Shown here: piece after piece, positions 1 through 64,000 of the stretch | Layout: every line of letters starts with the position of its first letter | How positions within the stretch are numbered: the first letter of the stretch is position 1 | Origin: Trypanosoma brucei | Lineage: Eukaryota | Length of the DNA: 64,000 nt | Assembly (NCBI GenBank): GCA_000002445.1 | Contig: CP000067.1 | Coordinates: 608,001 to 672,000 of the forward strand | Direction: 5' to 3' | Made by a program: the position numbers and the translations under genes | Notes under the pieces: generated by a model | The model's database searches: none | Told to the model about the DNA's origin: nothing | What the model saw: the letters and a program-made list of their open reading frames with translations, nothing else

Positions 1-22
1 CTTTGTTCTTCAGGTGAAAACA

Positions 23-397
23 ATGTTTGACATAAACCCACTTCCCGCTTCTAGAGAAGTGAAGGATGGCGAAGGAGGGGTGCCGTTGTACAGCGAGACG
101 CAGAAGAAGTGTCTGAAACTTTTGGGTCATCTACGCGCTGTAGACAGCAAAGGGTGGTTTGAGTACCCGGCATTTGACTTGGCGAACATTGAACTCAGTA
201 GCATTGAGCGCTGGATTTGCGGGCCACCCTTCAGCACCAAAACAGACCGTGAGGCGTTTGTGGCATTGCGTGATGTGTTGGAACAAATGGTGGATAACTG
301 TGTGTTAAGTTATGGACCTACCAGCCAGTATAGTCGTGTGATTACGATGGTGCGGCAACGCCTGGTGGAGGCTTCTCAAGAGGTTGGACTTCTGTAG
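23..397 (+). CDS. Hypothetical small protein (about 124 aa). It may be complete, with a splice-acceptor-like ttcttcAG immediately upstream.
   Basis: The ORF track gives 14..397, starting at a GTG. The first ATG is at 23, directly after the pyrimidine run cttTGTTCTTCAG at 1-13. No homology recognised. The reading frame is open to the window edge, so the gene could instead begin upstream of the window. Confidence 0.4.
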   Translation: MFDINPLPASREVKDGEGGVPLYSETQKKCLKLLGHLRAVDSKGWFEYPAFDLANIELSSIERWICGPPFSTKTDREAFVALRDVLEQMVDNCVLSYGPTSQYSRVITMVRQRLVEASQEVGLL

Positions 398-399
398 AG

Positions 400-610
400 G
401 TTTTTTTTAAATCTTCCCCAGCTGTTTGTCTCATCCTTTCGCCTTCCACTGCATTTGGATTCGTGTCTGTCTGCCTTTGTGTTGATGTACCTTCCCTTTC
501 CACTGGTCATCGGTGTCTTTTATATTTTTCTTTGCTGCTCCTGTGGGTACGCTTCAACGCTTCGTTTTTTCTTTCCTTGTTGATCGTTCTCTCTCCTCAT
601 CACAAACAAC
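400..610 (+). promoter_or_regulatory. Polypyrimidine tract with AG dinucleotides: probable trans-splicing and polyadenylation signal region upstream of twinfilin.
   Basis: A 200 nt C/T-rich stretch between the stop at 397 and the ATG at 837, as is typical for kinetoplastid processing signals. Confidence 0.45.
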
Positions 611-836
611 ATCCGGCATGATGTTGTTGCTGGCGTACGGGACCGAGGAATTTCCCCTTCACACAAACGTGAGAAGCGAATCGTAAGGAAAGGACGGACC
701 CATCCGCTGGAAAAAAAACAGTTTATTTACTTACTTTATTTGTAGCTCATAGAGAACAAAGGAAGAGAAGGTGCGACTCGGCACTGGAAGGAGTTGTTGC
801 AACTGAGACGAAATAACTCAAAAAAGGTATCCTATA

Positions 837-1799
837 ATGGCAAAAGCCCTTAGTGTCAGTTTCAAAATAGACTCCGTACTGCAAGAGGCGTTTGGTAAAA
901 TAGCAGCTGAGGATTCTCGTCTTCGTGCGTTGGTCATTACTGTTGAGGATGAAACAATGCGGCTCCGCGGTGCGCCGCTGGAAGCCACAGGGAACCAAAG
1001 TGATGATTTGGTCAAGCTGCGAGACGCCATTACCGAAGACGGCTTGAGTGCTGCCTTTCTAATTGTTAAACTTGCTAAAGGTGAATTTGCTCAAATATCG
1101 TTTTGCTCAGAAGATGTAAAACCAAAGGTGAGAATGATGCATTCGTCGGGGGCGATGCATCTCGCCGAAGTTTCTGGGCTGCAGAAGCCGCCCTTCAAGT
1201 TAACGAAGCGCAATGTTGAGCGCATGGATGACATCTGTGAATCACTATTTAAAAAGGAATCAGAGAGTAGTCGCGCTGAGCTCATGACGGAGGAAGAGAA
1301 ACTTCATGCTGCCGTGGCTAAGCTGGAGGTGGCTCCACCTGTTGCCGTCATGCCGGGTGTAACTGTGCCTATAAGTGAGGAGGGAGTTCTTCTGCTGAAG
1401 CGTATGGCAAATAGTGAAGTGAACGCGGTAACGTTTGCGATTGACAAGGAGAAGTTTGTGGTGGAAAAGTCACTTGAAGCTGCCGCGGCGGTGAGCGCTT
1501 TGACGGCTGCTTCACTCGCGGATGATGTTGTGGCCCTCCTTCCTGAAGGTCAGCCGCGTGTGGTGGTGATGCGGTGTCCAACCGCAGAGGCGGGGGTAAT
1601 CATCGTGAACGTGTGCCCACCCACGTGCAAACCTCGTGAACGTATGACATACTCATCTTGCAGGGCCTCGTTTGTGCAACAGGCGCAACAACATAACGTG
1701 AAGTGCGTGAGGCGAATGGAAGTTGGTGAGATGGATGAGTTTCGTGAGGCCGTGGTGGAAGCATTCGCGGAGCAAACCAGTGGAGACGGAAAACCGTAA
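837..1799 (+). CDS. Twinfilin-like actin-monomer-binding protein with two ADF-H domains.
   Basis: The 320 aa ORF contains two tandem ADF/cofilin-homology-like halves of about 140 aa each, which is twinfilin architecture. There is a clean ATG at 837 and a polypyrimidine tract upstream (400-610). Confidence 0.8.
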   Translation: MAKALSVSFKIDSVLQEAFGKIAAEDSRLRALVITVEDETMRLRGAPLEATGNQSDDLVKLRDAITEDGLSAAFLIVKLAKGEFAQISFCSEDVKPKVRMMHSSGAMHLAEVSGLQKPPFKLTKRNVERMDDICESLFKKESESSRAELMTEEEKLHAAVAKLEVAPPVAVMPGVTVPISEEGVLLLKRMANSEVNAVTFAIDKEKFVVEKSLEAAAAVSALTAASLADDVVALLPEGQPRVVVMRCPTAEAGVIIVNVCPPTCKPRERMTYSSCRASFVQQAQQHNVKCVRRMEVGEMDEFREAVVEAFAEQTSGDGKP

Positions 1800-2166
1800 T
1801 GATTAGCTTTCAACTGAATGGTTGGTTGTTTCTGCGGGCTAGCGGTGTGTATGCGAACAAAACTCTCCATCCTCACACGCATATATACGCGGGCGGGCAC
1901 ACACTCGATGTGCCCGAGGATGCGACGACGGGGGAACGAAGTGAGTATATATTGGTTTTTTTTTGTGTGGTGGGGAGCTGGAATGGGTGCAGGACCAACC
2001 AGATTTATTGCGCAAAGAGTTGAAGCGAGTTCTCTTACCTGTTTTTGTTCGCTGTCTACGTTCCCGTTCACTTCACGCTTCGCCATCGGTGTTGGCACCT
2101 ACATGCCATGTTAAATGGTTGTCTTGGTTGTTAAGATACGGATCAGCGCGCTCACCTATTGTCCCC

Positions 2167-3156
2167 ATGCTTTGTTTGTTATTTAAGTGTGGAATGTTCC
2201 TGCGGCGTCTGATTGTCTCCCAGAGACGCCACGTCTTTTGCGCTGGTGTGGTATTGTCTGCGTCCCGCTTTTGCAGTGGATGTGGAACAACTTCCAGTAG
2301 AGCAGATTCCCCACCCACCTCCGCAGTGAATGTGGAGAGTTTCACCCTAAACGAGGAGGTTGTGAAGAGGGATATGGAGGCGCTTGCAAAGTGGAACGAC
2401 CTATCGAGCAGAATGGATGCATATAGGGAAGAGAAGCAGTATGGAAAGATATTGTCCGCTGTGGACGAAGGCATAGCAATGCTGGAAGAAATGGGAGCAC
2501 TGAGTGCCCCTATCCAATGTGAGACGCTGCTGTTACTGGAGGCTTCCCAGGCTCACTACAACCTACAGCAGTACGATTTGGCTCTGGAAAGGGCTAAGAA
2601 GGCGAAACAGACGCTGATGGCAGCACCGGAAGGAATGCGAGACGCTGCAAAGCTTGGTGAAACGAATCAGCTCATCGGTTATATCCACCTTAAAAGTGGG
2701 AAACTTGAAGAAGCGAACTCTGTTTTCACAGATATACTTCGCTGGATCGATGTCGATGCACGGACGGCGACCCCGATGCAAGCGGTCGCAGCTGTTAATA
2801 TGCGCCGCTTTATTGTCACCGGTATCGCACTCTGTTGGCACAAGGTTGCTGAAAGAGAATGTGCAACTGGTGGTGACGGCAGGGAAATGTATGGAAAGGC
2901 ACTCGATTTGCTTCTCGAGGCCCTCAATACTCATATCGACGAGAACGATCATGAAATGGTGAAGATGTCGCTGCTGAGCATCCTGCAATGTTTTGATGGT
3001 GTCGGAGATGGTAGCCAGGCTGTGATAACGGCAGAGAAGTTGGTGCGTTGGTGTTCACGTCATAAGGATGAGCAAGGCATCGCAGAAGGAAACGAATGGC
3101 TCACAAAGATGCAGGAAAAGTACCCGCAGAAAAAAGAGGAGGGAGATAAAGTGTAG
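2167..3156 (+). CDS. Hypothetical helical (TPR-like) protein with a predicted N-terminal mitochondrial presequence.
   Basis: The ORF track starts at a TTG (1963) inside the upstream pyrimidine tract. The first in-frame ATGs are at 2167 and 2194. The sequence MFLRRLIVSQRRHVF is Arg-rich and amphipathic, resembling a mitochondrial targeting sequence. The rest is alpha-helical and repeat-like with no confidently recognised domain. Confidence 0.6.
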   Translation: MLCLLFKCGMFLRRLIVSQRRHVFCAGVVLSASRFCSGCGTTSSRADSPPTSAVNVESFTLNEEVVKRDMEALAKWNDLSSRMDAYREEKQYGKILSAVDEGIAMLEEMGALSAPIQCETLLLLEASQAHYNLQQYDLALERAKKAKQTLMAAPEGMRDAAKLGETNQLIGYIHLKSGKLEEANSVFTDILRWIDVDARTATPMQAVAAVNMRRFIVTGIALCWHKVAERECATGGDGREMYGKALDLLLEALNTHIDENDHEMVKMSLLSILQCFDGVGDGSQAVITAEKLVRWCSRHKDEQGIAEGNEWLTKMQEKYPQKKEEGDKV

Positions 3157-3539
3157 GTAAGGGGCGTACTTTATTGGGTGAATGATCATGTGGACGGACT
3201 GTTAGCGACGTAAACAACTTGTGAGTTTGAGGTGTTTTATACGCGGCGATTCTGCTCCTTTTTTTTCCTTCTGTTCGACGAAAACAAATGTTGTGTGTGG
3301 GGAACACACCTCAGAAAAGGAGGCGGAAGGACAGGTAGGAAAACCAGTGCATAACAGAGACGGTTTGTGTGTGACCCCCGCTGCTCTGCATGCGAAGCAG
3401 TATGGAATCTGAGGAAAAGTATTATCCGGTTCTTAAAGAACAGGAGATACGCGGGAGGAAGAAACGGCCTCTTCGCAAGGGGTTCAGATGAATCAATACC
3501 TGTTTGCAAAAATATATATATATATATCCTTATTGTAAC

Positions 3540-3650
3540 CGTCTTACCCTCTTTCTTTTTTTTTTGGGGTGGGGGGGAGGGGACCCTTTTCTTTATATCC
3601 TTTATTTTCTTCGTTCCCTCTCCACTTCTGGGTCACTGCAAGGTTAGAGG
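3540..3650 (+). promoter_or_regulatory. Polypyrimidine tract plus AG upstream of the 3657 gene.
   Basis: The run cttaccctctttcttttttttttgg...ttcgttccctctccacttctgggtcactgcAAG lies just 5' of the ATG at 3657. Confidence 0.45.
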
Positions 3651-3656
3651 GAATCC

Positions 3657-5375
3657 ATGGCGAAAGGTAATGAGGAGTGTGTTGATCTTCGTCAGTCGTG
3701 GAGACATTTCATGGTGACACCTGTAGAGCAAACACATGCGCCAGTTGGTGTTGAGCAAGCGCAGATAAAACGCGGTGAATTTACACTCCTTCAGCGTTAC
3801 CACCTGGTGGGGACAAACGCAGACGAGCAGTCGCTGTTCTTCCTATCGCTAATCAGCCCAAACGCGGAATTGTTGCGGGCGACGTGCCATCTGTTCATTC
3901 AATTGAATTTTCAGTATAGGCAACTCCTGCTTGATAACGAGGAGAAGCTGACGTTGCTTCGCTTCCATCATGAGGAGCAGTTGACAAGTTTGCTTGAGGC
4001 CTCGAATGCAGAGACACGAGATATGGTTGTGGGGTCAGATGTTACGGAACATTTCGTCCTGAAGCATCAACGTGAGTTAGAGGAACACCAGGAAGAAAAC
4101 CGCTTTTCCGAAAACACCCTCCTCTTAGAGCTCCGCCAAAATTTCTTTACTTTCCTGAAGGCATCTGCACAGGGTACGATGGATTCACTTGAAGGGGAGC
4201 CTGGGTGGTTGAAGCTGCGACAAAACGATGAGCAGCACAAACGAGGGATGAATATTGGATATTTTTGCGACGGTCGTGTTCCAGTACGTGTGGTGGAGCT
4301 GCCAAACCTTCTTGGGAGGAACTTAACTGGTTTTAGGCCAAAGGATCCACTACTTCGGCCGATTGTAGTCGATATCTCACCGCTGACGTCCTTGCGCGAA
4401 TGCCTTCATTGTCTTTACTCGGAGGAGCGAGATTCTGTTTTAGCTGTGGAGGAGCACCTGCTTCGCTTGTCGCGACAAGTCCATGCGGTGTTGTTATTCA
4501 TTGGTCTCGAGGACGAGGCAATGCGCATACTTTCCAGCAATTATGCGGAACTCTTCCTCGACCAAGAAAGCATCTCCCCGTCAAGGCCAGCGCCATGTTT
4601 CGTGCCTCTGCGCCATCACCGCTGCTTGAGGGTTATGCTTTCCACTCAACTGTGGGGAGCTAATATTATCCTCCTGTGGACACCACAAGCTGCCAATGGA
4701 CGCCATAACTGCGAACCGCTCATTGTAGAAGATGCCCTAAATTTAGCTCTTTCTTGGAATGCCGACATGTTTACTGTTGCCGTGCTAGGCTCTGCAGCGC
4801 GTTCCCATGCAACTTCCTCTCTGCACACCGAGGATCCGACACGTGAAATACCAATGGAGGTTCTGCGCCAGCTGCAGTGCGGTGTAGGTCGGTTGGTATT
4901 TGAGGCTGCAACCATGAAAGCCTCTGCTGTATGGGGTGGCTCCGAAGAAACGGAGCAGCGGCAGCAAAAGAACAATTGGGATGCCGGTCAGACAGTCCCT
5001 CAACTTGTGTCGGCCAGGGAGCCGCAATTGGAGTTCAACTTGCCCATGTCTATACGTGTGTTCCTTCCTACCACTATGGCCTCGCTAGATGAAAGTGGTG
5101 ATCGCAGTGAGTCGTTGGAGCTCTCCCTTCAAGGAGGTGGTGGCGCTGCTGGACGGGTGGAGCGTCACGGGTTTAGGCAAGATGAAGATGTAGGTGATGT
5201 GAGTGTTATTGATTCATCGTCGCTCACAGATGTGCACAGTATAAGGCATACCACCAACAGTAGTTTCTCCAGCAACATCGGCAGCCGGAGAGAAACAGAT
5301 CGCCGTGGTCGACGGCAAATGACTTTTGGAAGATTGCTTGCATACAACTTTGGTGAGTCGGCCGTACTCCGATAA
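3657..5375 (+). CDS. Hypothetical protein (572 aa) with no recognisable domain.
   Basis: A long ORF starting at an ATG, on the same strand as the rest of the array, with a polyY tract plus AG upstream (3540-3650). Long ORFs in a kinetoplastid polycistronic unit are usually real genes. Confidence 0.7.
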   Translation: MAKGNEECVDLRQSWRHFMVTPVEQTHAPVGVEQAQIKRGEFTLLQRYHLVGTNADEQSLFFLSLISPNAELLRATCHLFIQLNFQYRQLLLDNEEKLTLLRFHHEEQLTSLLEASNAETRDMVVGSDVTEHFVLKHQRELEEHQEENRFSENTLLLELRQNFFTFLKASAQGTMDSLEGEPGWLKLRQNDEQHKRGMNIGYFCDGRVPVRVVELPNLLGRNLTGFRPKDPLLRPIVVDISPLTSLRECLHCLYSEERDSVLAVEEHLLRLSRQVHAVLLFIGLEDEAMRILSSNYAELFLDQESISPSRPAPCFVPLRHHRCLRVMLSTQLWGANIILLWTPQAANGRHNCEPLIVEDALNLALSWNADMFTVAVLGSAARSHATSSLHTEDPTREIPMEVLRQLQCGVGRLVFEAATMKASAVWGGSEETEQRQQKNNWDAGQTVPQLVSAREPQLEFNLPMSIRVFLPTTMASLDESGDRSESLELSLQGGGGAAGRVERHGFRQDEDVGDVSVIDSSSLTDVHSIRHTTNSSFSSNIGSRRETDRRGRRQMTFGRLLAYNFGESAVLR

Positions 5376-5460
5376 AACGAATTGCCGGCTCCATTTCTAT
5401 GTGCTTGCCGTTACATTTCCTCCCTAAATATTTCACGTAAACCTGCACTCGAACGCACAA

Positions 5461-5540
5461 TTTTTTTCTTCTTTGTGCTCAATCATTGTTTTGCTTGCTG
5501 GGAAGTGCTTTGTGTGTGTCTGTCTCTCTTTCTCTCAGTA
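5461..5540 (+). promoter_or_regulatory. Polypyrimidine tract ending in ...ctctcAG, upstream of the EHD-like gene.
   Basis: C/T-rich (tttttttcttctttgtgctc...tctctctttctctcag), about 290 nt 5' of the ATG at 5831. Confidence 0.45.
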
Positions 5541-5830
5541 AGTTTTGCGACATTGGCGTGTACAGTGGTTGCACTGCCACCCCCATTCACCAACGACAGC
5601 GTTCGTTTTGCTCGTTCATCTGCCTTTTCGGATGTGGATTTGTTTATGGCACAGTGATACCTCCAATAGGGGCATTTCGTTAATAATCTCTTTTTATTTA
5701 TTTTCTTTCCTTTCTCCTTCTTTGTTGACCAACGTAAAGTAACAAGTAGCAAACAGAGGGACGCATAGTGTCACATCGCGCGGCTGAAGAAAACAGTAAA
5801 ATAACAGCATAACGTGTTTTACTGCACCTC

Positions 5831-7705
5831 ATGTCGTCACACGGCAAATTAGTAAGGAAAGCTGAAGATCTTCAAGAGGACTTGTCGTGGGATTCCCATA
5901 TTAAACATGTGCTAATAGAACTCGAAAAGATTTATTTTCAGCGCATTAGGCCAATAGAGGTGAAGTTTGACTACGATATGTGCTGTCCTTCGTGGTTTGG
6001 GGAATCCATGGTGCAAAAGAAGCCATTCATCACGTTCTTAGGACCCTTCTCAGCGGGAAAGTCTACGTTCATAAATTACCTTTTACAAGGTAATCTATTA
6101 TCCACAGGTCCTCAACCTGTGACGGATCGGTTCACCGTAATTTCCCATGCGAAAGACGTACAAAAAATACCTGGCCGCGTTTTGATGGCTGACTCCAAGC
6201 AGCCTTTTCGTGGCCTCAATCAATTTGGTGGTGTATTCGGAGAGGTATTGGAGGGTATTACACATCCTCACCCCATCCTGCAATCTGTTACACTCATTGA
6301 TACACCGGGTGTTTTGGAAACCGCGGGGAATGCTCACAGTCGTCGATATGACTACGTTAACGCTTGTCGGTGGTTTGTGGAGAAAAGCGACCTTGTGTTT
6401 GTCATGTTTGACCCAACGAAACTAGATTCTGGGGAGGAGTTACGTGCTGTGTTTCAGCAAGCCCTGAGAGGACATGAAAGTAAAATCCGTATTATTTTGA
6501 ACAAGGCTGATACGGTGGAGCCACAAGAACTTATGCGCGTGTATGGCGCATTGTTTTGGAATCTCTCAGCCCTTGTCGCTACGACAGAGCCACCGCGCGT
6601 TTTCATTTCAAGTTTCTGGGAACAGCCGTACCGCATGGGCACAGATCATGAACTATTTACGGAAGAAAAGGCGGACCTTATTTACCATATAACAACGGTA
6701 GTCCCCATGCAGGCCCTTGACCGACGTGTGGCTTCTGTGCTTCAGCGCGCAACTCGAGTAATTGCGTTTGCGATTCTCTGCGCCACTTATAAAACCAAGA
6801 TGCCCTCGCTGTTTGGTAAGGCTAAGGCAAGGAAACAGTTTATTGAAGATCTACCACAGATATGTGAAGACCTGGCGAACAAGTACCGCTGCAGTGTTGC
6901 TGATTTCCCGAAGAAAGAGGTACTGGAGAATTTTTTTTCGAGGGCTAAAACTAGTGACTTCTTTGACATGAATCAACTGCTGAAACGGAAGTGGATAGAG
7001 CTTATGAGGATCACAGTAGACCGGGACCTTCCAATGTTGCTGAAGCCCCTTGAAGAATCGGCCGTTGTTGATCCCAATGATCGTAAGCATGCCCTCCTTC
7101 TCCAGCGAGAATACTTTAAAAGGATGTCCATGGAAGCCCATGGTCAGCTGTTTGTCGAGGACGTTTGTCAGAACTTAGGTACTGTGCCCATGATTCAGAG
7201 CCAGTTCACGGATCGGCCGGCCATCTGTGATGTACCCGCGAATAACACGTCGATGCAACTGCAGAGCACAGCTCCACCCAACGGCGCAGGTGGAAACGTT
7301 AACCAGGAACAACTTGCGGTGATGATGCAAATGATGCAAACGATGATGGCCGCCCAGCAAGGGCAGAAGCCGAGTCCACAACAGCAAGGGGTTCCGTTGA
7401 TCTCACAACAAGCTTACGCACCCCAGCAGGTGCAACCAGAGCAGGGAGGGCCGCTGTTTCCGCCGTCGCAGCAGATCTCTACAACCACGCAACAGATGAA
7501 TCCGTACCAACAGATGCAAACAATGGATACACTTCAACAGGGCGTACCACAGTTTCCGCCGTCGCAGGTCTGTATCGAAATGCCACAGTCTAACCCATAT
7601 CAGCAGGGGCAACCAACATTTATGCCTTACGGAGGTTTCCCATCGGATCCCCAAGGACAGGGACTTCCACAGAATCCACAGCAGCAGGGACAATTGTTTC
7701 CTTAG
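5831..7705 (+). CDS. EHD-like (Eps15-homology-domain-containing-protein-like) dynamin-superfamily ATPase with a Gln/Pro-rich low-complexity C-terminus and no recognisable EH domain.
   Basis: The N-terminal G-domain matches EHD/RME-1 signatures: the P-loop GPFSAGKSTFINYLL, DTPGVLE, and NKADTVEPQELMRVYGALFWNLS (compare the EHD motif NKAD...QQLMRVYGALMWSL). The last roughly 180 aa are Q/P-rich repeats (for example GGPLFPPSQQ and GVPQFPPSQ). Confidence 0.85.
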   Translation: MSSHGKLVRKAEDLQEDLSWDSHIKHVLIELEKIYFQRIRPIEVKFDYDMCCPSWFGESMVQKKPFITFLGPFSAGKSTFINYLLQGNLLSTGPQPVTDRFTVISHAKDVQKIPGRVLMADSKQPFRGLNQFGGVFGEVLEGITHPHPILQSVTLIDTPGVLETAGNAHSRRYDYVNACRWFVEKSDLVFVMFDPTKLDSGEELRAVFQQALRGHESKIRIILNKADTVEPQELMRVYGALFWNLSALVATTEPPRVFISSFWEQPYRMGTDHELFTEEKADLIYHITTVVPMQALDRRVASVLQRATRVIAFAILCATYKTKMPSLFGKAKARKQFIEDLPQICEDLANKYRCSVADFPKKEVLENFFSRAKTSDFFDMNQLLKRKWIELMRITVDRDLPMLLKPLEESAVVDPNDRKHALLLQREYFKRMSMEAHGQLFVEDVCQNLGTVPMIQSQFTDRPAICDVPANNTSMQLQSTAPPNGAGGNVNQEQLAVMMQMMQTMMAAQQGQKPSPQQQGVPLISQQAYAPQQVQPEQGGPLFPPSQQISTTTQQMNPYQQMQTMDTLQQGVPQFPPSQVCIEMPQSNPYQQGQPTFMPYGGFPSDPQGQGLPQNPQQQGQLFP

Positions 7706-8235
7706 TTGTTTGCTTGTGGTATCCGCAATGACATGCGCGTCTGGTAAGTGCTCAATAGTAATAAGTCCTGTACCTCTTTCAAGACAACTTGGTGCAATAA
7801 TGGCTTCTCCTCCCCTGGTCATAATGAACGTGTACCAAAGGTGATGAGACTGCCCAAAAAGAAAAAAAGAAAAAAGAGGCAGTATAAATATGGCATTACA
7901 GCTGTTTTTTCCCCCCCTATGCAGCAGCTTTCTACCATTGTGTAAGGAAGATCGGAAATGCGAGATCTTCACGCAAGTGTATGCGGTCGTGATGAAGTGG
8001 ATGCGATAGGGAGGGTTTCCCACTCTCCCCAATAACAACACTGTGAAAAGGTGTTTTAACTTGCTCTAATTTCTCTTTGCAACTTTCTACGAGCAGCCGT
8101 ACGCTGTTTCCGTGGGCGTGTAAAATTTGCGTTTCTGATGGGTTTCAACCATATATTTCACTTGCTGAGCATCGACTCGCCTTTATTACCATCTATTACC
8201 TCAACCATTCTGCTGGCGTTGTTGTGTTAATGTTT

Positions 8236-8330
8236 CACTTTTTTTTTTTTGTCGGCACCGAATGAGACGCGCTCTTCGAGGCATTAAAGGTCATTTCCTT
8301 TTCTCTCCTTTTTTTTCTTCACAACCTTTG
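8236..8330 (+). promoter_or_regulatory. Polypyrimidine tract upstream of the DEAH helicase.
   Basis: T-rich and C/T-rich (tttcactttttttttttt...ttctctccttttttttcttcacaacctttg). Confidence 0.4.
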
Positions 8331-8566
8331 CACATGCACATATATATTATATCATTATTATTTTTTTTTTGCATTGGTGGCGCGTGTACAAACGGTATTC
8401 TCCTTTATGTGAACATGGGAATAAGGAAACTAAGCTCCCCCGATTGTCCGCTACTGTAACGGGTGGACCCTCACCAGAGGAACGGGAGGGGAGGGACGAG
8501 ACGGTTGGGCGCGAGAAAAAACAAAAAAGAAACGATATATAAATTCCTTCGTAGCACCGTGAGTCA

Positions 8567-10795
8567 ATGGAAGGTACAAATAGCGGTAATGAAGGAAGTA
8601 GCGGGGGACAACGATTTGTGAAACCGAGATGGGAAAACCACTCAACATTGCCCACCGCCGTAACAAATAACAGCAACAACGACAAGAATAGTGGTGGTGG
8701 GGGTGGACATTCCACACGTGAGGAATCTTCGGCTATGTTGCCTAAACTAAACCCATTTACGAAGAAGCCATACACACCGCAATATTACAAGATCCTTGCT
8801 CAAAGGACTACGCTTCCCGTGTACCAGAGAGCAAAGGAGCTTACTCAAAATGTGCGTGACCACCAGGTTGTACTCTTTGTGGGTGAAACAGGAAGTGGTA
8901 AAACAACGCAAGTGCCACAGTTCATATCAGAGATGGAATTACCAGGGGTTGTTGTTTGTACACAACCGCGTCGTATCGCTGCAATGTCTATTGCTGTGCG
9001 GGTTGCCGCTGAAATGGATGTGCAGTTGGGTGAGGAGGTAGGTTACCGCGTGCGATTTAAGTCTATGGTATCTGATAAGACAAAATTGCTTTATATGACA
9101 GATGGTATGCTTTTGCGTGAGGCCTTTTCGGACCGCGATTTGTCACGGATTTCAGTAGTTGTTGTGGATGAGGCTCATGAACGTACGGTCGAAACGGATG
9201 TGCTTCTTGGGGTGTTGCGTTTGCTTATGCAACGCCGTCAAGACTTTAGGCTCGTTGTCATGTCTGCGACGCTTGACATGGAGAGGTTTCAGGCGTACTT
9301 TCCGAAAGCACCACTCATACAGGTGGAGGGCCGCATGTATGATGTTCAAGTGCTTTACTCTACAGTACCGGTGAAGGATTATGTGGAAGCTTGCGTGGAA
9401 CGTGTGTGTGATATCCACTTGAACGAACCACCTGGCGATATCTTGTGTTTTCTCACCGGTGAGGCAGAAATTGAAAGAGCTGTTTCGCGCACGAAGTTAA
9501 AACTTGAGCATCTTCTTGCCGATGATGGAAACACGGTGTCTAGCAATGGTGCCCAGTTGCTTGCAAGGGTCTTACCACTGTATGGTTCCTTGGGCGTCGA
9601 TGACCAGGGGCGTGTGTTTTCTAACGCTGGCAAGAACACGCGGAAAATTATTTTTGCAACAAATATTGCCGAAACATCGTTAACTATCGACGGGATTGTA
9701 TACGTGGTGGATTGTGGATACCACAAACAGAGTTTGTACAACGCGGAAGCCCGCGTCGACTACCTATTACCCGCTGTTATCAGTAAAGCTTCGGCAGAGC
9801 AGCGGAAAGGTCGTGCGGGCCGTACTCGTCCAGGGAAGTGTTTCCGACTTTTTCAACAGAGTGACTTTTCCTCTTTCCCTAATCAAACTCACCCGGAGGT
9901 GCTGCGTTCCAACATGATCAACACTGTACTTTTGCTGCTGAAACTTGATGTTGCCAATCCATACCAGTTTGCCTTCATTGATCCCCCATCGCAGCAGAGT
10001 GTTATGGATGCGTATTGTCAACTCAGTCTTTTCGGGGCTGTAGACGACGACTTACAACTCACGGACTTTGGGCGTCTGATGGCCGATTTTCCCGTGGACG
10101 CCTGTTTGGCCCGTGTGCTTATGCGTTCCGCGCAATACGGCTGTGCAGCAGACGCAGCGGTTATAGTAGCGATGTTAGAAACGAGGAATGTGCTGGTGCG
10201 CCCAGCATCCCGTGGGATCGAGGCGGAGCAGAAACACGTGATGTTTCGTCATCCTGATGGCGACCATTTGACTCTCTTTAAGGTTTTTCACGCTTTTTGG
10301 CGTAGCGGCCAGTCCTCGCAGTACTGCTTCGATAACTTCCTTGCCTATCAAGCGCTGCAGCAAGCGGTGAATGTGTATACTCAGCTTACCAAGTTGATGA
10401 AGAAAAAAAACATTTGTTTTGTGTCCACGTATGATGACAGGTCGGGAAAACTGGACTCCGTGGCGATCCGGAAAGCGGTACTTGAGGGATTCTTCACTCA
10501 AGTGGCGTATAAACCACCCGGTGGAGAGCTGTACAAAACTGTAAGGGACTCGCAGATGGTTGCACTTCACCGCCACTCGTTCCCTTCAATGAGCGGATCC
10601 CCGTCTTGGATTGTATACGACCGACTTGAGGTGCAGGGGCAAGGTGGTACGTTTATCCGGGTGGCGTCTGCAATTGAGCCGGAGTGGTTGCTCGAAGTTA
10701 GCGACTTTTTTAATGACACGTCAGAGTTTGGGGATGGTGAGATCTGCCGCATCCTCCAGGACCTGAAAGCGGGGGGCACAACACAAAAGGGATAA
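8567..10795 (+). CDS. PRP43: DEAH-box ATP-dependent RNA helicase, Prp43/DHX15-like.
   Basis: Motif I is GETGSGKTTQVPQF; motif II is VVDEAHERT; SAT is SATLD; motif VI is QRKGRAGRTRPGKCFRLF. HA2 and OB-fold regions follow. The 742 aa length with a short N-terminal extension fits Prp43/DHX15 better than Prp2, Prp16 or Prp22. The symbol is tentative. Confidence 0.88.
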   Translation: MEGTNSGNEGSSGGQRFVKPRWENHSTLPTAVTNNSNNDKNSGGGGGHSTREESSAMLPKLNPFTKKPYTPQYYKILAQRTTLPVYQRAKELTQNVRDHQVVLFVGETGSGKTTQVPQFISEMELPGVVVCTQPRRIAAMSIAVRVAAEMDVQLGEEVGYRVRFKSMVSDKTKLLYMTDGMLLREAFSDRDLSRISVVVVDEAHERTVETDVLLGVLRLLMQRRQDFRLVVMSATLDMERFQAYFPKAPLIQVEGRMYDVQVLYSTVPVKDYVEACVERVCDIHLNEPPGDILCFLTGEAEIERAVSRTKLKLEHLLADDGNTVSSNGAQLLARVLPLYGSLGVDDQGRVFSNAGKNTRKIIFATNIAETSLTIDGIVYVVDCGYHKQSLYNAEARVDYLLPAVISKASAEQRKGRAGRTRPGKCFRLFQQSDFSSFPNQTHPEVLRSNMINTVLLLLKLDVANPYQFAFIDPPSQQSVMDAYCQLSLFGAVDDDLQLTDFGRLMADFPVDACLARVLMRSAQYGCAADAAVIVAMLETRNVLVRPASRGIEAEQKHVMFRHPDGDHLTLFKVFHAFWRSGQSSQYCFDNFLAYQALQQAVNVYTQLTKLMKKKNICFVSTYDDRSGKLDSVAIRKAVLEGFFTQVAYKPPGGELYKTVRDSQMVALHRHSFPSMSGSPSWIVYDRLEVQGQGGTFIRVASAIEPEWLLEVSDFFNDTSEFGDGEICRILQDLKAGGTTQKG

Positions 10796-11196
10796 TGCTT
10801 TTTTTTTCTTTTTGACCAGTGGTGTTGCATCCTTATTCTCTCCCACGTCTTTCCCTTCTCGTTTTCCCGCCGAATTCACCATGTCATGACGAATATGTGT
10901 GAGACCACATCCGCTGTTGTGTGGAGGAGACCGGTGGAATAGGAGGATGATAAAAATTGTATGGGGAAGCAATCCGTGTCTCAACATAAAGTAACCAAGC
11001 AAGAAACAGAAACAGTTCGATCGACCCGAGCTGCACTTGTTATGGCAAACATGATGCCACTATTTTTGTTTCAGGTTAATCTATCCCTTCGTTTTCCTTT
11101 TTGTGCTTCGTTCTGTGAAATATCTACTATAAACTGGGTATACTCTTTCATTCTTATTTCTCCTTCCCCACCTATCGTTCTTCGCATAGCGCAAGC

Positions 11197-14100
11197 ATGG
11201 AGGGAGAGCGTGGCCGCAATAGCCAAAACCAAAAGTTGGGGCTGGAACTGGTTCATGATGACGGGCGACCCATCGCCTCATGTCCGATTGACATGAATGA
11301 ACTGCTGAAGAAGATGGGGAAAACAGTAGAGGTGAAGGAGGGCGTTCGCGTCCGTTTGGAGGAATATAACGAAGATGAGGGTCTTTACTACTCTGAAGAC
11401 AGCTGGTCCGAGGAAAGTGAGGAAGAATCTCAAAGCGAGGAAAATGATAGTGCGGAGGACATTGCGGAAACACCTCCTCCAGGGTGTCGCAGAGTGGAAG
11501 ATTGGAACAGTGCTGTTAGGGCAACACAGCGAGGAGAAAAGCCACCGATGGTGCAAGCATCCGGAATTCTTTCACGGTCCCCCAAACACGTCAAAGAGAA
11601 GGGTACAGCAGATATCAAAGCAGGACAGATTCCACGTCGGGAGTTATGGGTTTCACGAGCGCCACCCGCAGATACCGAAAGAACGTACAAGCGGCTCCAG
11701 ACAGTACGACTCATGCCCTGTCCAACATCGCGTCGCTTTTGCCTTCCACCACTGACGTTTCACGCCGCAGCATCTTATACAGGGAACGCCGCCCGTGGCC
11801 CACGAATGCTTGTGTACGGCGGCACAACAAACCTCGGCAAAACTACCGAGAACGAGCTGTACGAGTTCTCGCTATTGTCTGGTGATTGGCGTCGGGTGGA
11901 GGGAAAGCAGTCCCACTCTCCTGGCGTGTACGGGCATACCGCTGTTGTGTTGAAGAAGCATCGGCGTGTCGTCTTGACGGGAGGCGTAGGCTATGGTGGC
12001 GTCCCTCCCGAGCCTTTGGAGTCCCTTACGGACGACTACCGCAGAGCGCGCTTTCATCTCCTTTTCCCCCATAAAGAACCTATTCAATCCAACGCGCAAG
12101 CAATACCGGAAACCGTGGCCAATACGGAGTTGCCAACGTTGTGGACTCTAGCCCACGCAGCGGAGTCGGTACCAACCTTTGGTTTTCTACCGGTGATATT
12201 TGACGTGGACCTGAGAACCCGCAGGTGGCGCACTATCGAGACAAGCCCTAAACTTCCTGTCGTCTTCCATAGTGCCGTTGCTATCGGGACCAGGCTATAC
12301 ATCTTTGGGGGTATGAATACCCATCTTCAGGTTTCTTCACAGTTGATCCTTGTTGATGGTGAGACCTATAAGATTTCTCTTATTCCCCCATCCACCGACC
12401 CACCCAAAGCTCGCTTCCTACACTCCGCTGTCGTTTACGCTCATTGGATGATTATTTATGGTGGGTTCGATGCCCACAACCAACCGTTAGACGATGCGTG
12501 GGCCTTTGATACGGTAAATGAGCGTTGGGAACAGCTTCATTGCCACGGGTCGCATGCCCGTGGTGCTCACGCTGCGTGTGTTGTGGGTTCGCGGCTAATT
12601 GTAGTGGGAGGCTTCGACAGCAGTTTTGATGGTGATGAGGCTCCCGCCAGCACTTGCCTTGAGCTCAACCTTATTCCAAATCATGAGGATAAACATTTAT
12701 GGAGACCTCTCCCTTTGCATCCGACGGTTCCACCCGTGGCGTTTGCAGCGGTGTGCCCGTGTGGAGACGACGCATCTTTCCTTCTTTATGGCGGCTGCAT
12801 AGCTGCCAAAAAAGGAGATGACTCCAAAAAGGCACAAGGAGGCGGAGGAAAGTCACCAGGGCGTGGAAGGCATACGAATAGCGGGCATACTGGCTATAGC
12901 GACTGCATAGGTGACGACGGCGACAATTTAACTATCTGGAAGCGGCTCGTCCCATCGAATGAAGGTTTCCTCCTCACGTTTCCTGTGAAGCGCCCAGAAA
13001 AGAACAATGAAGGAGACGCTGAGCCCCGTTACAACGCGCTGGGGGTGGAAATTGATCCTGATGAGGTACCGGCGGAGTTTCTGGCGTTTGTGAAGCGGCA
13101 ACATGATTTCCTCCTGAAGAAAACCGGGAACGTTGAACAGACAATGAAGAAGATATTCCTTGAAGAGCGCGAAAGCATGGAGCCACATCTTTACCTCACC
13201 CCTGATGAGGTAGAAAGGCTGATAGAAGAGAGTGAGGAGTTATGCACGCGGTTTAGTGAGTATAAGATGGAGGAACTTCCACCTCACGTGCCCGAAAGGC
13301 AGCTTCGGTTGCACCTCAATGAAGAATGTGTTTCACTCAGCCGGCAAGTGAGAGACGTAATAAAGTCCATGAAGGGGAACCCCGCTGCCGCCGCTGCTGT
13401 GAAGTCAAAGACTCATCGGTTTAAAGTAGGACAGAAGTTCGAGAGTCACTCAGCGCCGAAACCATTCCGTCGTGTTGTTATCATGTCACTCATGAAAGAA
13501 ATAAAAAGAAATATCAAGCGGGTGCTCTTATCCAACAAGGCTCTGAAGACAGTAGAGTGGCCAAACAAGGCAGAGTACCTTGAAGCTATTCGAAGAATGC
13601 AGGAGACAGCGGATACTTTTCTTCTTTCCGTGAAGGAGATTCTCGACGTTTACATTGAGAAACGTGTGGATTCGCTAGTCAGCGCGATTGACACTCGTAA
13701 GAACAAGTTGAAGCGGTTGACAGAAGCCGTGGAGCGAAGCCGGCAAAGTTTTCCCGTTCACCCTCTGGATATTGTGGCAAGGGTGGGAGGGAGAGGGGGT
13801 CGGTCCTCTCCATCTCCGCAATCCATTAGCAGCCGTGCAAGGTCTCGCTCTCCGAGCGCAAGACACTTTAAAGGTGGCGAAGAAGCAACGCATACACTAA
13901 ATAAAGGAGAAGTTGGTGTTCTACTTAACAAGGCTTCTGCTGTGAGGACGAATGCTTCCCTATTCGGTGAGAGCTGTCAGTCAATGATACCACCGGCACC
14001 CAAGCAGGTGGCTACTGCGCTTCTAGTGCCCGGTATGACTCCTCCACCGGAAGGGGAAGATGCAGCAGCTTCCAGAGAAACTGTGTGGCATACAGCCTGC

Positions 14101-15600
14101 GGTCAGGTTCAACAAATTGTGAAGTGCGTCGATAGGTTCATTGAAGGTATTCGAGCCTCGCAATTAGAGCAGAAACCACTGAACGAGGCAGGAGATGGCA
14201 CAGAGGAGGGTTCATATAGAGTGAACCTGGCCCTTGCAACAGTTTGGCCGTTGGAAACATGCAAGGACAAACTTGATGAATTAAAAAAGGGCATGCCCGA
14301 GGTCCGCAATCCCTCACCTGCAGCTGGGGGTGATGAGGCTGCAAAGCTAAAGAAAACGCAACAACATTATACTCGGCTTTCAAAGAGCCTTACTGCTCTC
14401 GTGCAGAGTGTCAAAATGAGTATTCTCAGTAGAGCCGGGGCGAAACCACCGCCAGCAGTTCACATCACCTCGCGGGATGTTGTGGCAGCCAGTCCTTCAT
14501 CAAAGGGAAGGGCATGGAGACCCCCACAATCCAGACGGCAAAGGTCCACTATAGAGGTGCTGGACTTACATGCTGATGACGCCACAGAGCCTGAAGGATA
14601 TTCGCCCACTGCTGAGGAAGAGCAGCGTCATTGTCACGCTGTACTTTCACCACTTAGCCCCAAGCTCGTTCCGATCGAAGATTTATTTGCCTCACCGAGG
14701 ACCGCACCTGCCGTGGAGGCCCCTAATCGGATACCGATAACTTCCAGGGAGGCTGCCGCGCTCGTGTCAGCACCCCAAGCGGCGGTTGCTGCAACGGGTG
14801 AATGTGTTATTGTACCTTCCAAGAAGGATGTTAGGGTGGTGAAAAACTCATCGTCGGCATCACTGCTTTTTCATGAAGGTGATGACACCAGCGCTGCGAT
14901 GCACTCCCGCCTCTTTCCCCCTCAGGCATACCACGACTATTATGCGGCGGCGGCGACGCCACAACAACCGACGTGCATTGCTGTTTCCAACGGGCCGAAG
15001 ATGGTAGCAGCTGGAGAAAATCGCAGCTCCGATGCGGTGATATCACTTATAGACGTTTTCGACGGTGTACATCCGGTGACAGTGACTGACGAAGGGAAAC
15101 AAGACTTAAAGGCGATGGTGAGTGTTACCCCAGGGTTCTTCCACGCGCACCCTTCTGCGGTTGACACGGGTACATCCGAGACATCCGATCATGTCAAATA
15201 CTGTGACTCTCCGATGCTTGAGGATGATTACTTTTTCTTTGGTCGCCGTCTTGAGTCCAGTTGTTTGCCTACGGGCCCCGTCCAACCCCTTTCTACACCC
15301 AGTGCTAAGGGCACTACGAGGAAAAAGACTCAGAAGAGAGAACCATCAGTTAAACTGGCAGCCAAAAGCAGGACACGTGACACTAAATCATCCCCTCACT
15401 GCCTGTCGTTTTCAGCAACCCCTCTTCGTGACAGCAAGCGCCGCTCAGTTTCACGAGGAGAGCGCGCAGTCCGTCAGTTGATGGAGCCCGACTCTTTTGC
15501 TCGAGGCGGCGGTGGCGGTCCCTTACGCGGGAAGTTAACACCTGGAGAAGCACGAATCGCGGAGGCGAGGAAACGTGGCAGCCTCATGTCTGGTAGTTAG
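11197..15600 (+). CDS. Large Kelch-repeat protein (N-terminal beta-propeller) with a long disordered, Ser/Arg- and Pro-rich C-terminal region.
   Basis: Several kelch-like blades are present (LVYGGTTN..., RLYIFGG, MIIYGGFD, RLIVVGGFD, LLYGGC) within roughly 11800-12800. The rest is a 1467 aa ORF containing RS dipeptides (SRARSRSPSARH) and low-complexity tracts. Confidence 0.8.
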   Translation: MEGERGRNSQNQKLGLELVHDDGRPIASCPIDMNELLKKMGKTVEVKEGVRVRLEEYNEDEGLYYSEDSWSEESEEESQSEENDSAEDIAETPPPGCRRVEDWNSAVRATQRGEKPPMVQASGILSRSPKHVKEKGTADIKAGQIPRRELWVSRAPPADTERTYKRLQTVRLMPCPTSRRFCLPPLTFHAAASYTGNAARGPRMLVYGGTTNLGKTTENELYEFSLLSGDWRRVEGKQSHSPGVYGHTAVVLKKHRRVVLTGGVGYGGVPPEPLESLTDDYRRARFHLLFPHKEPIQSNAQAIPETVANTELPTLWTLAHAAESVPTFGFLPVIFDVDLRTRRWRTIETSPKLPVVFHSAVAIGTRLYIFGGMNTHLQVSSQLILVDGETYKISLIPPSTDPPKARFLHSAVVYAHWMIIYGGFDAHNQPLDDAWAFDTVNERWEQLHCHGSHARGAHAACVVGSRLIVVGGFDSSFDGDEAPASTCLELNLIPNHEDKHLWRPLPLHPTVPPVAFAAVCPCGDDASFLLYGGCIAAKKGDDSKKAQGGGGKSPGRGRHTNSGHTGYSDCIGDDGDNLTIWKRLVPSNEGFLLTFPVKRPEKNNEGDAEPRYNALGVEIDPDEVPAEFLAFVKRQHDFLLKKTGNVEQTMKKIFLEERESMEPHLYLTPDEVERLIEESEELCTRFSEYKMEELPPHVPERQLRLHLNEECVSLSRQVRDVIKSMKGNPAAAAAVKSKTHRFKVGQKFESHSAPKPFRRVVIMSLMKEIKRNIKRVLLSNKALKTVEWPNKAEYLEAIRRMQETADTFLLSVKEILDVYIEKRVDSLVSAIDTRKNKLKRLTEAVERSRQSFPVHPLDIVARVGGRGGRSSPSPQSISSRARSRSPSARHFKGGEEATHTLNKGEVGVLLNKASAVRTNASLFGESCQSMIPPAPKQVATALLVPGMTPPPEGEDAAASRETVWHTACGQVQQIVKCVDRFIEGIRASQLEQKPLNEAGDGTEEGSYRVNLALATVWPLETCKDKLDELKKGMPEVRNPSPAAGGDEAAKLKKTQQHYTRLSKSLTALVQSVKMSILSRAGAKPPPAVHITSRDVVAASPSSKGRAWRPPQSRRQRSTIEVLDLHADDATEPEGYSPTAEEEQRHCHAVLSPLSPKLVPIEDLFASPRTAPAVEAPNRIPITSREAAALVSAPQAAVAATGECVIVPSKKDVRVVKNSSSASLLFHEGDDTSAAMHSRLFPPQAYHDYYAAAATPQQPTCIAVSNGPKMVAAGENRSSDAVISLIDVFDGVHPVTVTDEGKQDLKAMVSVTPGFFHAHPSAVDTGTSETSDHVKYCDSPMLEDDYFFFGRRLESSCLPTGPVQPLSTPSAKGTTRKKTQKREPSVKLAAKSRTRDTKSSPHCLSFSATPLRDSKRRSVSRGERAVRQLMEPDSFARGGGGGPLRGKLTPGEARIAEARKRGSLMSGS

Positions 15601-16427
15601 CGGAGCGCCAGTACCGGGTAGAATGCCGAAATAAGAACTGTAGGAGAGGGGAGTTTGAATGCCCATTTTGCCTGGACTAAGCCCCTTAACCATAGAACAT
15701 ATGATATAGAGCATTAAATAAGGCAAGTGGTTTTTCGCTATTGTCTTTACTTAAAACTACCTTCCCACCCTTACCCTACTATCTGTTGGCTTTTCGGGTG
15801 TGGGTTTCTTTTCTTTTCTTATCAAAATCTTATGCCGCGCACCGAAGGGTTATTCGTGCTGAGGTGCGCGTTTTTTGATGTCGTCTCGTCCGTCCGAGGT
15901 ATGATTTCTGGGGGTTCCCTTCGTTAGGAACTTCAGTAGATCAAACAACGCTTTGACTTCAGGAGTGCACAAAATTCATGCTGTCAATCTCTTGTGCGAA
16001 AGGGACATCCTGAGAAGGTTGCTCCCGTTTCGTAGGGGACGGGGCTATGACGCTCTGTGCATCTCTCAATACTATTGCCTCATTTCCTACTGAATTTACA
16101 TAGTTTTACTTCTCTAATTCCTATTTTATTTACTGCCTCTTTCTGCGCCTGTACAAAGGCTCCCGTACCGTAGCGCAAAGGTGTTCCTTTGTCGCCGTCC
16201 CCGGAAAGAAAAAAAAGGGAGAAAGGAAACAAAGCGGAACAAAAATAAAAAGGAAGAACAAATAAGAAATAAGGGGAGCTAATAGAGCAAACTACACATC
16301 TGTGTGCCACGAAAGCGACACCATCATCAATAGTCGTCCTGATTTTCTTCCCCTCTCTTTTTCCCGCAGAGGTTTGAGGGTTTTGGTGAAACTGTCCGGA
16401 GGGGGAGGTGGGCTCTTGTAAGCGCGC

Positions 16428-16430
<3 letters not shown>

Positions 16431-16458
<28 letters not shown>
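16431..16458. repeat. (TA)14 microsatellite.
   Basis: A perfect TA dinucleotide run immediately after gcgcgcgaa; intergenic. Confidence 0.95.
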
Positions 16459-16461
<3 letters not shown>

Positions 16462-16604
16462 TACAGATATACGTTTGCACGTACACGTAACGAACAGGTC
16501 GAGGGAGACCTTTAAGTATATCGAGTAAGCGTACCTGAGATACAAAAGCAGAAAAAAAAAAGAGAGTCCGAAGTGGAGGTAACGTACCGCGGAAGGTGAG
16601 AGCC

Positions 16605-19600
16605 ATGGGGTTTTGGCCGCGTTCCTTACTTGCCAGAGACTATGAGGTACCGAAGCGTCCCATTTTCCACCTCGAAGGATGGGATGTGGTTCAGGGAACA
16701 GACGCAGCCACTTACGTTTCGGGTGTTGTGCCCGACGGCGTTATGTACGGTACCAACGGGTGTTTAGGCGTACGGCATCATTGTGAGTCGGAAACGGTAG
16801 GGTACCGAACAAGTCTTTACATGAACGGCGTCTACCACAGTGCTCCCCTTAACGCGTACGTTGACAGTGAAGCGCTGCCAGAAGAGATTCAAGTTGGTGC
16901 CACCGTATGTGAAGTGACTCTCGACTGCTTCATTGATGGAGAGTCTGGGACCCTTGGCGAGGCACCATCGCAGAGGTTGAACTTGCGAGACGCCACGTAT
17001 TCTAGCACCAGCGTGGATGTTGTCAGCGGTGACGGTGGGCTTACTTTTGACTCCACATATCGCCAGGTTGTATCTTTGAACGAGTTGGACCTCTGGTGCG
17101 CTGAGACTGTATGCACCAACTTTTCCATCGACGCCTTGTCGAGTGGAACAGATTTTGCTTCACAAAACAATTCCGAGTCCTCAGCAAAACACATCGAAGA
17201 GGACATGTACAGCACTGAGTCCTCTACTTATTCTGTTGTTTTTATCGTTTCTGTTACTGTATCGCTGGATGACTGGTATCTTGTGGGTGGTGACTCCACG
17301 GAAAAACTGCTCATCGAATCCACCACGTCCGGCATATTGGTAGGCACTGAAACGGAAGCCTCATGCACAGTAGAATGCGGCGACCGAACATACAAGATAG
17401 TCCCGGAGCAACAAGTGAGAAATGTTCCGGAGGACTTTTATACGCCCCACCGTGATTGCGGCTTCTCCCATGCAGCGTACGTAAGCGAAAGCGAGAGTGA
17501 GCACCCACACTCTTCCCGTGCCGCTTGGAGAGGCACCTCCGGCTCGCGGGGTCGTGTATGCTTCCAAAAACAGTTCCCCTATACAATTACCCCCGACAAC
17601 GTGCCTCAAAAGGTAACGTTGAGCTTTCATGCACGACATCACAATGGGGGGCTTCCACTTTCGCGGCCGTTTCCGTCTTTTGCGGATGTCGTGGCCGAGC
17701 AACGTCTCGTGTTGGACAATTTCTGGAGTACCTTTTGGATTGATATCCAGCGACAGGACGAACTGCCGCCTAATCGCATGAAACTTGGCCTAATATTTAA
17801 TTCGTTTCGGTTGTTCTGTGTTTCTCGCAACCTGCAAAACGGCCTGCCACAGGCTGGCTGCTCAACAACTAAGAGTAATTTGCTGTATGACCTCCAACAG
17901 TACGTTTACCATGGCATCTACTATATTCTCACGTCGCCATCAAGTGCGCTTGCGCTCCTTCGCAGCCTCTATTGTATGCTTTCTCAGGCTCGAATGAACG
18001 CCCTTCGTCTATCGCTTGAACACGGCGCCGTATACCCACGCAGAACGATCACAGGGACGGAGTGTTGGCATTGTAGTACCCTCAACAACGCCCGGTTTCA
18101 CGTCAATGCTGAGGTGGGCTATATAATAAATATGTATTTTTCTGCCGTGGAAAGCATTGCCACGAGCGATCGCTTGTGGCTGTTGGAGCTCATGTTAGAG
18201 ACAGCACGTGTTTGGTCGCAAGTTGGGGAGTGGGTGGAAAATGAAGGTGTGTTTCGTTTGGACAATATTGCCGGCCCGGATGAGTACAACGGTAACGCGG
18301 CAGGGAACTTTTACGTTCACCTCTCGGCAAAGCTACATTTGAGAAATGCTTACAATCTTTACGAGGAACAACAAAAAATCGTTGGTGATGAAGCTATATT
18401 TTGTCTGCTGCAGGGAATTAACATGGACATATCGGAACTTGAAAACTTCAGGACCATCTCCAACGAGATTGTTGTGCGACGTGACAACCACCTTGATGTT
18501 TTTTTGGTGCATGATCACTTTGACACACTGAAAGAATGGAAGGGGGAGCGTCCAAAGCACCCCTTGTCCATGAACTACCACCCTCTTGCAATATACCGTC
18601 ATAAAGTTGTGAATATTCCCGAAGTCCTTCTCGGCATGTTGTTGTACCCAGCCGAGTTTGAGCGAAAGGATTTGCTGCAGAACTTGTCCTACTACGCCCC
18701 GCTCTGCACGCATGACTCGGCGGAGTCATTGGCTATTGTTGCGTGTGTGGAGTTCCGAGCGAACGGTCGCTTCACTCACGGCATGCCGCTACTATGTTCA
18801 TTGGCTAGCTTGGATTTAGATAACATCATTTACGCTGCCGACGAAGGACTTGATTTTGGTGCCATGTCCGCAACGTGGATTGCCGTTGTCATGGGTATTG
18901 GTGGTGTTAAGATCACGTCTCGTAGTCTGCATTTAGACCCTTCCTTTCCCGCTGGGTTGAGTGTACTTAGTTTCACTCTGCACTGGCGTGGGGCGACCCT
19001 GCGGACGCGTGTAGAGAAGGACTGCATAACGTATGACCTGATGGCAGGGGATAGCATACGATTTATTCATGCCAGCAGACATCGCATCCATTTGCATTCC
19101 GGATGCAGGCAGAGCGTCGCCCGCAAGCAAGTCGCTATACCGCAGCCCATGAGCAGCATGCATGGGGAATTTGCCGGTGCCATTTTTTTGTGCGAGACGC
19201 TTTTTGACAGCGTCATGGAGATGAACTTCATTGCGTGGGGCAAGACGCTGGAGTCACTCTATGAGAACTATCGGGCGCTGCACCTCCGCCACATCCCACC
19301 GCTCACAGCGGAAGAGTTCGTCGATAAAGTTATTTATCAGGCAGAGCACCGTGAGATTGCCTTCAGTGGGATTCACAATGTGCTACTGGACCGTGGAATA
19401 GACCTCCCACTCGGTTCACCCGACGATGCCGAAATTGTAGAGACGCGTTATGGTTTAGCCAACGCCAAGGTGGCAGAGTTGGAGGAGATGTGGTCTCGCG
19501 AGGCACCGTGTGTGAATCCAGCGATGCGGGCATTGCTGCGCGATTTGGAGGATAATGGAATACCGCTTGCGCTTGTGTCGTACAGTCGAACCCTTAAGAC

Positions 19601-20051
19601 ACTGATGCAGTATCATCCAGAGGAGGCACTGCGTTTCCTCACGGCTATTGATGGCGATGAGGCGCATGAGCGGCACATCAAGAGCCGACCGCATCTCGAC
19701 ATTTTCGTTCGTGCAGCCGAAAAGATCCACGTGGAGCCGAGTCGTTGTCTGATCTTCTCTTCTCACATCGACAGTAACTTCAAAGTGTCGGAGCTCTCTT
19801 ACTTCCGCATGGTGTTTGATGTGGAGGATCCCTTTGCGGCGCGGGTGCGGGGATCCAAAACCTGCGAGTATCCCTCCATGCTGAGGCCCGCAGCGGCTGA
19901 TGGGGATGTGCGGCCACTTGTGATTAACTTGAAGCGGGATAAGTTTCCCACAACTGTAGACGGGTTGGAAAGCATTTTATGCGGCCCAGTGGCGTCGGGT
20001 TCTGATCTCGCCGCTGCGGGCGATGCTCCGCCAAGTGATCCCTGCAGTTAA
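16605..20051 (+). CDS. Large protein with a C-terminal beta-phosphoglucomutase-like HAD domain whose catalytic motifs are degenerate. The N-terminal roughly 850 aa may be a glycoside-hydrolase-family-65-like phosphorylase region (unverified).
   Basis: The ORF track starts at a GTG (16596); the first ATG is at 16605. Residues encoded around 19160-19800 align well with Lactococcus beta-PGM, for example [11 protein letters not shown] against [11 protein letters not shown] and [20 protein letters not shown] against [20 protein letters not shown]. However, HAD motif I DxDGV is CETLF here, and motif IV ED is SS. Calling the N-terminus GH65 is an inference from a GH65 plus beta-PGM pairing I recall from bacteria. 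Confidence 0.75.
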   Translation: [1148 protein letters not shown]

Positions 20052-21407
20052 GGAAAGAAAGAAAAAGAAGGAGGAGGGGAAAAAAACGCAAGGATGGAAG
20101 GGGCTTTGCTTTCCTTTTTGCCTTCCGACTAAACCCTCTATCCTTGCGTTTTTTCTCCCCTTCCTTCTTTTTCTTTCTTCTCTCTGTATACTCGCTTTTC
20201 CCTCGTCACACACGCCTTACACATGCAGGATACGTCAGTCGCAGACGGTCAAACAGCACCGGCAAGATTAGAGAGTGTCTTCGGTGATTGACCGAAAGGA
20301 CGAAAGAAAAAAACGCAAAAAAAATCCACATTAAAGAGACGGAAGAATGGAGAGAGAGAGAGAGAAAAGGGGCGAGTGAATATATCAATAAATGAAGTAG
20401 AGTGGGATTGAGAAATAATATTGCCTCGGCTGGTCAATGTGCATAATAAGGAGCGTAAATGAATGAAGAAAGGAATGGGAAACGGGATGTGTTAACTCCT
20501 AAAGGTGTAGATAAGAAAGGTGTGAAGTGTGTCTGTGTGTGTTTGTGTACGTGGGAAGGATGCACGAGAAAATATATGTGAATTGATTCTCCCCTCCTTT
20601 TCTCCCATTTGGCCGTAACGAAAGGAAACGCAAGACGAAACAAATAAAGGGTGGAGAACAAAAAAAACCGAAAGCAACATTAAAGACAACAATAACGATG
20701 GCGAAGTGTATCCTTCACAACTGTCTTCCATTTTAAATTCACCTATTTTTGTTTTATGTCAAGGTAAATTATAAACATGAGAGGGGAAAAAACAATGAGA
20801 ACGTGCGTATTTTTATTGGTTTCTTTTACCGTTTCAAGTGTCAGCAAGCGGATGACACGACTCCCAAGTTGCAAAGTAGAGGGGAATGGTAATAAGCGCA
20901 TTACACTTTACAGCGCGTGTAAGAAACGGGAAAGCAGAAGAGGAAGTCTTTTTTTTTTTTAAAGAAAAAACAAAACAGAAAACAACGGGAAGCAAAACCA
21001 AAAGTTATTGCGTCCGAATATGTGTTAATTAGTTGAATGGGAAACCCCGCTTTTGTGTTTGGCCGTATTTCAAAATGAAGAACGGCGTACCTCACACCAT
21101 GAGGGTTTTTTTCTTCTTTTTTTGTTTAAATTTTTTAAAAAAAGGTTCCGCAAAACGAAGTTATTTACGTATTATTCAACGGGTAAAACGGTGAAGGGGA
21201 AATTAATTTTAAACAATAAAAAGATTTCATGAAGAAGTGAAAGGAAAGAGGGAAAAGTAGAAGAGGCGGTAAGATAAAGTCATTAGTTTGTGTGTGCGTG
21301 TTTTTTTTTTCCAATTTTTCGCTCTTGATTCATTTGACTTTTTCGCGCTTCACCGTGGCTTTTATCATTATTAATTGATTAACCTTCCTTTCGGAAAATA
21401 ACATGTG

Positions 21408-21419
21408 CCCCCCCCCCCC
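21408..21419. repeat. C12 homopolymer.
   Basis: Twelve consecutive C in the long intergenic region. An 11-nt G run occurs at 26706-26716 and a 12-nt C run at 37190-37201. Confidence 0.9.
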
Positions 21420-22559
21420 TACGGGTCTTAACGGGACGGTCACCGAAAAAAAAAAAGAAGGGAGGAATGATGCCGAAAACGAAGGGGTATGGCGCGATTC
21501 CATAGACCCCAGTTTGCCGAGAGAAGTTTCACTTCGCATCATATTTCAGGTTGTGTGTTTTTTTTTTAATTTTCGCTTCGGATCGTCTTTTTTTTTTCCC
21601 CCTCCCCTTCCACAACTCTTTTTCACCTTCACACCTTTCATTCTCCCTTAAAGCTCTTGTCCTTATCAACATCTAGTGCTACACATTTGATGGTGTGCTC
21701 TAACCATACTCCATTTATTTATTTTTGATTTACTTCTTCATTTTCGTTTACGTGCTTAATTTCACTTTTTTTTCCTCATTCCATTCCATTCCATTTTTTG
21801 TTTTGTTTTTGATTGTTTGATACGTGATTTTGAGTTGTTGAGAAGAAGAAGTGATGGTGAGTTGAAGCGACGCCAGTGTGGTGGCATCCGCTTTTTTTCT
21901 ACACGTTTGTGCCTTCGTCTAAAAAAAGAAAAATGTGTTTGATTATCGGTTCACTTATTCCAGCATTTGACATCTTATGTATGCCTTATTTGTTGTTGTT
22001 TTTTCTTTTATTATTTTCCTTTCGATTTGAAAACTGCTATTTTATTTTTCTATTTTATTTTTTTTATTTTGCATTTTCACTTGTACTGCTATTTCCCCTT
22101 CCCTTCCTCTAACTTGAGTGCTGGCCTTTCAGCTACCCCTGGGGGAAAAAAAAAGAAATAAACGGTGAAGTTTGGGAAGGGGGTGATGAGAACCAACCTT
22201 CAGTATATATATATATATATATCTTTTTTTCTATGTTAGTGTTTACTTTTTTATTTCTAGTTGATGTGCATGTCCTCTCTTTTATCTGTTTTTTTTTTAT
22301 TTACCATAAAATCTCCAAAGTCAGCTGCTACCGTCAATCTTCCCTTATCTCGAGTAGTTTGAGGAAGAATAGAAATGCCCTTCTTAAAGCAATTGAGTGG
22401 GATTTCTGAAAAGTGAAATTAGCGTGAGACAGCTCCAGTAATTATTATTATTATTTTCTTCTTCAATCCAAGTGTCGTTTCACGTCATGGAGTGGGGCGA
22501 TATCAGCCGCGGTTGTTGCGCTCCACTTCTTCCCTCCATCTTCCTGCTTTCGCTTGAAT

Positions 22560-22640
22560 TATATCTCTCTTAACTCATCCTACTTCCTTCTTTTTTCCTT
22601 TCCTTCTTTTTTCCTTTCCTTTTCTTCTTGACGTAAGTTT
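22560..22640 (+). promoter_or_regulatory. Strong polypyrimidine tract followed by AG dinucleotides, upstream of the candidate small membrane-protein gene.
   Basis: The run tatatctctcttaactcatcctacttccttcttttttcctttccttcttttttcctttccttttcttcttgacgtaAG. Confidence 0.45.
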
Positions 22641-22694
22641 TCCCAATATTCGCATCAAGTAGGTAGTAAGTTCTACCTATAGTATTAAGAGATT

Positions 22695-23117
22695 ATGACT
22701 CTTGCGGATACGCTACACCCCGTCTTCGTATTTATTCTCATCGTTAATGCCGTTTCCTGTGCATTTCCATTACTTTCACACCGTCTTGTGTTTTACCCCA
22801 TCGTGTTTGTGGCTCTCGGCCTGCTCTACGTGACTCTGCTGGTCTTACTAATGGGTGCAACAGTTATGATGCGAAATCAATCCTTTAGTGACCATCGTGT
22901 GAAGGAAAATACTCTCATAATAATTAAGCGAGATGTGAACATGACAACATGGATGGTGATATCAACTGTAGTTATGGTTGCTTGGATGTACTGCTGGGCC
23001 CGTCGCGTGTGGTTAGTGTATATTCTTCCCATGGTGGAGGAGTACAATGCGTTCAAAAGTCGACGTTGGGCCGATGCATTAGACTTACGGGGTCGTATGA
23101 AGCCGACTGTTTCATGA
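22695..23117 (+). CDS. Candidate small multi-pass membrane protein (140 aa).
   Basis: The ATG at 22695 lies about 60 nt downstream of a strong polypyrimidine tract (22560-22640) with AG dinucleotides. The protein has 3-4 hydrophobic helices (VFVFILIVNAVSCAFPLL, IVFVALGLLYVTLLVLLMGA, WMVISTVVMVAWMYCW). No homology recognised. It sits at the end of a 2.6 kb ORF-free stretch. Confidence 0.4.
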   Translation: MTLADTLHPVFVFILIVNAVSCAFPLLSHRLVFYPIVFVALGLLYVTLLVLLMGATVMMRNQSFSDHRVKENTLIIIKRDVNMTTWMVISTVVMVAWMYCWARRVWLVYILPMVEEYNAFKSRRWADALDLRGRMKPTVS

Positions 23118-23623
23118 TTGCAACTACATTTCTCCATTTGTGGTGGCACGTTGGTTTGAAATTGCCGCGGCTTTTGTGCATGTGTGCATGTGTATGTGTT
23201 GTTTGCATCCATCGCGTCATTGTGACCGAATATACGAAAAGGGCACTGTAAATGAAGAGTGGGGAGTGGCATTAGTGGCGGGTGTCCACAGAAATTTGTT
23301 GTGCACCGCGCTTCTCTGGTTGAGCACTTCTCCGTGAAGTTTTGGAACTAATTTGCTTTCCTCATTTTCTTCCTCGTTGGTGTTTCGTTGTCAAATGTTT
23401 CTTTTATTTCATATACCATTTCTGCTTATTGATTTCGTTAAGTTCAACATTTCGCCGCAAAGACGACGTTAGGTTTTTTGGGGCGGCGAAACTCAGGGTG
23501 ATCATTGGAGGTGTGACGGTGCCAAAAAGTAACCTTATTTTTTTGTCAAGCGGAGACCCTCTAACTCAGGCGTACTGGACACGACATTCAGGTGTGGAAG
23601 TGCACTTAATAGAGTACGCGTTC

Positions 23624-23665
23624 ACACACACACACACACACGCATATATATATATATAATATACG
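23624..23665. repeat. (CA)9 followed by (TA)n microsatellite.
   Basis: The sequence cacacacacacacacaca...cgcatatatatatatataatatacg lies between the candidate small membrane-protein gene and the EEP gene. Confidence 0.9.
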
Positions 23666-23853
23666 TATTCAGTAAGTGATCAACAGCAACGCTGTGGTAC
23701 GCCACCCGCCGCTTCGGGTTCTCCGTGAGAGCACTGATACCCACAAGTAATAAAAGGGTTGACATATCAAACATCGTCGTCTCTTACGCTTTTGCCTCCA
23801 CTTCTTCGTTACCTTCCGCTTCTGGAAGCAGCAGATCGGTGAGCGTGGCGCGA

Positions 23854-25818
23854 ATGGCACGGCACCCCAACACGGCGATTGTGCTGCAACCCACCAATAG
23901 TGCCATTATCACTTTGGACTTATGTCTGCAACTCGGCGGCCCATCAGCACCGTTATGGCGGAAGAGCGTAGCAAGAGACGAGAATGAGGCAGCTGACAGA
24001 GCAATTGAGCGACTTAGGATTCTCATCGCGCAGTCCGCGGGGGACAAAAAGAGCAAAAAGACGTCACGCGAGGAGATTTTGAAGAATTGTCAGCCAATTG
24101 AAGTTCTTGGCGTGTCAAGCGAGGGGGAGCAGATCTTAAATGAAGAAAATGGCCTAACCAAGCTTGACACTTCTGTTTCCAATAAGGAATTCTGGAGGAA
24201 CGTCAGACAAATGTTGATTGGGTCAACTGTTGTGCCGGTTAAATACAACGTTCCCACCATTACTGCGGTAGTGCCACCCTCAGCGCTGTACGTGGGAGCC
24301 CCAGCAGTTTGCGCGGGCATCACAGCCCTCTTTACCACAGAGGTAGATGTTCAGTATGAATGGTGCGCACGCGCCGCTCCCAAGAGTCCTGCGGGCACGG
24401 GCGCTTCTTCTGATGCCACTGTGCGCGTAATCAGTACTAAACCCGTTTTTACTCCTACAACACGGGAGTTGGGTGAGTCGCTGTTTCTTCGCGTCCTACC
24501 GGAGCCGGGTTCAGATTTGTGCACACAAGTGGAGCTCCCTCAGGTTCGTGCCGAAGTGCCTCCAATGGATCGCTGGACTCAAACAAAGCAATCTGTGGAA
24601 GCACCGAGCTTTAGGATGGTTACGTACAACGTCTTGCACGAGGAGTTCTGTAGCACGAGTTCGGCAAAGAAAACCATTTATCCCTTCGCAACAGATGACA
24701 TTCTGTCGCTAGAGTACCGACAGAGCCGTATCGTGCAGGAACTTCTTGCATACAATGGTGATATTATCTGTTTGCAGGAATGCGGGAAAAAAGTGTACCA
24801 GCAATTTTTTTCCCGTGTTATGACTCAGTACGGCTATGAGGGATGCTATACAAACAAGAATGGTGGTGTAAGGGAGGGATGTGCATGTTTTTGGAGGCGC
24901 AGTAGATTCTTCCTGCAGGAAAAGGATGAATTTCCGCTCAACTGGTCAACGATGGAGAAGGAACATCCAGCTCTGGCAGCTGAGGTGACCCGTCATCCCG
25001 AGTTGAAGGAGGCGTTGGAGAATGTTACTTCGATTGGCGCCTTGGTATTACTGAAAGATAACGCGACAAACGAAGAGTTGGTGGTTGGGAACACGCATTT
25101 GTTCTATCATGCAAACGCCTGCCATATTCGGCTTCTACAGGTATACATGCTTCTTCACAAACTGAAGAGCCGCAGTGATTCGCGCAGGGGTGTTGTCTTA
25201 TGTGGGGACTTCAACTTTACCCACACAACGGGTGGCTACAAATTAGTGACTACGGGACGTACGGAGGCGTCACATCACTCGTGGGCGAAAGGGGAAGTGT
25301 TCCACTGGGGTTGTGACCGCATGTTAGGCATCAACGCCGCTGAGGGAGCGGGGGGGTCTGCGGAAGTTGAAACGGGTTTGGACGTGAGAAGGGGAAAGGG
25401 AGAATCTGCCACATGTGCTTCGAAAAACAATAAGAATGACACAAATAACAATAATGAGAGTAATGGCAATAGTGTAGATGCGAGCACATCATGTGCCGCA
25501 ACATCAGCTGATACTGGCGTTGCGTCAAGCGTAAAGGCTGATTACCGACCTCCATTTGATGTTTTCCGTGCGGACATGGAGGCACCAATGCAGTTCACAG
25601 ATGCGTATGGTGTAACGGATCCGGAAATGCCATGGACTAATTATACAATGACATTCCGTGAGGTTATTGACTACGTTTTCTTCAACCCAGACCGCCTGCT
25701 TGTCGTTCAGACAATTCCCATTCCACCAGAGAGTGAGCTGTCAGAAAATGTGGCTCTCCCGAACCGGAAGTACCCATCAGACCACGTTGCATTGATTGCC
25801 GATTTGTCGTACAAATAG
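23854..25818 (+). CDS. Endonuclease/exonuclease/phosphatase (EEP) family protein of the CCR4/nocturnin/PDE12 type, with an N-terminal extension and a low-complexity insert in the catalytic domain.
   Basis: The ORF track starts at a GTG (23725); the first ATG is at 23854. The EEP domain begins at SFRMVTYNVLHEE, includes GDIICLQEC and NTHLFYH, and ends with the C-terminal motif SDHVALIADL. An Asn/Ser/Gly-rich insert lies around 25330-25560. Confidence 0.8.
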   Translation: MARHPNTAIVLQPTNSAIITLDLCLQLGGPSAPLWRKSVARDENEAADRAIERLRILIAQSAGDKKSKKTSREEILKNCQPIEVLGVSSEGEQILNEENGLTKLDTSVSNKEFWRNVRQMLIGSTVVPVKYNVPTITAVVPPSALYVGAPAVCAGITALFTTEVDVQYEWCARAAPKSPAGTGASSDATVRVISTKPVFTPTTRELGESLFLRVLPEPGSDLCTQVELPQVRAEVPPMDRWTQTKQSVEAPSFRMVTYNVLHEEFCSTSSAKKTIYPFATDDILSLEYRQSRIVQELLAYNGDIICLQECGKKVYQQFFSRVMTQYGYEGCYTNKNGGVREGCACFWRRSRFFLQEKDEFPLNWSTMEKEHPALAAEVTRHPELKEALENVTSIGALVLLKDNATNEELVVGNTHLFYHANACHIRLLQVYMLLHKLKSRSDSRRGVVLCGDFNFTHTTGGYKLVTTGRTEASHHSWAKGEVFHWGCDRMLGINAAEGAGGSAEVETGLDVRRGKGESATCASKNNKNDTNNNNESNGNSVDASTSCAATSADTGVASSVKADYRPPFDVFRADMEAPMQFTDAYGVTDPEMPWTNYTMTFREVIDYVFFNPDRLLVVQTIPIPPESELSENVALPNRKYPSDHVALIADLSYK

Positions 25819-26810
25819 CTTCGGTTTGCAACTGCCGACATCCACGCGATATGGCGGAGCACGGGCATTCGAGGATGGAATAATGTGTGAGATGCGGCGT
25901 ATAAACATGATTTTCCGTTGAGATTTGTGCCTTGACGCTGAAGCGGAGTGTGGAAATGGTGTGGCCGCGGTATTTTGTCTGCCATGACAGCGTTAATGGT
26001 AATATGTCCCCTAGTTGGGCATTATTTGTGGCTATTGGAAAGTTTGTTGATGATTGGAGGCGACGAGCTAATGGGTTTTATTTCTTCACGGAACTGATAG
26101 TACCGCTGGAGATGGTCACGGGATTTATTGAGGGGTACAGTTGTGACAAGGACGGGAATCTAACCCTTTCTCTTTCTAAAAGAAACATATTGGAACACCG
26201 GCGGATGCCAAACACCTGCCGGTCACTTTCGTGATGGGTAACAAGCAGTTTGTACGTAGCTATCATCTACCTGTGAAATGAACAACCGTTATGTTGAAGT
26301 CACTTTGATTTTACAATCTGTTGCGCACTCAGAGAAAAGAGGGTAAGTGGCAGTACCCTTCTAAATTGTGGCGGTCTCCTCTTGGCTCGAGGTACACTTA
26401 ACGTATCAACTTAGCGGGATATGTATTTCTCACACAGTAAGTGTATTTTTACGGTTAGACGTGCCTTTATTTTCAGCCAATGTGCTGTCCAACGTTCCGT
26501 CTTGAGTGGCGGAGGTTGGGACTGGTGGTTGGTAGGGATTCATAACCCCGTCGTGCGTCGTGTGAGTAATCATGATTCTTTTTTGTTGTTGTTGTTTTTG
26601 CCGGGTGTCGATGCAAGGAGGAACAAGGTGTCCTCACGTACTTTCTTTTTTTAAAAAAAAAAAATCTTGTCAACGACCCTCCTCTTTTATATGTTTCTTT
26701 TTTTTGGGGGGGGGGGAAGTGCCCGAGGGCCCCGACAAGTTAACGGGGAAAAGGAAAAAAAGTGAAAGGGTGGGAAAGGGCAGAAGGAGGCGGAAGGAAC
26801 ATTCGCCACC

Positions 26811-27965
26811 ATGTTTTCACAAACGCGCTGTTCCGCATGCATCGGGAAAGAGCTGTACAGCAGGGCGTCGACACTTCCACGCGACTTTTACGAAGCGTGC
26901 GCGAAGCACTTCGGCATTAAGATGCATCAAGAGACATTTATTGGTGTGCGGTCCTCACAGATCCGAGGGTTGTTTCTAAGCCCCAGCATTAATAAACCGC
27001 TAGAGGCAAACAAACCCATTGCAACCATTCCTCTTAGTAGTCTATACACAGTGACGAATATCCACACTAAACCAGACACACTGCACCATGTGACACTAAG
27101 CAATGTTCGTGACGCAATACGTGATGTTGAATTCAAAGCGATGACGTCACAGTTCTACCTTGGTCTGCAAATGAGTGCAATTATAAGCTCACTTCCAGAC
27201 ATAACACGAGCTCAGAATGCGGAAGAGATGGAGCGCATCACGCAGATTCTTCGCGGGGGTGCCATGCCTTGGGTGCGATTAATTGATGATGAAGATTTCA
27301 ATGAGCAGTTCGTCTTCGGCATGTACGGTATGGCGCTAGACAGCTGGCAGCGGCAGAGCTACGAGGAAATGACTAAAGTGTTCCATCGCAACATTACCTC
27401 CATCCACGAAAAGACAAACCCACCCTTCTCCGTTGATACATTTAGGCGCATCACCCGACTGATACTTGCGCGGGCAGAACACTTTCCACCACTGGAATAT
27501 TACAACGGTTCCGTGTTGTGGCGTCGTGTCCTCCGTTTCGTGCGGCGCTGGTCCAAAATTCCAGAACCTTCAGAACTGTGCCTCGTGCCACTATTGGATC
27601 TGGTAAATCATTCCAATCGGCCAAATTGTGCCATCCGTATTGGGCCCAGTGCTGCCATGGATGGCCGTCCCGCCATCACGATTTACTCCATTGCACGCAT
27701 TAACCCCGGACAGGAGATTTGCAGACACTACAACTTCGCTATCAACAGGCCTAACGCACTTTTTCGTTATGGGTTCCTTCCTTTTGATCTTATTTCTATT
27801 GTGGAACATGACGCCATTGATGAGTATTTGGTGAAGAATCAGCATATGTTACGCGAAGAAACTGAGGAGGCCCAAATCAAACGTGCGAAGGAACGGGCGG
27901 AGCTCCAGCGGCTCGAGCAAATCTTTCAAAAAGCCCGCTCAGGGAGTGTGCCAGCGGATTCGTAA
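26811..27965 (+). CDS. SET-domain protein-lysine methyltransferase (split SET, SETD6/Rubisco-LSMT-like).
   Basis: An N-SET region near GVRSSQIRGLF, a long inserted (iSET) region, then LVPLLDLVNHSNRPNCAIRI and GQEICRHYNF (the NHS and post-SET-like motifs). Confidence 0.8.
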   Translation: MFSQTRCSACIGKELYSRASTLPRDFYEACAKHFGIKMHQETFIGVRSSQIRGLFLSPSINKPLEANKPIATIPLSSLYTVTNIHTKPDTLHHVTLSNVRDAIRDVEFKAMTSQFYLGLQMSAIISSLPDITRAQNAEEMERITQILRGGAMPWVRLIDDEDFNEQFVFGMYGMALDSWQRQSYEEMTKVFHRNITSIHEKTNPPFSVDTFRRITRLILARAEHFPPLEYYNGSVLWRRVLRFVRRWSKIPEPSELCLVPLLDLVNHSNRPNCAIRIGPSAAMDGRPAITIYSIARINPGQEICRHYNFAINRPNALFRYGFLPFDLISIVEHDAIDEYLVKNQHMLREETEEAQIKRAKERAELQRLEQIFQKARSGSVPADS

Positions 27966-28839
27966 GTGTGTGCACGTGTCAAAATATTTTAAAAAAAGAA
28001 TTCAGGGGGTGCCACCGCGTCTATGATTATGTTTGATGTTGTTATTGTTGGCTGAACTTGTATTTGTGTATTGTATTCTGTGGTAGTTCTCCATATGATG
28101 GCTTAGCGCGCATTTATTTGCCGTGCTTTCGGTCACCGAAGGCGTAAACTTTGGATACCGCTGTGAGTTGTTTTTGGTGTTGTGTTACCTTATGGAATGT
28201 TGTTGAAACGGCACACTTCTTGCATTTATCGTTCGTTCAGGTAATTGCTTGCACGCAAGTAACAGTAACGTCATTGGTGTTTGTGTTGAGGGATTTTGGC
28301 GGCTCAAAGATGTGGAGTATCGTCAATTCACAACGGTTGCATGGGTTTTTCTGGTAACCTCCGCGTTTGCCTCCCGTGTGATTCGATCTTTTTTTCTCCA
28401 CAATGCTTTTGCCATTGCAACACAAAGCTGCCGCATGCGTCCGTTAGCAGCGTATACAAATTTCCCCTCTATGATGTGAGTCTTTTTCTTTTTTTCTTAA
28501 AAAATAAAAGTTCGTTGTCCCCCTCTTTTGCTTACCCGACACACTGTTAGAGAGACATGGAATTATGTGCTTCTGCTTTTCTCTCCTACCAACTATGAGG
28601 CTGTTAAGTTTTTGATCAACTTTTTTGCCAGTGAACTAACGTCGCGCGAGTTTAAACAGGTGTAATAAAAAGAAAAAAAGGACAAAATAAAAAAAAGGTT
28701 AAAGTCAACCTCTCACACAAGGAAAATACACGCTGAAGGACAGAGGAGGAAACAACGTTAACATATAACAACGACACCAACAATAACATCAAAGAAGGAA
28801 AGAAGAGCAGCAAATAATTTATTTTTGGCGCACTCACAC

Positions 28840-30081
28840 ATGACGATGAAGCGCCCTTCTTTTCTTCTTGTGAGCCTTTTGTTTTTGGCAATTGGCAGCA
28901 CTGTCATAGAAGCCTTCCCCTTCACAGCCTCCTCTGGTGTTGTGGAGCTAACCCCTGCGACTTTCAACAGCTTCCTCGGCTCTCACAAACCCGTTTTTAT
29001 CCTTTTCTACGCACCGTGGTGTGGGCACTGCAAGCGCCTTCACCCGGAGTGGGAAAAGTTTGCCAAATCTGTCGAGGGAATTGTTCGTGTGGGTGCTGTG
29101 AATGCCGATGAGCACCAGCAACTTGGCCAACAATTCAACCTGCGCGGTTTCCCTACGGTTAAGTTTTGGGGTTTGGGAGAAAAGCGTGCCAATGCAGCTA
29201 TGGACTACGCCGGTGAGCGCAGCGCGGGAGCCATTCAATCGCAAGCCATCAGTCTCATCAATGCACCAGGAATCAAGACGGTGAAAAAAGCTGAGGAGCT
29301 ACGCGAGGCGGCTCAGGCGGCACCAGAGAAGAAGGCTGTTGTACTATTCAGTGCTAAAAGCCGCGTGCCGCCAATTTATGCCGTTCTTTCGCTCTCACCC
29401 CGACTCAAGTCGATGCCGTTTTACTTTGCAGGGGAGCAAGAAAAGTCTGGATTCGCTTCAGAATTTGGCGTAAGTAAACTTCCAGCCATTGTTGTCCTCA
29501 ACACCACCGCTGGCGAAGTGAAGCCGGTGATATACCCGGGGAAGAAAGTTGCTTATGAGCCCATTGCAAAGTTTTTACTGGCCTGTGCAAACGATGCTTA
29601 CGATGAGGCTAACTTCTCCTTGGAGGGTGGTGAGAGTGAGCAAGCTACAAAGAAGGGTGCTGCAAAGTTGGCGCTGCCAGTCCGGCCGCTCCCCGCGTCA
29701 GCTCATGGTCTCGAGAATTTTTGCTCCCCTGACGCACGGAAGAAGGCTGAGCGAACGCCACTGTGTGTGATTTCACTCACTTCTGAGTTTTCGCTTAACG
29801 ACGTGCATAAAACCTTCAGCAATGAGCCACTTGTTTTCTTCGAGGCTGGGGATGCTCGTGATATCCTTCTTGGGGCCCTTCGGGGAAAGCTGGGACTAGA
29901 GAAGATTGCAGACAAACTGAAGGACGACAAGGAACACAACGCACTTCTGCTTCGCGCCTCCAAGCAGGGCACCGTACACTACAGACTCGTTGGAGGCGTA
30001 AACACAGCTGAAACTCTCAGCTCAGTCTTACAAATGGTTGTATCAGGCGAGATATCCCTCACGAAGGAGCAGCCGAAGTAA
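28840..30081 (+). CDS. Secreted or ER protein-disulfide-isomerase-like protein with one active thioredoxin domain.
   Basis: The ORF track starts at a TTG (28825); the first ATG is at 28840. There is a signal-peptide-like N-terminus (MTMKRPSFLLVSLLFLAIGSTVIEA), a thioredoxin fold with the active site APWCGHCK, and downstream thioredoxin-like b domains. I see no obvious KDEL-type C-terminus (it ends KEQPK). Confidence 0.82.
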   Translation: MTMKRPSFLLVSLLFLAIGSTVIEAFPFTASSGVVELTPATFNSFLGSHKPVFILFYAPWCGHCKRLHPEWEKFAKSVEGIVRVGAVNADEHQQLGQQFNLRGFPTVKFWGLGEKRANAAMDYAGERSAGAIQSQAISLINAPGIKTVKKAEELREAAQAAPEKKAVVLFSAKSRVPPIYAVLSLSPRLKSMPFYFAGEQEKSGFASEFGVSKLPAIVVLNTTAGEVKPVIYPGKKVAYEPIAKFLLACANDAYDEANFSLEGGESEQATKKGAAKLALPVRPLPASAHGLENFCSPDARKKAERTPLCVISLTSEFSLNDVHKTFSNEPLVFFEAGDARDILLGALRGKLGLEKIADKLKDDKEHNALLLRASKQGTVHYRLVGGVNTAETLSSVLQMVVSGEISLTKEQPK

Positions 30082-31438
30082 CTTGTTGGAATGGAATGCA
30101 TCGTAACGGTGCCACCGGATTTGAGTGACGGTGCCAGTTGCTGCAAACTTTGGAACAGGTGCGGTTGTGGTGTATCTTCTTGTGCGCTAGACTGTCCATG
30201 ATGGGCGCAAGAGAAATCGAACAGGGGACAGCCGTGGGGAACAATAAATCAAGACGAAAAAAAAGGAACCGAGTCGAAAGCGTTGAACCTGCAACGATTA
30301 CTTCTTGGGAGTAAACGAAGCATGCGGTTTAAAAAAAAAAAGAAACAAGAGTATGATGGGACGAGTGGAGAAAGGTCTTAACCATGTTTTCCACACACAC
30401 ACACACTTTCCATGCTCTCTGTTCTCGCTTCTTTCTTTGATATTTCCATTTGCGGCTTTTTGCTGTTCAGCCCCTCGTGTGTGCATCAGCTCCTGTCGCT
30501 CAGTAAAGTGTATGTTTGCCAACGGAAGGGAAGTTCACCGAATGAAAGTGCCGATGGAACCGGTTTCCGACAGCGTGACGGGTGTTACCTTGATGATAAA
30601 GAAGAGAAGTAAAGGAGAAGAGATGCACAGAAACCGAAAGAAAAAAACGAAGATATGTTAGGTACACCTCTGTCAATGATATTATTATTATTACTCCTAT
30701 TATTGTCTTATTTTATTACTGTCTCTATTTTCTGTTTCACAAAGTGCACAACCGGCTACAGTACTCCATAACCGGGCCGGAACTGTCGTGTGCTCAACAA
30801 CTTACCACTCTGGCTCTCCCATAAATTTTCACTTTCCTTATACCCGAGTTTCCAATCACTCACGTGTCAATGTATATCCTTCTCTTTTTTTCTTCTGTTT
30901 TACTTTACTAACATTTTTTTTTTGATTTAGCTTCTCACCGTCCCTCTCACGTCCTCCTCCTGCGGGAGAAATTCTCATTCGCCTCCTTATACTCTTCGTT
31001 CGGGTTTATTACCAGTTCGAATTACGAAGTGTCGGAAGGCGGATCTTGGAACTGCGTAAGGGACGAAAGAAGAAAGAGAGGACCCTCCAAAATTGGCGCA
31101 CAACCTTTGAAGAGATCGCTGCGTACAGTCATACCATTGTGTCATTTTGTTGTTGCTATTATTGTCCCGCAAATTTGGCTCCTTTGCTTTGTTGGTAAAC
31201 TTCCCTTACGCGGGTGGGTGCTATATAATACACCGAAGAGATCGCCAACTTAGGAAGAAAAGAAGAAAGGAAGAGGTAAAGAGATAGCGAGAGAAAGGGG
31301 GAGTAGTTGGAGAGAGTTCCGTGCTGTAAGAACGACGATAGAAGAATAACGTTTTGTTTTTCCCCCTCCTTTATAAACACGGTTTACACGCAAACAAATA
31401 AGAAAAAGAGGGAGGAGGAAGCTGAAAGAGTGGAAGGT

Positions 31439-34400
31439 ATGGGTGCTTGCATAGCCGCACTAAGAGGGAAGGTCGCGGGTAAAACAAATGATTCACACGG
31501 GATTAGCGACCAGTCGCTGCCGACCGCGGAGAGTACAGATGATAGTGTCAACAACCGTAATGGAAAGTTCAATAAATGCATCCGTGGAGAAGAGAGCATT
31601 TCCTCGGGGGATATGCACGGCAAAGAGGGCAGCGACTTAAGTAAGTCGCTAACGAGTTTATGGGGGGTTCTCTCCAAAACAGAATTTGCTGACTTCTTTC
31701 GAGCACATCCCGAATTGTTGAAGTCCAATTCAGCTGCCGTCATGTGCACTGGCGCGTTTCGTCCCGGAGAACTTGTCGGGGCTTATTGCGTAGTGAAGGA
31801 ACTTCCAGGGGGAACGGTGGGTCGAAGTTTTTTGGTTAAAGCTGTGGACGACAGTGGCCCACCGACGCCCACCGTCACGACACCTGAGGTTGAAGATTCT
31901 GGTAAACGGGAGTTTGTGTTTAAGGTGATGACATTTATTAACCGTAAGAACTTGGTGGAACCGGTATTAGACGATAAGAGGGCTCTTATGAACCTGACAG
32001 GTGACGGTTTACTTCGCCCAGTCCATTTGCTACTCGACGAAGGGAATGAAACAGTGATATCTGTTACCCCTTTTTTGAAGGAAGGTTCGTGCGCTCGTCT
32101 TGCCGGAAAGCTTGAAGAGGATCGGTTACTGTCTATACTGCGTGATGTTGCAAGTGCTCTCCGTCTTCTTCATTCGCACAATATATACCACTGTAACCTG
32201 AAGTTGGAAAACGTTCTTTTGAGGGAGGATGGGAAAGCCTGCCTTGCCGACGCAGCGTTGTGGCGTATCTTCTCTACACAGAGCCGTGATTGCCTTCTCT
32301 TTAATGGTGAACTCGCGTGCATGCCTCCCGAGATGTTCATGATTGATGAAGCTGACAACCAGTCGAAGGACGCGAGCAAAGTAGACATTTGGGGGTTTGG
32401 GCTGTTCATGTACCGTCTGGCGTACGGGCGGGAGCCGTTTGACATTGAAGGAAAGGCACTTGAACAAGTCTGTGAACTAGTTTCTGTTGATAGGCTCCAG
32501 TTTCCTCAACGCAACTGGAGCATCGCGAGTTCGCTTGAGGATGCCATCCGTGTTTGTCTTGACGATGATCCGGAACGTCGACCAACAGTTCCGGGGTTGT
32601 TTAGCTTCTCATTGTTTCGGAACCACAATTTTAATTCTGTTGTGGCTGGAGGAAGTGTCGGGTTACCGGGATTCAGGGCGTCGCATAATGATACTGGACC
32701 AAGTGGTGGGCGCTCTGGCTCGGATAACTACATTAGGTGGGCATACCCAAGGTATCATTGGCGGAAGAACGTGTCACTCGACGAAATGCTCGGGTCTGGA
32801 GGCATCTGTGAAACATATCGGGTGCACCTGCGGCGGCATCCATCTAAGCAGTTCGTGATGAAGGTGCTAAAACGGTCAGTACTGAAGGCTGCCTCACAAT
32901 ACAGAATCAGCACAGACGATCTGCGTCACGCACTAGCTGTTTCGCGACTTATTAACCATCCTAACGTATTAAACCTGCTGGAGATTGTGGACTCGAGGGA
33001 CGGGTGCTTTGCTTCGCAGCAGTTGGCTAAAAGCAGGTTTCTTTACGCGGAGTTTCCCCCGTTGCTGAATCACAAAAACCCTCTCTTCACACTGAAACAG
33101 ATGCTCGCCGATGTCCTCCAGGGGCTTTTCGTGCTTCACCTAAATGGTGTGCCGCATCTCCGTCTGACACCATCAAACATTTTTTATGAGCTGGGCGTTG
33201 GTTTTAGGGTTTCGGACTTTGGTCCTTTGTTCCTTGCACGGGAGGAAATTGTCGAAAGTATGGAAACAGACCAACCACTGTATAGTGTACCACAGTGGGT
33301 GGTTGACGATTTAAAGGTGCCGATCCACATGTCGAGATTCAGTCTTGACGTTTTCTGTGTTGGTTTACTGGCCGCTTCAGCACTCCCTTCAGTTCTGCAT
33401 GAAGACTGGTACCGATTTTCTAATTCAGAGGGGTGTATTCTTGATGTGAAGGGGGTTTGTGAGAAGGTAAAGAATGCCTCCCTTTATCTTAAGCCGATGC
33501 TCGTGGACTTTATCCTCCAAGCGCTAACTAACCCCGCAACAACTGTGAGGGACTTGATGAATCATTCATATTTGAGCGACGCGATCGACGTCAGCAGGCT
33601 CGACGAGATGAAACCGCTGAACATATCGCCTGCTGATATGGAGATGGCCGTGTCAGAGAGGTTTACCACCACTGACGAATCTGGACTATGGAATGTTCTC
33701 GGTCACGACCCAGCGGCAGGGAATGGCCACTTGTGGTGCTCAATGTTCCGCAACGAAGCACTGCCCGACGGCTGCATACGGTCTGGCATTCAATCTGTTA
33801 ATGAAGTTGCGGCTGCAAGGCGGGTTCCTTTTGTTAAGAAACTCGTTTGCGGGCTGTGCCGGTGTGAATTACCCATAGTTTTATTTCTATGCGATAAGTG
33901 TGACGATTACATACGCTGCGCCAAGTGTTCGTTAGTGGATACACACGCCGACGACCACAAACTCAGCCCACACCTTGTCCACACCGTCGGGCAGGATGGG
34001 GTTGATGGCAACTTTTTTGCTTTATTGGTGCCAACATGCAATATATGTGTCGCGCAGTCACTGGAAGCCCTAGAAATGCAGGCCAACCTGCCACACGGAA
34101 CGCTGACGAAAGATATCACCACCCAATCAGTTACTGCGGAGCGAGCCCTACGGCGGCTAACACTTGCGAAGTTGAATCCAGGCCCCAAGGTACTTCCCAA
34201 AGTCTCGGATACTGAAGGTGAGACTTGGGAGGAGGAAGTTGCAAGCTGCCGCGAGACTCGAAACACTGAGCTGTTGTTGCATCAATTTGAACTGAACACT
34301 GTACCGAAGGAGCTGTTTGACCCGCCGCTGCTTCACGTGGCGAGTATTGACCTTAGTTACAACAAGTTAACCAGCCTTCCCGACGATCTGGCCCTTCTTT

Positions 34401-35299
34401 GCAACTTGAGAAGTGTTTCCGTTGCGCATAATGCTCTGACTGTTCTACCAGACAGCATGGGTGAACTCCGTCAACTAGATCGTTTAGACGCGAGCCACAA
34501 TAAACTAAAGGACCTGCCGTTAACATTTGTCAAACTACGCAAGTTGAGCACTGTCACCTTAGACTTCAATGAATTTTCGGGGTTGCCTCGCGTTTTGGAC
34601 GATCTCATTGTTGCCACCGCATCGACACCGCAGCTTTCCACCATTTATTTAGCGGAGAACACCAACATAACAAGGTTCCCCGATTACACGAACCTTGCAA
34701 TCTTACCCACGCTTAAGTTGGCCTTAGACAACGAACCCAGTGTTTATCAAACGTATCTCAATGAAAACCTTGCAGAAAAGCTACCCAACATTGGCATGCT
34801 TTGGAATAAAATATATCCAGATCGAATCGTTGATAACGTGTTTTGTGGGAGCTTGCGCACCACTCAATCACAGGTGGTGTACGATAAACTTGGCATAAAA
34901 AACCTCTTGACAGTGGGAAGGGACCTCGTTCCCGTCCCTCCGGTTGGTGGAAAACATCTCGTTATCTCATTAGATGATATTGAGGAGGCGGATATCCGTT
35001 GTACATTTGATGAGGCTGTCAACTTCATTGATATGAGTGTGGAAAAAGGTGAAGGGTGTTTGGTCCACTGCTTCGCCGGACTCTCGCGTTCCGCCACGAC
35101 AGTAATAGCATACTTCATGATGAAGAGAGGCATGAGACTTGGCGATGCGTACCAGCTAACGAAAAGGGGCCGACCTTCTATTTACCCCAATGAGGGTTTC
35201 TTTAGACAAATGATTGAACTGGATGGTGAGTTGTTCCCCGATGACCCGCCACTGCAACTGGAGGACATTGGAAGAGAAAGTCCCAATGTAAGGGTGTAG
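31439..35299 (+). CDS. Multidomain signalling protein: an N-terminal MGxC acylation motif, two kinase-like domains (both predicted pseudokinases), a ZZ-type zinc finger, leucine-rich repeats, and a C-terminal dual-specificity phosphatase with an intact active site.
   Basis: The ORF track starts at a TTG (31307); the first ATG is at 31439, giving MGACIAAL. Kinase-like domain 1 has HCNLKLEN instead of HRDLKPEN (near 32189) and ADA instead of DFG. Kinase-like domain 2 has HLRLTPSN (near 33155) while DFG is retained. The Cys cluster CGLCRC...CDKCDDYIRCAKC...H...H (about 33848-33975) fits a ZZ finger. LRRs span about 34280-34700. The phosphatase signature HCFAGLSRSAT (CX5R) is near 35066. Confidence 0.85.
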   Translation: MGACIAALRGKVAGKTNDSHGISDQSLPTAESTDDSVNNRNGKFNKCIRGEESISSGDMHGKEGSDLSKSLTSLWGVLSKTEFADFFRAHPELLKSNSAAVMCTGAFRPGELVGAYCVVKELPGGTVGRSFLVKAVDDSGPPTPTVTTPEVEDSGKREFVFKVMTFINRKNLVEPVLDDKRALMNLTGDGLLRPVHLLLDEGNETVISVTPFLKEGSCARLAGKLEEDRLLSILRDVASALRLLHSHNIYHCNLKLENVLLREDGKACLADAALWRIFSTQSRDCLLFNGELACMPPEMFMIDEADNQSKDASKVDIWGFGLFMYRLAYGREPFDIEGKALEQVCELVSVDRLQFPQRNWSIASSLEDAIRVCLDDDPERRPTVPGLFSFSLFRNHNFNSVVAGGSVGLPGFRASHNDTGPSGGRSGSDNYIRWAYPRYHWRKNVSLDEMLGSGGICETYRVHLRRHPSKQFVMKVLKRSVLKAASQYRISTDDLRHALAVSRLINHPNVLNLLEIVDSRDGCFASQQLAKSRFLYAEFPPLLNHKNPLFTLKQMLADVLQGLFVLHLNGVPHLRLTPSNIFYELGVGFRVSDFGPLFLAREEIVESMETDQPLYSVPQWVVDDLKVPIHMSRFSLDVFCVGLLAASALPSVLHEDWYRFSNSEGCILDVKGVCEKVKNASLYLKPMLVDFILQALTNPATTVRDLMNHSYLSDAIDVSRLDEMKPLNISPADMEMAVSERFTTTDESGLWNVLGHDPAAGNGHLWCSMFRNEALPDGCIRSGIQSVNEVAAARRVPFVKKLVCGLCRCELPIVLFLCDKCDDYIRCAKCSLVDTHADDHKLSPHLVHTVGQDGVDGNFFALLVPTCNICVAQSLEALEMQANLPHGTLTKDITTQSVTAERALRRLTLAKLNPGPKVLPKVSDTEGETWEEEVASCRETRNTELLLHQFELNTVPKELFDPPLLHVASIDLSYNKLTSLPDDLALLCNLRSVSVAHNALTVLPDSMGELRQLDRLDASHNKLKDLPLTFVKLRKLSTVTLDFNEFSGLPRVLDDLIVATASTPQLSTIYLAENTNITRFPDYTNLAILPTLKLALDNEPSVYQTYLNENLAEKLPNIGMLWNKIYPDRIVDNVFCGSLRTTQSQVVYDKLGIKNLLTVGRDLVPVPPVGGKHLVISLDDIEEADIRCTFDEAVNFIDMSVEKGEGCLVHCFAGLSRSATTVIAYFMMKRGMRLGDAYQLTKRGRPSIYPNEGFFRQMIELDGELFPDDPPLQLEDIGRESPNVRV

Positions 35300-35952
35300 T
35301 GCCAATGGCGTGCTAGCATAAACATGCTTTTCCGGAGTCAATGGGCCGATGCCTAAATATATATATATATATATATATGCACATATTCATGAGACGACCG
35401 TTTCTTTTCTCCCTATTCTTTCTATTATTCGCTCTCTCTTTTTTTTTTGGTGCAGTGATTTACTCTAACTTCTTATCGCTGTTGATGGACCTCCCATTTT
35501 AGTACGCCACCACTTTATTTTATTTTTTGCTTATTGTTGGTGACTTTCCCCTCTCCTCTTTTCCTTTTCTTCTTCTTTATTCGATATCCATGTGTGTTTG
35601 TATTTTATTTCATTTGGCTGTTACTCGCATCGTCCATATCACATATCTCTCTCCCATCTGCTGACTCGGTTTCTCTCACCTCCACACCACTCCCTCCTCT
35701 TCCCGGCAGCGAAAAAAAAAATGAGCATGTGGCTGAGTTAATGGTGGTGTGTTTATGCGCAGGGAAGAGGATCTATATAAATATAAAAATATATATGTTT
35801 ATGTGCTTATATACTTCAAATCTAAATGGTCAGATTGCAGTGAAAACTATAATTGTTTGCTGTATTTTCAATGTAATTTTTTTTTCTTGAGGGGAAGATA
35901 AATAGCGTTTTCATCCATCTACCTTCCCGCGTGTTAGCGACCTTTTCTATAT

Positions 35953-35985
35953 ACACACACACACATTTATATATATATATGTATA

Positions 35986-36020
<35 letters not shown>
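35953..36020. repeat. Compound microsatellite (AC)6-(AT)n-(GT)16.
   Basis: The sequence acacacacacaca...atatatatat...gtgtgtgtgtgtgtgtgtgtgtgtgtgtgtgt is visible directly. An alternating purine/pyrimidine GT tract of this kind can adopt Z-DNA. Confidence 0.95.
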
Positions 36021-36023
<3 letters not shown>

Positions 36024-37701
36024 GTTCTGCGTGTTTTGTGCTTTTATTCGTTGTTTTCTTTAGTTTCTTTTTATCTTTTTATATTACAGGCTTTTGTTTT
36101 TATTTTTTATACACACAGCAGCCATTGTGCCAAATGTCAGTTTTACGGATTAACCCCCCCAGTAACGTCATGAGTCTCACGTCGGCATTTGGGTATTTCC
36201 CCGTTTGTATTTTACCCACCAAATACATAAGCTGCACAGAGACACGAAGATACAAACAACCAAGGAAAGAAGGGAAAATAAAAGCAATAAAACAAGAGAA
36301 AGGGAATTTTTAACGGTAGGATAGCCTTTGTTTTTCTTCCTTTTATTTCCCCCCTTTCAGGTCCCCATCGTTTATTTTCTCACACACTCATTCCCCTGAT
36401 TATTTATTTACTTTCTGTTAACCCAAACCTCCACTTGTATATATATACATAATCTTTAAATTGTTATATGTTAGTCGCACGCACCTTACTTCTTCCTTTC
36501 TGTGTTTTCTTTAATTGGATGCGTTGGTGCGTTTTCGGATGCCTCCTTTTGTATGTGAGTGTTTTTTTTTTTTTCGTTTCTCTTCTACATGTTGATGTCC
36601 CATCCGTTACGCATGGTTCAAGATGCAGCAAGAGCAGCGGCGGTGAATAAAATTAAATAAATAAGAGGGTTAGTTAATAAACGATAATAATGACAACGAA
36701 AGGGTGGAAAACGAAGCTCAATGAAGTGACCTGAGGGGTGTTACAAAGACGAAACTTCTTCCTGCCACTTATGTTGCATGTATTTCTGTTGCTGCTGCCA
36801 TCATCATCATTATTATTATTATTGTTTGCTGGTGGTGCTGGCGGTGCTGTACTGACCCACGATATAACAAATGGTGGGAGGGGCGTGGGACAAACATATA
36901 GAAGTAAGGAGAGGGATTATGTGGAGATGTGCTAAGTTGTCTCATGATGTGAGGAATAAAAGAGACGATTAGTCACCGGATGTCCAACAAATGTGCCCGG
37001 TAGTACCTCTTTATAGTATTCCTTAGCTTCACCTTTTCATCCAATTCCCTGCATGAACGCGCGCCCTCCCCCTCCTCCTTTCTCCCCTTCCTTCGATTGT
37101 ATTTGTTCATTATTTTTAGCCTCTAAAGGTTTTCTTTGACTGTCTGTCTGTTTTATTTAATTGCCGCTTACCCTTATATAACCTGCACACCCCCCCCCCC
37201 CTCCCCCAGAGTTATCTAACGTACTATTCAATACCTCCTGTGGGAGTTTCTCAGTCTTTTTGCATAAGAGGTGTTTTATATTTTAAATAAATTTGAGGGG
37301 GAAAGGAAAGAGAAGCACTTAATTCTCTTTTTGACGGTTATTAGTATTATTATTGTTGTTGTTTCGCTGTATTTTAAACGTTGAAAAGTTAATCAGAGTA
37401 TGTGGAAGTGTGTATTATACCGCAATCGGGGCGTTGATGTGACTGTTTGAATATTTTGTCTGTTTTCATGTGCAATTTCCATACAGGACGGAAGAAATGA
37501 AAAGACGGCGCGTGGAGTTCAGTGTGTGTGTGGGGGAAAAAACGAGGTGACGGGGCTTTGGGATACTGACGAGGAATGACGAAGGCGTTAAGGGAGGATG
37601 CCAGGAGTACAAGCATTTATATGGCGATATCCACATTTGTTTATTTGCGTTGTTACCATGTTTTTGTTACCGTTCCTCGGCCCCATGGTTGTTTGTCACT
37701 T

Positions 37702-37705
<4 letters not shown>

Positions 37706-37739
<34 letters not shown>

Positions 37740-37764
37740 TTATTTATTTATTTATTTATTTATA
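37706..37764. repeat. (TA)15 followed by (ATTT)8 microsatellite.
   Basis: The sequence atatatatatatatatatatatatatat then ttatttatttatttatttatttatttatttat; intergenic. Confidence 0.95.
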
Positions 37765-38318
37765 TACATACATAGATGTATGTGCGTACTGATGTGCTTC
37801 TGTATTTATTCATCTGTTGTGTGAATTGGTGAATACTGCAGTGTTTCCCTCTTTTTTTTTCTTCATCCCTTGAATCCTTTTTCATATCGTGTTCGACAAG
37901 GAAGTGTGTGGAAAGTAGTCAACAGGGCGTTGTTTCAACGTGCAAGATCTTGTGCTACAGCGAGTTCTCTATGACGCAGTTGCTGCCATTGTAGTAACGT
38001 CGGCTGGTGTATGCCGTTGTTTACTTATTTTATTGTTGTTTCTTCTTCACTCTATCATGTTTGTTTTATTACTTTTCCCCCCCATTTCCACAATCGAGAT
38101 TTCCTCCCTGATATCTCCTTTTCACACTGTTATCGCCCATTTCTGTCTCCCACATGAAACCTTCTACACTTTCGCTACCACTTGTCTCTTAACTTCCATT
38201 TGAAAAACAAGAAGGCCTCTCGCACTTACTTATCCATTAACTCTATCCGCCCGATTCTCTCTTTACTTTCCTTATTTTGACCAGGCAGAAGCCAAATCTT
38301 TAGTTATTGGCGCGCTGC

Positions 38319-41300
38319 ATGGAGCTACTCAACGTGTTACCGCATGAGGCCGCTCTCCATAGGTTGATGCGCGCAGGTGTGTGCAACGATGACCAAATGC
38401 ATGATTATTTCATATCGCAAGCGTTTCGTGGCATCGCATATGCTGTAAACCGCGCCACACTTCCTGCACCCGTTTTTGTACAGCAACCATTCCTGTCAGG
38501 CAGTTCAAACACAACTGGAAGCTCGGGTGGCACCAACGACTCGCCCACACTGAATCCCTGTGCTGCAGGGAGTACAACCGCTACAACTACTGGCGCAGTG
38601 TGCGTGCTGTGCCGAATGTGTGTTCAAGCTGTGACATCTCACATGTCGCACCGGACAGCGGCGTATCTCGCAACGCGGCTCTTGGCTGATGAGGCAACAG
38701 CTTTCGGTGAAGGTAATGAGCGACCATGTTGTACAGTGGCATGGGTTGAAGCACTGTGCTCGGTGGGCAAAGCATCTTTTTTACAGAAGCAGTTAGGCGT
38801 TAACAGACGCATGGCACTGGGCTATTTGTACATTCTTGCGGAAACGGTGCGTGCGACTGCGCGAGGCCGTGTCATTGGTAAACGACTCAGTAGTCATTTT
38901 GTGGAGTTCGCCCACCGGATATTGGATGATGTCATACCGTACTTAGCGATCATGGCAGATGCCCGAGAGGTATTTGCGGTGACGCGGCACGTGCCGGTTG
39001 CAGGCAACCCATCGGAGGGTAATATTCCAACAGAAACAACGTCAACGGCGGCAGTTGTACCGAGGCCTGCGTGGCATCCCCCATCAAGGTTGACTGTCGA
39101 GGCCAACAACACGATTATACACCTGTTTCATGATATCGCGCATGACATCATCGACGTGCACCACAGGAGCGGGAAGAATCCAGGGGAACGTTGCCTAGTT
39201 CTTGACCGTGACATGCCAAGCAGGATGTGGCCAGCGGTGTCTATACTCCAAAGTGCACTTCATCGTGCATTAGATTGGATTTTACAGGAGGGGTTGGCTT
39301 GTGTTCGCACCATGGCACTGGCAACAGAGCACAGGGAAGAGAAAGCCGCAATAGAGGCGGTACAGACTGTCAAGAAGGCGCTGGACGACACGTTCGCGCA
39401 GATGTTTGAGAGGCAGGAAACACTGGAATGCTCGCGGCAAGCCGTAGAGAGGCAGTACGGGAAGGGTGCGAAGGATTATCATGGAATCACGGACACATTG
39501 TGGGCAAATACGCTGCGGCTGTGTCTCCTCTGCAGGAATGTCACTGGTGCGTGGATAGAAGTGTATGGCGGTGCAGGTTACACTGAAACGCGATCCACGG
39601 ACAAAAACGTCCTCAGTTTCATCGCCTCGTTCGTGTCTTCGGTACCACTAATGGACGGAGATGAAACGGAATCAAGTGTCTTCCTTGCCACTATTGCACT
39701 TTTGTCGGCAGCACTCGCAGCTGTTGTTGCGGCCCCTGTTCCTTTTATGCAGGTCTCCCTGTGGGTATCCGACACCGCGTTGACGGGTCAGGTGCACAAT
39801 GTCGTTATTCAGCGTGGACTTCGATACAAGGATGAGCTCGTGCAGAGGTTGAGTGCGCTCATCTCACAATTAATACTTTCTGGTTCATCGCTATCCGGGG
39901 CCTCTCGTGCCATTGTTGAATCCTCCGATCAGTTACTCGAGCTCATTTCAAACGGCAGGGATGCGGCTTCGCACTGCGTTATTCGTATGCTTTCGCGCGC
40001 AATACTTGAGCGTCCCCATAGCATGCTTCCAGCGCTCTTTCGTCTTCTGCAGCACGGCGATGTGAAGACACGGCGCAATGTTTTGGATGTCCTTTCTGCG
40101 CTACCGCAAATGGACGATGAAGCCGGCCTCGGTGAGAAACTGGTCGCGGAGCAAATGCGACCGATGTTGCGACAGCTCTCAGAGGAACTACTACTACGTA
40201 TCCAGGATGAAGAACTACTTGTGCGACTACAGGGTTCCAAGCTTTTCGCGAAGGTGTGGCCGGAAGATGTAATCCGACCGCTGCTGAATCTTGCCACACA
40301 GAAGGACAAGTCGCACAAGAAGCAATCAGCTGCTCAACAGGCGCTACGCTCTGTCGTAGCGGCACACACAGGAGACAGCCGTGTTGTGCTGCTTCTGCTT
40401 GACGAATCGTTGAAGCTCGTGGGAGAGACCACACCGACAGCCCCCACCGCTCCTAACACCCCGGCGGGTATGTTGGCTTTTGCGCAACTGCACTCTTGCG
40501 TGGGGGAAAGGGAAGGCGAGGGGGACGGTGCTGGGGGGCAACCAGGTTGTGCGGCTGCAACGGGCGGATTGACTACCATTAGTGCTGCTGGGGGTTTTTG
40601 CCAGCGGTTGATGGGGATTGCTCTCTCCTTAGTGAAACGGTGGGCGGAAGAGGTGCCTTCGTGGTCCGAGCCAGTGCTCCAGCCCATCGTTGACCGTGTT
40701 GTGAGTGCGCGCAGTCCAAAAGAGCAGGAGTTCGCAGTCCGATTCATTGCGCAGGTCTCATCCTTGTGTGGAATAACGGTGGAGGGGGCAGCTGCACTTA
40801 CGTCGTGCGTCCTGCGGGTTGTACAAGGGGGTAAGACAGGATCATTGCCGTCTGAGCGATGGCTAACTGGATTGTGTGGATCACGCCAAAGTAACAATTC
40901 AAACGAGAAAAGAGATGAAATTGCGTTAGTGGAAGAATGCTGTCCAGTTGACAGCGAATATCGGATGATTGCGCCACTTCTCTGTCTTAGGGGCTGCCCG
41001 AGACGACCATTTTTGTCTTGTCGTGTGGACAGTATGCCTCCCTCTATGCTGAATCTTTGGGAATTCATTTGGTTTGTCTTATTCTCATCGGACTACTGCG
41101 AGCAGCTTACGCCCGACACGCAGCGCTTGCTGCTGGAACTCGTCTGCAAGTACAGAACATCAATGGTGCTTGAGCGTTTTGCTCACTTTGAGCGAATGCA
41201 TTTGGAAAAGAATGGAGACAAGGAGCGTAAAAGCTGTGAAGGAAATAGTGCATATTTGATTTGTGCGGACAAACAAGCTTGTTTCTTGTTCCGTGCGGGG

Positions 41301-42353
41301 TTCTTCTGCACAGGTACTCTTGTTGCGCAAAGCAGTCTAGCGTTTACCAAACCGGCCACCAAAGATGGCGAGTCTCAGCTGGGAGTTGAGACTGCGACTA
41401 CTTCGTCCCCAGAAGGCAGTTGCGAAGAAGCAATGGAGCTACTTGATCTGGTTCATGCTGCAGAGTTGGTGTCTCGCTGGACTGAGTCTGTTGTGTTCCC
41501 CTGGCTCCTTGGTGACAATGATGACGAAACCACGTGTAGCAGGAACCCCCCTAGTGATCTGCAGCGCCTAAGTCGCTCCGCTATTGATTGTATCGCGCTC
41601 CTTACAGTTGTTGCACTAAACCGCGCGGAATTCGACGCTCATGTCTCGCGTCTCGTCAGGAACCCTCTGAGTGAACTGGCTCTCTTGTACAGAGAAGAGG
41701 TGAAGCAATCGAAGAAAGATGTTGGTGCTGAGAGGAAGGAAGCCTTTGCATTGGAGAAATGTGGTGATCTGCTAGGGCGGTTCGAGTTTGCGGTTCAAGT
41801 TCACAGCCGCGTTCTCAACATCTTGCGTGCGAGTCAAATGGGAAGAGGAAACGTTTGCACCTGGTTCATTGCGTTTATGCCGCATCTCATTGAGCTTGCT
41901 AACGCGGCCTGTGGGGTTGCTGCGCGCCTTGGTAGGAATGATGTTGGTCAGGTAGCGGTTGAGTGCTGTAACGTGTTATTTTTAGCCGCTATGTCGTCCA
42001 GTGGCGGCCCGCCGGCGGTGGAAGGGGAGCGGCGAGCAACGAGCGGTGAAAGCGATACCAAACCTCTTCTGATGGACCTTTGCACTTCTGATCGGAGCGC
42101 ATTGCTTGCCTTTGCGGTCGGCAGTTCGCGGTATTCGAGTCTACCGGCGGTGCAGTCAGAAGGTGTTAAGCTCCTCTCCGCATTGTTGGGTGCAGCGCCC
42201 GATATATTCGTAGACACGGCTGCGGGTAAAGGGACGGCGTTGGATGAAGCCTTCAGTGCCCTGAGTTCCGTTGCGCTCCTTCATGAAGACTGCAAGACGC
42301 GATCACTTGCAGAGGCAGTTATCAGCACCATTCAAAAGACTGAGCAAATATGA
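38319..42353 (+). CDS. Large hypothetical alpha-helical (HEAT/ARM-like) protein.
   Basis: The ORF track starts at a TTG (38307); the first ATG is at 38319. The 1345 aa ORF is predicted helical-repeat in character throughout. No catalytic motif recognised. Confidence 0.75.
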   Translation: MELLNVLPHEAALHRLMRAGVCNDDQMHDYFISQAFRGIAYAVNRATLPAPVFVQQPFLSGSSNTTGSSGGTNDSPTLNPCAAGSTTATTTGAVCVLCRMCVQAVTSHMSHRTAAYLATRLLADEATAFGEGNERPCCTVAWVEALCSVGKASFLQKQLGVNRRMALGYLYILAETVRATARGRVIGKRLSSHFVEFAHRILDDVIPYLAIMADAREVFAVTRHVPVAGNPSEGNIPTETTSTAAVVPRPAWHPPSRLTVEANNTIIHLFHDIAHDIIDVHHRSGKNPGERCLVLDRDMPSRMWPAVSILQSALHRALDWILQEGLACVRTMALATEHREEKAAIEAVQTVKKALDDTFAQMFERQETLECSRQAVERQYGKGAKDYHGITDTLWANTLRLCLLCRNVTGAWIEVYGGAGYTETRSTDKNVLSFIASFVSSVPLMDGDETESSVFLATIALLSAALAAVVAAPVPFMQVSLWVSDTALTGQVHNVVIQRGLRYKDELVQRLSALISQLILSGSSLSGASRAIVESSDQLLELISNGRDAASHCVIRMLSRAILERPHSMLPALFRLLQHGDVKTRRNVLDVLSALPQMDDEAGLGEKLVAEQMRPMLRQLSEELLLRIQDEELLVRLQGSKLFAKVWPEDVIRPLLNLATQKDKSHKKQSAAQQALRSVVAAHTGDSRVVLLLLDESLKLVGETTPTAPTAPNTPAGMLAFAQLHSCVGEREGEGDGAGGQPGCAAATGGLTTISAAGGFCQRLMGIALSLVKRWAEEVPSWSEPVLQPIVDRVVSARSPKEQEFAVRFIAQVSSLCGITVEGAAALTSCVLRVVQGGKTGSLPSERWLTGLCGSRQSNNSNEKRDEIALVEECCPVDSEYRMIAPLLCLRGCPRRPFLSCRVDSMPPSMLNLWEFIWFVLFSSDYCEQLTPDTQRLLLELVCKYRTSMVLERFAHFERMHLEKNGDKERKSCEGNSAYLICADKQACFLFRAGFFCTGTLVAQSSLAFTKPATKDGESQLGVETATTSSPEGSCEEAMELLDLVHAAELVSRWTESVVFPWLLGDNDDETTCSRNPPSDLQRLSRSAIDCIALLTVVALNRAEFDAHVSRLVRNPLSELALLYREEVKQSKKDVGAERKEAFALEKCGDLLGRFEFAVQVHSRVLNILRASQMGRGNVCTWFIAFMPHLIELANAACGVAARLGRNDVGQVAVECCNVLFLAAMSSSGGPPAVEGERRATSGESDTKPLLMDLCTSDRSALLAFAVGSSRYSSLPAVQSEGVKLLSALLGAAPDIFVDTAAGKGTALDEAFSALSSVALLHEDCKTRSLAEAVISTIQKTEQI

Positions 42354-42670
42354 GTTGAATTCTCGGAGGTGAACGTGGCACCGTTCCAGTGGCCCTTCGT
42401 TACAGCACGTTAGTTGTCCGTTAGTTTGATTCACAGCGGGGTTATCTTTGCTCCAACTTCGTTACAACTGGCGGGGGAAGCCACACAGGAGATGAACAAG
42501 TCATTTCTGACTCTTTTACAGTTTTTTTGTTAATATTGTAGCGGTGGCGTCATCATTGCAACTGTTACCATTTTGCGCTGATACCTAATATACAATACCA
42601 CAACGCGTGACGTGCATTTTATCGCGTGATCATCTCAAAAATAGGATACGGTAACACCCATTACCCTCTG

Positions 42671-44173
42671 ATGCAACGAGTTCTCCCCTTCGCTCTACAC
42701 TGCTATTTTAACCTAGGTTCTGCAATGCGCGATTGGCATGCGCTAGCGCCAAGCGCAGCGATCCATCTGCCCATGACGTTGTGCGGTGGACAGTGCTTTC
42801 GCTGGCGCCGGACACCGCGTGGGACATGGGTGGGGGTCGTTCGGCATACCGCCTATGAACTGTGCGATCCACTTAAAATGAGCATTGCGAAGCCCGAGCA
42901 GAAGAAGGCGAGAAAGACTGCTTCATTCCTTTCTCCTTTGTCCCTTGCGGCGACTGCTGCTCCACCTTTTATATCTTCTGCCGATGTTTCGGCGACTGGG
43001 CAGCCTTCCGCTGATCTCCTTTGGTTCCGCTGTCTCAACTGTGACCTACGCAGCGAATCGGATGCTCGTGAGCAGACGCTCTTTCTTCGCCACTACTTAG
43101 CACTTGATGTTGATTTGCAAAAGATGTGGCTGCGGTGGACAGCAGACAACCCGATGAAGTCTCATCCTCTGGTGAAGTGTCTTACCCCGTGCGGCTCAAC
43201 TGATCTCCCCGTGAGTATTCGCCATCTGCGACAGGATTTGCATGAGACCCTTCTTGGGTTCTTATGCTCACAGAATAACAACGTTCCACGCATCACGAGT
43301 CTGATGGAACGCCTCTCCATCTCCTATGGTGATTATTTGTGCGATTATAATGTAGTGACAGGTGATGTGCGCCACGCGGCTCACTGTGGAAACGTAAAGG
43401 GGAACCCTTCGGAGCAAAACGATGGTGGAGGCTGGATAGCTTTGCATGCTCTTCCTTCCATGGACCAGTTGGCGGCAGCCACGGAGGAGAGCCTGCGCGC
43501 TCTGGGTTTTGGCTATCGCAGCAGATACTTAACCGAATGTGCGGCAATCATCAGTAAGAGCGGTGCTACCAGGGTTCAAAAGGAAGTTAAAGATAAGAAA
43601 ATGAAGAAAAAGGAGGTGGGCAAGCCAGCTGGCCCACTCGCCGCCGTGCAACCGTACAAATGGTATGAGGAACTTGCCAGCAACCGACTTACCCTTCAAG
43701 AGCGAAGGGAAAAACTTTTAGCCTTGCCGGGTGTTGGGCGAAAGGTTGCGGACTGTATTTTATTATTTGCCCTAGGTCACCACGAACTTGTTCCTGTGGA
43801 CACACATATGGCGCAAGTTGCGGCTGAGTATCTAGCCTGTCCACCAGCGGTTGTGGTAGCTGCGAAAAAGCAACGTGAAAGCGAAGCCTCGGAGAGGCTC
43901 AAACGGAGACGAGGAAGTAACCATGAAGAACTTGCAAATGCTGTGGATAGCGGGGACTCGGTACTGTCATCTCTGTCATGGGAAAATACCCTAGTGGAAT
44001 GGTATAGGAATGGCAGAGGCAAAAAAGCGAAGTTTCCTGCTTTACTGCTGAAACACCATGACGCAATACAGTACGGGTTTAAGCTACTCTTCGGTGATTA
44101 TTGTGGTTGGGCGCACAGCATATTATTTTACGCCCGCATGAGATCATCTGGGAACAAGGAAGCAACAGCATGA
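42671..44173 (+). CDS. OGG1: 8-oxoguanine DNA glycosylase (OGG1 family) with N-terminal and internal extensions.
   Basis: The ORF track starts at a GTG (42626); ATGs are at 42671 and 42725. The N-terminal motif LPMTLCGGQCFRWRR aligns with human OGG1 LVLPSGQSFRWREQ. The HhH-GPD motif LPGVGRKVADCILLFALGHHELVPVDTHM retains the catalytic Lys and Asp (about 43720-43810). A Lys-rich insert (KEVKDKKMKKKEVGK) is present. Confidence 0.85.
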   Translation: MQRVLPFALHCYFNLGSAMRDWHALAPSAAIHLPMTLCGGQCFRWRRTPRGTWVGVVRHTAYELCDPLKMSIAKPEQKKARKTASFLSPLSLAATAAPPFISSADVSATGQPSADLLWFRCLNCDLRSESDAREQTLFLRHYLALDVDLQKMWLRWTADNPMKSHPLVKCLTPCGSTDLPVSIRHLRQDLHETLLGFLCSQNNNVPRITSLMERLSISYGDYLCDYNVVTGDVRHAAHCGNVKGNPSEQNDGGGWIALHALPSMDQLAAATEESLRALGFGYRSRYLTECAAIISKSGATRVQKEVKDKKMKKKEVGKPAGPLAAVQPYKWYEELASNRLTLQERREKLLALPGVGRKVADCILLFALGHHELVPVDTHMAQVAAEYLACPPAVVVAAKKQRESEASERLKRRRGSNHEELANAVDSGDSVLSSLSWENTLVEWYRNGRGKKAKFPALLLKHHDAIQYGFKLLFGDYCGWAHSILFYARMRSSGNKEATA

Positions 44174-44952
44174 CCGTCTCCAGTGTGGAACCACGGCTTT
44201 TTTTTTCACTTATGTCCTACAAACTACTTGCGGCACTGCAGATTAGTCACATCGGGCCGTGCTGGACCGTTGCTAGCCGCACTCCACATTTAATGCAGGA
44301 AACTCATGTGTATGAGAGACACTGGTATTTGCTGTTTTCGCCGTTATAACTCCACTACGGCTGAGGACCTCACTCCAATGGGACAAGGTATTCGGTTTCA
44401 TCACATTCTACAAGGGCTTTGTATGGCGGAAGGGTGGTTTTTACATACGCAGTGTTACCTGTTCGTGTTGTAGCTTTTGCCACGCTACTTCGTTGAAACT
44501 TCCTGATGCTTTCAGCACTACGCGTTAGGGGAACAATTTCTGCCCATTTTGTGTACATTCTACCGGGAATCATGCGGAAGCCATCAGCCTAATTGGGTGC
44601 GGCATCGCAATGCAAACGGTTTGCAACATTTGTGTTACCTGGCATGCAAGCACCCACTCAGTGACGGCAACACATGAGGAAGTGTTATCGGGCGACGTCA
44701 AAGACGTGAGTTTTCTATTTGTTATTATGTGCGATAAGGCAACGTTTTGTGTTTTTGATGGCTTGTTTCTTTTTTTCTTCAGTTTATCCCCAACTCTACC
44801 TTCCTTTTTTTTTTTTGCGCTAAATAGCGCGCTCCCACTGGCTTTTCAAGAAGAAAACTTGGCACGCAAAAGGAGAACGAGATCTCGTACCACACGACGC
44901 ACGCACACGGGCTATATTTATACGGGTAAGGTGACAGCTGGAAGGGGGGACT

Positions 44953-46305
44953 ATGAGCAACAATGTGGAGTTGTTGCGGTTCGTGGCACTTTCTGCCGCT
45001 GTGCATGCCGATGCGGTTCAGTGTCTAGCCGACGATACCCGCCGCGTTTTATCTCAAATGGCAGTGGACAGTGACCAGCTAGAGGCGCTGGAGGCTCAAC
45101 TTACCGACCTCCTGCAGAAGCAGCGCCGTCTCCATACATTGCGAGATGCGGTAACTAAAGCAAGGCAGGAACGAAGTGAGGAAAGTGGTAGCGGATGCAA
45201 AAGCAGCGGCAGCCGCGCTCCCAAGTCCACTGCGCCGGTTATTCCCCCCACCTCCGCGGGCAATGTCGACCGCAACATAAAATGCATCCTACAATTTGCG
45301 TCTAGGGCCGTGGAAAAAGATGAGATACAGCCGATTGGCACCCGTCGCAGCAAGAGAGTAACAGTTACTCCCACTTCTTTCCTTCCGAAAATTCCACATG
45401 AGGAACGGACGGAAACCACTTGTGATAGCACCGATGGGGGAAGGGAAGAAAAAGAGGACACTGAGTGCACGATAGACGAAGAAGTGGAGCGCCTGAAGAT
45501 GGAGATTAGGCACGCAGAAGCCATGTCAGTAGGAAAGAAGCTGCGTGACCTGGAGGCACTGAAGCAGCAGGTGAAAGAAGTTGATGCTAACTCCCTTGTC
45601 CAGCGGTACGTAGGGTCGTTTAGTTTCCCCATGGAGGTGGAAGAGTTGTGGCGTGGTAATAATGTACTGAATTGTACAAACATCGACACTTTTGTTTCCG
45701 GTGCCTGCAAGCGGTTTGCAGGGCGTTACGATGATGCTCTGCGTGCGATTAGTGATTTCCCACTGTCGGAGGCAAGCGATGCGGCGCGTGTGTATGGCTC
45801 AACGTTGTACGCCGAAGAGCTCACTTCGTCGAGCAATTACGACGCTGTTGGTGTTCAAGTGCTCGAACGGAGTGGCGAGTCGACGCTCCCACAGTTCTAC
45901 AGAAGGAAACGGCGCTTGGCACGAGTGAGCGCTCCTTTTAGACGCAGGGCTGTGGGTACGGTGCTCGGACCCGAGGAGTTCACTTTTCTTCCGACTGATT
46001 GGCCAGCAACTCAACTGATTTTACCACCAGCTGAGGGACATCTGCCCCCTGCAAAGCATATCATGACGCCCCGCTTCTCGTTTGCCAGTACGGATGAATT
46101 GAAAGCACTCCAGAGCCTTCGTGTAGACATTCAGCGAAGCGCTGTGGCTGCCTTTATGGACGCGTCCAAAGCACTTGATGAACTAATGAATCCTACCACA
46201 TTACAACGTGATGGAATCGACTATAAGGCAACGCTCATTCGGCTACTAGAAGCGGAGCGGAAGGGAAGCAGTAGGGTGTGGACCACACTTGCGCGTGAAG
46301 GTTGA
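44953..46305 (+). CDS. Hypothetical protein (450 aa) with a predicted coiled-coil N-terminus.
   Basis: A long ORF starting at an ATG, on the same strand as the rest of the array. Heptad-like regions occur (LEALEAQLTDLLQKQRRLHTLRDAVTKARQ; EVERLKMEIRHAEAM). No homology recognised. Confidence 0.7.
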   Translation: MSNNVELLRFVALSAAVHADAVQCLADDTRRVLSQMAVDSDQLEALEAQLTDLLQKQRRLHTLRDAVTKARQERSEESGSGCKSSGSRAPKSTAPVIPPTSAGNVDRNIKCILQFASRAVEKDEIQPIGTRRSKRVTVTPTSFLPKIPHEERTETTCDSTDGGREEKEDTECTIDEEVERLKMEIRHAEAMSVGKKLRDLEALKQQVKEVDANSLVQRYVGSFSFPMEVEELWRGNNVLNCTNIDTFVSGACKRFAGRYDDALRAISDFPLSEASDAARVYGSTLYAEELTSSSNYDAVGVQVLERSGESTLPQFYRRKRRLARVSAPFRRRAVGTVLGPEEFTFLPTDWPATQLILPPAEGHLPPAKHIMTPRFSFASTDELKALQSLRVDIQRSAVAAFMDASKALDELMNPTTLQRDGIDYKATLIRLLEAERKGSSRVWTTLAREG

Positions 46306-47040
46306 AGTGGTCGAGTTTGATAAAGTGATGGATTTTGCCTCACATATGACGATTCGCTTCGCCTGCAGCCCGTATGGTCATACGGTTTAATCTGATACCC
46401 GTGAATTGAACGCACAAGAGGGCAGAGTGTCAAAAGCTGAACGTCGCCCGTATGCTCTCGGGCGCGTCACTCCTTATCACTATTTGATATTGACCGCTCA
46501 TATGCGTCCCCATAGATATGAAAAGTCACATACTAGACGGCAGTATAAAACATCCTTTTGCATCCATATATTCGAATACGCTCATACACATACACATTGT
46601 TTGGTCGCGGTGTTACTACAGTTGTGGTAGTTGCGGCCTTCTCTAATTCTCTCTTACTTTCTGGAGCGATATGTATGCATGCATGTGGTAAAAGACCCTT
46701 TATCGTGTACACTAGGTACGAAACATGTCTCTTCCTCATTTTTTTTTCTTATTTTTCCTTCACGTTTGTTAAGCCTTAGTGTGATACGCAATCTGTTTCT
46801 AGGAGCCTTTTCCTTTTCATCTTTCCTTTTCACGTTCACGACCCTGCGGTTACACCGACTGACCTCTTTACAGTAACGAGGTAGTCAGGGGAGAAGAGGA
46901 ATTACTTAGGGAACGGGGAAAGGTAAGACGTGAAAGAATAGGAAGAAACAACATACAACACAATAATCAAGAGATAAATAAAAGCCGGAGTTAGCACTGC
47001 AAGGATTTTTCTTTTTGGTTCACTGGCGCCGTTATTTAAT

Positions 47041-47062
47041 ATATATATATATATATATATAT
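47041..47062. repeat. (AT)11 microsatellite.
   Basis: A perfect dinucleotide run; intergenic. Confidence 0.95.
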
Positions 47063-47340
47063 TGATTGCAACTTGCGCCACAGGACGGGAGATTGTGTGC
47101 CATCGTTAGTTCGGTGTGATTTTGTATTCCTAATTCTCGTTGCCCGTTGTTGCTGTATACGGTTGTTTGTGCGTTGCGATAGCTACAGTGAACGTTCTAC
47201 TACGCGCAGGCTGAAAAACGGTTGAAGTACAAAGTTCCCCTTGGTGTTTTCACTGCTCTTGGTCCCTATAGTGAGGGGTCTTTAGCATATTTGTACATCA
47301 CTCTGTAGACTACTACTCTTGTACTCGCTGATCCTTCCGG

Positions 47341-47545
47341 TTCTGCTAGACTGACTTTGTTTCTTTTCCTTTCTCCGCCAGGTTTACTACTTCTCTTTTG
47401 TATCGTGTCAGAGAGGGGACATTTCCTTCATTTTTTTTTTGTCCCCTTTCTATCACCCTAGTTGCTTCCGTCGCTTGGCTCTCTTTCCGCGTTATCATTT
47501 TTCTTTTTCTATTTTTGCCCTGTGTGGCCCGTGTTTTTGTTGAAA
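47341..47545 (+). promoter_or_regulatory. Long polypyrimidine region upstream of the eIF2alpha-kinase-like gene.
   Basis: A 200 nt C/T-rich stretch with several AG dinucleotides (…ctttctccgccAGgtttactacttctcttttg…). Confidence 0.4.
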
Positions 47546-47876
47546 CTGAGGGTACAACCCCAAAGGAAGAAAAAAAAAACAGCGTTACCCACAGTAGTCA
47601 CTTGAATCAACCGCTCGCTACGTTGTTTGTGTTTTTTGTGTTGTCAGTCATTCTTTTGCCCATAAATTGTTTGTCAGTCAGTGGGCTCCTCAACGTAGAG
47701 GTCTTCCTAGCGCATTAGTTTGTTTGGTTCTAATCGAGCGGTTGCTTTTTTTTTTTACTTTTTATCTTCGTTTGTTCATTCCGGCGAGCTTGGCTGTTCA
47801 TTGGGTTTGCTATTTACTTTTGTGAAGTCTTACCCGTGATCTCTTGTTCGCGTGTGTTTGTGTGTGTGTCTGTTAA

Positions 47877-50800
47877 ATGCCGGATGCCTATGTTTTTGCT
47901 GCGTCATTGCTTTGTTGCCTGTGGGCCCTTACGGGTTCAGGAGTGCGGGGAGGTGACACAGAAGCCACTATCCGGAGCCAACCATCAGGGGCTGAAAACA
48001 ACATCTTGCCACTTGCAGTCACTCCACCGAGTGGTCTGCTCCTTCTTCTACAAATGGACGGTAACATCACAGCACGATGGTTGGATTCGGGATCCCACAT
48101 GTGGACTGTGAATACTGGTGGAAACATAATATCGGTAGACGTGTTGCGGCACGCGACAAGGGAGGTGATCCGGCGTGATCCGTTTGCGCTTCCGTTTATA
48201 ATTGAGGGAGGGATGCTTTTCACGCGACGGCGCTACCCAGCTAGTGATGCCGGGAAGCAATTAACCACTAGATATACTAAAGATGGTACCTTTGATGATG
48301 GCGACGACTATGAAGACGATTATATAGATGACGCGCCGCTCACTCCATCGCACCCGCAGTTTTTCATGAATCTCTCTACGCTTATTCGCCGTCGGCACGT
48401 GAATGTAGAAAATACAGAAATCTATGTCACAACGTCCGTACAGCTCATGGACTACGATAGCCACACTGGGATTCCGATTATGAGACCAACGCCACTAACT
48501 TCCTTTTTACACGTGGTACTTTGCAACGTCACCATTCATGTGGTGCGGCGCGGCATGTATAAGTGGAAGATGAGTATAGCACAATACAAACTTTCGGAGA
48601 GTTTTCCACCGCAAGGCCCGGAAAGTGATGAAGGAGGTGAAAAAGATCAGAACTTTATTGCGAACGTTGTAGAGGAGCAGAGTCAAAACAGTGTCCGCCA
48701 AGCCATACTTGCGATGCAGGCTCGTTTGAGAGATGCAGCGATGCCTTTTGACTTTAAACGCAAGACGTTTAACGTCGATGACCTTGTGATGCGTGAAGTA
48801 GGAAACCAACGGTATACGCTGTGGAATACGCTAACTAACGTTGCCGAGTGGCCTGCGGCAGTTGGAACGACAAGTAGCATTGTGAATGCCTTCTTCTGGC
48901 ATCCCGGTCGCGGTGGTGTTTATCCTATCCCCCTTTACCGCTTCCACAGGCCACCAACAGCTGATGCCTTCACGCACGCAGGTAGATTACAAAGGAACGG
49001 ATTCCCTCTTCTCAGTGATCGGCCGTGGACGCACCGTACCGTGCGTTTAAAACCGTACGTGGCAACGTGGGAAGACGATATAGACGCAGACGAGCGTGAA
49101 ACGGAGGAACTCCAGCGTTCTTTTCAACAGTGCTCGTGGCTTCAGGAGTGTTCGGCCAACTCTCGCCAAATGGTGGCCTATTCTTTCAGGGAGGGTATGG
49201 TGGGGAACGAGTCTATTCCAATACTGTCCCTTTCGTACATACTGTTGAACACTATGACGCGACGGACGATGTTCTTTGCATTCCAAACGGTCTGTATTCT
49301 CGTCTCCGCAACCCTCGTTGGCTTTGGTATGTTGCTGCGGCCACGTTTAAGGAATGCGTGGGCGCAGTATGACTCACTTATGGATAACATGCGTCAGACT
49401 TCCAAAACCACGCCGACTGGTTTTGCAGCCGCCGATCGTTCCGGTCGTTTCGATACTCCTGCTGGTGGGAGCCCCGCAGCCGTGTTCGTTGAGTCGTCAC
49501 CATTTTCGCTAACAATGACAGCGGCGCCACTTGATGATGGGGTTGAACAAATCGTACGAATGGGGAAACCACAAGTGACTGACAGCGTGAATGAAACTTC
49601 TGCAGGTCTCGGTGACACGTGGTGGAAAAATCCAAACGACTACGATGATGATGATGAGTACGTTGCCGGTGAATCCTCACTGAGCGTAAGGGGAAGCGTG
49701 TCCGCCACGCAACCTGTCACCACACCCATGCCACAACTCTTTCAGCAGCATTTTGATGTTTTGAAAAAGATCGGCCGAGGCGGTGAAGGGAATGTCTTTT
49801 GTGTAAAGCACCAGGTTACGGGAGCTATGTACGCCATCAAAGCCGTTCGTATTCGTGAGGAAGACAAGCAAAGGTGTGTTCGCGAGGCCATTCTTCACAG
49901 CTCTCTTGACAATCCGAACGTTGTGCGGTACTTTTACTCATGGATTGAGAACATTGCTCGAAGCATCGCTGAAGCCCACGGTATCGTCAATAATGACAAT
50001 GTGGAGGGTTCGGTGTCGTTCTGTGGAGACGAAAGCTACGGCACCATAAACGACACGGTGTCATCGGCAACGGGCGCCCCTCTTAATGTGCTGTTCATAC
50101 AAATGGAGTACTTTAAGAGTGGCACATTGGCAGATCACTTCCGCAACCGTAATGCCTTCAGCCGACTAGAAAATGTGGAGCATCTCCTCCAGATAGTCAG
50201 AGGTCTACGGTACATTCACCAGCAGGATGTAATACACCGTGACCTGAAGCCAACGAATATATTTGTCTCTGACGCTGGCATAATGAAGATTGGTGATTTT
50301 GGACTGGCAAAGCGTTGGCAGACGCCATTGGGATGGAAGAGGGCCAGCGTGGAAGAGTTTGGTTCTGCCACAGCGCTCTTCGATGATGAACGTTCCTTCG
50401 CCGGTGGGACACCGCTTTACTGGAGTCCCGAGCAGCAGTGTGGGGGGAGTGCGACGGCAGCCAGTGATGTTTTTTCCCTTGGATTGATCGCTGTGGAATT
50501 TTATTGCGAGTTTACGACACAGCATGAACGACTGCGGACACTCGGTGATGCACGTCATGGTGAACTTCCCTCTGCGTTGGAGGACGACTTCCCTGAGGAA
50601 GCTGAGGTTTTCCGGCAAATGCTGGGAGAACAACCAGACGGCCGGCCATCGGTGGATGAAGTGGTCCAGAAGCTGAAGCATATTGTGGTGGAAATTCGCA
50701 GCGGTGGCAACGGTTCGGCAAAGTTGGGTGACAATGGAGCTACGGATGATGTTGGTGACGTGGAGTTGGCGATGCCTACAAGTTCTTCAGCGGATATGTT

Positions 50801-50903
50801 GAGCGTTAATAAAACCCCGGCCGACTCCATGAATATTGTTCCCTTGGGGAATGTCAGTTCAGTGGAGTCGTCTACGGCTGGGCGTTTGCCGTCAGCCAAC
50901 TGA
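47877..50903 (+). CDS. eIF2K2: Membrane-anchored eIF2alpha-kinase-like Ser/Thr protein kinase (PERK-like): signal peptide, luminal/extracellular domain, one transmembrane helix, and a kinase domain with a large insert.
   Basis: The N-terminal signal-like sequence is MPDAYVFAASLLCCLWALTGSG. A TM segment MFFAFQTVCILVSATLVGFGMLL lies at about 49268-49336. The kinase domain has GRGGEGNVF, AIKAV, HRDLKPTNIF and DFGLA, with a kinase insert between NVVRYFYSWIE and LFIQMEYF, which is characteristic of eIF2alpha kinases. The symbol rests on my recollection of T. brucei TbeIF2K2. Confidence 0.85.
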   Translation: MPDAYVFAASLLCCLWALTGSGVRGGDTEATIRSQPSGAENNILPLAVTPPSGLLLLLQMDGNITARWLDSGSHMWTVNTGGNIISVDVLRHATREVIRRDPFALPFIIEGGMLFTRRRYPASDAGKQLTTRYTKDGTFDDGDDYEDDYIDDAPLTPSHPQFFMNLSTLIRRRHVNVENTEIYVTTSVQLMDYDSHTGIPIMRPTPLTSFLHVVLCNVTIHVVRRGMYKWKMSIAQYKLSESFPPQGPESDEGGEKDQNFIANVVEEQSQNSVRQAILAMQARLRDAAMPFDFKRKTFNVDDLVMREVGNQRYTLWNTLTNVAEWPAAVGTTSSIVNAFFWHPGRGGVYPIPLYRFHRPPTADAFTHAGRLQRNGFPLLSDRPWTHRTVRLKPYVATWEDDIDADERETEELQRSFQQCSWLQECSANSRQMVAYSFREGMVGNESIPILSLSYILLNTMTRRTMFFAFQTVCILVSATLVGFGMLLRPRLRNAWAQYDSLMDNMRQTSKTTPTGFAAADRSGRFDTPAGGSPAAVFVESSPFSLTMTAAPLDDGVEQIVRMGKPQVTDSVNETSAGLGDTWWKNPNDYDDDDEYVAGESSLSVRGSVSATQPVTTPMPQLFQQHFDVLKKIGRGGEGNVFCVKHQVTGAMYAIKAVRIREEDKQRCVREAILHSSLDNPNVVRYFYSWIENIARSIAEAHGIVNNDNVEGSVSFCGDESYGTINDTVSSATGAPLNVLFIQMEYFKSGTLADHFRNRNAFSRLENVEHLLQIVRGLRYIHQQDVIHRDLKPTNIFVSDAGIMKIGDFGLAKRWQTPLGWKRASVEEFGSATALFDDERSFAGGTPLYWSPEQQCGGSATAASDVFSLGLIAVEFYCEFTTQHERLRTLGDARHGELPSALEDDFPEEAEVFRQMLGEQPDGRPSVDEVVQKLKHIVVEIRSGGNGSAKLGDNGATDDVGDVELAMPTSSSADMLSVNKTPADSMNIVPLGNVSSVESSTAGRLPSAN

Positions 50904-52433
50904 GCGCCGCGGTGCGGAGAGATTAAAAAAAAATTGGGGTCGAGCTACAATTATAACTTTTTCTTTCGCTTTTCTTTTTTTTTCTTTCCTATTACATTCA
51001 GCTGCGCTTTTTTAAAACACCACCCCTCAGATTTTCTTGTGATTTCGGCCCAATGGATGTGTTATGGATGTAAGGACAGCAGTGAGCTCATTATCGAGTT
51101 TGGTAGTCGACTTCCAATACTTTGTTCACTTCTGTTGACTGATGAGCCTCGATTTTCATTTTTTTTTCCCTCTACATCTTACTTCATTTACCTCTTGTTT
51201 CGCCTCACATCACTGTTTTCCCTCCCCCAGAAGCGCCTCTATTATTAATGTTATTATTGTTTTTATCACTATTGTTATTGTTACTAATTATTATTATTAT
51301 TATTATTATTTTGATGCGCACAACTCAACACACCATTCATTTAACATATATATATATATATATATATCATTTCGCATCCGCATGCTTTTCTTCTTCTCGC
51401 TTTGGACAGTATCATTTAGTGTGAGGGAACTTTAAAGGGACATGTGCGTGTGTGTGTTTGTGTGCAAGTGGTGAGGAGGGAATGCAATGAGGAGAGGATA
51501 TGAAGGTCATGGGAAAATTTTTTGTGTGTGGAGCTCTGTTTGGGTGTTGTCTCAACTCGATTGATTTTATGAATTGATGGGCGTGTTTTCCTTTTTTTTT
51601 CTTTCTGTGGGTGGAAGCGGTGCATAGGTAGGTGGGAAGAGTGAAATGACTGAGATTGGTGCTGACGTTGTGTGTTTTATGCTTTTGTTTATGATTGTGC
51701 TTGTTGCGTTTTAATGACCTTAAAGGGTGGAGAGATGAGAGGAAGCAAAGAAAGGAATGAAAATTTAAGGTGATGGGGGGATAGGTGTTACGGTGATAAT
51801 TTTTTTTTCTTTCTCTCTCTTATTTCGTTTTTTCTTGCCTAAATATATGTTATTTTTGTTTCTTGTTTTAATTTGCCGTTGTTACTCCATACTGATTACC
51901 TTAATGGATGTGTGTAGCGCAGGGTATGTCGTGTCTGCGTGCGCATGTGTGTGATTATGTGTATCATTACGTGCGTAATATCCCTGAACGCGTTGAAGTG
52001 TACAAATATATATATATATATATATACGTATATTTACTTTACACATCTATATCTAACTATACACGTGTCTTCTCAACCCCGCTAGCTGGTGTTTTATGCT
52101 TTTTTTTAAAAAAAGAAAAAAACAATTAAATGAAATGAAATGAAGTTAAATTATCTATTTATTGTCATGAGTCATAGTTTACCGTACGGTGGAGGAGTTG
52201 AGAATTCCGTTGGGGAGAAACGGAGTGAAGTGGAAGGTGGAGGTGGGATGTTTGACGCTGCACCTCACTGCTCCATTCCGTTTTTAGATGTATTTTCATT
52301 CCCCACTCGCTTCTTCATGTTGCCTCCCTCATTTTTTCACTTCCCACTTCTATCATCATTACCATTTCTGATTGCCGCCTAACAACTGGTCCCGTGTTGC
52401 TTTGATACGGTACGCAACGGGATGCGAGGCAAT

Positions 52434-52435
<2 letters not shown>

Positions 52436-52466
<31 letters not shown>
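52436..52466. repeat. (AT)15 microsatellite.
   Basis: The sequence atatatatatatatatatatatatatatat in the eIF2K-to-ABCC intergenic region. Confidence 0.95.
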
Positions 52467-52468
<2 letters not shown>

Positions 52469-53530
52469 ATGAATATTTAAATATAAATAAATATATTTGT
52501 GTATGTGCGCGTGGGATTAATGGGAAGTTGCCGTACGGTCAATTGAAGTGGGCTCATTGTTTTTAGTTACACCTTTTTGTTGTTGTTGTTGTGGGGTTTG
52601 TTTCTTTGTTACTTTTGCGCTGTTGTTGTTGATGTTTAAACAATACTTTTCCCCCTTTTCCCGTCTTACTTCCCTCCCTTTTCATATCCTACTTTTGCTG
52701 TGTGCGTCTCTATGAGTGCGTGTGTGTGCGTGTGTGAATGCATGTGCTCCTCTACTTCAGTGGAACCTGTGTTTTTCTTTCTTTTCTTGTGCTGTGGCTG
52801 AAGGAGAATTTTTGTTTGTTTCTTTTCGTTGTTGTTGTGATGTTCTGACCTTTGGGTTCCTTTACTCTCGTTGGTCTGCCTTCAGAAAAAAAAAAGGTGC
52901 TGTGGTGGTGTGTTTTGATTTCAGAGCATGCCTTCTTCCATTTTCTCTTCCTCCCCCTTTTTTTTTCGTAAGGTCTCGGAACGGTTAATTAGGTGGAAAA
53001 TAATGAGCTTGCTCTTAAGGGAAGAAAGAAAATGAAATTCCTAGTGATAGCCTGATTTGCATATGTTCATGCATCATTGAATGGGGAAATGAGTTGCCGG
53101 ATGGGCGGATGATGATTTCCACATGATTATGATGGTGGCGAATGAGAGAATAATTTAATAAAAAAAGGAAGGGAGGTGACAAGGGAAAGGGGAAAGGATA
53201 AGGAGAGCAAGGGGAAGAAAAGGGAAAGCTGCCCGGCGGACACGATATAACGTAAAGAAATAGCAAGGGAATGCACGTAATTTATGCGATGAAAGGGGGG
53301 GAAGAATAAATCCGCTGAGTGGCTACCGTTTTCGGATGTGCGCTGCGTCATGTGGTTTTGCCATTTCTGTCGTCTGGATAAATGTTGCAGTTGCTCCCGA
53401 TTCCTTTCGTTTATTGACAACGATTTCCACTTTATTTCCATGTTTGTCAAGGTTCGGTGGGTGGAGATATGTGATGGTGGTGCCCATACATCTCGTAACG
53501 GTATTTTCGCCTGTGCATTAGTTTGTGCGA

Positions 53531-53612
53531 GCTTCGCTTTCCCTCCCATTTCTTTACTTTTTTCCACTACTACAACTCACTTAATTTTTTTTTTACATCT
53601 TCCAAATTTAGA
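53531..53612 (+). promoter_or_regulatory. Polypyrimidine tract ending in tttAG, upstream of the ABCC transporter.
   Basis: The run gcttcgctttccctcccatttctttacttttttccactactacaactcacttaattttttttttacatcttccaaatttAG, about 300 nt 5' of the ATG at 53909. Confidence 0.4.
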
Positions 53613-53908
53613 CTTAGTTGATCGGGAGGGCGCTCGCTCATCGGTGGTACTGTTGCACCTGTGCACCAACGAGAAAATACGGAATCTGCGACCACTGAGA
53701 CCCCATCGGACACGGGAGACACGATACCGTAGGGAAGTGAAGTGGTGGGAAGAGGGAAAGAAAGAGCGTGTATACGTTTTCCCAAATCACATTGCGTGCA
53801 TGGGCTTATCCCTTTCGTCAAATATACATGATCATCCACAGACGCATACATTTTTTCATACGTATACACAAACTCCAGTAAGAGGGGAGAAGGTGAAGTC
53901 GCAGAGAA

Positions 53909-56900
53909 ATGACAACAAAAAATAGGCCGATTGAGGAGGCTGCAGCGGTGTACATACTGCGCATTATACATACTATACTTCTTTGGTTGGGTGTTACTCT
54001 CGGCTCCGTACTCGTCGTATGTTCTCAACCACGCTTTGTCCCCATTCGGACAGCGATCTCGAGTTTTGTTTATCTTTTGGCCTCTCTGTGTGTAATATTC
54101 GTTAGCATTCTGGAACTCAAAGGTCATATTTCTACCATCAGCGGTGTAACTCACTGGATGGACAGAGTGGGATGTTCCTATTGGTTTTTGCTGCTATTTA
54201 TCCGGTGCATCAAACCCTCTCATGCAGTGGAATGGGTCGCTTCTGCACTACTACCTCTGCTGGTGCTAACTGAATGGGCCGTCGTGACGACTTATATTCT
54301 TATTTCCAGCACTTATCATCCTGTTATTACCGTCGATCTTTTTCTTACGGTTCTCCATACGGTGGTGTTTACCGCCTTTGTTGGCCTGGACCGTTTGATG
54401 ATCAGCGATATTACCGTCATTTTCTCTGCCGCTCGTGCCGCTCAGGATGCAGACGCTGTTGAAGCCTGTGGTGGAAATATGGGTATGTCACGCAGTGGCC
54501 CCGGAAGCTTCAGGTCTGACGATATGTTGGAACTGAGCCATGAGCTTCAGAGTAGTGCCTCTTCTTATTCTTCAGCCCTCTGCAGGGGTAATTCACGTTG
54601 TTATATATTACGTGTGGTGGCACGCCGCTGGGGCGGGACGTACGCCGTGCTTGTATTTGTGCGGCTTCTTTACGAGTTTGGAGGCCTTCTCCCAGCGCAT
54701 CTCTTGCGAATACTGGTAGACAACTTGTCCGTAGTTGAAAATAAGCACGGAAAGAAACACGGAAGTGATGGGCTGTGTATGGCAAGTGTTATGATCGTGG
54801 TAATTATTGCTTACAATTTAATATGCACCTTTCTGCGTGCACACTACAGAGTGGCTTTGCAGAAAATTGTCTTATACACTCGTGGTCTCCTAACTTCAGA
54901 GCTGTTCCGCTGCACACTGTGTCGCCGGAAGCATCTATTTGACGGTAGAACGCAGGGTGATATTATGAACCACCTCTCATTGGATGTTGCGCGCGTAGCT
55001 GATGCAGCAAGTTCTTTTAATGATCTCTGGGCGCTGCCACTGCAACTCTCCCTTGCGTTGTACCTCTTGTACATACAAATCTCGTTTGCATTCGTTGCGG
55101 GTGTGGTGGTGTCAGTTGCACTGATACCCATCAACATGTGGCTGACGAAGCGCATCCAAGGTGTCATGAGTGAACTCATGCGGGAAAATGATGAACGTGT
55201 CCTGCGAATCACGGAGATAGTGAGGAACATTATTTACGTCAAAATGTGTGGCTGGTCGCAATTAGTTCAGCAGTGGGTGAAAGAATCACGTGATCGGTAC
55301 TTGGTGCATCTCAGGTGGCTCAAGTACTTGGATGCATTCTGTGTCTTCTTCTGGGCAACTACGCCTACACTTGTTTCACTTGTAACATTTATAACCTTTA
55401 TTTTGATGGGTGGGGAGTTGACACCCGGAAAGGCTGTAACCGCGTTAGCCCTGTTCAACTCACTTACAATGCCGTTGAATGCGTATCCATGCGTCATTAA
55501 TGGTCTCGTGGAGTCGTATGTGTCGTGGTGTCGGCTTAGTCCCTTCCTGGTAATGCGACCAGACGCATGTCACGGCGACTTGTATGGTTTTGCGTCAGGG
55601 GAAAGTGACTCAGGCACCAAAATGTTTACCGAAATAACGGAGGAATACCAAGACATGGTGGTGAGTAGCGAAGAGATGCCCTGTGCTTCCTCATTGAATG
55701 AAATACAACCACTTCTTCAAGCAAAGGGTTGTGTTGGCGAGATGCGGCGGCAGCGTCTCGCGGGGATCCATGGGCTTCCTCATCCCTTCAGAAGAAATCA
55801 CGATTTGCTCATTGATATCAGAAGCGGCGTCATAAGGCTCAATACGCAAGGTGGCGCAGGGTTGCCGCGACCCAGCTTCATGCTTCATATTCCAACCTTC
55901 CAAGCGACGAGCGGTCAACTTATTGCCGTTGTGGGTGTTTCTGGGTCGGGGAAAAGTACATTTCTTGACGGTCTTGCAGGTGAACACCTGATTGACCCAA
56001 ATGATGCCACCGGCCACGCGGCAGTCTCACGCTTCTCCACGGCTTATGTCGAGCAACAACCTTTTTTGATGTCGGGAACACTGCGGGAGAATATTTTGAT
56101 GGGACTCATGTACGACTCTGTGCGCTACGAGGCGGTTATAAATGCTGTAGCTCTCACTCAGGACCTTCAAACTTGTTTCTATCCCGATGGTGACACTTTT
56201 CTCGTAGGGGACAGAGGGATCCGACTAAGTGGAGGGCAGAGGGCACGGGTTGCTCTTGCGCGTGCTCTATACGCGGGAAAGGAGTTATATTTAATTGATG
56301 ACATCCTTGGCTGTCTTGACCCAACAGTAGCGCGTCACATTGTCACAAATGCCCTCGTTGGTTCAGCAAAAAGCGGGAGTTGCGTTATCGTTGCCACACA
56401 CAACCAGGAGCTCGTTGAGCGGGCAGATGTAGTGTACAGGTGTGTGGAGGGTCAACTTCTTTTTTCTCAGCGGTTAGTGAAAACAGCTGCTACTACAGTT
56501 GCCGAGCCAAGCTCGCCGGCGGCTAAGCCACATGCAACCCAACAACATGTGGCGTTGGCTAATAATGAGAAAGGTCATGGAAAGGTAGGCAATGTTCTAG
56601 GTGATGTGCCATGGCCCTCGAGCGATAGTTCACCTGCGCGTGCGCCCGTCGCAACGCCAGAGAGCGGTTCAATAGAAGCGGCAGAAGTTCTGGAGACATC
56701 TAAACACGGCACTCTTGCGTGGGAAACACTGGCGTGTTACATCGGTCGGGTCGGGTGGAAGCTGTCTGCCTTCATTATCATATCTGCCGCTTTGATGCAA
56801 ATATCTCGCAATGCGGGTGACCAGTACGTTGTAACGTGGGCTAAGAGTGGTGATGGAAATACCACGCGATTCATTTGGTCATTGGCCATCTTAGCTGGTG

Positions 56901-58420
56901 TGAACAGTGTGTTGGCGCTTGCGCGTGGTTTCAGTTTTGCTTTCGGTGGTCTGCGGGCCGCAAAAAGGCTACACAATGAGTTATTGGGCCACGTGATGTC
57001 TGCCACGTTTACCTTCTTCTCAGACACGCCGCCCGGCCGCATCATCAACCGGCTATGTGGTGATACATACACCATTGATGATTCACTGCCATTCATAATG
57101 AACATTTTGTTGGCGCAAACGTTTTTACTTTGCGGAGCGGTAGTCGTAATATTACTCAACTCCTCGTCGTTGCTAATAGTTACACTCATTCCGGTTTCTG
57201 TGCTCTACCATCGTATTCAATGTCCGTATCGAGCGTCGTCGAGAGAGCTGCGACGACTTGAAGAAGCGGCTAACGCGCCACTGCTCGATACAATGCGTGA
57301 TGCGCTGGACGGTGGGGTAGTAATTCGCAGTTTGGGCGGTAGAGTGGTGATGTCTCACCTGCGGCGTGCGAGTCGAAACACGGATCTGTTGTTGCGAGTA
57401 AAGTTTAATTCCATGCTTCTCGGTGCATGGTTTACCATCCGGCTGGAGCTTGTTGGCCTCCTTCCACTTATTTTTGTAGGAGGCACCGCTATCTATTACC
57501 ATGGCAGCGCCTCCGCCCCTTTTATAGGGCTTGCACTCGCCTATGTGCAGCCCCTGACGTCATATGTGGGAGGCTTGCTTGGTGCGTTTGCCTCCACGGA
57601 AACAGAGCTTATTAGCGTGGAGCGCGTGAGACAATACTTTTCATTGGCGAGCGAGGAGCCACGAACTCTGGGCATGTTTTTTTCACCTCCACTCTCCAAC
57701 TGGCCCAGCGGTGGTCAAGTTGTTTTGAGCAACGTGTCAATGCGGTACGACCCAAGCGGACCGGAGGTGTTGCGGTCGCTGAGCTTTCATGTAAATGCTG
57801 GGGAGAAGGTGGCGATAGTAGGCCGGACAGGAGCGGGGAAATCTTCCATTTTTTCGGCGTTGCTCCGACTTGTGGAAATCGAGTCGGGATCCATCCACAT
57901 CGATGGATACGACACTCGGCGGCTACCACTTGAGGTTCTACGCACCCGCTTAAGTGTCCTTCCGCAACAACCGTTCATCTTTAGTGGTTCACTCCGGCAG
58001 AACATTGACCCATTTGGGCTTCACTCGGAAGACGCTGTGCGTGACGTTGCAACCTCCGTTAAACTAGACGGTGTTGCATTGGATTACAATGTCACTGACA
58101 GCAGTCGCGTCAGTGGAGGTCAACGCCATCTGATTGCACTTGCCCGTGTAATACTCCAGCGGTCTCCACTGCTGTTGTTGGATGAACCGACTGCACAAAG
58201 TAGTGCCGAGGCGGAGGCAGCGTTGTGGAGCTCGTTGGCCGAACATCTGAGGAGTACAACGGTGTTGTGCATCACACACAAATTGTCACATATTGACTTC
58301 TTCGATCGTGTCATTGTCATTGAGAATGGCCATGTTGCTAGTGACGGAACTGTTGCTCAACTCCGAGCGGCCTCTGTGTGGCCGTTTTCGTCCCCCAATG
58401 CCGATGCTTCGCTCACATAA
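53909..58420 (+). CDS. ABC transporter, ABCC/MRP subfamily, full length (TMD0-TMD1-NBD1-TMD2-NBD2).
   Basis: The 1503 aa ORF has many TM helices. NBD1 has Walker A GVSGSGKST (about 55931), the signature LSGGQRARVALARAL, and a degenerate Walker B LIDDILGCLD typical of ABCC NBD1. NBD2 has GRTGAGKSS (about 57821), VSGGQRHLIALARV, and a canonical LLLDEPTA. Confidence 0.9.
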   Translation: MTTKNRPIEEAAAVYILRIIHTILLWLGVTLGSVLVVCSQPRFVPIRTAISSFVYLLASLCVIFVSILELKGHISTISGVTHWMDRVGCSYWFLLLFIRCIKPSHAVEWVASALLPLLVLTEWAVVTTYILISSTYHPVITVDLFLTVLHTVVFTAFVGLDRLMISDITVIFSAARAAQDADAVEACGGNMGMSRSGPGSFRSDDMLELSHELQSSASSYSSALCRGNSRCYILRVVARRWGGTYAVLVFVRLLYEFGGLLPAHLLRILVDNLSVVENKHGKKHGSDGLCMASVMIVVIIAYNLICTFLRAHYRVALQKIVLYTRGLLTSELFRCTLCRRKHLFDGRTQGDIMNHLSLDVARVADAASSFNDLWALPLQLSLALYLLYIQISFAFVAGVVVSVALIPINMWLTKRIQGVMSELMRENDERVLRITEIVRNIIYVKMCGWSQLVQQWVKESRDRYLVHLRWLKYLDAFCVFFWATTPTLVSLVTFITFILMGGELTPGKAVTALALFNSLTMPLNAYPCVINGLVESYVSWCRLSPFLVMRPDACHGDLYGFASGESDSGTKMFTEITEEYQDMVVSSEEMPCASSLNEIQPLLQAKGCVGEMRRQRLAGIHGLPHPFRRNHDLLIDIRSGVIRLNTQGGAGLPRPSFMLHIPTFQATSGQLIAVVGVSGSGKSTFLDGLAGEHLIDPNDATGHAAVSRFSTAYVEQQPFLMSGTLRENILMGLMYDSVRYEAVINAVALTQDLQTCFYPDGDTFLVGDRGIRLSGGQRARVALARALYAGKELYLIDDILGCLDPTVARHIVTNALVGSAKSGSCVIVATHNQELVERADVVYRCVEGQLLFSQRLVKTAATTVAEPSSPAAKPHATQQHVALANNEKGHGKVGNVLGDVPWPSSDSSPARAPVATPESGSIEAAEVLETSKHGTLAWETLACYIGRVGWKLSAFIIISAALMQISRNAGDQYVVTWAKSGDGNTTRFIWSLAILAGVNSVLALARGFSFAFGGLRAAKRLHNELLGHVMSATFTFFSDTPPGRIINRLCGDTYTIDDSLPFIMNILLAQTFLLCGAVVVILLNSSSLLIVTLIPVSVLYHRIQCPYRASSRELRRLEEAANAPLLDTMRDALDGGVVIRSLGGRVVMSHLRRASRNTDLLLRVKFNSMLLGAWFTIRLELVGLLPLIFVGGTAIYYHGSASAPFIGLALAYVQPLTSYVGGLLGAFASTETELISVERVRQYFSLASEEPRTLGMFFSPPLSNWPSGGQVVLSNVSMRYDPSGPEVLRSLSFHVNAGEKVAIVGRTGAGKSSIFSALLRLVEIESGSIHIDGYDTRRLPLEVLRTRLSVLPQQPFIFSGSLRQNIDPFGLHSEDAVRDVATSVKLDGVALDYNVTDSSRVSGGQRHLIALARVILQRSPLLLLDEPTAQSSAEAEAALWSSLAEHLRSTTVLCITHKLSHIDFFDRVIVIENGHVASDGTVAQLRAASVWPFSSPNADASLT

Positions 58421-58640
58421 GTGCATAAGTTTGAGACATAAGCATCGTAAATGAACGAACCCACATCATACCGCGTTTCGGATGCATGCCTTTAAGTTTG
58501 GAAATCGTATGCTGCCATTCCCAGAGCGCGAGAAACTTTTCCGCCACTTTACTTCCCCTTGATGAGCGGTGGAGGTTAGCTTCCATTCCCACTCTGTCCC
58601 ACCGCTGCTGATTAAAGAAGGACTGTTTGTAGGTTCAACA

Positions 58641-59375
58641 ATGAGGCGGCCCAATGGTATGATTGCTATTTTAACGGGTGCTGGTATCTCTGCCGAGTCG
58701 GGCATTTCAACATTCCGTGATCAGAACGGCTTATGGGAAAACCACCGCGTGGAGGATGTTTGTACTCCTGCCGCCTTCCTCAAACAACCGACAGTCGTAC
58801 AGCGTTTTTACAACGAACGCCGGAGGGCCCTTCTTTCACCGGAGGTGAAGCCCAATGCTTCGCATCAGGCGCTTGCGAGGCTTCAACGTGAATACAAGGA
58901 TGGTCAAGTGGTTATCATTACGCAGAATATTGACGACTTGCACGAGCGGGCAGGATCAAGGCAAGTTTTGCACATGCATGGCGAACTGTTGAAGGTGCGC
59001 TGTACCGCGACAGGACGCGTGTTTGAGTCAAGGGAGGATGTGATCCATGGTGAATCGAAATGTGAATGCTGCGGAGTCGTAGAAACTCTAAGACCGCATA
59101 TAGTATGGTTTAACGAAATGCCACTGTATATGGATGTAATTGATGAAGTGGTGCAAAACGCGGGGCTTTTCGTGGCTGTGGGTACTTCCGGTAACGTATA
59201 CCCTGCAGCGGGTCTTGTGATGATTGCAAAAGCACATGGAGCAGAAACACTTGAACTCAACCTGGAACCCAGTGGGAACTGCAGGGACTTCGATCGGTCC
59301 GTTTACGGGCCGGCGTCTGTCATTGTTCCTGCTTGGGCCGACGAGGTGCTTCACGGAAAGGGTCCCGCGGCATGA
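58641..59375 (+). CDS. Short NAD-dependent protein deacylase (sirtuin, CobB/SIRT5-like class).
   Basis: The ORF track starts at a GTG (58569); the first ATG is at 58641. The NAD-binding motifs are GAGISAESGISTFRD and ITQNIDDLHERAG, and the catalytic His is in HMHGEL. The zinc module shows only C...CxCC rather than two CxxC pairs. Probably a SIR2-related protein of the trypanosome rp2/rp3 type. Confidence 0.85.
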   Translation: MRRPNGMIAILTGAGISAESGISTFRDQNGLWENHRVEDVCTPAAFLKQPTVVQRFYNERRRALLSPEVKPNASHQALARLQREYKDGQVVIITQNIDDLHERAGSRQVLHMHGELLKVRCTATGRVFESREDVIHGESKCECCGVVETLRPHIVWFNEMPLYMDVIDEVVQNAGLFVAVGTSGNVYPAAGLVMIAKAHGAETLELNLEPSGNCRDFDRSVYGPASVIVPAWADEVLHGKGPAA

Positions 59376-59495
59376 GCCACTGCTCATTTTATATTCTTTC
59401 CTTTTCCTTCCCTTGTCTTTGCTTTATCCATTGTTGTTGTTGAGCTGCTCCAACCTCATCTTTTTGATGGCGTTCGTGTTTTTTTTTTTGTTCCA
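59376..59495 (+). promoter_or_regulatory. Polypyrimidine tract ending in ...ttgttccAG, between the sirtuin and the small membrane-protein gene.
   Basis: C/T-rich (cattttatattctttccttttccttcccttgtctttgctttatcc...gtgtttttttttttgttccag). Confidence 0.45.
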
Positions 59496-59857
59496 GGAAC
59501 TTGCCGTTGCAGTTTGAGTGGCTGTGTTGGAGTTGTGGCTTTGTTATGTCGTTTCGACGAATAAAAATGGTAGAGCAAAAAGTTCGCATCTCCTTGTCTC
59601 TGTACTCTCCCCTCCATTTCGCCTTCAAGTTAATCTCCGCATTGCTTGTTATCGTCACCATTACTGCTGTTTTAATTTCGTCCTTTGTCTTCTTTTGTGG
59701 ACCACATAAAAACGTTGGGAAGAAAGCACGCTCACACACTCTACACCTAACCGGTAGCAAAAAGAAAGCAAGATAAAGTAACACAAATAACAGTAATACC
59801 TCGCTCTTTTCATCATCTTTAACCACTAAACAGTTGCCTGCGTAATATTCAGCACTA

Positions 59858-60334
59858 ATGGGCTTCGGTGCAGTCGTCAGCTACTTTGGGCTCATCTTCT
59901 TGCTCACGGTGTTTATCGCCTCGGGTGTTCAAATCATGATGTACCCCACCTCAGGCGCCATGATGTTGGCGAAGAGTAACTTCCCCAAGTTGCTGGAAAT
60001 GGCTGGCATTCAGTACCGCCTCTCTGTTGCTGAATACACCATGGTTGTGCAGGGCATTGGTGCTTCCTGCATTGGCTTTTCCCTGCTAATGCTGCTGGGC
60101 GTTGGTCGTTCCTTCTTTGCCTTCTTGCTCGCCGTTTTGGTTTCTCTGCTTACACTCGCCTTCCACATTGACCTCCGTGCCCCCACGAAGATGAGTGAAA
60201 CGAATGCCTTTCAGGTCTTGAAGAATGCCGCCATTTTCGGTGGACTGATGTTTGTTGCAGGGAGCTCTGGTCGCTCCCGCGCCGCCCCACGGGCCGCCAC
60301 CAATGCGACGGGGAAAGAAAAAAAGAAGAATTAA
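59858..60334 (+). CDS. Small four-helix integral membrane protein (158 aa).
   Basis: Clean ATG start. Four hydrophobic segments are present (VSYFGLIFLLTVFIASGV; VVQGIGASCIGFSLLMLLGV; FFAFLLAVLVSLLTLAF; AAIFGGLMFVAG). A polyY tract plus AG lies upstream (59376-59495). Confidence 0.6.
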   Translation: MGFGAVVSYFGLIFLLTVFIASGVQIMMYPTSGAMMLAKSNFPKLLEMAGIQYRLSVAEYTMVVQGIGASCIGFSLLMLLGVGRSFFAFLLAVLVSLLTLAFHIDLRAPTKMSETNAFQVLKNAAIFGGLMFVAGSSGRSRAAPRAATNATGKEKKKN

Positions 60335-61785
60335 CCGACTCATGCATGCACCGCTTGCCGGGTCACCCCTCCGTAGAGAGAGAGAGAAAAAAAAGGAACT
60401 TCAGTGGATATTGCAGCGAAGAAAGAAAGAATAGGGAGGAGAGGGGGTTTGCATTACGTTCACAAGGGTTGTTTTGATTGATTACCTTCCCCTTTCTGTT
60501 TCCGTTTCCTTTTTCTTTTCTTTTCTTTTTTTTTGCTTTGTCTCATCTCATCTTTTCTTTTTATCTTTCCTCTCCTTATTCCCCTCGGTTTTCTCTTCTT
60601 CGCGTACTTGCTCTCCTGCCCCCCTGCGATTTTTTTTTATTCCTTTGCTTTTCTCTATGAATTCCTTCCGCACCCGATTATCTTAGTTATTTACTTCCCA
60701 CTGGCCCACTCCACTGTTGTGAGGGACGCCTGAAGGAAGTCATGTTGGGGAATGTTTGAATCACATGAATGAGTATTTGCAAAGAGAAGTAAACGCAGGT
60801 AAACAAAAAGTGGGAGAAAATTATATTATTTTTTTTGTGTGTGTTTCTTCCATTTTTTTTTTTAGTGGTGGGAACTTTTGACAACAGGAAGTGAGGGGTT
60901 GAGAGAAATCTCAAGAGGGAGAAAATGTGGAACGGAAAGAAAAGAAAAGAAAAGAGAAACAAAGATGAGTATCTTGGCAGTTGTAAGGGGAGGAATGGGA
61001 GGAACGGAGAAGTAATGACAAGTGAATCGACAATACCTTTAAGGGAAGAAGAAAAAAAAAGAAAACGAAAAAAAAAAATACATATTCATAACAACAATAA
61101 TATTGTTAATAACACACGCACCCGTATACATATATGGGGAAGAAAAGGAAAGGAAAAAAGGAGGGGATCCACAAAACAAAAAAAAGAGGGGGATGAAAAT
61201 GTTTTTATCAAGAGAAGTTTGGCACCATTAAAGGGAGGAAAAGAAACAGTCACTTCTGAAGTAAAAAAAAAGAAGAGAAAGATGCGAAGGTTAAACCCGA
61301 CTCATTTTAAAAACAAAGAGGGAAAGTAGAGAGGTTTGGTGGCACATTTTGTTACGCACTGAAACAATTTTTCTCCCCTTTTCAACGAAAAAATGAGAGA
61401 AAAATGGAAGTGCAATGATGATGTTCGACGCCAATATTGTTATTGTTGTTAATTACGTTGCACTGCACAGGGTCGTAAAAATGTGAGGACAAATAGAAAC
61501 TAAACTGGATCGAAACAAACTAAAGCACGAAAGACAAGAAGGGGGAAAACAAAAGAAAGGAAGAGGTAAAGAGATGATGGACTCAAAATCTATTTTGGGA
61601 CCTCCTACCCCCAACTGGTATAACAGGCGTGCAGGGAGAGGCCGTTTATTGGCGTTATCTAAAAATGTAATATTGCATGTGGTGTGGGCATTTAATTGTA
61701 GGAGTGCAGTGAAAGCATGACGGGGCGGGCATTAGTTATTTGCCGGCCTTTAGCCATGTCCTTCAAATAAGCACTTGTTTTGGTT

Positions 61786-61832
<47 letters not shown>
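61786..61832. repeat. Compound (TA)7-(GT)16 microsatellite.
   Basis: The sequence tatatatatatatat followed directly by gtgtgtgtgtgtgtgtgtgtgtgtgtgtgtgt. Confidence 0.95.
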
Positions 61833-61833
<1 letters not shown>

Positions 61834-62240
61834 GACAAATATGTTTCTTCTCTCTTTTTTCCCCCTTCTTCTTTTTTTTTTCTTTGAAAGAAAGAATTGT
61901 ATTTGTTTCTATTTTTCGTCCGTACGTCTTGGCGCCGGGTATCTATCCTGGAACACGTGGAAGTTATTTCGGTTACAAGGATACTTAGTAGTTCACTGGC
62001 GCATCACCTACAGCGCGGCGCACTGCACGAAAGCAAACAACGGTTAGAAACGCTAGCGAAGCGCACGTAAGTTTGCAAAAACAAGCAAAACCAAACAAAA
62101 AATCAGCTGCGTAAAATAAGGGCACAGAGCAAGGCACAGAATAGTTGGAAAACAGAGGTTATATATATATATATTTATTTATTTATTGTATAGGGTGTGC
62201 GGGTACGCGTTGGTTTGCACCACTGCGGAGGTAACTAACC

Positions 62241-62477
62241 ATGCTTCTTAAGGTGAAGACTGTAAGCAACAAGGTTATTCAAATTACCTCACTTACTGAT
62301 GATAACACAATAGCGGAGTTGAAGGGTAAGTTAGAAGAGTCAGAAGGCATTCCTGGGAATATGATCCGCCTTGTGTATCAGGGAAAGCAATTGGAGGATG
62401 AGAAGCGGCTGAAAGATTACCAAATGTCCGCCGGTGCGACATTTCACATGGTGGTGGCCCTGCGCGCGGGTTGCTGA
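62241..62477 (+). CDS. NEDD8-like ubiquitin-like protein (78 aa) with a non-canonical C-terminus (…ALRAGC instead of …LRGG).
   Basis: It aligns along its whole length with NEDD8 (MLLKVKT...; GIPG..RLVYQGKQLEDEK; HMVVALR). The stop codon comes immediately after Ala-Gly-Cys. Confidence 0.8.
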   Translation: MLLKVKTVSNKVIQITSLTDDNTIAELKGKLEESEGIPGNMIRLVYQGKQLEDEKRLKDYQMSAGATFHMVVALRAGC

Positions 62478-63278
62478 TATATTGAGGAGAAACTCTAAAA
62501 CAGTTTGCTTCGGCATCTCTCAACAACTCATCCCATTACCATGTGAATGGCGAAATTGCACAAAGCTGGTGTCAAACAGCAGCATACGGCGCTGCATGGT
62601 TTCTATCGGCTGCGTCGTGCTCAGATGGTTAAGAGGGAGAAGATTGACCAGAGGAGAAATGAAGGAAGTTAAAGGCCGTTCAAAGAACGAAATTGGTACA
62701 AGGAGGCAAAAAGTCATGAAAAAATAGGCTATTGGGGACCTTAGCAGACTCGGACCTCAGCGGTATATATATATATATATATTCTTTCGTTTGTCTTGAT
62801 TTTACTTTCGTTCACCCCTTTGTTCATTCCTAATCCTTTCTCTGTCCTCTTTTTCCCACCTCAACTGTCGCTGTGGAAAAAAAAAGACAGGGAAATCGAC
62901 TGTTTGGAACACTGTTGAAATGGTGCGATACCAATGAGGCTCCACAGACTTCGCGTTTTCCGATCCTTCCTGATGCGCAACCGTTTCGGTTAATATATCA
63001 AAAGGAAGTGATGTCATGTGCGCAGGTGATTTTTGACCACTCAACTCTTAGCATACGCCAAAACACACACAGACAGACAAATAGTTTTCTTCTCTACAAT
63101 TGAGTGCGGGGAACCGCACATTATCTTTTCCAGGTGCTTTCAAGAAGTCAAAACACGAGGACGAGGGGAGACTGTTTTTTTGGAGGTGGACAGAAAATCA
63201 ACCCGCAGGTGAGGTTGCGGCAGCAGCGCAACCAAACCGGTCAGTCGGCAACTTGTGTTTTCCCATCGTCCAATCAAA

Positions 63279-64000
63279 ATGTCACTGTGGCCGTTTCGTA
63301 CGGGCAATGACGAACGGTTTCAAGTCACAAGCACAGAAGAAACAATATACGACGCCATAAAGAATGAAATGCCAGCGTACCCGTACGGAACAGAGGTGGA
63401 CCGGTATCTGGAGTGGCGGTGGCGGCGTGGGTTAGTGCAAAGCATCTTTCCTGCCACATGCTATGGAGCATTTGTAGGCTTTGCGGTTGGATATCGTCAA
63501 GCGCGCGTGGAGGGTCGCTACATTGGTCGCTACAAAGTCGTGTGGCGCTACAGCTCAACGTTTGCAGCTGTTGGCCTCTTAACAACCGCATTCCATCATG
63601 TGCTTGTGGTGCGCAATAACTACCACGACCGTTTCTACTACCCCATGATGGCTGGTGCCTCCGGGGCTGTTGTACTCACAGTAGCCTCACAAATGGGGAC
63701 GCTCGGTCAAGGCATGCTAGCCGGCTCTTTAGTTGGTGTACTCTACACCTTAAGTTGCTACGGCATGACATATTACCACAGGCGGCGTCTCAAAATGTTC
63801 CTTCGTCAGCAGCAGACACAACAAGTTCCCGTGCATAAGGTGTCTCCTGAGCTTCAACGCATGTATAGGGCCTACCTTTATGATAACAGACCGTTGGAGG
63901 AGAAAGACGTGATGGTGCGGCGGGCAGTTGTGCTCTCCATGAGTGAAGATGACACCTGTTTGGATGCAAAGCGGGTTTTGCAAAACATGACGCCGGAGAT
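63279..64000 (+). CDS. Partial CDS (3' end beyond the window) for a hypothetical membrane protein.
   Basis: An ATG at 63279 opens a frame that continues without a stop to the window end (240+ codons by my own translation). It is absent from the ORF track, presumably because no stop lies within the window. Hydrophobic segments are present (AFVGFAVGY; FAAVGLLTTAF; AGASGAVVLTVASQ; LAGSLVGVLYTL). It is on the same strand as the rest of the array. Confidence 0.55.
   Translation, partial: MSLWPFRTGNDERFQVTSTEETIYDAIKNEMPAYPYGTEVDRYLEWRWRRGLVQSIFPATCYGAFVGFAVGYRQARVEGRYIGRYKVVWRYSSTFAAVGLLTTAFHHVLVVRNNYHDRFYYPMMAGASGAVVLTVASQMGTLGQGMLAGSLVGVLYTLSCYGMTYYHRRRLKMFLRQQQTQQVPVHKVSPELQRMYRAYLYDNRPLEEKDVMVRRAVVLSMSEDDTCLDAKRVLQNMTPE

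Follow-up and report, generated by a model that had tools for sequence, protein, structure and literature searches.

Does the fusion protein encoded by Tb927.4.2410 of Trypanosoma brucei still work as an enzyme, or has it been kept for another purpose? The gene lies in the window analysed here, a stretch of 64,000 nucleotides (contig CP000067.1, positions 608,001 to 672,000 of the forward strand). The earlier note on this DNA had recognized a C-terminal beta-phosphoglucomutase (beta-PGM)-like HAD domain with all catalytic motifs degenerate and guessed that the N-terminal part might be GH65-like. The open reading frame is real: it runs on the forward strand from an ATG at 16605 to a TAA at 20051, comprises 1148 codons plus the TAA (1148 amino acids), and contains all three peptides quoted at the time. 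A GTG lies in frame upstream of the ATG, at 16596; the starts of the orthologues match the ATG. Gene identifier and TriTrypDB product name were taken from PMC7952579, the sole paper found that names the gene, which places it among up-regulated transcripts. Our literature search found no biochemical, localisation or phenotype data on Tb927.4.2410. Its domain-level annotation is already known; a description of degeneracy in both its GH65 and its HAD part was not found in the searches made.

The protein consists of a GH65 module that fills the N-terminal ~845 residues, followed by a beta-PGM-type HAD domain at residues ~846-1085 and a short tail:

16605..20051, + strand: complete coding sequence of Tb927.4.2410, GH65-like/beta-PGM-like fusion (open reading frame list, codon check)
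16605..17669, + strand: GH65 N-terminal beta-sandwich-like domain, residues 1-355 (sub-threshold Pfam Glyco_hydro_65N, all-beta model, Foldseek)
17670..18899, + strand: GH65 barrel region (Pfam Glyco_hydro_65m, hhalign, profile match to PDB 1h54)
18900..19139, + strand: GH65 C-terminal beta-sheet domain, residues 766-845 (Pfam Glyco_hydro_65C; beta strands 769-846 of the model)
19140..19859, + strand: beta-PGM-like HAD domain, core and helical cap, residues 846-1085 (8h5s match, Foldseek, hhalign)
19860..20048, + strand: poorly conserved C-terminal tail, residues 1086-1148 (species comparison, model pLDDT)

Profile and structure searches bore out the GH65 guess. Pfam Glyco_hydro_65m matches residues 439-758 (E=2.5e-42, 145.6 bits, cut-off 27) and Glyco_hydro_65C scores over its gathering cut-off of 22 (E=6.1e-10, 39.2 bits); Glyco_hydro_65N, at residues 50-254, stays under its own of 26.6 (E=3.9e-4, 20.6 bits). 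The N domain holds two low-complexity, low-confidence inserts (residues ~181-203 and 280-312). Aligned with canonical GH65 proteins by hhalign, the barrel gives E=2.1e-88 over 388 columns, and the profile of the Tb927.4.2410 family matches PDB 1h54 at E=3e-35. With the AF2 model (pLDDT 88.7, pTM 0.89), Foldseek matched the entire GH65 chain to 6w0p and 1h54 at a target-normalised TM of 0.83-0.84, in alignments ~880 columns long against GH65 phosphorylases of 751 residues (TM 0.84). By sequence and by fold, Tb927.4.2410 is a member of CAZy family GH65. With the bacterial phosphorylases compared (L. brevis maltose phosphorylase 1H54, kojibiose phosphorylases 6W0P and 3WIQ/3WIR, and glucosylglycerol phosphorylase 4KTP) it has in common the N beta-sandwich, the helical linker, the (alpha/alpha)6 barrel and the C beta-domain (TM 0.79-0.84), as well as the catalytic-acid loop G-x-D-E-Y; it differs from them in the large N-domain inserts and the attached C-terminal HAD domain.

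The similarity of that HAD domain to beta-PGM is far beyond chance. Searched against the PDB with phmmer, the C-terminal 308 residues match 8h5s, the beta-PGM Rv3400 of Mycobacterium tuberculosis, at E=2.6e-12, and Foldseek finds the same entry (E=6e-10, TM 0.72, 22 % identity), the closest solved structure to the domain. Comparison of 30 family members with 33 intact fused beta-PGM domains by hhalign yields a probability of 99.8 % (E=6.6e-30, 213 columns), without gaps across motif I. The NCBIfam model PGMB-YQAB-SF matches under its curated cut-off (E=3.9e-10), and the beta-PGM family cut-offs are not reached (TIGR02009, 40.2 bits against 153.35; TIGR01990, 25.5 bits against 189.4). In the AlphaFold model the domain has a Rossmann-like core (strands 858-862, 988-991, 1013-1015, 1048-1052 and 1069-1073), the first strand of which is followed by a C1-type helical cap (helices 870-965), and it shares with Rv3400 the core strands and a cap motif around 'ETxYGLxNxK'.

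Are the residues that make GH65 proteins enzymes still in place? In the numbering of CsKP, a review lists F342, W343, D344, E483, K596 and Q597 as common to all GH65, and K330, which is the phosphate-binding Lys, S631, S632 and H675 as shared by phosphorylases and transferases (PMC11442529, Table 2); the subsite -1 residues have been called 'completely conserved' by Nakamura et al. (PMC8626586). We counted these sites in 32 members of the Tb927.4.2410 family and in 126 other top GH65 matches, where each canonical residue occurs in 122-126 of the 126. The corresponding positions in T. brucei are as follows:

17853..17855, + strand: A417, at the phosphate-binding Lys (CsKP K330; hhalign register)
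17889..17897, + strand: D429-L430-Q431, at subsite -1 F342-W343-D344 of CsKP (profile-profile alignment, MAFFT)
18282..18284, + strand: E560, at the GH65 catalytic acid (LbMP E487/CsKP E483; alignment to 1h54)
18612..18617, + strand: N670-I671, at the subsite -1 Lys-Gln (CsKP K596-Q597; gapless alignment anchored on YRH...(D/E)V)
18717..18722, + strand: S705-A706, at the phosphate-binding Ser-Ser (CsKP S631-S632; alignments, hhalign)
18852..18854, + strand: D750, at the phosphate-site His (CsKP H675; alignments, hhalign)

Five of the six universal residues are replaced in T. brucei, and those five (F, W, D, K and Q of subsite -1) are replaced in every family member. The Trp, present in 124/126 other GH65 proteins, is L, F, M or V in the family; phmmer sets the D429-L430-Q431 register two residues earlier, and under no register is a Trp kept. 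At the Lys-Gln positions, where the other GH65 proteins have K (125/126) and Q (122/126), the family has D/Q/N/E/A and V/I/L/T/F/M. The phosphate site is affected in the same way, with only the first Ser (S705) kept and three of four residues replaced in T. brucei: the Lys (122/126 elsewhere) is S, A or G in the family, the second Ser has given way to Pro in 27 members and to Ala in two, and the His (125/126 elsewhere) is H in 18, D in seven, N in four and R in three. The phosphate site of the phosphorylases and transferases is thus incomplete, and the position of phosphorylase Y337 is S425. By these alignments, the GH65 barrel is without the glucose-binding residues of subsite -1 and, presumably, the phosphate pocket.

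The sixth universal residue, the catalytic acid, survives as E560. Glu occupies this position in 126/126 other GH65 proteins and in 27 of the 32 family members, with G557, D559 and Y561 invariant around it. The five exceptions are L. pyrrhocoris (Q), Phytomonas (T) and three environmental members (R, A, A); in FjGH65A, a change from E to Q at the equivalent position left less than 0.1 % of the activity (PMC8626586). GH65 hydrolases (human PGGHG 9SD4-8, the F. johnsoniae alpha-1,2-glucosidase 7FE3 and fungal acid trehalases) have the same fold as Tb927.4.2410 (TM ~0.70-0.75) and likewise miss the phosphate site. They are much more distant in sequence (PGGHG, E=7e-4, versus E=6.6e-25 for the phosphorylase 1h54). 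Their subsite -1 retains W, D, K and Q, and a general-base Glu, FjGH65A E616/PGGHG E574, is conserved among them where the phosphorylases have the phosphate site (PMC8626586). All four subsite residues are absent from Tb927.4.2410, and the family has no conserved Glu between residues 705 and 750, a stretch that may include the counterpart of this general base.

The catalytic motifs of the HAD domain have fared similarly:

19188..19199, + strand: L862-C863-E864-T865, at HAD motif I 'D-x-D-G' (alignments, hhalign, model)
19578..19589, + strand: S992-Y-S-R995, HAD motif II (alignments, family counts)
19686..19688, + strand: R1028, at the HAD motif III Lys (beta-PGM K145; alignments, hhalign)
19758..19763, + strand: S1052-S1053, at the HAD motif IV acidic pair (beta-PGM E169-D170; alignments, hhalign)

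In the AlphaFold model, strands 858-862, 988-991 and 1048-1052 terminate at the residues of motifs I, II and IV, as is usual for HAD domains. Motif I had been read as CETLF; it is degenerate, as claimed, but the register was off by one, and the counterpart of 'DxDGV' is L-C-E-T-L, beginning one residue upstream. The nucleophile Asp (D8) is therefore L862, the Asp+2 (D10) E864 and the Gly T865. Across the 32 members, the nucleophile position is L in 26, T in two and Q, S, M or V in one each, and never Asp. D8 and D10 are both replaced in T. brucei, with an acidic residue surviving at Asp+2 (E in 17 members and D in 15, with D in Leishmaniinae). Motif II departs from the claim that all motifs are degenerate: its Ser/Thr is retained as S992 (S in 19 and T in 13 members), and the position of beta-PGM K117 is R995, an Arg in 31/32. 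The replacements proposed for motifs III and IV were correct. R1028 takes the place of a Lys that is found in 29/30 intact fused beta-PGMs, the family having R in 23, Q in seven and P in two; S1052-S1053 replaces a pair in which E and D each occur in 29 of 30 intact fusions, and which in the family is S/A/G/L and H/S/T/M/C/D. An invariant Asp, D1056, lies three residues beyond S1053.

The T. brucei losses (D8 to Leu, K145 to Arg, E169/D170 to Ser-Ser) are conserved across kinetoplastid orthologues, in that the canonical residues are gone family-wide (30 members). By the aligned motifs, the HAD domain lacks the nucleophile Asp and the Mg2+-binding acidic residues. A few anion-binding positions persist in its pocket: Ser/Thr992, Arg995, Lys955, Arg/Gln1028 and Glu/Asp864.

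The gene is nonetheless strongly conserved. Between T. brucei and T. b. gambiense DAL972 (P0001) there are 20 synonymous and four non-synonymous differences, the latter giving four amino-acid differences (pN/pS 0.06). Identity to L. infantum is 48 % in the barrel and 52 % in the HAD domain, the best-conserved part of the protein, and among 19 species 27-28 % of columns are invariant in barrel and HAD domain (HAD 28 %). Orthologues in T. vivax and on an environmental kinetoplastid-like contig (25 % identical) are syntenic. Purifying selection on both domains is strong. Across 30 members, conservation reaches at least 90 % at 125 positions, and about 60 such positions are specific to the family, for example H636, N657, P672, E673, D739 and N740.

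Since the key residues of both halves are lost and the protein is strongly conserved in kinetoplastids, it probably has a non-enzymatic job. We propose, with a probability of about 0.6, that Tb927.4.2410 is a conserved double pseudoenzyme that descends from a GH65 phosphorylase/beta-PGM fusion and now serves in binding or as a scaffold. Kinetoplastids did not invent the fusion: roughly one in four of the top-scoring GH65 relatives (29-32 of 126 top matches) carry an intact C-terminal beta-PGM. Intact fusions from bacteria-like metagenome sequences, among them P0038 (JGI name 'alpha,alpha-trehalose phosphorylase') and P0022, have the same domain order, are collinear with Tb927.4.2410 over both domains and share with it an extended cap segment, 'G-x-P-x-D-x4-E-T-x-x-G-L-x-N-x-K'. 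These intact fusions possess all catalytic residues (DxDG, S, K and E/D-D; K, W-D, E, K-Q, S-S and H), of which the T. brucei protein retains only E560, S705 and S992. A diplonemid relative (Flectonema) has all GH65 site residues. Rv3400 is an active stand-alone mutase required for trehalose use (bioRxiv 10.1101/2025.11.20.689507), unlike the T. brucei HAD domain, which is fused and has no nucleophile, Mg2+ ligands or motif III Lys.

On this reading, the ancestor was a bifunctional alpha-glucoside phosphorylase/beta-phosphoglucomutase, the first domain of which would have converted a disaccharide and phosphate to beta-glucose-1-phosphate, and the second beta-glucose-1-phosphate to glucose-6-phosphate. 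Kinetoplastids have lost both catalytic centres and retained both folds. The present protein would be expected to carry out no phosphorolysis, hydrolysis or mutase chemistry, and to have been maintained for binding a ligand or partner, or as a scaffold.

Alternatively, the GH65 barrel, with or without the HAD-like domain, might be a neofunctionalised enzyme that acts on a different substrate or through a site rebuilt around Glu560 and family-specific residues, which we consider unlikely. T. brucei and most members retain the Glu with the G-x-D-E-Y loop around it, as well as D704 and S705; residual or altered catalysis could account for this instead of structural constraint, and the family-specific positions of the well-conserved barrel could form a new active site. 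GH65 has, moreover, already given rise to hydrolases, phosphorylases and a glycosyltransferase (PMC11442529). Against such an enzyme speak the replacement of the acid in five members, two of which are trypanosomatid genome assemblies, the loss of all five other universal residues, the incomplete phosphate site, and the want of a conserved Glu, in the stretch from the Ser-Ser to the His, able to act as general base.

Every Trypanosoma sampled, like other trypanosomatids, carries a second, less degenerate GH65-HAD paralogue (T. brucei P0187, T. vivax G0UCW5 = P0065, T. cruzi P0191, Strigomonas P0078). It has the fusion architecture and lineage in common with Tb927.4.2410, is only ~20-23 % identical to it, and is degenerate as well (K-Q to R-x, K145 to R, acid Glu variable). 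Unlike Tb927.4.2410, it retains the subsite W-D and the His, the acid Glu in several species, a 'DGxDG' motif IV region, and the HAD D-x-D in T. cruzi, T. theileri, T. grayi, T. conorhini and T. rangeli. Since GH65 phosphorylases act as dimers, and dead paralogues repeatedly serve in trypanosomatids to activate weak ones, Tb927.4.2410 might heterodimerise with P0187 and regulate it. The AdoMetDC and deoxyhypusine synthase (DHS) prozymes are precedents for such activation (PMC5201418, PMC3663545), and Tb927.4.2410 resembles them as an apparently dead enzyme derivative that selection maintains in the same organism group. The prozymes have a demonstrated active partner and activation mechanism; unlike them, Tb927.4.2410 would have two fused domains dead at once. 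P0187, too, has degenerated in T. brucei (acid E to D, K-Q to R-I, HAD D8 to N), and we regard regulation of this partner as distinctly improbable. A broader version, in which the two paralogues, with both centres disabled in Tb927.4.2410 and most of those in the other, form a prozyme-type heteromer or a sugar or sugar-phosphate sensor derived from ancestral trehalose-type phosphorolysis, appears rather unlikely; if true, it would provide the first GH65 pseudoenzyme described, going by the searches made, and an unusual instance in which two catalytic domains of one fusion died together, yet stayed under strong selection.

Finally, the picture in the earlier note of a dead mutase as substrate-binding or regulatory appendage of an (implicitly) active GH65 phosphorylase, which the fold, the catalytic Glu and the better match to phosphorylases than to eukaryotic hydrolases would favour, is unsupported and very improbable, because the GH65 active site is degenerate too, with subsite -1 replaced in all members and the phosphate-binding Lys, second Ser and His replaced in T. 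brucei; we also know of no pathway producing beta-glucose-1-phosphate in trypanosomatids. Outside the two domains, the C-terminal tail shows 24-42 % interspecies identity and 5 % invariant columns, with pLDDT below 50 at residues 1137-1148.

The best-supported reading of Tb927.4.2410, judging from its sequence, is that it encodes a double pseudoenzyme retained for a non-catalytic role. The gene lies in the window as follows:

16605-20051, + strand: Tb927.4.2410 open reading frame, 1148 aa

The earlier note had assigned the C-terminal part to a beta-phosphoglucomutase (beta-PGM)-like HAD domain and had guessed at a GH65-like N-terminus; matches in Pfam, the PDB and Foldseek establish that both assignments were right. 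Of the Pfam models, Glyco_hydro_65m passes the threshold at aa 439-758 (E=2.5e-42), as does Glyco_hydro_65C (E=6e-10). Glyco_hydro_65N (E=4e-4) stays below it, and so does the HAD 'Hydrolase' family, matched at aa 950-1052 (E=1e-3). The beta-PGM subfamily model TIGR02009 of NCBIfam is matched at E=3.9e-10, far under its curated cut-off. Against the PDB, the N-terminal part finds maltose and kojibiose phosphorylases (1h54, E=6.6e-25) and the C-terminal part finds the beta-PGM 8h5s (E=1.7e-11; 2.6e-12 with the domain alone). The latter structure is M. tuberculosis Rv3400, an active beta-PGM required for growth on trehalose (bioRxiv 10.1101/2025.11.20.689507). In an AlphaFold model built from 68 sequences (pLDDT 88.7, pTM 0.89), the whole GH65 chain superposes on 6w0p and 1h54 (Foldseek TM 0.83-0.84) and the C-terminal domain on 8h5s (TM 0.72). 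A model from 19 orthologues, with a pLDDT of 57.6 and active-site loops below 50, was discarded. Databases already annotate this domain architecture, and fusions of GH65 with beta-PGM occur commonly.

Thirty members of the family (Tb927.4.2410 with its orthologues and relatives, here paralogue A) were aligned, profile to profile, with 33 intact beta-PGM domains from GH65–beta-PGM fusions. The alignment (99.8 %, E=6.6e-30) runs without a gap through motif I, where a 12-residue stretch of the family pairs with F-D-A-V-L-F-D-M-D-G-V-L; independent MAFFT alignments agree on this register, and in the AlphaFold model each motif position lies where its expected strand ends.

Table. HAD catalytic positions (beta-PGM numbering), the T. 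brucei residue and states in the family.
Nucleophile Asp D8: L862; L 26, T 2, Q/S/M/V 1 each
Asp+2 D10: E864; E 17, D 15
Gly G11: T865; C 12, S 8, T 7, A 5
Motif II Ser S114: S992, retained; S 19, T 13
K117: R995; R 31/32
Motif III Lys K145: R1028; R 23, Q 7, P 2
Motif IV E169: S1052; S 18, A 9, G 3, L 1
Motif IV D170: S1053; H 12, S 8, T 8, M/C/D 1 each

The suggestion that every catalytic HAD motif is degenerate thus holds for motifs I, III and IV, which are replaced, but not for motif II, whose Ser is kept as S992. Motif I had been read as CETLF; the loss of the Asp nucleophile stands, but the true register lies one residue upstream. A gene-model or alignment artefact behind the missing Asp was ruled out, given the gapless stretch, the conserved F-D-G-h-h-F and A-W flanks and the same picture in 30 sequences. 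On these residue states, canonical HAD phosphotransfer by the domain is excluded, because the nucleophile and the Mg2+ ligands are absent. The cap Lys K955, S/T992, R995 and R/Q1028 remain, and we therefore infer that some anion binding by the residual pocket is conceivable.

By its predicted site residues, the GH65 half is degenerate as well as the HAD half. A review of the family (PMC11442529, Table 2) lists two sets of functional residues in CsKP numbering, one for all GH65 enzymes and one for phosphorylases and transferases, and Nakamura et al. (PMC8626586) describe identical residues. The T. brucei states were derived by hhalign (E=2.1e-88) and MAFFT and compared with the 126 other best GH65 matches.

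Table. GH65 positions (CsKP numbering), the T. brucei residue and conservation in the comparison set.
All GH65, subsite -1, F342, W343, D344: D429, L430, Q431; W 124/126
All GH65, catalytic acid, E483: E560, retained; E 126/126
All GH65, subsite -1, K596, Q597: N670, I671; K 125/126, Q 122/126
Phosphorylases/transferases, K330: A417; K 122/126
Phosphorylases/transferases, S631, S632: S705, A706; S 124, then S 93 or T 30 (n=126)
Phosphorylases/transferases, H675: D750; H 125/126

In the W-D segment, phmmer pairs the motif with Y428-D429, two residues earlier, whereas MAFFT and hhalign pair it with L430-Q431; we adopted the profile-profile register, and in none of the phmmer, MAFFT and hhalign registers is the Trp or a family-wide Asp kept. 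It is possible, if rather unlikely, that a rebuilt active site uses the retained E560. Elsewhere in the family the catalytic Glu is replaced by Gln in Leptomonas pyrrhocoris, by Thr in Phytomonas Hart1 and by Arg, Ala and Ala in three environmental members, and in the F. johnsoniae hydrolase FjGH65A the equivalent E→Q exchange left activity at <0.1 % (PMC8626586). No conserved Glu was found in the family at the general-base region of the hydrolases, where the equivalent position was located approximately.

A profile word search added no sequences, whereas an exhaustive profile search of representatives found 3292 relatives, distant ones included, among which five groups can be told apart: intact fusions, diplonemid and protist forms, environmental paralogue B, trypanosomatid paralogue B and paralogue A. 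All catalytic residues of both domains are present in P0038 and in 29-32 of the 126 best matches. Both domain orders occur among intact fusions, beta-PGM–GH65 in P0198 (1079 aa, metagenome, Logan assembly) and GH65–beta-PGM in P0038. P0022 (1767 aa, Logan assembly), grouped with them, has an atypical phosphate site, with S-N and Q for S-S and H, and an N-terminal extension of ~620 aa. The diplonemid Flectonema neradi (P0037) and a protist transcriptome (P0035) retain all GH65 residues, the HAD D-x-D and the Lys and are without motif IV. Paralogue B, a second GH65-HAD fusion, has a nearly intact GH65 site in its environmental forms (P0036, P0039, P0042). Its trypanosomatid forms, including T. 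brucei equiperdum P0187 (1208 aa), T. vivax P0065 (G0UCW5), T. cruzi P0191, Strigomonas culicis P0078 and others, keep the W-D and His, change K-Q to R-x and HAD K145 to R, and vary at the acid position (D, G, N, E, M, T, I); their HAD motif I is often D-x-D, otherwise N-x-D or E-x-D. Paralogue A is the most degenerate of the five. It forms one cluster of 30 in a neighbour-joining tree of the barrel, where the midpoint root falls on its own long stem and no sister group is indicated. The series from intact bacterial-type fusions through the diplonemid with its intact GH65 site and paralogue B to paralogue A offers a system in which to study how a bifunctional enzyme may turn step by step into a pseudoenzyme. 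By analogy to the trypanosomatid AdoMetDC and DHS prozymes, paralogue B might be imagined as the partner of a prozyme-type pair, which we regard as improbable.

Tb927.4.2410 is not a decaying gene and is under strong purifying selection. The window comes from a strain other than T. b. gambiense DAL972: the product of the gene differs from its DAL972 counterpart (P0001) at four residues (V274A, A519D, S521N and S824N, window versus DAL972), and the 24 nucleotide differences between CDS 16605-20048 and DAL972 locus L002 1001-4444 comprise 20 synonymous and 4 non-synonymous changes (pN/pS 0.06). Trypanosoma and Leishmania share ~50 % identity, and the barrel (48 %) and the HAD domain (52 %) are the parts best conserved towards L. 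infantum; 27-28 % of their columns are invariant across 19 species. Between aa 356 and 1085, 125 positions are at least 90 % conserved among 30 members, about half of them family-specific. A protein of 1148 aa with two predicted dead centres and a pN/pS of about 0.06 points to a non-catalytic function, and the group that carries it counts major pathogens among its members.

The ancestral fusion would have run a two-step pathway, from disaccharide and Pi to glucose and beta-G1P and on to G6P. We infer that the double pseudoenzyme is inactive, its lineage having probably given up this pathway, and that it may have been kept for a binding or scaffold function. The earlier picture of a working phosphorylase joined to a dead mutase is very improbable, and the replaced GH65 subsite -1 and phosphate-site residues speak against it.

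Besides PMC7952579, which names Tb927.4.2410 in a list of up-regulated transcripts, a literature search found no paper mentioning the gene. Nor did it find a functional study of GH65 in trypanosomes or Leishmania, of GH65–beta-PGM fusions or of GH/HAD pseudoenzymes, or an account of both centres having degenerated together throughout the lineage under strong purifying selection, or of two such degenerate paralogues. Databases label the gene and its orthologues 'glycosyl hydrolase'; paralogue B carries that label or, from one source for Strigomonas, 'alpha,alpha-trehalase'. The residue-level evidence indicates that neither function should be assumed, and this bears on the metabolic reconstruction of trypanosomes and Leishmania; the chief use of our results is to correct functional annotation and to provide a lead for kinetoplastid pseudoenzyme biology.

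Every large ORF of the window is read from the + strand, which fits a trypanosome polycistron. Upstream are a dynamin-N/DUF5600 GTPase, a DEAH helicase and a 1467-aa Kelch-repeat protein, and downstream an Exo_endo_phos and a SET-domain protein; T. vivax has the same order (DEAH helicase, Kelch protein, orthologue, Exo_endo_phos, SET). Gene-order comparison gives the following syntenic block:

5831-20051: window
1-15435: T. vivax locus L003
2476-13810: JGI metagenome locus L001 (Ga0609846_1478)

In a metagenome contig of 49 kb, a family member with 25 % identity (P0034) is accompanied by dynamin-N/DUF5600 and Kelch genes in matching order on a single strand, so that the Kelch-to-GH65-HAD adjacency is kept even in this environmental relative. 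A perfect (AT)14.5 microsatellite occupies intergenic positions 16430-16458, ~150 bp upstream of the start codon, and just upstream of it (~16200-16400) a purine-rich run is followed by a pyrimidine-rich stretch. Between the CDS and the next large ORF lies an unusually long AT-rich gap of 3.7 kb (20052-23724, GC 0.39-0.43), which holds one short frame:

22695-23117, + strand: 140-aa ORF with several hydrophobic stretches

This frame may encode a small membrane protein or have arisen by chance.

What the first reader, a model, noticed from the sequence alone, without database searches (positions are those of the whole stretch)
31439..35299. Tandem pseudokinases, ZZ finger, LRRs and an apparently active dual-specificity phosphatase in one 1286-aa protein with an N-terminal MGxC acylation motif
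Both kinase-like domains lack the catalytic Asp of the HRD loop (HCNLKLEN and HLRLTPSN), and the first also has ADA in place of DFG. The C-terminal phosphatase keeps the full HCxAGxxRS(T) P-loop. This is the reverse of what the name would suggest: dead kinases coupled to a live phosphatase. The ZZ-type Cys/His cluster (CGLCRC…CDKCDDYIRCAKC…H…H) and LRRs suggest a scaffold. MGAC at the re-set start predicts N-myristoylation plus palmitoylation, hence membrane targeting. Kinetoplastid LRR-DSP proteins have been described, but I am not aware of a report of this specific double-pseudokinase arrangement. It is worth checking whether it is conserved.
Basis: partly seen in the sequence, partly recalled or inferred. 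Interest (0 to 1): 0.55.

Follow-up and report, generated by a model that had tools for sequence, protein, structure and literature searches.

The report
Trypanosome kinatase gene, already described
This is the Trypanosoma brucei "kinatase" gene (Tb927.4.2460), a phosphatase fused to two dead-looking kinase domains and described in 2007, so the architecture is not new; I add only a real ZZ zinc finger and a family-wide N-terminal lipid-anchor signal.

Summary
Window 31439-35299 (+) encodes a 1286-aa protein made of an MGAC N-terminus, two kinase-like domains, a Cys/His cluster, about 6-7 leucine-rich repeats and a dual-specificity phosphatase with an intact HCxxGxxRS loop.

The architecture is not new. 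The protein is 100% identical to a T. brucei-group "dual specificity protein phosphatase". It matches Tb927.4.2460 (1286 aa), which Brenchley et al. 2007 (PMC2175518) listed as the T. brucei "kinatase". That paper already reported that the HRD Asp is lost in every kinase domain and that DFG is altered in the first one.

One detail is wrong. The first domain keeps the DFG Asp (D271-A-A; D-A-G in orthologues), so it lacks only the catalytic base (N253).

- **ZZ finger.** Pfam misses it, but all eight ligands are invariant in 14 relatives. A family profile hits solved ZZ domains (E 3.8e-9 to 1e-4), and an AlphaFold model (pLDDT 90.5) matches almost only ZZ domains.
- **N-terminal signal.** Thirteen related gene models start, or can be re-set to start, with MG, and 11 of them have a Cys at positions 3-5. 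ATG 31439 is the first ATG in 568 nt.

No acylation, enzyme activity or zinc binding was tested here. Verdict: already known, low interest.

The parts
31439..35299 (+). Whole coding sequence of the kinatase (1286 aa plus stop); equals Tb927.4.2460
   Evidence: 100% identity to a T. brucei-group protein; Tb927.4.2460, 'Kinatase', 1286 aa.
31352..31402 (+). Nearest polypyrimidine tract (31352-31373) and the first AG after it (31401-31402). This is a candidate spliced-leader acceptor that would give a 36-nt 5' UTR.
   Evidence: This is sequence inference only; no RNA data were available. A stronger tract at 30877-30907 with an AG at 30929 would give a 508-nt UTR with no upstream ATG.
31439..31459 (+). 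N-terminal MGACIAA: predicted N-myristoylation at Gly2 and S-palmitoylation at Cys4
   Evidence: The sequence matches PROSITE PS00008. MG[AV]C[IV]A is conserved in T. vivax and T. cruzi, while the next ~70 residues are not. All 13 related gene models start, or can be re-set to start, with MG, and 11 have a Cys at positions 3-5.
31751..32626 (+). Pseudokinase domain 1 (residues ~105-396). Retained: K162, D179 (alphaC acidic), K255, N258, D271, E298, D316, R381. Catalytic loop: H251-C-N253 (nt 32189-32212). DFG is replaced by D271-A-A (nt 32249-32257).
   Evidence: Pfam; HMMER alignments to solved kinases; MAFFT alignment with PKA/CDK2; invariant columns.
32756..33583 (+). Pseudokinase domain 2 (residues ~440-715). 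Retained: K475, N580, D593-F-G. HRD is replaced by H573-L-R575 (nt 33155-33178). The catalytic-loop Lys is replaced by T577. The alphaC Glu, APE Glu and subdomain XI Arg are lost.
33818..34033 (+). ZZ-type zinc-finger module (residues 794-865). Ligands: C804, C807, C818, C821, C827, C830, H836, H840 (core nt 33848-33958). A beta-hairpin extension follows.
   Evidence: The ligands are invariant in 6 orthologues and in 14 family members. A family profile hits solved ZZ domains at E 3.8e-9 to 1.9e-4. The AF2 model has pLDDT 90.5. The Foldseek top ~25 hits are almost all ZZ domains, prob 0.9-0.99, rmsd ~2.1-2.4 A. Pfam ZZ scores 20.6 bits in relative P0020. There is no Pfam hit for this protein itself.
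34265..34738 (+). About 6-7 leucine-rich repeats of 23 residues (residues ~943-1100), closest to SHOC2
   Evidence: Pfam LRR_8 and LRR_4. The best solved match is SHOC2, E 6e-42 over 4 stretches. Repeat boundaries were read from the sequence.
34808..35233 (+). Dual-specificity phosphatase domain (residues ~1124-1265). General-acid D1180, P-loop H1210-C1211-FAGLS-R1217-S1218 (nt 35066-35092), and the AYxM and PNxGF motifs.
   Evidence: Pfam DSPc E 1.5e-24. The best solved matches are MKP catalytic domains DUSP9/7/6/5/4/16/10, E 6e-21 to 1e-17, with aligned D, C and R. These residues are invariant in orthologues.

Best explanation
**Shown.** The ORF is the T. brucei-group orthologue of the kinetoplastid 'kinatase' (Tb927.4.2460). 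It is a single-copy, syntenic gene, conserved across trypanosomatids. The encoded protein runs: MGxC N-terminus, pseudokinase 1, pseudokinase 2, ZZ finger, ~6-7 SHOC2-like LRRs, MKP-like dual-specificity phosphatase.

- Both kinase-like domains lack the catalytic Asp in every relative examined.
- The phosphatase keeps the general acid (D1180), the nucleophile (C1211) and the Arg (R1217).

**Inferred.**
- The protein is N-myristoylated on Gly2 and palmitoylated on Cys4, and so sits on the cytoplasmic face of a membrane.
- The only catalysis is dephosphorylation by the C-terminal DSP.
- The two pseudokinase domains, the ZZ finger and the LRRs are non-catalytic docking or regulatory modules. They select or present phosphoprotein substrates, plausibly MAPK-pathway kinases, given the MKP-like catalytic domain and the absence of the rhodanese/KIM docking domain that MKPs normally use.
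- Pseudokinase 1 differs from an active kinase essentially by D166N (PKA numbering) and DFG->DAG. It probably still binds nucleotide and acts as a conformational switch rather than an enzyme.
For: **Identity.** 100% match to a T. brucei-group protein, and orthologues at 34-52% identity. Tb927.4.2460 is listed as 'Kinatase', 1286 aa. The family definition is in PMC2175518. The gene order thioredoxin gene -> kinatase is kept in T. cruzi, T. vivax and this window.

**Domains.**

**Loss of the catalytic Asp.**. It is also lost in distant relatives: HHN, HGS, HGH, HGN, HRH.

**Retained nucleotide-site residues in PsK1.** K162, D/E179, K255, N258 and D271.

**Phosphatase residues.**

**ZZ finger.**

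**Acylation motif and start codon.**
- No ATG in any frame for 568 nt upstream, and an in-frame stop at 31304.
- In T. cruzi, T. vivax and Leptomonas an in-frame stop lies just upstream of the MG start and no ATG occurs within at least 241 nt.
- MG plus a Cys at positions 3-5 is found in 11 of 13 gene models.

**Function.** No null mutant of the L. infantum orthologue could be obtained, and changing its dosage alters morphology, cell cycle and MAPK transcript levels (PMC13210143).
Against: - No enzymatic, lipidation, zinc-binding, localisation or interaction data exist for the T. brucei protein in the searchable literature. The gene ID is not found in any main text.
- Tb927.4.2460 is not in the part of the Mills 2007 high-confidence N-myristoylation prediction list that is held as text.
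- The T. cruzi orthologue Q4E5B2 was detected in azidomyristate-capture proteomics, but without a usable ratio.
- Leptomonas and one related model start MGVTLKR. This has no nearby Cys and a disfavoured Lys at position 6.
- T. cruzi has a Pro at position 7, which breaks PS00008.
- The MAPK-substrate idea rests on catalytic-domain similarity and on indirect transcript data only.
Confidence: 0.75

Rival explanations
1. Pseudokinase 1 is not dead. It is a low-activity or unconventional kinase, so the protein is a true bifunctional kinase/phosphatase.
For: PsK1 keeps the beta3 Lys (K162), an acidic alphaC residue (D179, or E in Leishmaniinae), the catalytic-loop K255 and N258, the Mg-binding D271, two of the three G-loop glycines (G125, G128), PPE298, D316 and R381. 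Only the catalytic base is changed, to Asn. From my own knowledge and not tested here: HER3 and JAK2 JH2 also carry Asn at this position, bind ATP and show weak activity.
Against: The D->N change is the standard kinase-dead mutation. A solved Aurora A construct carries HRN. The position is never Asp in any of ~15 relatives (N, S or H). The DFG Phe is also lost. Brenchley 2007 reached the same 'likely inactive' verdict.
Confidence: 0.12
2. The MGAC N-terminus is not used. The mRNA is trans-spliced downstream of 31439 or translation starts at Met59, so the protein is soluble and not acylated.
For: No RNA data were available here. Residues 8-75 are poorly conserved. The widely used Leishmania model (1382 aa) starts at an internal Met. 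The protein is absent from the held part of a high-confidence myristoylation prediction list.
Against: ATG 31439 is the first ATG after 568 ATG-free nucleotides that contain two polypyrimidine/AG candidates. The MG start is likewise the first ATG for at least 241 nt, just downstream of an in-frame stop, in three other species. MGxC is conserved although the following residues are not, including in relatives with ~30-40% identity. That pattern is hard to explain unless the N-terminus is translated.
Confidence: 0.1
3. The phosphatase domain acts mainly on a non-protein substrate (a lipid or glycan phosphate), or is a substrate trap, rather than being a protein phosphatase of MAPK-type targets.
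For: Substrate specificity was never measured. Many atypical DSPs act on non-protein substrates (general knowledge). The protein is probably at a membrane.
Against: The closest solved relatives are all protein MKP catalytic domains. The P-loop HCFAGLSRS lacks the extra basic residues of PTEN-type lipid phosphatases (general knowledge). D1180, C1211, R1217 and S1218 are all present, so it is not a STYX-type trap.
Confidence: 0.08

Closest known systems
Kinetoplastid kinatases (Brenchley et al. 2007): Tb927.4.2460, Tc00.1047053506559.190, LmjF34.2190; L. infantum LINF_340027100 (PMC13210143, 2026)
   Same: It is the T. brucei member itself. Length (1286 aa), domain order, loss of the HRD Asp in both kinase domains, altered DFG in the first, SHOC2-like LRRs and an active-looking DSP all match.
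   Different: Nothing differs in kind. Three points are added here that I did not find in those papers: the ZZ finger, the conserved N-terminal MGxC signal, and retention of the DFG Asp in domain 1.
Kinetoplastid LRR-DSPs (e.g. Tb11.02.5220) and LRR-DSP proteins of other protists
   Same: An LRR block directly followed by an MKP-like DSP domain. Hundreds of such proteins match residues ~930-1280 of this protein (query positions ~840-1194).
   Different: They lack the two pseudokinase domains and, judging by their lengths of about 400-700 aa, the ZZ module.
SHOC2-MRAS-PP1C holophosphatase
   Same: An LRR scaffold of the SHOC2 type (best solved match) combined with a phosphatase and a lipid membrane anchor, acting on a kinase pathway. 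This is an analogy in working principle only.
   Different: There the three functions sit on three proteins, the phosphatase is PP1 (PPP family), and SHOC2 has about 20 repeats. Here there is one polypeptide, a Cys-based DSP and about 6-7 repeats. No GTPase partner is known.
Nucleotide-binding pseudokinases with Asn at the catalytic-base position (HER3, JAK2 JH2)
   Same: HxN replaces HRD while the beta3 Lys and the metal-binding Asp/Asn are kept (PsK1). The comparison with HER3 and JAK2 is from my own knowledge.
   Different: There is no orthology. PsK1 also has DAG/DAA instead of DFG, and it is fused to a phosphatase rather than paired with an active kinase.
Classical MAP kinase phosphatases (DUSP6/7/9 etc.)
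   Same: The catalytic domain is the closest solved relative, with all catalytic residues and the AYLM and PNxxF motifs aligned.
   Different: There is no N-terminal rhodanese/CH2 domain with a kinase-interaction motif, and Pfam finds none. Docking must be provided by other modules.
ZZ domains of p62/SQSTM1, Nbr1, HERC2, p300/CBP, dystrobrevin
   Same: Eight-ligand C2-C2-C2-H2 cross-brace. Profile E-values are 3.8e-9 to 1.6e-3. Fold match has TM (target-normalised) 0.6-0.7 and rmsd ~2.1-2.4 A.
   Different: Below the Pfam threshold. The acidic residues that p62 uses to bind N-terminal amines (D after the first Cys, and the CPDYD box; my own knowledge) are not conserved here: G805 is invariant and the CxxCxx box varies. 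An extra beta-hairpin is packed on in the model.

Membership tests
Kinatase (Brenchley 2007) | C-terminal DSP domain with the CX5R signature | tested here: met
   Pfam DSPc E 1.5e-24; HC1211FAGLSR1217S.
Kinatase (Brenchley 2007) | Two protein-kinase-like domains, each lacking the HRD catalytic Asp | tested here: met
   Pkinase has two stretches. N253 and R575 align with the catalytic Asp.
Kinatase (Brenchley 2007) | Leucine-rich repeats between the kinase-like domains and the DSP | tested here: met
   LRR_8 and LRR_4 at residues ~969-1050; SHOC2 is the best solved match.
Kinatase (Brenchley 2007) | Orthology with the listed T. cruzi and L. major members, and listing of the T. brucei gene | tested here: met
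   46% identity over 100% of the length to the T. cruzi protein and 34% to the Leishmaniinae proteins. The upstream thioredoxin gene is shared. Tb927.4.2460 is listed as 'Kinatase', 1286 aa.
Pseudokinase | At least one of the VAIK Lys, HRD Asp or DFG Asp is missing | tested here: met
   The HRD Asp is missing in both domains. The VAIK Lys (K162, K475) and the DFG Asp (D271, D593) are present in both.
Pseudokinase | No phosphotransfer activity | not testable with these tools
   This needs a recombinant protein assay.
ZZ-type zinc finger | Eight Zn ligands spaced CxxC...CxxC...CxxC...H...H | tested here: met
   C804, C807, C818, C821, C827, C830, H836 and H840 are invariant in 14 family members.
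ZZ-type zinc finger | Match to the curated Pfam model PF00569 | tested here: not met
   No hit for this protein even at E<=10. Relative P0020 scores 20.6 bits against a cut-off of 21.4.
ZZ-type zinc finger | Significant profile similarity to solved ZZ domains | tested here: met
   A 14-sequence profile hits S. pombe Nbr1 ZZ at 3.8e-9, p62 at 2.5e-6, dystrobrevin at 6.4e-6, HERC2 at 6e-5 and MIB1 at 1.9e-4.
ZZ-type zinc finger | ZZ fold | tested here: met
   AF2 pLDDT 90.5. The Foldseek PDB top hits are nearly all ZZ domains, prob 0.9-0.99. E-values are weak (>=0.16) because the domain is small.
ZZ-type zinc finger | Binds two zinc ions | not testable with these tools
   This needs metal analysis.
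N-myristoylated / dually acylated protein | Met-Gly start with an NMT-compatible context and a nearby Cys | tested here: met
   MGACIAA matches PS00008 and has Cys4. The feature is conserved in the family.
N-myristoylated / dually acylated protein | That Met is the real initiation codon | tested here: inconclusive
   It is the first ATG in 568 nt, with an in-frame stop upstream, and the same start is seen in other species. No spliced-leader or N-terminal peptide data are available.
N-myristoylated / dually acylated protein | Lipid actually attached | tested here: inconclusive
   T. cruzi Q4E5B2 appears in azidomyristate-capture tables without a ratio. Tb927.4.2460 is not in the held text of the Mills 2007 prediction list. 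No 'dual specificity' entry was found in the L. donovani tables.
Classical MAP kinase phosphatase | N-terminal rhodanese/CH2 domain with a kinase-interaction motif | tested here: not met
   There is no rhodanese hit in Pfam. Only the catalytic domain resembles MKPs.

The most novel reading that the evidence does not exclude
The kinatase would be a self-contained, membrane-tethered holophosphatase whose unreported parts matter for function. A family-wide myristoyl/palmitoyl anchor and a divergent ZZ finger would position an MKP-like phosphatase. Pseudokinase 1 (D->N only) would be an ATP-binding switch that gates it. A corollary is that the Leishmania reference model (1382 aa), used in the only functional study, lacks the true N-terminus and the anchor.
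Probability: 0.35. Interest if true: 0.4.

Novelty: already known. Interest (0 to 1): 0.2.

Why it matters
The gene belongs to a kinetoplastid-specific signalling family with no human counterpart. No null mutant of its Leishmania orthologue could be obtained, and that orthologue has been linked to antimony resistance (PMC13210143). It is therefore of some drug-target interest.

The architecture itself has been known since 2007. The practical value of this check lies in four points:
- It stops a rediscovery.
- It corrects the DFG reading: domain 1 is a one-residue pseudokinase that may bind ATP.
- It adds two testable features, a ZZ finger and a conserved dual-acylation signal.
- It flags that the Leishmania gene model used for overexpression probably lacks about 199 N-terminal residues, including that signal.

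Tried and rejected
- **Pfam ZZ.** Scanning the Cys-rich segment and two orthologues at E<=10 gave no ZZ hit, so I turned to family profiles and structure.
- **Six-sequence profile against PDB.** This gave only weak ZZ hits, E 0.006-4. A 14-sequence profile was needed for significance.
- **Gene ID in the literature.** Tb927.4.2460 was not found in any main text.
- **Mills 2007 N-myristoylation prediction supplement.** The gene is not listed in the held text.
- **L. donovani myristoylome supplements.** There is no 'dual specificity' entry and no MGVTLKR string. This is uninformative, because that database probably used the truncated model.
- **T. cruzi myristoylome.** The orthologue was detected but not quantified.
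- **T. brucei lipidation and palmitoylome papers.** They are not in the searchable library.
- **Spliced leader at the 5' end of a transcript-like contig of a relative (L004).** None was present.
- **Downstream 1348-aa gene as a possible degenerate paralogue.** This is rejected: there is no similarity and no Pfam hit.
- **Second structure prediction (multi-domain).** I did not run it, because the tool returns no inter-domain geometry.

Full report

Yes. Window 31439-35299 (+) translates without interruption into 1286 residues plus a stop. The mechanical ORF list extends it to a TTG at 31307 only because it uses the bacterial code.

Pfam finds these domains:
- Pkinase in two stretches, E 8.6e-35.
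- LRR_8 (E 1.5e-10) and LRR_4 (E 1.2e-8).
- DSPc at residues 1145-1261, E 1.5e-24.

- MGAC at residues 1-4.
- HCNLKLEN at 251-258.
- HLRLTPSN at 573-580.
- The Cys/His cluster at 804-840.
- HCFAGLSRS at 1210-1218.

The window is a one-strand gene array typical of a trypanosomatid polycistron.

**2. What it is**

The protein is 100% identical to a 'dual specificity protein phosphatase, putative' of the T. brucei group. Full-length orthologues exist in T. vivax (52%), T. cruzi (46%), T. rangeli, and Leptomonas and a second Leishmaniinae-like protein from JGI (34%).

Brenchley et al. 2007 (PMC2175518) defined a DSP subfamily with 'two pseudokinase domains ... and LRRs' and named it 'kinatases'. 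Their supplementary table lists Tb927.4.2460, 'Kinatase', 1286 aa. That is the same length as the ORF from ATG 31439.

The same paper already states the following:
- The catalytic Asp of HRD is substituted in all the kinase domains.
- The first domain also has DFG substitutions.
- The LRRs resemble SHOC2.
- The DSP looks active.

Reviews repeat this. A 2026 paper gives the first functional data for the L. infantum orthologue: no null mutant could be obtained, and there are dosage effects on morphology, cell cycle, H2O2 and SbIII sensitivity and MAPK transcript levels.

The 'double-pseudokinase arrangement' is therefore a rediscovery.

**3. Kinase motifs scored against real kinases**

| Feature (PKA numbering) | Domain 1 | Domain 2 |
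|---|---|---|
| G-loop | x-G-G125-T-V-G128 (2 of 3 Gly invariant) | GSGGIC |
| Beta3 Lys | K162, invariant | K475, invariant |
| AlphaC Glu | Acidic (D179; E in Leishmaniinae) | Lost (A/D/Q) |
| HRD | H251-x-N253 (Asn invariant) | H573-L-R575 (R/C/S) |
| Catalytic-loop Lys | K255, invariant | T577 (T/C/S) |
| Catalytic-loop Asn | N258, invariant | N580, invariant |
| DFG | D271-A-A here, D-A-G in all orthologues | D593-F-G, invariant |
| APE Glu | PPE298, kept | Lost |
| Subdomain IX Asp | D316, kept | D637, kept |
| Subdomain XI Arg | R381, kept | Lost |

Both domains do lack the catalytic base.

The same holds in distant relatives: HHN, HGS, HGH, HGN, HRH. Domain 1 is otherwise almost a complete kinase, so nucleotide binding is plausible. 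Whether it is truly inactive cannot be decided here.

**4. Phosphatase**

The closest solved proteins are MKP catalytic domains (DUSP9, 7, 6, 5, 4, 16, 10; E 6e-21 to 1e-17). The following align and are invariant among orthologues:
- The general acid D1180, 31 residues before the nucleophile.
- C1211, R1217 and S1218.
- The AYxM and PNxGF motifs.

No rhodanese/KIM docking domain is present. 'Apparently active' is a fair reading of the sequence, but no enzymatic data exist.

**5. ZZ finger**

Pfam gives no ZZ hit for this protein, even at E<=10, and the 2007 InterPro list for the gene has none. Other tests do support it:
- **Ligands.** All eight putative ligands are invariant in six orthologues and in 14 family members down to about 20-30% identity in this segment.
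- **Six-sequence profile.** It retrieves mostly ZZ domains from the PDB at weak E-values.
- **Fourteen-sequence profile.** It retrieves them significantly: S. pombe Nbr1 3.8e-9, p62 2.5e-6, dystrobrevin 6.4e-6, HERC2 6e-5, MIB1 1.9e-4.
- **Structure.** An AlphaFold model of residues 790-870 has pLDDT 90.5. Its top ~25 Foldseek PDB hits are almost exclusively ZZ domains, with prob 0.9-0.99, target-normalised TM 0.6-0.7 and rmsd 2.1-2.4 A over 44 residues. E-values are only >=0.16, because the domain is small.
- **Pfam in a relative.** One relative (P0020) scores 20.6 bits on Pfam ZZ, just under the 21.4 cut-off.

I accept it as a divergent ZZ domain. The acidic residues that p62-type ZZ domains use to grip N-terminal amines (from my own knowledge) are not conserved here, so the ligand is unknown. 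I found no mention of a ZZ domain in the kinatase papers.

**6. N-terminus**

- **Upstream sequence.** ATG 31439 is the only ATG in any frame between 30871 and 31487, and an in-frame stop lies at 31304.
- **Candidate acceptors.** A polypyrimidine tract at 31352-31373 is followed by an AG at 31401, which would give a 36-nt UTR. A longer tract at 30877-30907 with an AG at 30929 would give a 508-nt UTR free of upstream ATGs.
- **Next start.** The next in-frame Met is residue 59.
- **Other species.** In T. cruzi, T. vivax and Leptomonas an in-frame stop lies 9-129 nt upstream of the MG codon and there is no ATG within at least 241 nt.
- **Local conservation.** MG[AV]C[IV]A is conserved among the three Trypanosoma species, although the next ~70 residues are not.
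- **Wider family.** In the wider family found by an exhaustive HMMER search, the N-termini read MGVLCGS (L. donovani long model), MGTICSN, MGVCISH, MGICLSN, MGCGSSQ and MGACVSS. Two called ORFs contain MGCGASS and MGCAAST a few residues in.
- **Counts.** All 13 models can start with MG. Eleven have a Cys at positions 3-5, and 10 match PS00008.
- **Exceptions.** Leptomonas and one JGI protein start MGVTLKR, and T. cruzi has a Pro at position 7.

Direct evidence is thin:
- The T. cruzi orthologue Q4E5B2 is listed in azidomyristate-capture tables but without ratios.
- Tb927.4.2460 is not in the held text of the Mills 2007 high-confidence list.

The acylation claim is therefore well supported by conservation, but it remains a prediction.

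**7. How it most likely works**

*Shown:* the anatomy and its conservation.

*Inferred:* the protein is a membrane-anchored phosphatase. Its single catalytic centre is the MKP-like DSP. The two pseudokinase domains, the ZZ finger and the SHOC2-like LRRs act as docking or regulatory modules, replacing the missing MKP docking domain. The likely targets are protein kinases of MAPK-type pathways.

The working analogy is the SHOC2-MRAS-PP1C holophosphatase, which combines an LRR scaffold, a lipid anchor and a phosphatase directed at a kinase. Here the parts would be fused into one chain. This is an analogy only, not a claim of membership.

Rivals:
- Domain 1 retains weak kinase activity (0.12).
- The MG start is not used (0.10).
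- The substrate is not a protein (0.08).

**8. Distribution**

- **Full-length relatives.** These occur in Leishmania, Leptomonas, Strigomonas, Phytomonas and several unnamed assemblies.
- **Single-pseudokinase form.** More distant proteins have one pseudokinase followed by ZZ, LRR and DSP (P0021, P0022, P0025, P0026).
- **LRR-DSP proteins.** Hundreds of these match only the C-terminal third.
- **Tandem pair.** On one metagenomic contig, a single-pseudokinase form and a double-pseudokinase form lie in tandem directly after the same CorA and thioredoxin genes that precede the T. cruzi kinatase.

**9. Verdict**

The additions are modest: a validated ZZ domain, a family-wide dual-acylation signal, retention of the DFG Asp in domain 1, and a probable N-terminal truncation of the Leishmania reference model. 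Interest is 0.2.

Noticed in passing
P0164 vs P0016 (Leishmania orthologues); no window coordinates: The reference Leishmania model (LmjF.34.2190 / LINF_340027100, 1382 aa, starting MYEVLDALRSS) begins at an internal Met of a 1581-aa L. donovani model that starts MGVLCGS. Sequence upstream of that Met is conserved between L. donovani and Leptomonas (LSARALRIASRVDSIVRKCEGLD vs LSARAVRIVARVDTIVRRCEDLD). The short model therefore probably lacks about 199 residues and the acylation signal. The 2026 functional study describes the gene by this 4,149-bp/1382-aa model.
   Followed up: partly
L005:1-10260 (ENA ERZ17807527 contig): In an unidentified kinetoplastid-like contig the gene order is CorA, thioredoxin, a single-pseudokinase ZZ-LRR-DSP protein (P0026, starting MGCGSS), then a double-pseudokinase kinatase (starting MGACVSS). 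These are tandem paralogues at the position where T. cruzi, T. vivax and this window have one gene.
   Followed up: partly
window 38307-42353 (+): The 1348-aa ORF immediately downstream has no Pfam hit at E<=0.001 and no similarity to the kinatase. A syntenic ~1300-aa gene, also with no Pfam hit on record, follows the kinatase in T. cruzi and T. vivax. An antisense 244-aa ORF (40334-41068) lies inside it and is probably spurious.
   Followed up: partly
window 23725-30081 and 42626-44173 (+): The neighbouring genes on the same strand are an Exo_endo_phos/PDE12-like nuclease (23725-25818), a SET-domain protein (26811-27965), a thioredoxin-domain protein (28825-30081) and an OGG1-type 8-oxoguanine glycosylase (42626-44173).
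   Followed up: no
P0030 (Logan assembly): One double-pseudokinase relative has lost the second CxxC pair and both His ligands of the ZZ pattern (CCICGAIMKYVVYFAKANGTVRCGKC...). The finger is therefore not indispensable in every lineage, or that gene model is imperfect.
   Followed up: no
window 30082-31438: The 1.36-kb intergenic region has long A-rich and pyrimidine-rich runs, a short (CA)n run near 30390, and no ATG at all in its last 568 nt.
   Followed up: no

What the first reader, a model, noticed from the sequence alone, without database searches (positions are those of the whole stretch)
62241..62477. NEDD8-like protein ending in Ala-Gly-Cys instead of the di-glycine conjugation motif
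The 78-aa protein is NEDD8-like along its full length. However, the C-terminus reads …VVALRAGC-stop, where NEDD8 and ubiquitin have …LRGG followed by a short propeptide. Either the mature conjugatable end is …RAG after removal of one Cys by a protease (a non-canonical Ala-Gly tail), or this modifier is processed or activated differently, or the protein is not conjugated at all. The reading is unambiguous in the DNA (gcg ggt tgc tga).
Basis: seen in the sequence. Interest (0 to 1): 0.5.

Follow-up and report, generated by a model that had tools for sequence, protein, structure and literature searches.

The report
Trypanosome NEDD8 with Ala-Gly tail
This is the already characterised NEDD8 modifier of Trypanosoma brucei (TbNedd8, Tb927.4.2540); its odd ...Arg-Ala-Gly end is real and is shared by all ten trypanosomatid orthologues I could read, which makes it a conserved lineage variant of the usual Gly-Gly end and not an error or a dead gene.

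Summary
Window 62241-62477 (+) encodes a 78-aa ubiquitin-fold protein ending ...VVALRAGC-stop (gcg ggt tgc tga). It is identical to PDB chains 2LRW and 5GO0 and to the protein in four Trypanozoon assemblies. It lies two genes downstream of SIR2rp3 (Tb927.4.2520), which places it at Tb927.4.2540, the gene published as TbNedd8. Reviews citing Liao et al. 2017 report conjugation to cullins and lethal RNAi.

The Ala-Gly is not a sequencing variant. Ten orthologues all read AL[R/K]-A-G: six Trypanosoma species, Leishmania mexicana, Novymonas and two unnamed trypanosomatid-like contigs. Ala uses all four of its codons, and dN/dS is 0.02-0.07 at saturated dS. Residues after the Gly vary (C, T, V, R, Y, or a 7-aa tail). 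One orthologue stops directly after the Gly. This marks Gly77 as the mature conjugating end and Cys78 as a one-residue propeptide.

All 113 non-kinetoplastid NEDD8-like proteins I retrieved whose C-terminus could be read end in GG.

The protein is known. The conserved Ala75-equivalent is an unusual but modest variant. It implies adapted E1/E2/deneddylase enzymes and a distinctive Lys-ε-Ala-Gly tryptic remnant.

The parts
62241..62477 (+). Complete coding sequence of TbNedd8 (Tb927.4.2540), 78 codons plus stop
   Evidence: ORF and translation. Pfam ubiquitin E=4.3e-20. Identical to PDB 2lrw_A/5go0_A and to Q584D3_TRYB2/AAZ10845.1. The gene identifier follows from its position two genes after SIR2rp3 = Tb927.4.2520 and from PMC12816148.
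62241..62471 (+). Inferred mature modifier, Met1-Gly77 (beta-grasp domain plus the flexible tail ...A73-L74-R75-A76-G77)
   Evidence: Amino-acid conservation among 10 orthologues runs up to Gly77 and then stops. The L012 orthologue ends at this Gly. dN/dS is 0.02-0.07.
62457..62459 (+). Ala73 codon (gcc), equivalent to NEDD8 Ala72, the residue that separates NEDD8 from ubiquitin (Arg72) at the E1
   Evidence: Alignment A2: Ala in all 10 kinetoplastid sequences and in human NEDD8, Arg in ubiquitin. The role of residue 72 is described in PMC3731359.
62466..62468 (+). Ala76 codon (gcg), at the place of Gly75 in canonical NEDD8 and ubiquitin: the non-canonical residue
   Evidence: Read directly. 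Ala in all 10 orthologues, encoded by GCG, GCT, GCC and GCA. GG in the 113 non-kinetoplastid NEDD8-like proteins retrieved whose tail could be read.
62469..62471 (+). Gly77 codon (ggt), inferred conjugating C-terminal glycine (equivalent to Gly76)
   Evidence: Invariant in alignment A2. Encoded by GGT, GGA, GGG and GGC in different species. It is the last residue of the L012 orthologue.
62472..62474 (+). Cys78 codon (tgc), inferred one-residue propeptide removed on maturation
   Evidence: This position is C, C, T, V, V, R, Y, C, absent, or the start of a 7- or 34-aa extension in the orthologues. Removal itself is inferred and not shown.
62475..62477 (+). Stop codon tga

Best explanation
The ORF is the single-copy NEDD8 orthologue of Trypanosoma brucei (TbNedd8, Tb927.4.2540). 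It is made as a 78-residue precursor. A C-terminal hydrolase removes Cys78 and exposes Gly77. The heterodimeric NEDD8 E1 (the UBA3/APPBP1 orthologues) adenylates and thioesterifies Gly77. The modifier passes to TbUbc12 and is then attached by an isopeptide bond to the conserved lysine of cullins, which switches on cullin-RING ubiquitin ligases. The penultimate residue is Ala where almost all other eukaryotes have Gly. This Ala was fixed before Trypanosoma and the Leishmania-type lineages separated and has been kept by selection since. The trypanosomatid E1, E2, processing protease and deneddylases must therefore accept a methyl side chain at that position. Shown here: the sequence, its identity with the published protein, the conservation of Ala-Gly and the variability of what follows. 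Taken from the literature: conjugation to cullins and essentiality. Inferred: removal of Cys78, Gly77 as the attachment residue and adaptation of the enzymes.
For: (1) Identity. The sequence matches PDB 2lrw_A and 5go0_A exactly and is the exact protein in four Trypanozoon records. The upstream neighbour is SIR2rp3, 99% identical to the T. b. gambiense protein, whose identifier is Tb927.4.2520 (PMC3484402). One 158-aa gene lies between them, so this gene is the third in steps of ten, matching 'Nedd8 (Tb927.4.2540)' in PMC12816148.
(2) NEDD8 character. RUB1 and NEDD8 score above ubiquitin. Profile hits are NEDD8/RUB1 proteins. The NEDD8-type residues L2, K4, E31, E32, Y45 and A72 are present.
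(3) Conjugation. The reviews PMC7600729 and PMC7958763 report from Liao et al. 2017 that six cullins are TbNedd8 substrates and that RNAi is lethal. Tb927.4.2540 was enriched with TbCul-A, -D and -E.
(4) Ala-Gly is selected. All 10 orthologues read AL[R/K]AG. Ala is encoded by all four codons and Gly by four codons. dN/dS is 0.02-0.07 where dS could be estimated (0.6 to about 2.6); in many pairs it was too saturated to estimate.
(5) Gly77 is the mature end. The residue after it is C/T/V/R/Y or a 7-34 aa extension. The L012 orthologue ends ...ALKAG-stop.
(6) The variant is lineage-specific.
Against: No experiment that I could read shows the mature C-terminus, the removal of Cys78 or an Ala-Gly remnant on a cullin lysine. 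The primary paper (Liao et al. 2017) is not in the held library, so the conjugation evidence is second-hand. With human enzymes the penultimate Gly matters. Phage selection on human NAE kept Gly75 in 57 of 58 clones, and the one G75S variant was activated by NAE but not passed to Ubc12 (PMC3731359). An Ala there would therefore be expected to handicap a canonical cascade. By residue counting alone the protein is only modestly closer to NEDD8 than to ubiquitin: 10 versus 7 discriminating positions in T. brucei, 8 versus 8 in Leishmania and 5 versus 10 in L012. I could not obtain bodonid, diplonemid or euglenid orthologues, so the age of the change beyond Trypanosomatidae is unknown.
Confidence: 0.86

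Rival explanations
1. Sequencing, assembly or strain artefact: the true codon is GGN and the protein ends in the canonical ...LRGG.
For: A single C-to-G change at 62467 would turn gcg into ggg.
Against: The identical protein is present in four Trypanozoon records from separate projects and in two PDB constructs. Nine further orthologues all have Ala, encoded by GCG, GCT, GCC and GCA.
Confidence: 0.01
2. A non-conjugated ubiquitin-like protein (like Hub1/UBL5 or a stand-alone UBL domain) that has lost the di-glycine and acts only by non-covalent binding.
For: The canonical GG is missing. Human NAE/Ubc12 handle a G75 substitution poorly.
Against: The terminal Gly is invariant at saturated synonymous divergence, while everything after it varies or is absent. 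That pattern is expected for a conjugating glycine and not for a decayed tail. The literature reports cullin conjugates and co-purification with three cullins. No other NEDD8 candidate from trypanosomes appeared.
Confidence: 0.03
3. It is conjugated, but by a different route: either Cys78 is kept and used (for example as a thiol handle or modified residue), or activation is by a non-canonical E1 of the UBA5/ATG7 type that handles X-Gly tails, as for UFM1 (...VG-SC), ATG8 and ATG12. The UFM1/ATG tails and their E1s are from my own knowledge.
For: The tail resembles UFM1 (non-Gly, Gly, short removable tail ending in Cys). Canonical E1s normally see Gly-Gly.
Against: Cys78 is not conserved: it is T, V, R or Y in other species and absent in L012. 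The body of the protein is NEDD8/ubiquitin-like, not UFM1- or ATG8-like, and Pfam returned only ubiquitin-family models. Ala at the residue-72 position, the NAE specificity determinant, is conserved. [quoted passage not shown] Trypanosomatids encode UBA3 (PMC7958763).
Confidence: 0.05
4. It is a divergent ubiquitin paralogue (as the GenBank name 'ubiquitin, putative' says) handled by the ubiquitin E1, and not NEDD8.
For: Database names say 'ubiquitin, putative'. Identity to ubiquitin (41%) is close to identity to human NEDD8 (44%). The Leishmania-type and L012 orthologues share as many or more discriminating residues with ubiquitin.
Against: Residue 72 is Ala in all orthologues, and positively charged residues at 72 are what NAE rejects. 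I recall, but did not verify here, that Arg72 is also required by the ubiquitin E1. Glu31 is kept in all orthologues and Glu32 in all but L012, which has the ubiquitin-type Asp32. HMMER ranks RUB1/NEDD8 above ubiquitin. It is a stand-alone single-copy gene, not a poly-ubiquitin or ribosomal fusion. It co-purifies with cullins and is treated as Nedd8 in two independent studies.
Confidence: 0.03

Closest known systems
NEDD8 / Rub1 (human NEDD8, PDB 1NDD; Arabidopsis RUB1, 1BT0; yeast Rub1)
   Same: The beta-grasp fold and size match. It has Ala at position 72, Glu31-Glu32, Leu2, Lys4 and Tyr45. It is a stand-alone precursor with a short C-terminal extension after the conjugating Gly. Cullins are reported as substrates and Ubc12/DCNL are present in the organism.
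   Different: The penultimate residue is Ala where the 113 other NEDD8-like proteins whose tail I could read have Gly. There is a one-residue insertion after position 16. Residues Q40-Q41 are replaced by [K/N]-M, and Ile44 by Val/Leu. The propeptide is only 0-1 residue in most species. Overall identity to human NEDD8 is only 44%.
TbNedd8 itself (Tb927.4.2540; PDB 2LRW and 5GO0; Liao et al. 2017 J Biol Chem 292:1081)
   Same: The sequence is identical. The window feature is this published gene.
   Different: Nothing differs in sequence. In the papers I could open I found no discussion of the Ala-Gly tail or of its conservation across trypanosomatids. The primary paper could not be read.
Ubiquitin
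   Same: Same fold, 41% identity, and a C-terminal ...LR-x-G.
   Different: Ubiquitin has Arg72 and Gly75 and is encoded as poly-ubiquitin or ribosomal fusions. This protein has Ala at both positions and is a single stand-alone gene.
UFM1, ATG8 and ATG12 ('X-Gly' modifiers; from my own knowledge, not tested here)
   Same: A single C-terminal Gly is preceded by a non-Gly residue. The UFM1 precursor also ends in a very short tail with a terminal Cys (...VG-SC).
   Different: There is no sequence relationship beyond the common fold, and Pfam gave only ubiquitin-family hits. Those modifiers use non-canonical E1s (UBA5, ATG7), whereas this protein keeps the NAE determinant Ala72.
Engineered G75 variants of ubiquitin/NEDD8 tails (Zhao et al. 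2013, PMC3731359)
   Same: A non-Gly small residue sits at position 75 before the conjugating Gly76.
   Different: With human enzymes G75S is charged by NAE but is not passed to Ubc12. The trypanosomatid protein is the natural, essential modifier, which implies an adapted cascade.

Membership tests
NEDD8/Rub1 | Ubiquitin beta-grasp fold of about 76 residues | tested here: met
   Pfam PF00240 E=4.3e-20, residues 3-74 of 78. An identical sequence has solved structures 2LRW and 5GO0.
NEDD8/Rub1 | Closer to NEDD8/Rub1 than to ubiquitin | tested here: met
   phmmer against PDB gives RUB1 64.7 bits, NEDD8 about 62 bits and ubiquitin about 54 bits. Profile hits outside Trypanosoma are named NEDD8/RUB1. 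There are 10 NEDD8-only versus 7 ubiquitin-only residues. The margin is modest, and it vanishes or reverses in the Leishmania-type and L012 orthologues.
NEDD8/Rub1 | Non-basic small residue (Ala/Thr/Gln) at position 72, the E1 specificity determinant | tested here: met
   Ala73 (equivalent to Ala72) in T. brucei and in all 9 other orthologues. The role of residue 72 is described in PMC3731359 and PMC7677368.
NEDD8/Rub1 | C-terminal Leu-Arg-Gly-Gly with conjugation through the last Gly | tested here: not met
   The tail is Leu-Arg-Ala-Gly. The last Gly is invariant, but the penultimate Gly is replaced by Ala in all 10 orthologues. This is a departure in one canonical feature. The chemistry needs only the terminal Gly.
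NEDD8/Rub1 | Synthesised as a precursor whose residues after the terminal Gly are removed | tested here: inconclusive
   One residue (Cys78) follows the Gly. That position is variable or absent among orthologues, which fits a propeptide. Cleavage itself was not observed.
NEDD8/Rub1 | Covalent attachment to cullins through NAE (UBA3/APPBP1) and Ubc12 | not testable with these tools
   Literature only. Six cullins are reported as substrates and RNAi is lethal (PMC7600729; PMC7958763, both citing Liao et al. 2017). [quoted passage not shown]
Ubiquitin | Arg72 and the LRGG tail; encoded as head-to-tail repeats or ribosomal-protein fusions | tested here: not met
   Ala is at the residue-72 position and Ala at the residue-75 position. 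It is a single stand-alone 78-codon ORF between unrelated genes.
UFM1 / ATG8 / ATG12 type X-Gly modifiers | Sequence membership of those families (their Pfam models) | tested here: not met
   Pfam returned only ubiquitin, Rad60-SLD, Ubiquitin_2 and OTU1_UBXL models at E<=0.01. Only the tail pattern is alike.

The most novel reading that the evidence does not exclude
Ala at the penultimate position is not a tolerated oddity but an extra specificity determinant. On this reading, the trypanosomatid NEDD8 E1, Ubc12, processing hydrolase and deneddylases (DEN1/CSN5 equivalents) have co-evolved pockets that accept or prefer Ala-Gly. That would insulate neddylation from the ubiquitin cascade and from Gly-Gly-specific proteases, and would make these enzymes structurally distinct from the human ones. 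A by-product is that trypsin would leave a Lys-epsilon-Ala-Gly remnant (+128.0586 Da, not +114.0429 Da). Neddylation sites in these parasites could then be mapped directly and told apart from ubiquitin sites without any mutant.
Probability: 0.35. Interest if true: 0.55.

Novelty: already known. Interest (0 to 1): 0.3.

Why it matters
The gene itself is a published, essential modifier, so nothing new is discovered at that level. What is worth keeping is the lineage-wide Ala-Gly end.

In other eukaryotes ubiquitin, NEDD8 and ISG15 all leave the same di-glycine remnant after trypsin. Neddylation sites can then be told apart only with an engineered NEDD8 R74K plus Lys-C digestion (PMC12751068). 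In trypanosomatids the natural remnant should be Ala-Gly. Standard di-Gly searches and anti-K-epsilon-GG antibodies would probably miss neddylation sites, and a +128.059 Da search would find them specifically.

Human NAE/Ubc12 handle a residue-75 substitution poorly (PMC3731359). The parasite enzymes must therefore differ around the tail-binding channel. That is relevant because UBA3 has been proposed as a drug target in these parasites (PMC7958763).

Tried and rejected
(1) The search of protein representatives with the 78-aa protein. All 150 listed hits were multi-repeat poly-ubiquitin-like proteins that outscore any single-domain relative, so it was useless for finding distant kinetoplastid orthologues.

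(2) Direct and profile searches with the search for homologous proteins. They reached only Trypanosoma and then jumped to animal and fungal NEDD8. The Leishmania-type orthologues are too divergent for the word index. I reached them through synteny instead, using SIR2rp3 homologues and their contigs.

(3) Metagenome scan with an alignment truncated before the tail, to avoid biasing towards Ala-Gly. It gave one locus, a UBL domain inside a 390-aa RING-type protein ending ...LRGG internally, which is irrelevant. I found no bodonid, diplonemid or euglenid sequence.

(4) Contigs that led nowhere. L010 (P0023) carries a neurochondrin gene and is probably from an animal. L011 is bacterial. L013 ends before the NEDD8 position.

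(5) Literature. Liao et al. 2017 and Ponder & Bogyo 2007 are not held. No held paper contains NEDD8, 'Ala-Gly' and trypanosom* together.

(6) Co-variation of UBA3, Ubc12 or DEN1 with Ala75 could not be tested.

(7) The idea that Cys78 has a role of its own (lipidation or a thiol handle) was rejected because the residue is not conserved.

Full report
**Observation.** Window 62241-62477 on the + strand is an uninterrupted ATG-to-TGA ORF of 78 codons. It translates to MLLKVKTVSNKVIQITSLTDDNTIAELKGKLEESEGIPGNMIRLVYQGKQLEDEKRLKDYQMSAGATFHMVVALRAGC. The last codons are ctg cgc gcg ggt tgc tga, so Ala76 is at 62466-62468, Gly77 at 62469-62471 and Cys78 at 62472-62474. The ORF is a real gene. It matches Pfam ubiquitin (PF00240) at E=4.3e-20 over nearly its whole length. 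It lies on the same strand as all other large ORFs of the window, as expected for a trypanosome polycistronic unit.

**Identity.** A search of PDB sequences found two chains, 2lrw_A and 5go0_A ('Ubiquitin, putative', T. brucei brucei TREU927). They contain the 78 residues exactly, behind a His tag. An exact-sequence look-up found the same 78-aa protein under four accessions: AAZ10845.1 (UniProt Q584D3_TRYB2), CBH10548.1 (T. b. gambiense DAL972), SCU65347.1 and RHW72873.1. UniRef describes it as shared by four Trypanozoon taxa, and T. equiperdum is among the source names.

The gene 2.9 kb upstream (58641-59375) is a SIR2-family protein, 99% identical to the T. b. gambiense NAD-dependent deacetylase. 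T. brucei has one class III sirtuin, TbSIR2rp3 = Tb927.4.2520 (PMC3484402). One 158-aa predicted membrane protein lies between them (59858-60334). The ubiquitin-like gene is therefore the second gene after Tb927.4.2520. That fits the identifier Tb927.4.2540, which PMC12816148 gives for T. brucei Nedd8. The window feature is the published TbNedd8.

**Is it NEDD8 and not ubiquitin?** Among single-domain PDB sequences, Arabidopsis RUB1 (64.7 bits) and human NEDD8 (about 62 bits) score above ubiquitin (about 54 bits). A profile of the trypanosome sequences retrieves proteins named NEDD8, RUB1 or ubl1 from flatworms, insects and fungi. I looked at the positions where human NEDD8 and ubiquitin differ. 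There the T. brucei protein has the NEDD8 residue at 10 (L2, K4, I15, E31, E32, Y45, E53, K54, G64, A72) and the ubiquitin residue at 7. That margin is modest. However, the list includes Ala72, the residue by which the NEDD8 E1 rejects ubiquitin (PMC3731359; PMC7677368). Functional evidence comes from the literature. Reviews report from Liao et al. 2017 that TbNedd8 RNAi is lethal, lowers global ubiquitination, and that six cullins were validated as substrates (PMC7600729; PMC7958763). An independent study found Tb927.4.2540 enriched with TbCul-A, -D and -E, and TbUbc12 plus a DCNL-like protein with TbCul-F (PMC12816148). I could not open the primary paper.

The tails I found were these.
- T. 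rangeli ...ALRAGMGPGAVF, T. melophagium ...ALRAGV and T. vivax ...ALRAGV.
- T. cruzi ...ALRAGT, T. grayi ...ALRAGC, and a second T. rangeli strain with a 34-residue extension after RAG.

Leishmania-type orthologues were out of reach of the word-indexed protein search, so I went through synteny. I retrieved homologues of SIR2rp3, fetched their contigs, and read the ubiquitin-family ORF downstream.
- L. mexicana ...MVLALRAGR (L007 13825-14067).
- Novymonas esmeraldas ...ALRAGY (L008).
- An unnamed Leishmania-like Logan contig ...ALRAGC (L009).
- A more divergent Logan contig in which the gene follows SIR2 directly and ends ...MVLALKAG-stop (L012 2952-3191).

On a neighbour-joining tree of the sirtuins, L012 sits at the base of the non-Trypanosoma trypanosomatid group (a rough tree with no support values). 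The block SIR2 - about 157 aa - NEDD8 - about 302 aa - PLD is conserved in T. vivax, T. melophagium, T. cruzi, T. grayi, L. mexicana, Novymonas and L009.

In the alignment of all ten sequences, the motif A-L-[R/K]-A-G is invariant apart from the R/K. At the DNA level, Ala76 is GCG, GCT, GCT, GCC, GCC and GCG in the six Trypanosoma species. It is GCA, GCC, GCG and GCA in the four others. Gly77 uses GGT, GGA, GGG and GGC. Pairwise dN/dS is 0.02-0.07, with dS from 0.6 to beyond saturation. In Trypanosoma, 45 of the 53 invariant amino-acid positions show more than one codon. Any Ala codon is one transversion away from Gly, so its retention at this depth means selection. Of these, 113 end the last strand with GG, only the four Trypanosoma sequences have AG, and three did not match the tail pattern.

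**What is the mature end?** Conservation stops exactly at Gly77. The next position is C, C, T, V, V, R, Y or C, or the start of a 7- or 34-residue extension where T. rangeli has lost the stop, and it is absent in L012. A conserved glycine followed by free variation is the signature of a modifier propeptide. The tail-less L012 protein would be born mature, as is described for P. falciparum NEDD8 (PMC7677368). I therefore take Gly77 as the conjugating residue and Cys78 as a one-residue propeptide. This is inference, since no data on the processed protein were available to me. Cys78 is not conserved, so any special role for it is unlikely.

**Mechanism and what the Ala implies.** The pathway is the ordinary neddylation cascade: C-terminal trimming, adenylation and thioester formation on UBA3/APPBP1, transfer to Ubc12, then isopeptide formation on the cullin lysine. 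Trypanosomatids encode UBA3, Ubc12 and a DCNL-like protein. The unusual point is that canonical E1-dependent modifiers almost always present Gly-Gly. In phage selection on human NAE, 57 of 58 clones kept Gly75. The single G75S clone was activated normally (K1/2 2.8 uM) but was not transferred to Ubc12. For the ubiquitin cascade, non-native residues at 74/75 block E2-to-E3 transfer (PMC3731359). An essential NEDD8 with Ala at this position therefore implies that the trypanosomatid E1-to-E2 step, the processing hydrolase and the deneddylases accommodate the extra methyl group. Whether Ala is merely tolerated or also serves to insulate neddylation from ubiquitin enzymes is open.

**Practical consequence.** Trypsin cuts after Arg75, so a neddylated lysine should carry Ala-Gly (+128.0586 Da, isobaric with a Gln residue). 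The remnant left by ubiquitin, NEDD8 and ISG15 elsewhere is Gly-Gly (+114.0429 Da). That shared remnant is what forced the NEDD8 R74K/Lys-C workaround (PMC12751068). Trypanosomatids thus carry a natural mass tag for neddylation sites. The masses are my own arithmetic.

**Comparison with known families.** By descent, position, key residues and reported substrates this is NEDD8. It fails one canonical feature, the penultimate Gly. It also departs in a one-residue insertion after position 16, in [K/N]-M for Gln40-Gln41, and in Val/Leu for Ile44. The Leishmania-type proteins are still more divergent, with a two-residue N-terminal extension and Met for Arg42. The X-Gly tail recalls UFM1, ATG8 and ATG12, which use non-canonical E1s (my knowledge). 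There is no sequence membership there, and the NAE determinant Ala72 is kept.

**Verdict.** The refutation test fails, and the gene is already known and characterised. In the papers I could read, nothing discusses the Ala-Gly tail. Its conservation across trypanosomatids, including a tail-less form, may therefore be a small new point. It remains a modest variant of a known system and not a new kind of thing. Interest 0.3.

Noticed in passing
window 58641-59375 (+): TbSIR2rp3 (Tb927.4.2520), a class III sirtuin. In one search its best hits after the trypanosomatids are bacterial CobB-type deacylases at 56-62% identity (Gammaproteobacteria, Arenicella, Rhodospirillum), which is very high for a eukaryote-bacterium pair. 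The gene identifier also appears in the gene list of a study of lateral gene transfer in Leishmania (PMC4711719).
   Followed up: partly
window 53909-62477; loci L001-L005, L007-L009: The gene order SIR2rp3 - about 157-aa membrane protein - NEDD8 - about 302-aa protein - PLD-domain protein is conserved from T. brucei to Leishmania and Novymonas. Upstream of SIR2 there is an ABC transporter in Trypanosoma (window 53909-58420; L005) but a roughly 1400-1490-aa protein kinase in the Leishmania-type contigs.
   Followed up: partly
L012 2952-3191 (Logan SRR22803243): A divergent trypanosomatid-like NEDD8 orthologue ends ...ALKAG-stop. It has no propeptide and has Lys where the others have Arg before Ala-Gly, a natural counterpart of the engineered NEDD8 R74K. 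Here the gene follows SIR2 directly, without the 157-aa gene, and contig GC is only 40-50%. The organism is not identified.
   Followed up: partly
L006 187-441 and protein P0124 (T. rangeli): T. rangeli has lost the stop codon after residue 78. One strain has a 7-residue tail (RAG-MGPGAVF) and another a 34-residue tail. This fits a tail that is discarded, but the two strains differ, which could also reflect annotation or assembly differences.
   Followed up: no
L007 13825-14067, L008 13607-13849, L009 13311-13553: The Leishmania-type NEDD8 is unusually divergent: 42-49% identical to T. brucei, with a two-residue N-terminal extension. Lys4 and Lys6 are replaced, Arg42 becomes Met, His68 becomes Asn and Lys48 becomes Arg. 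Purifying selection within the group is nevertheless very strong (dN/dS about 0.02-0.08). Several of these positions lie in or next to the surface that binds partners in other organisms (my knowledge).
   Followed up: no
window 31307-35299 (+): A 1330-aa protein combines a protein-kinase domain, leucine-rich repeats and a C-terminal dual-specificity phosphatase domain. Kinase and phosphatase in one chain is an unusual architecture.
   Followed up: no
window 11197-15600 (+): A 1467-aa protein has a Kelch beta-propeller of the KLHDC2/KLHL20 type. Kelch proteins were reported as partners of a trypanosome cullin (PMC12816148). Whether this one is among them was not checked.
   Followed up: no
window 62160-62174 and 62764-62782; 60400-61900: (TA)n microsatellites flank the NEDD8 gene on both sides. 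The 1.9-kb intergenic region upstream is low-complexity, with purine- or pyrimidine-rich runs that produce many spurious short ORFs on both strands.
   Followed up: no
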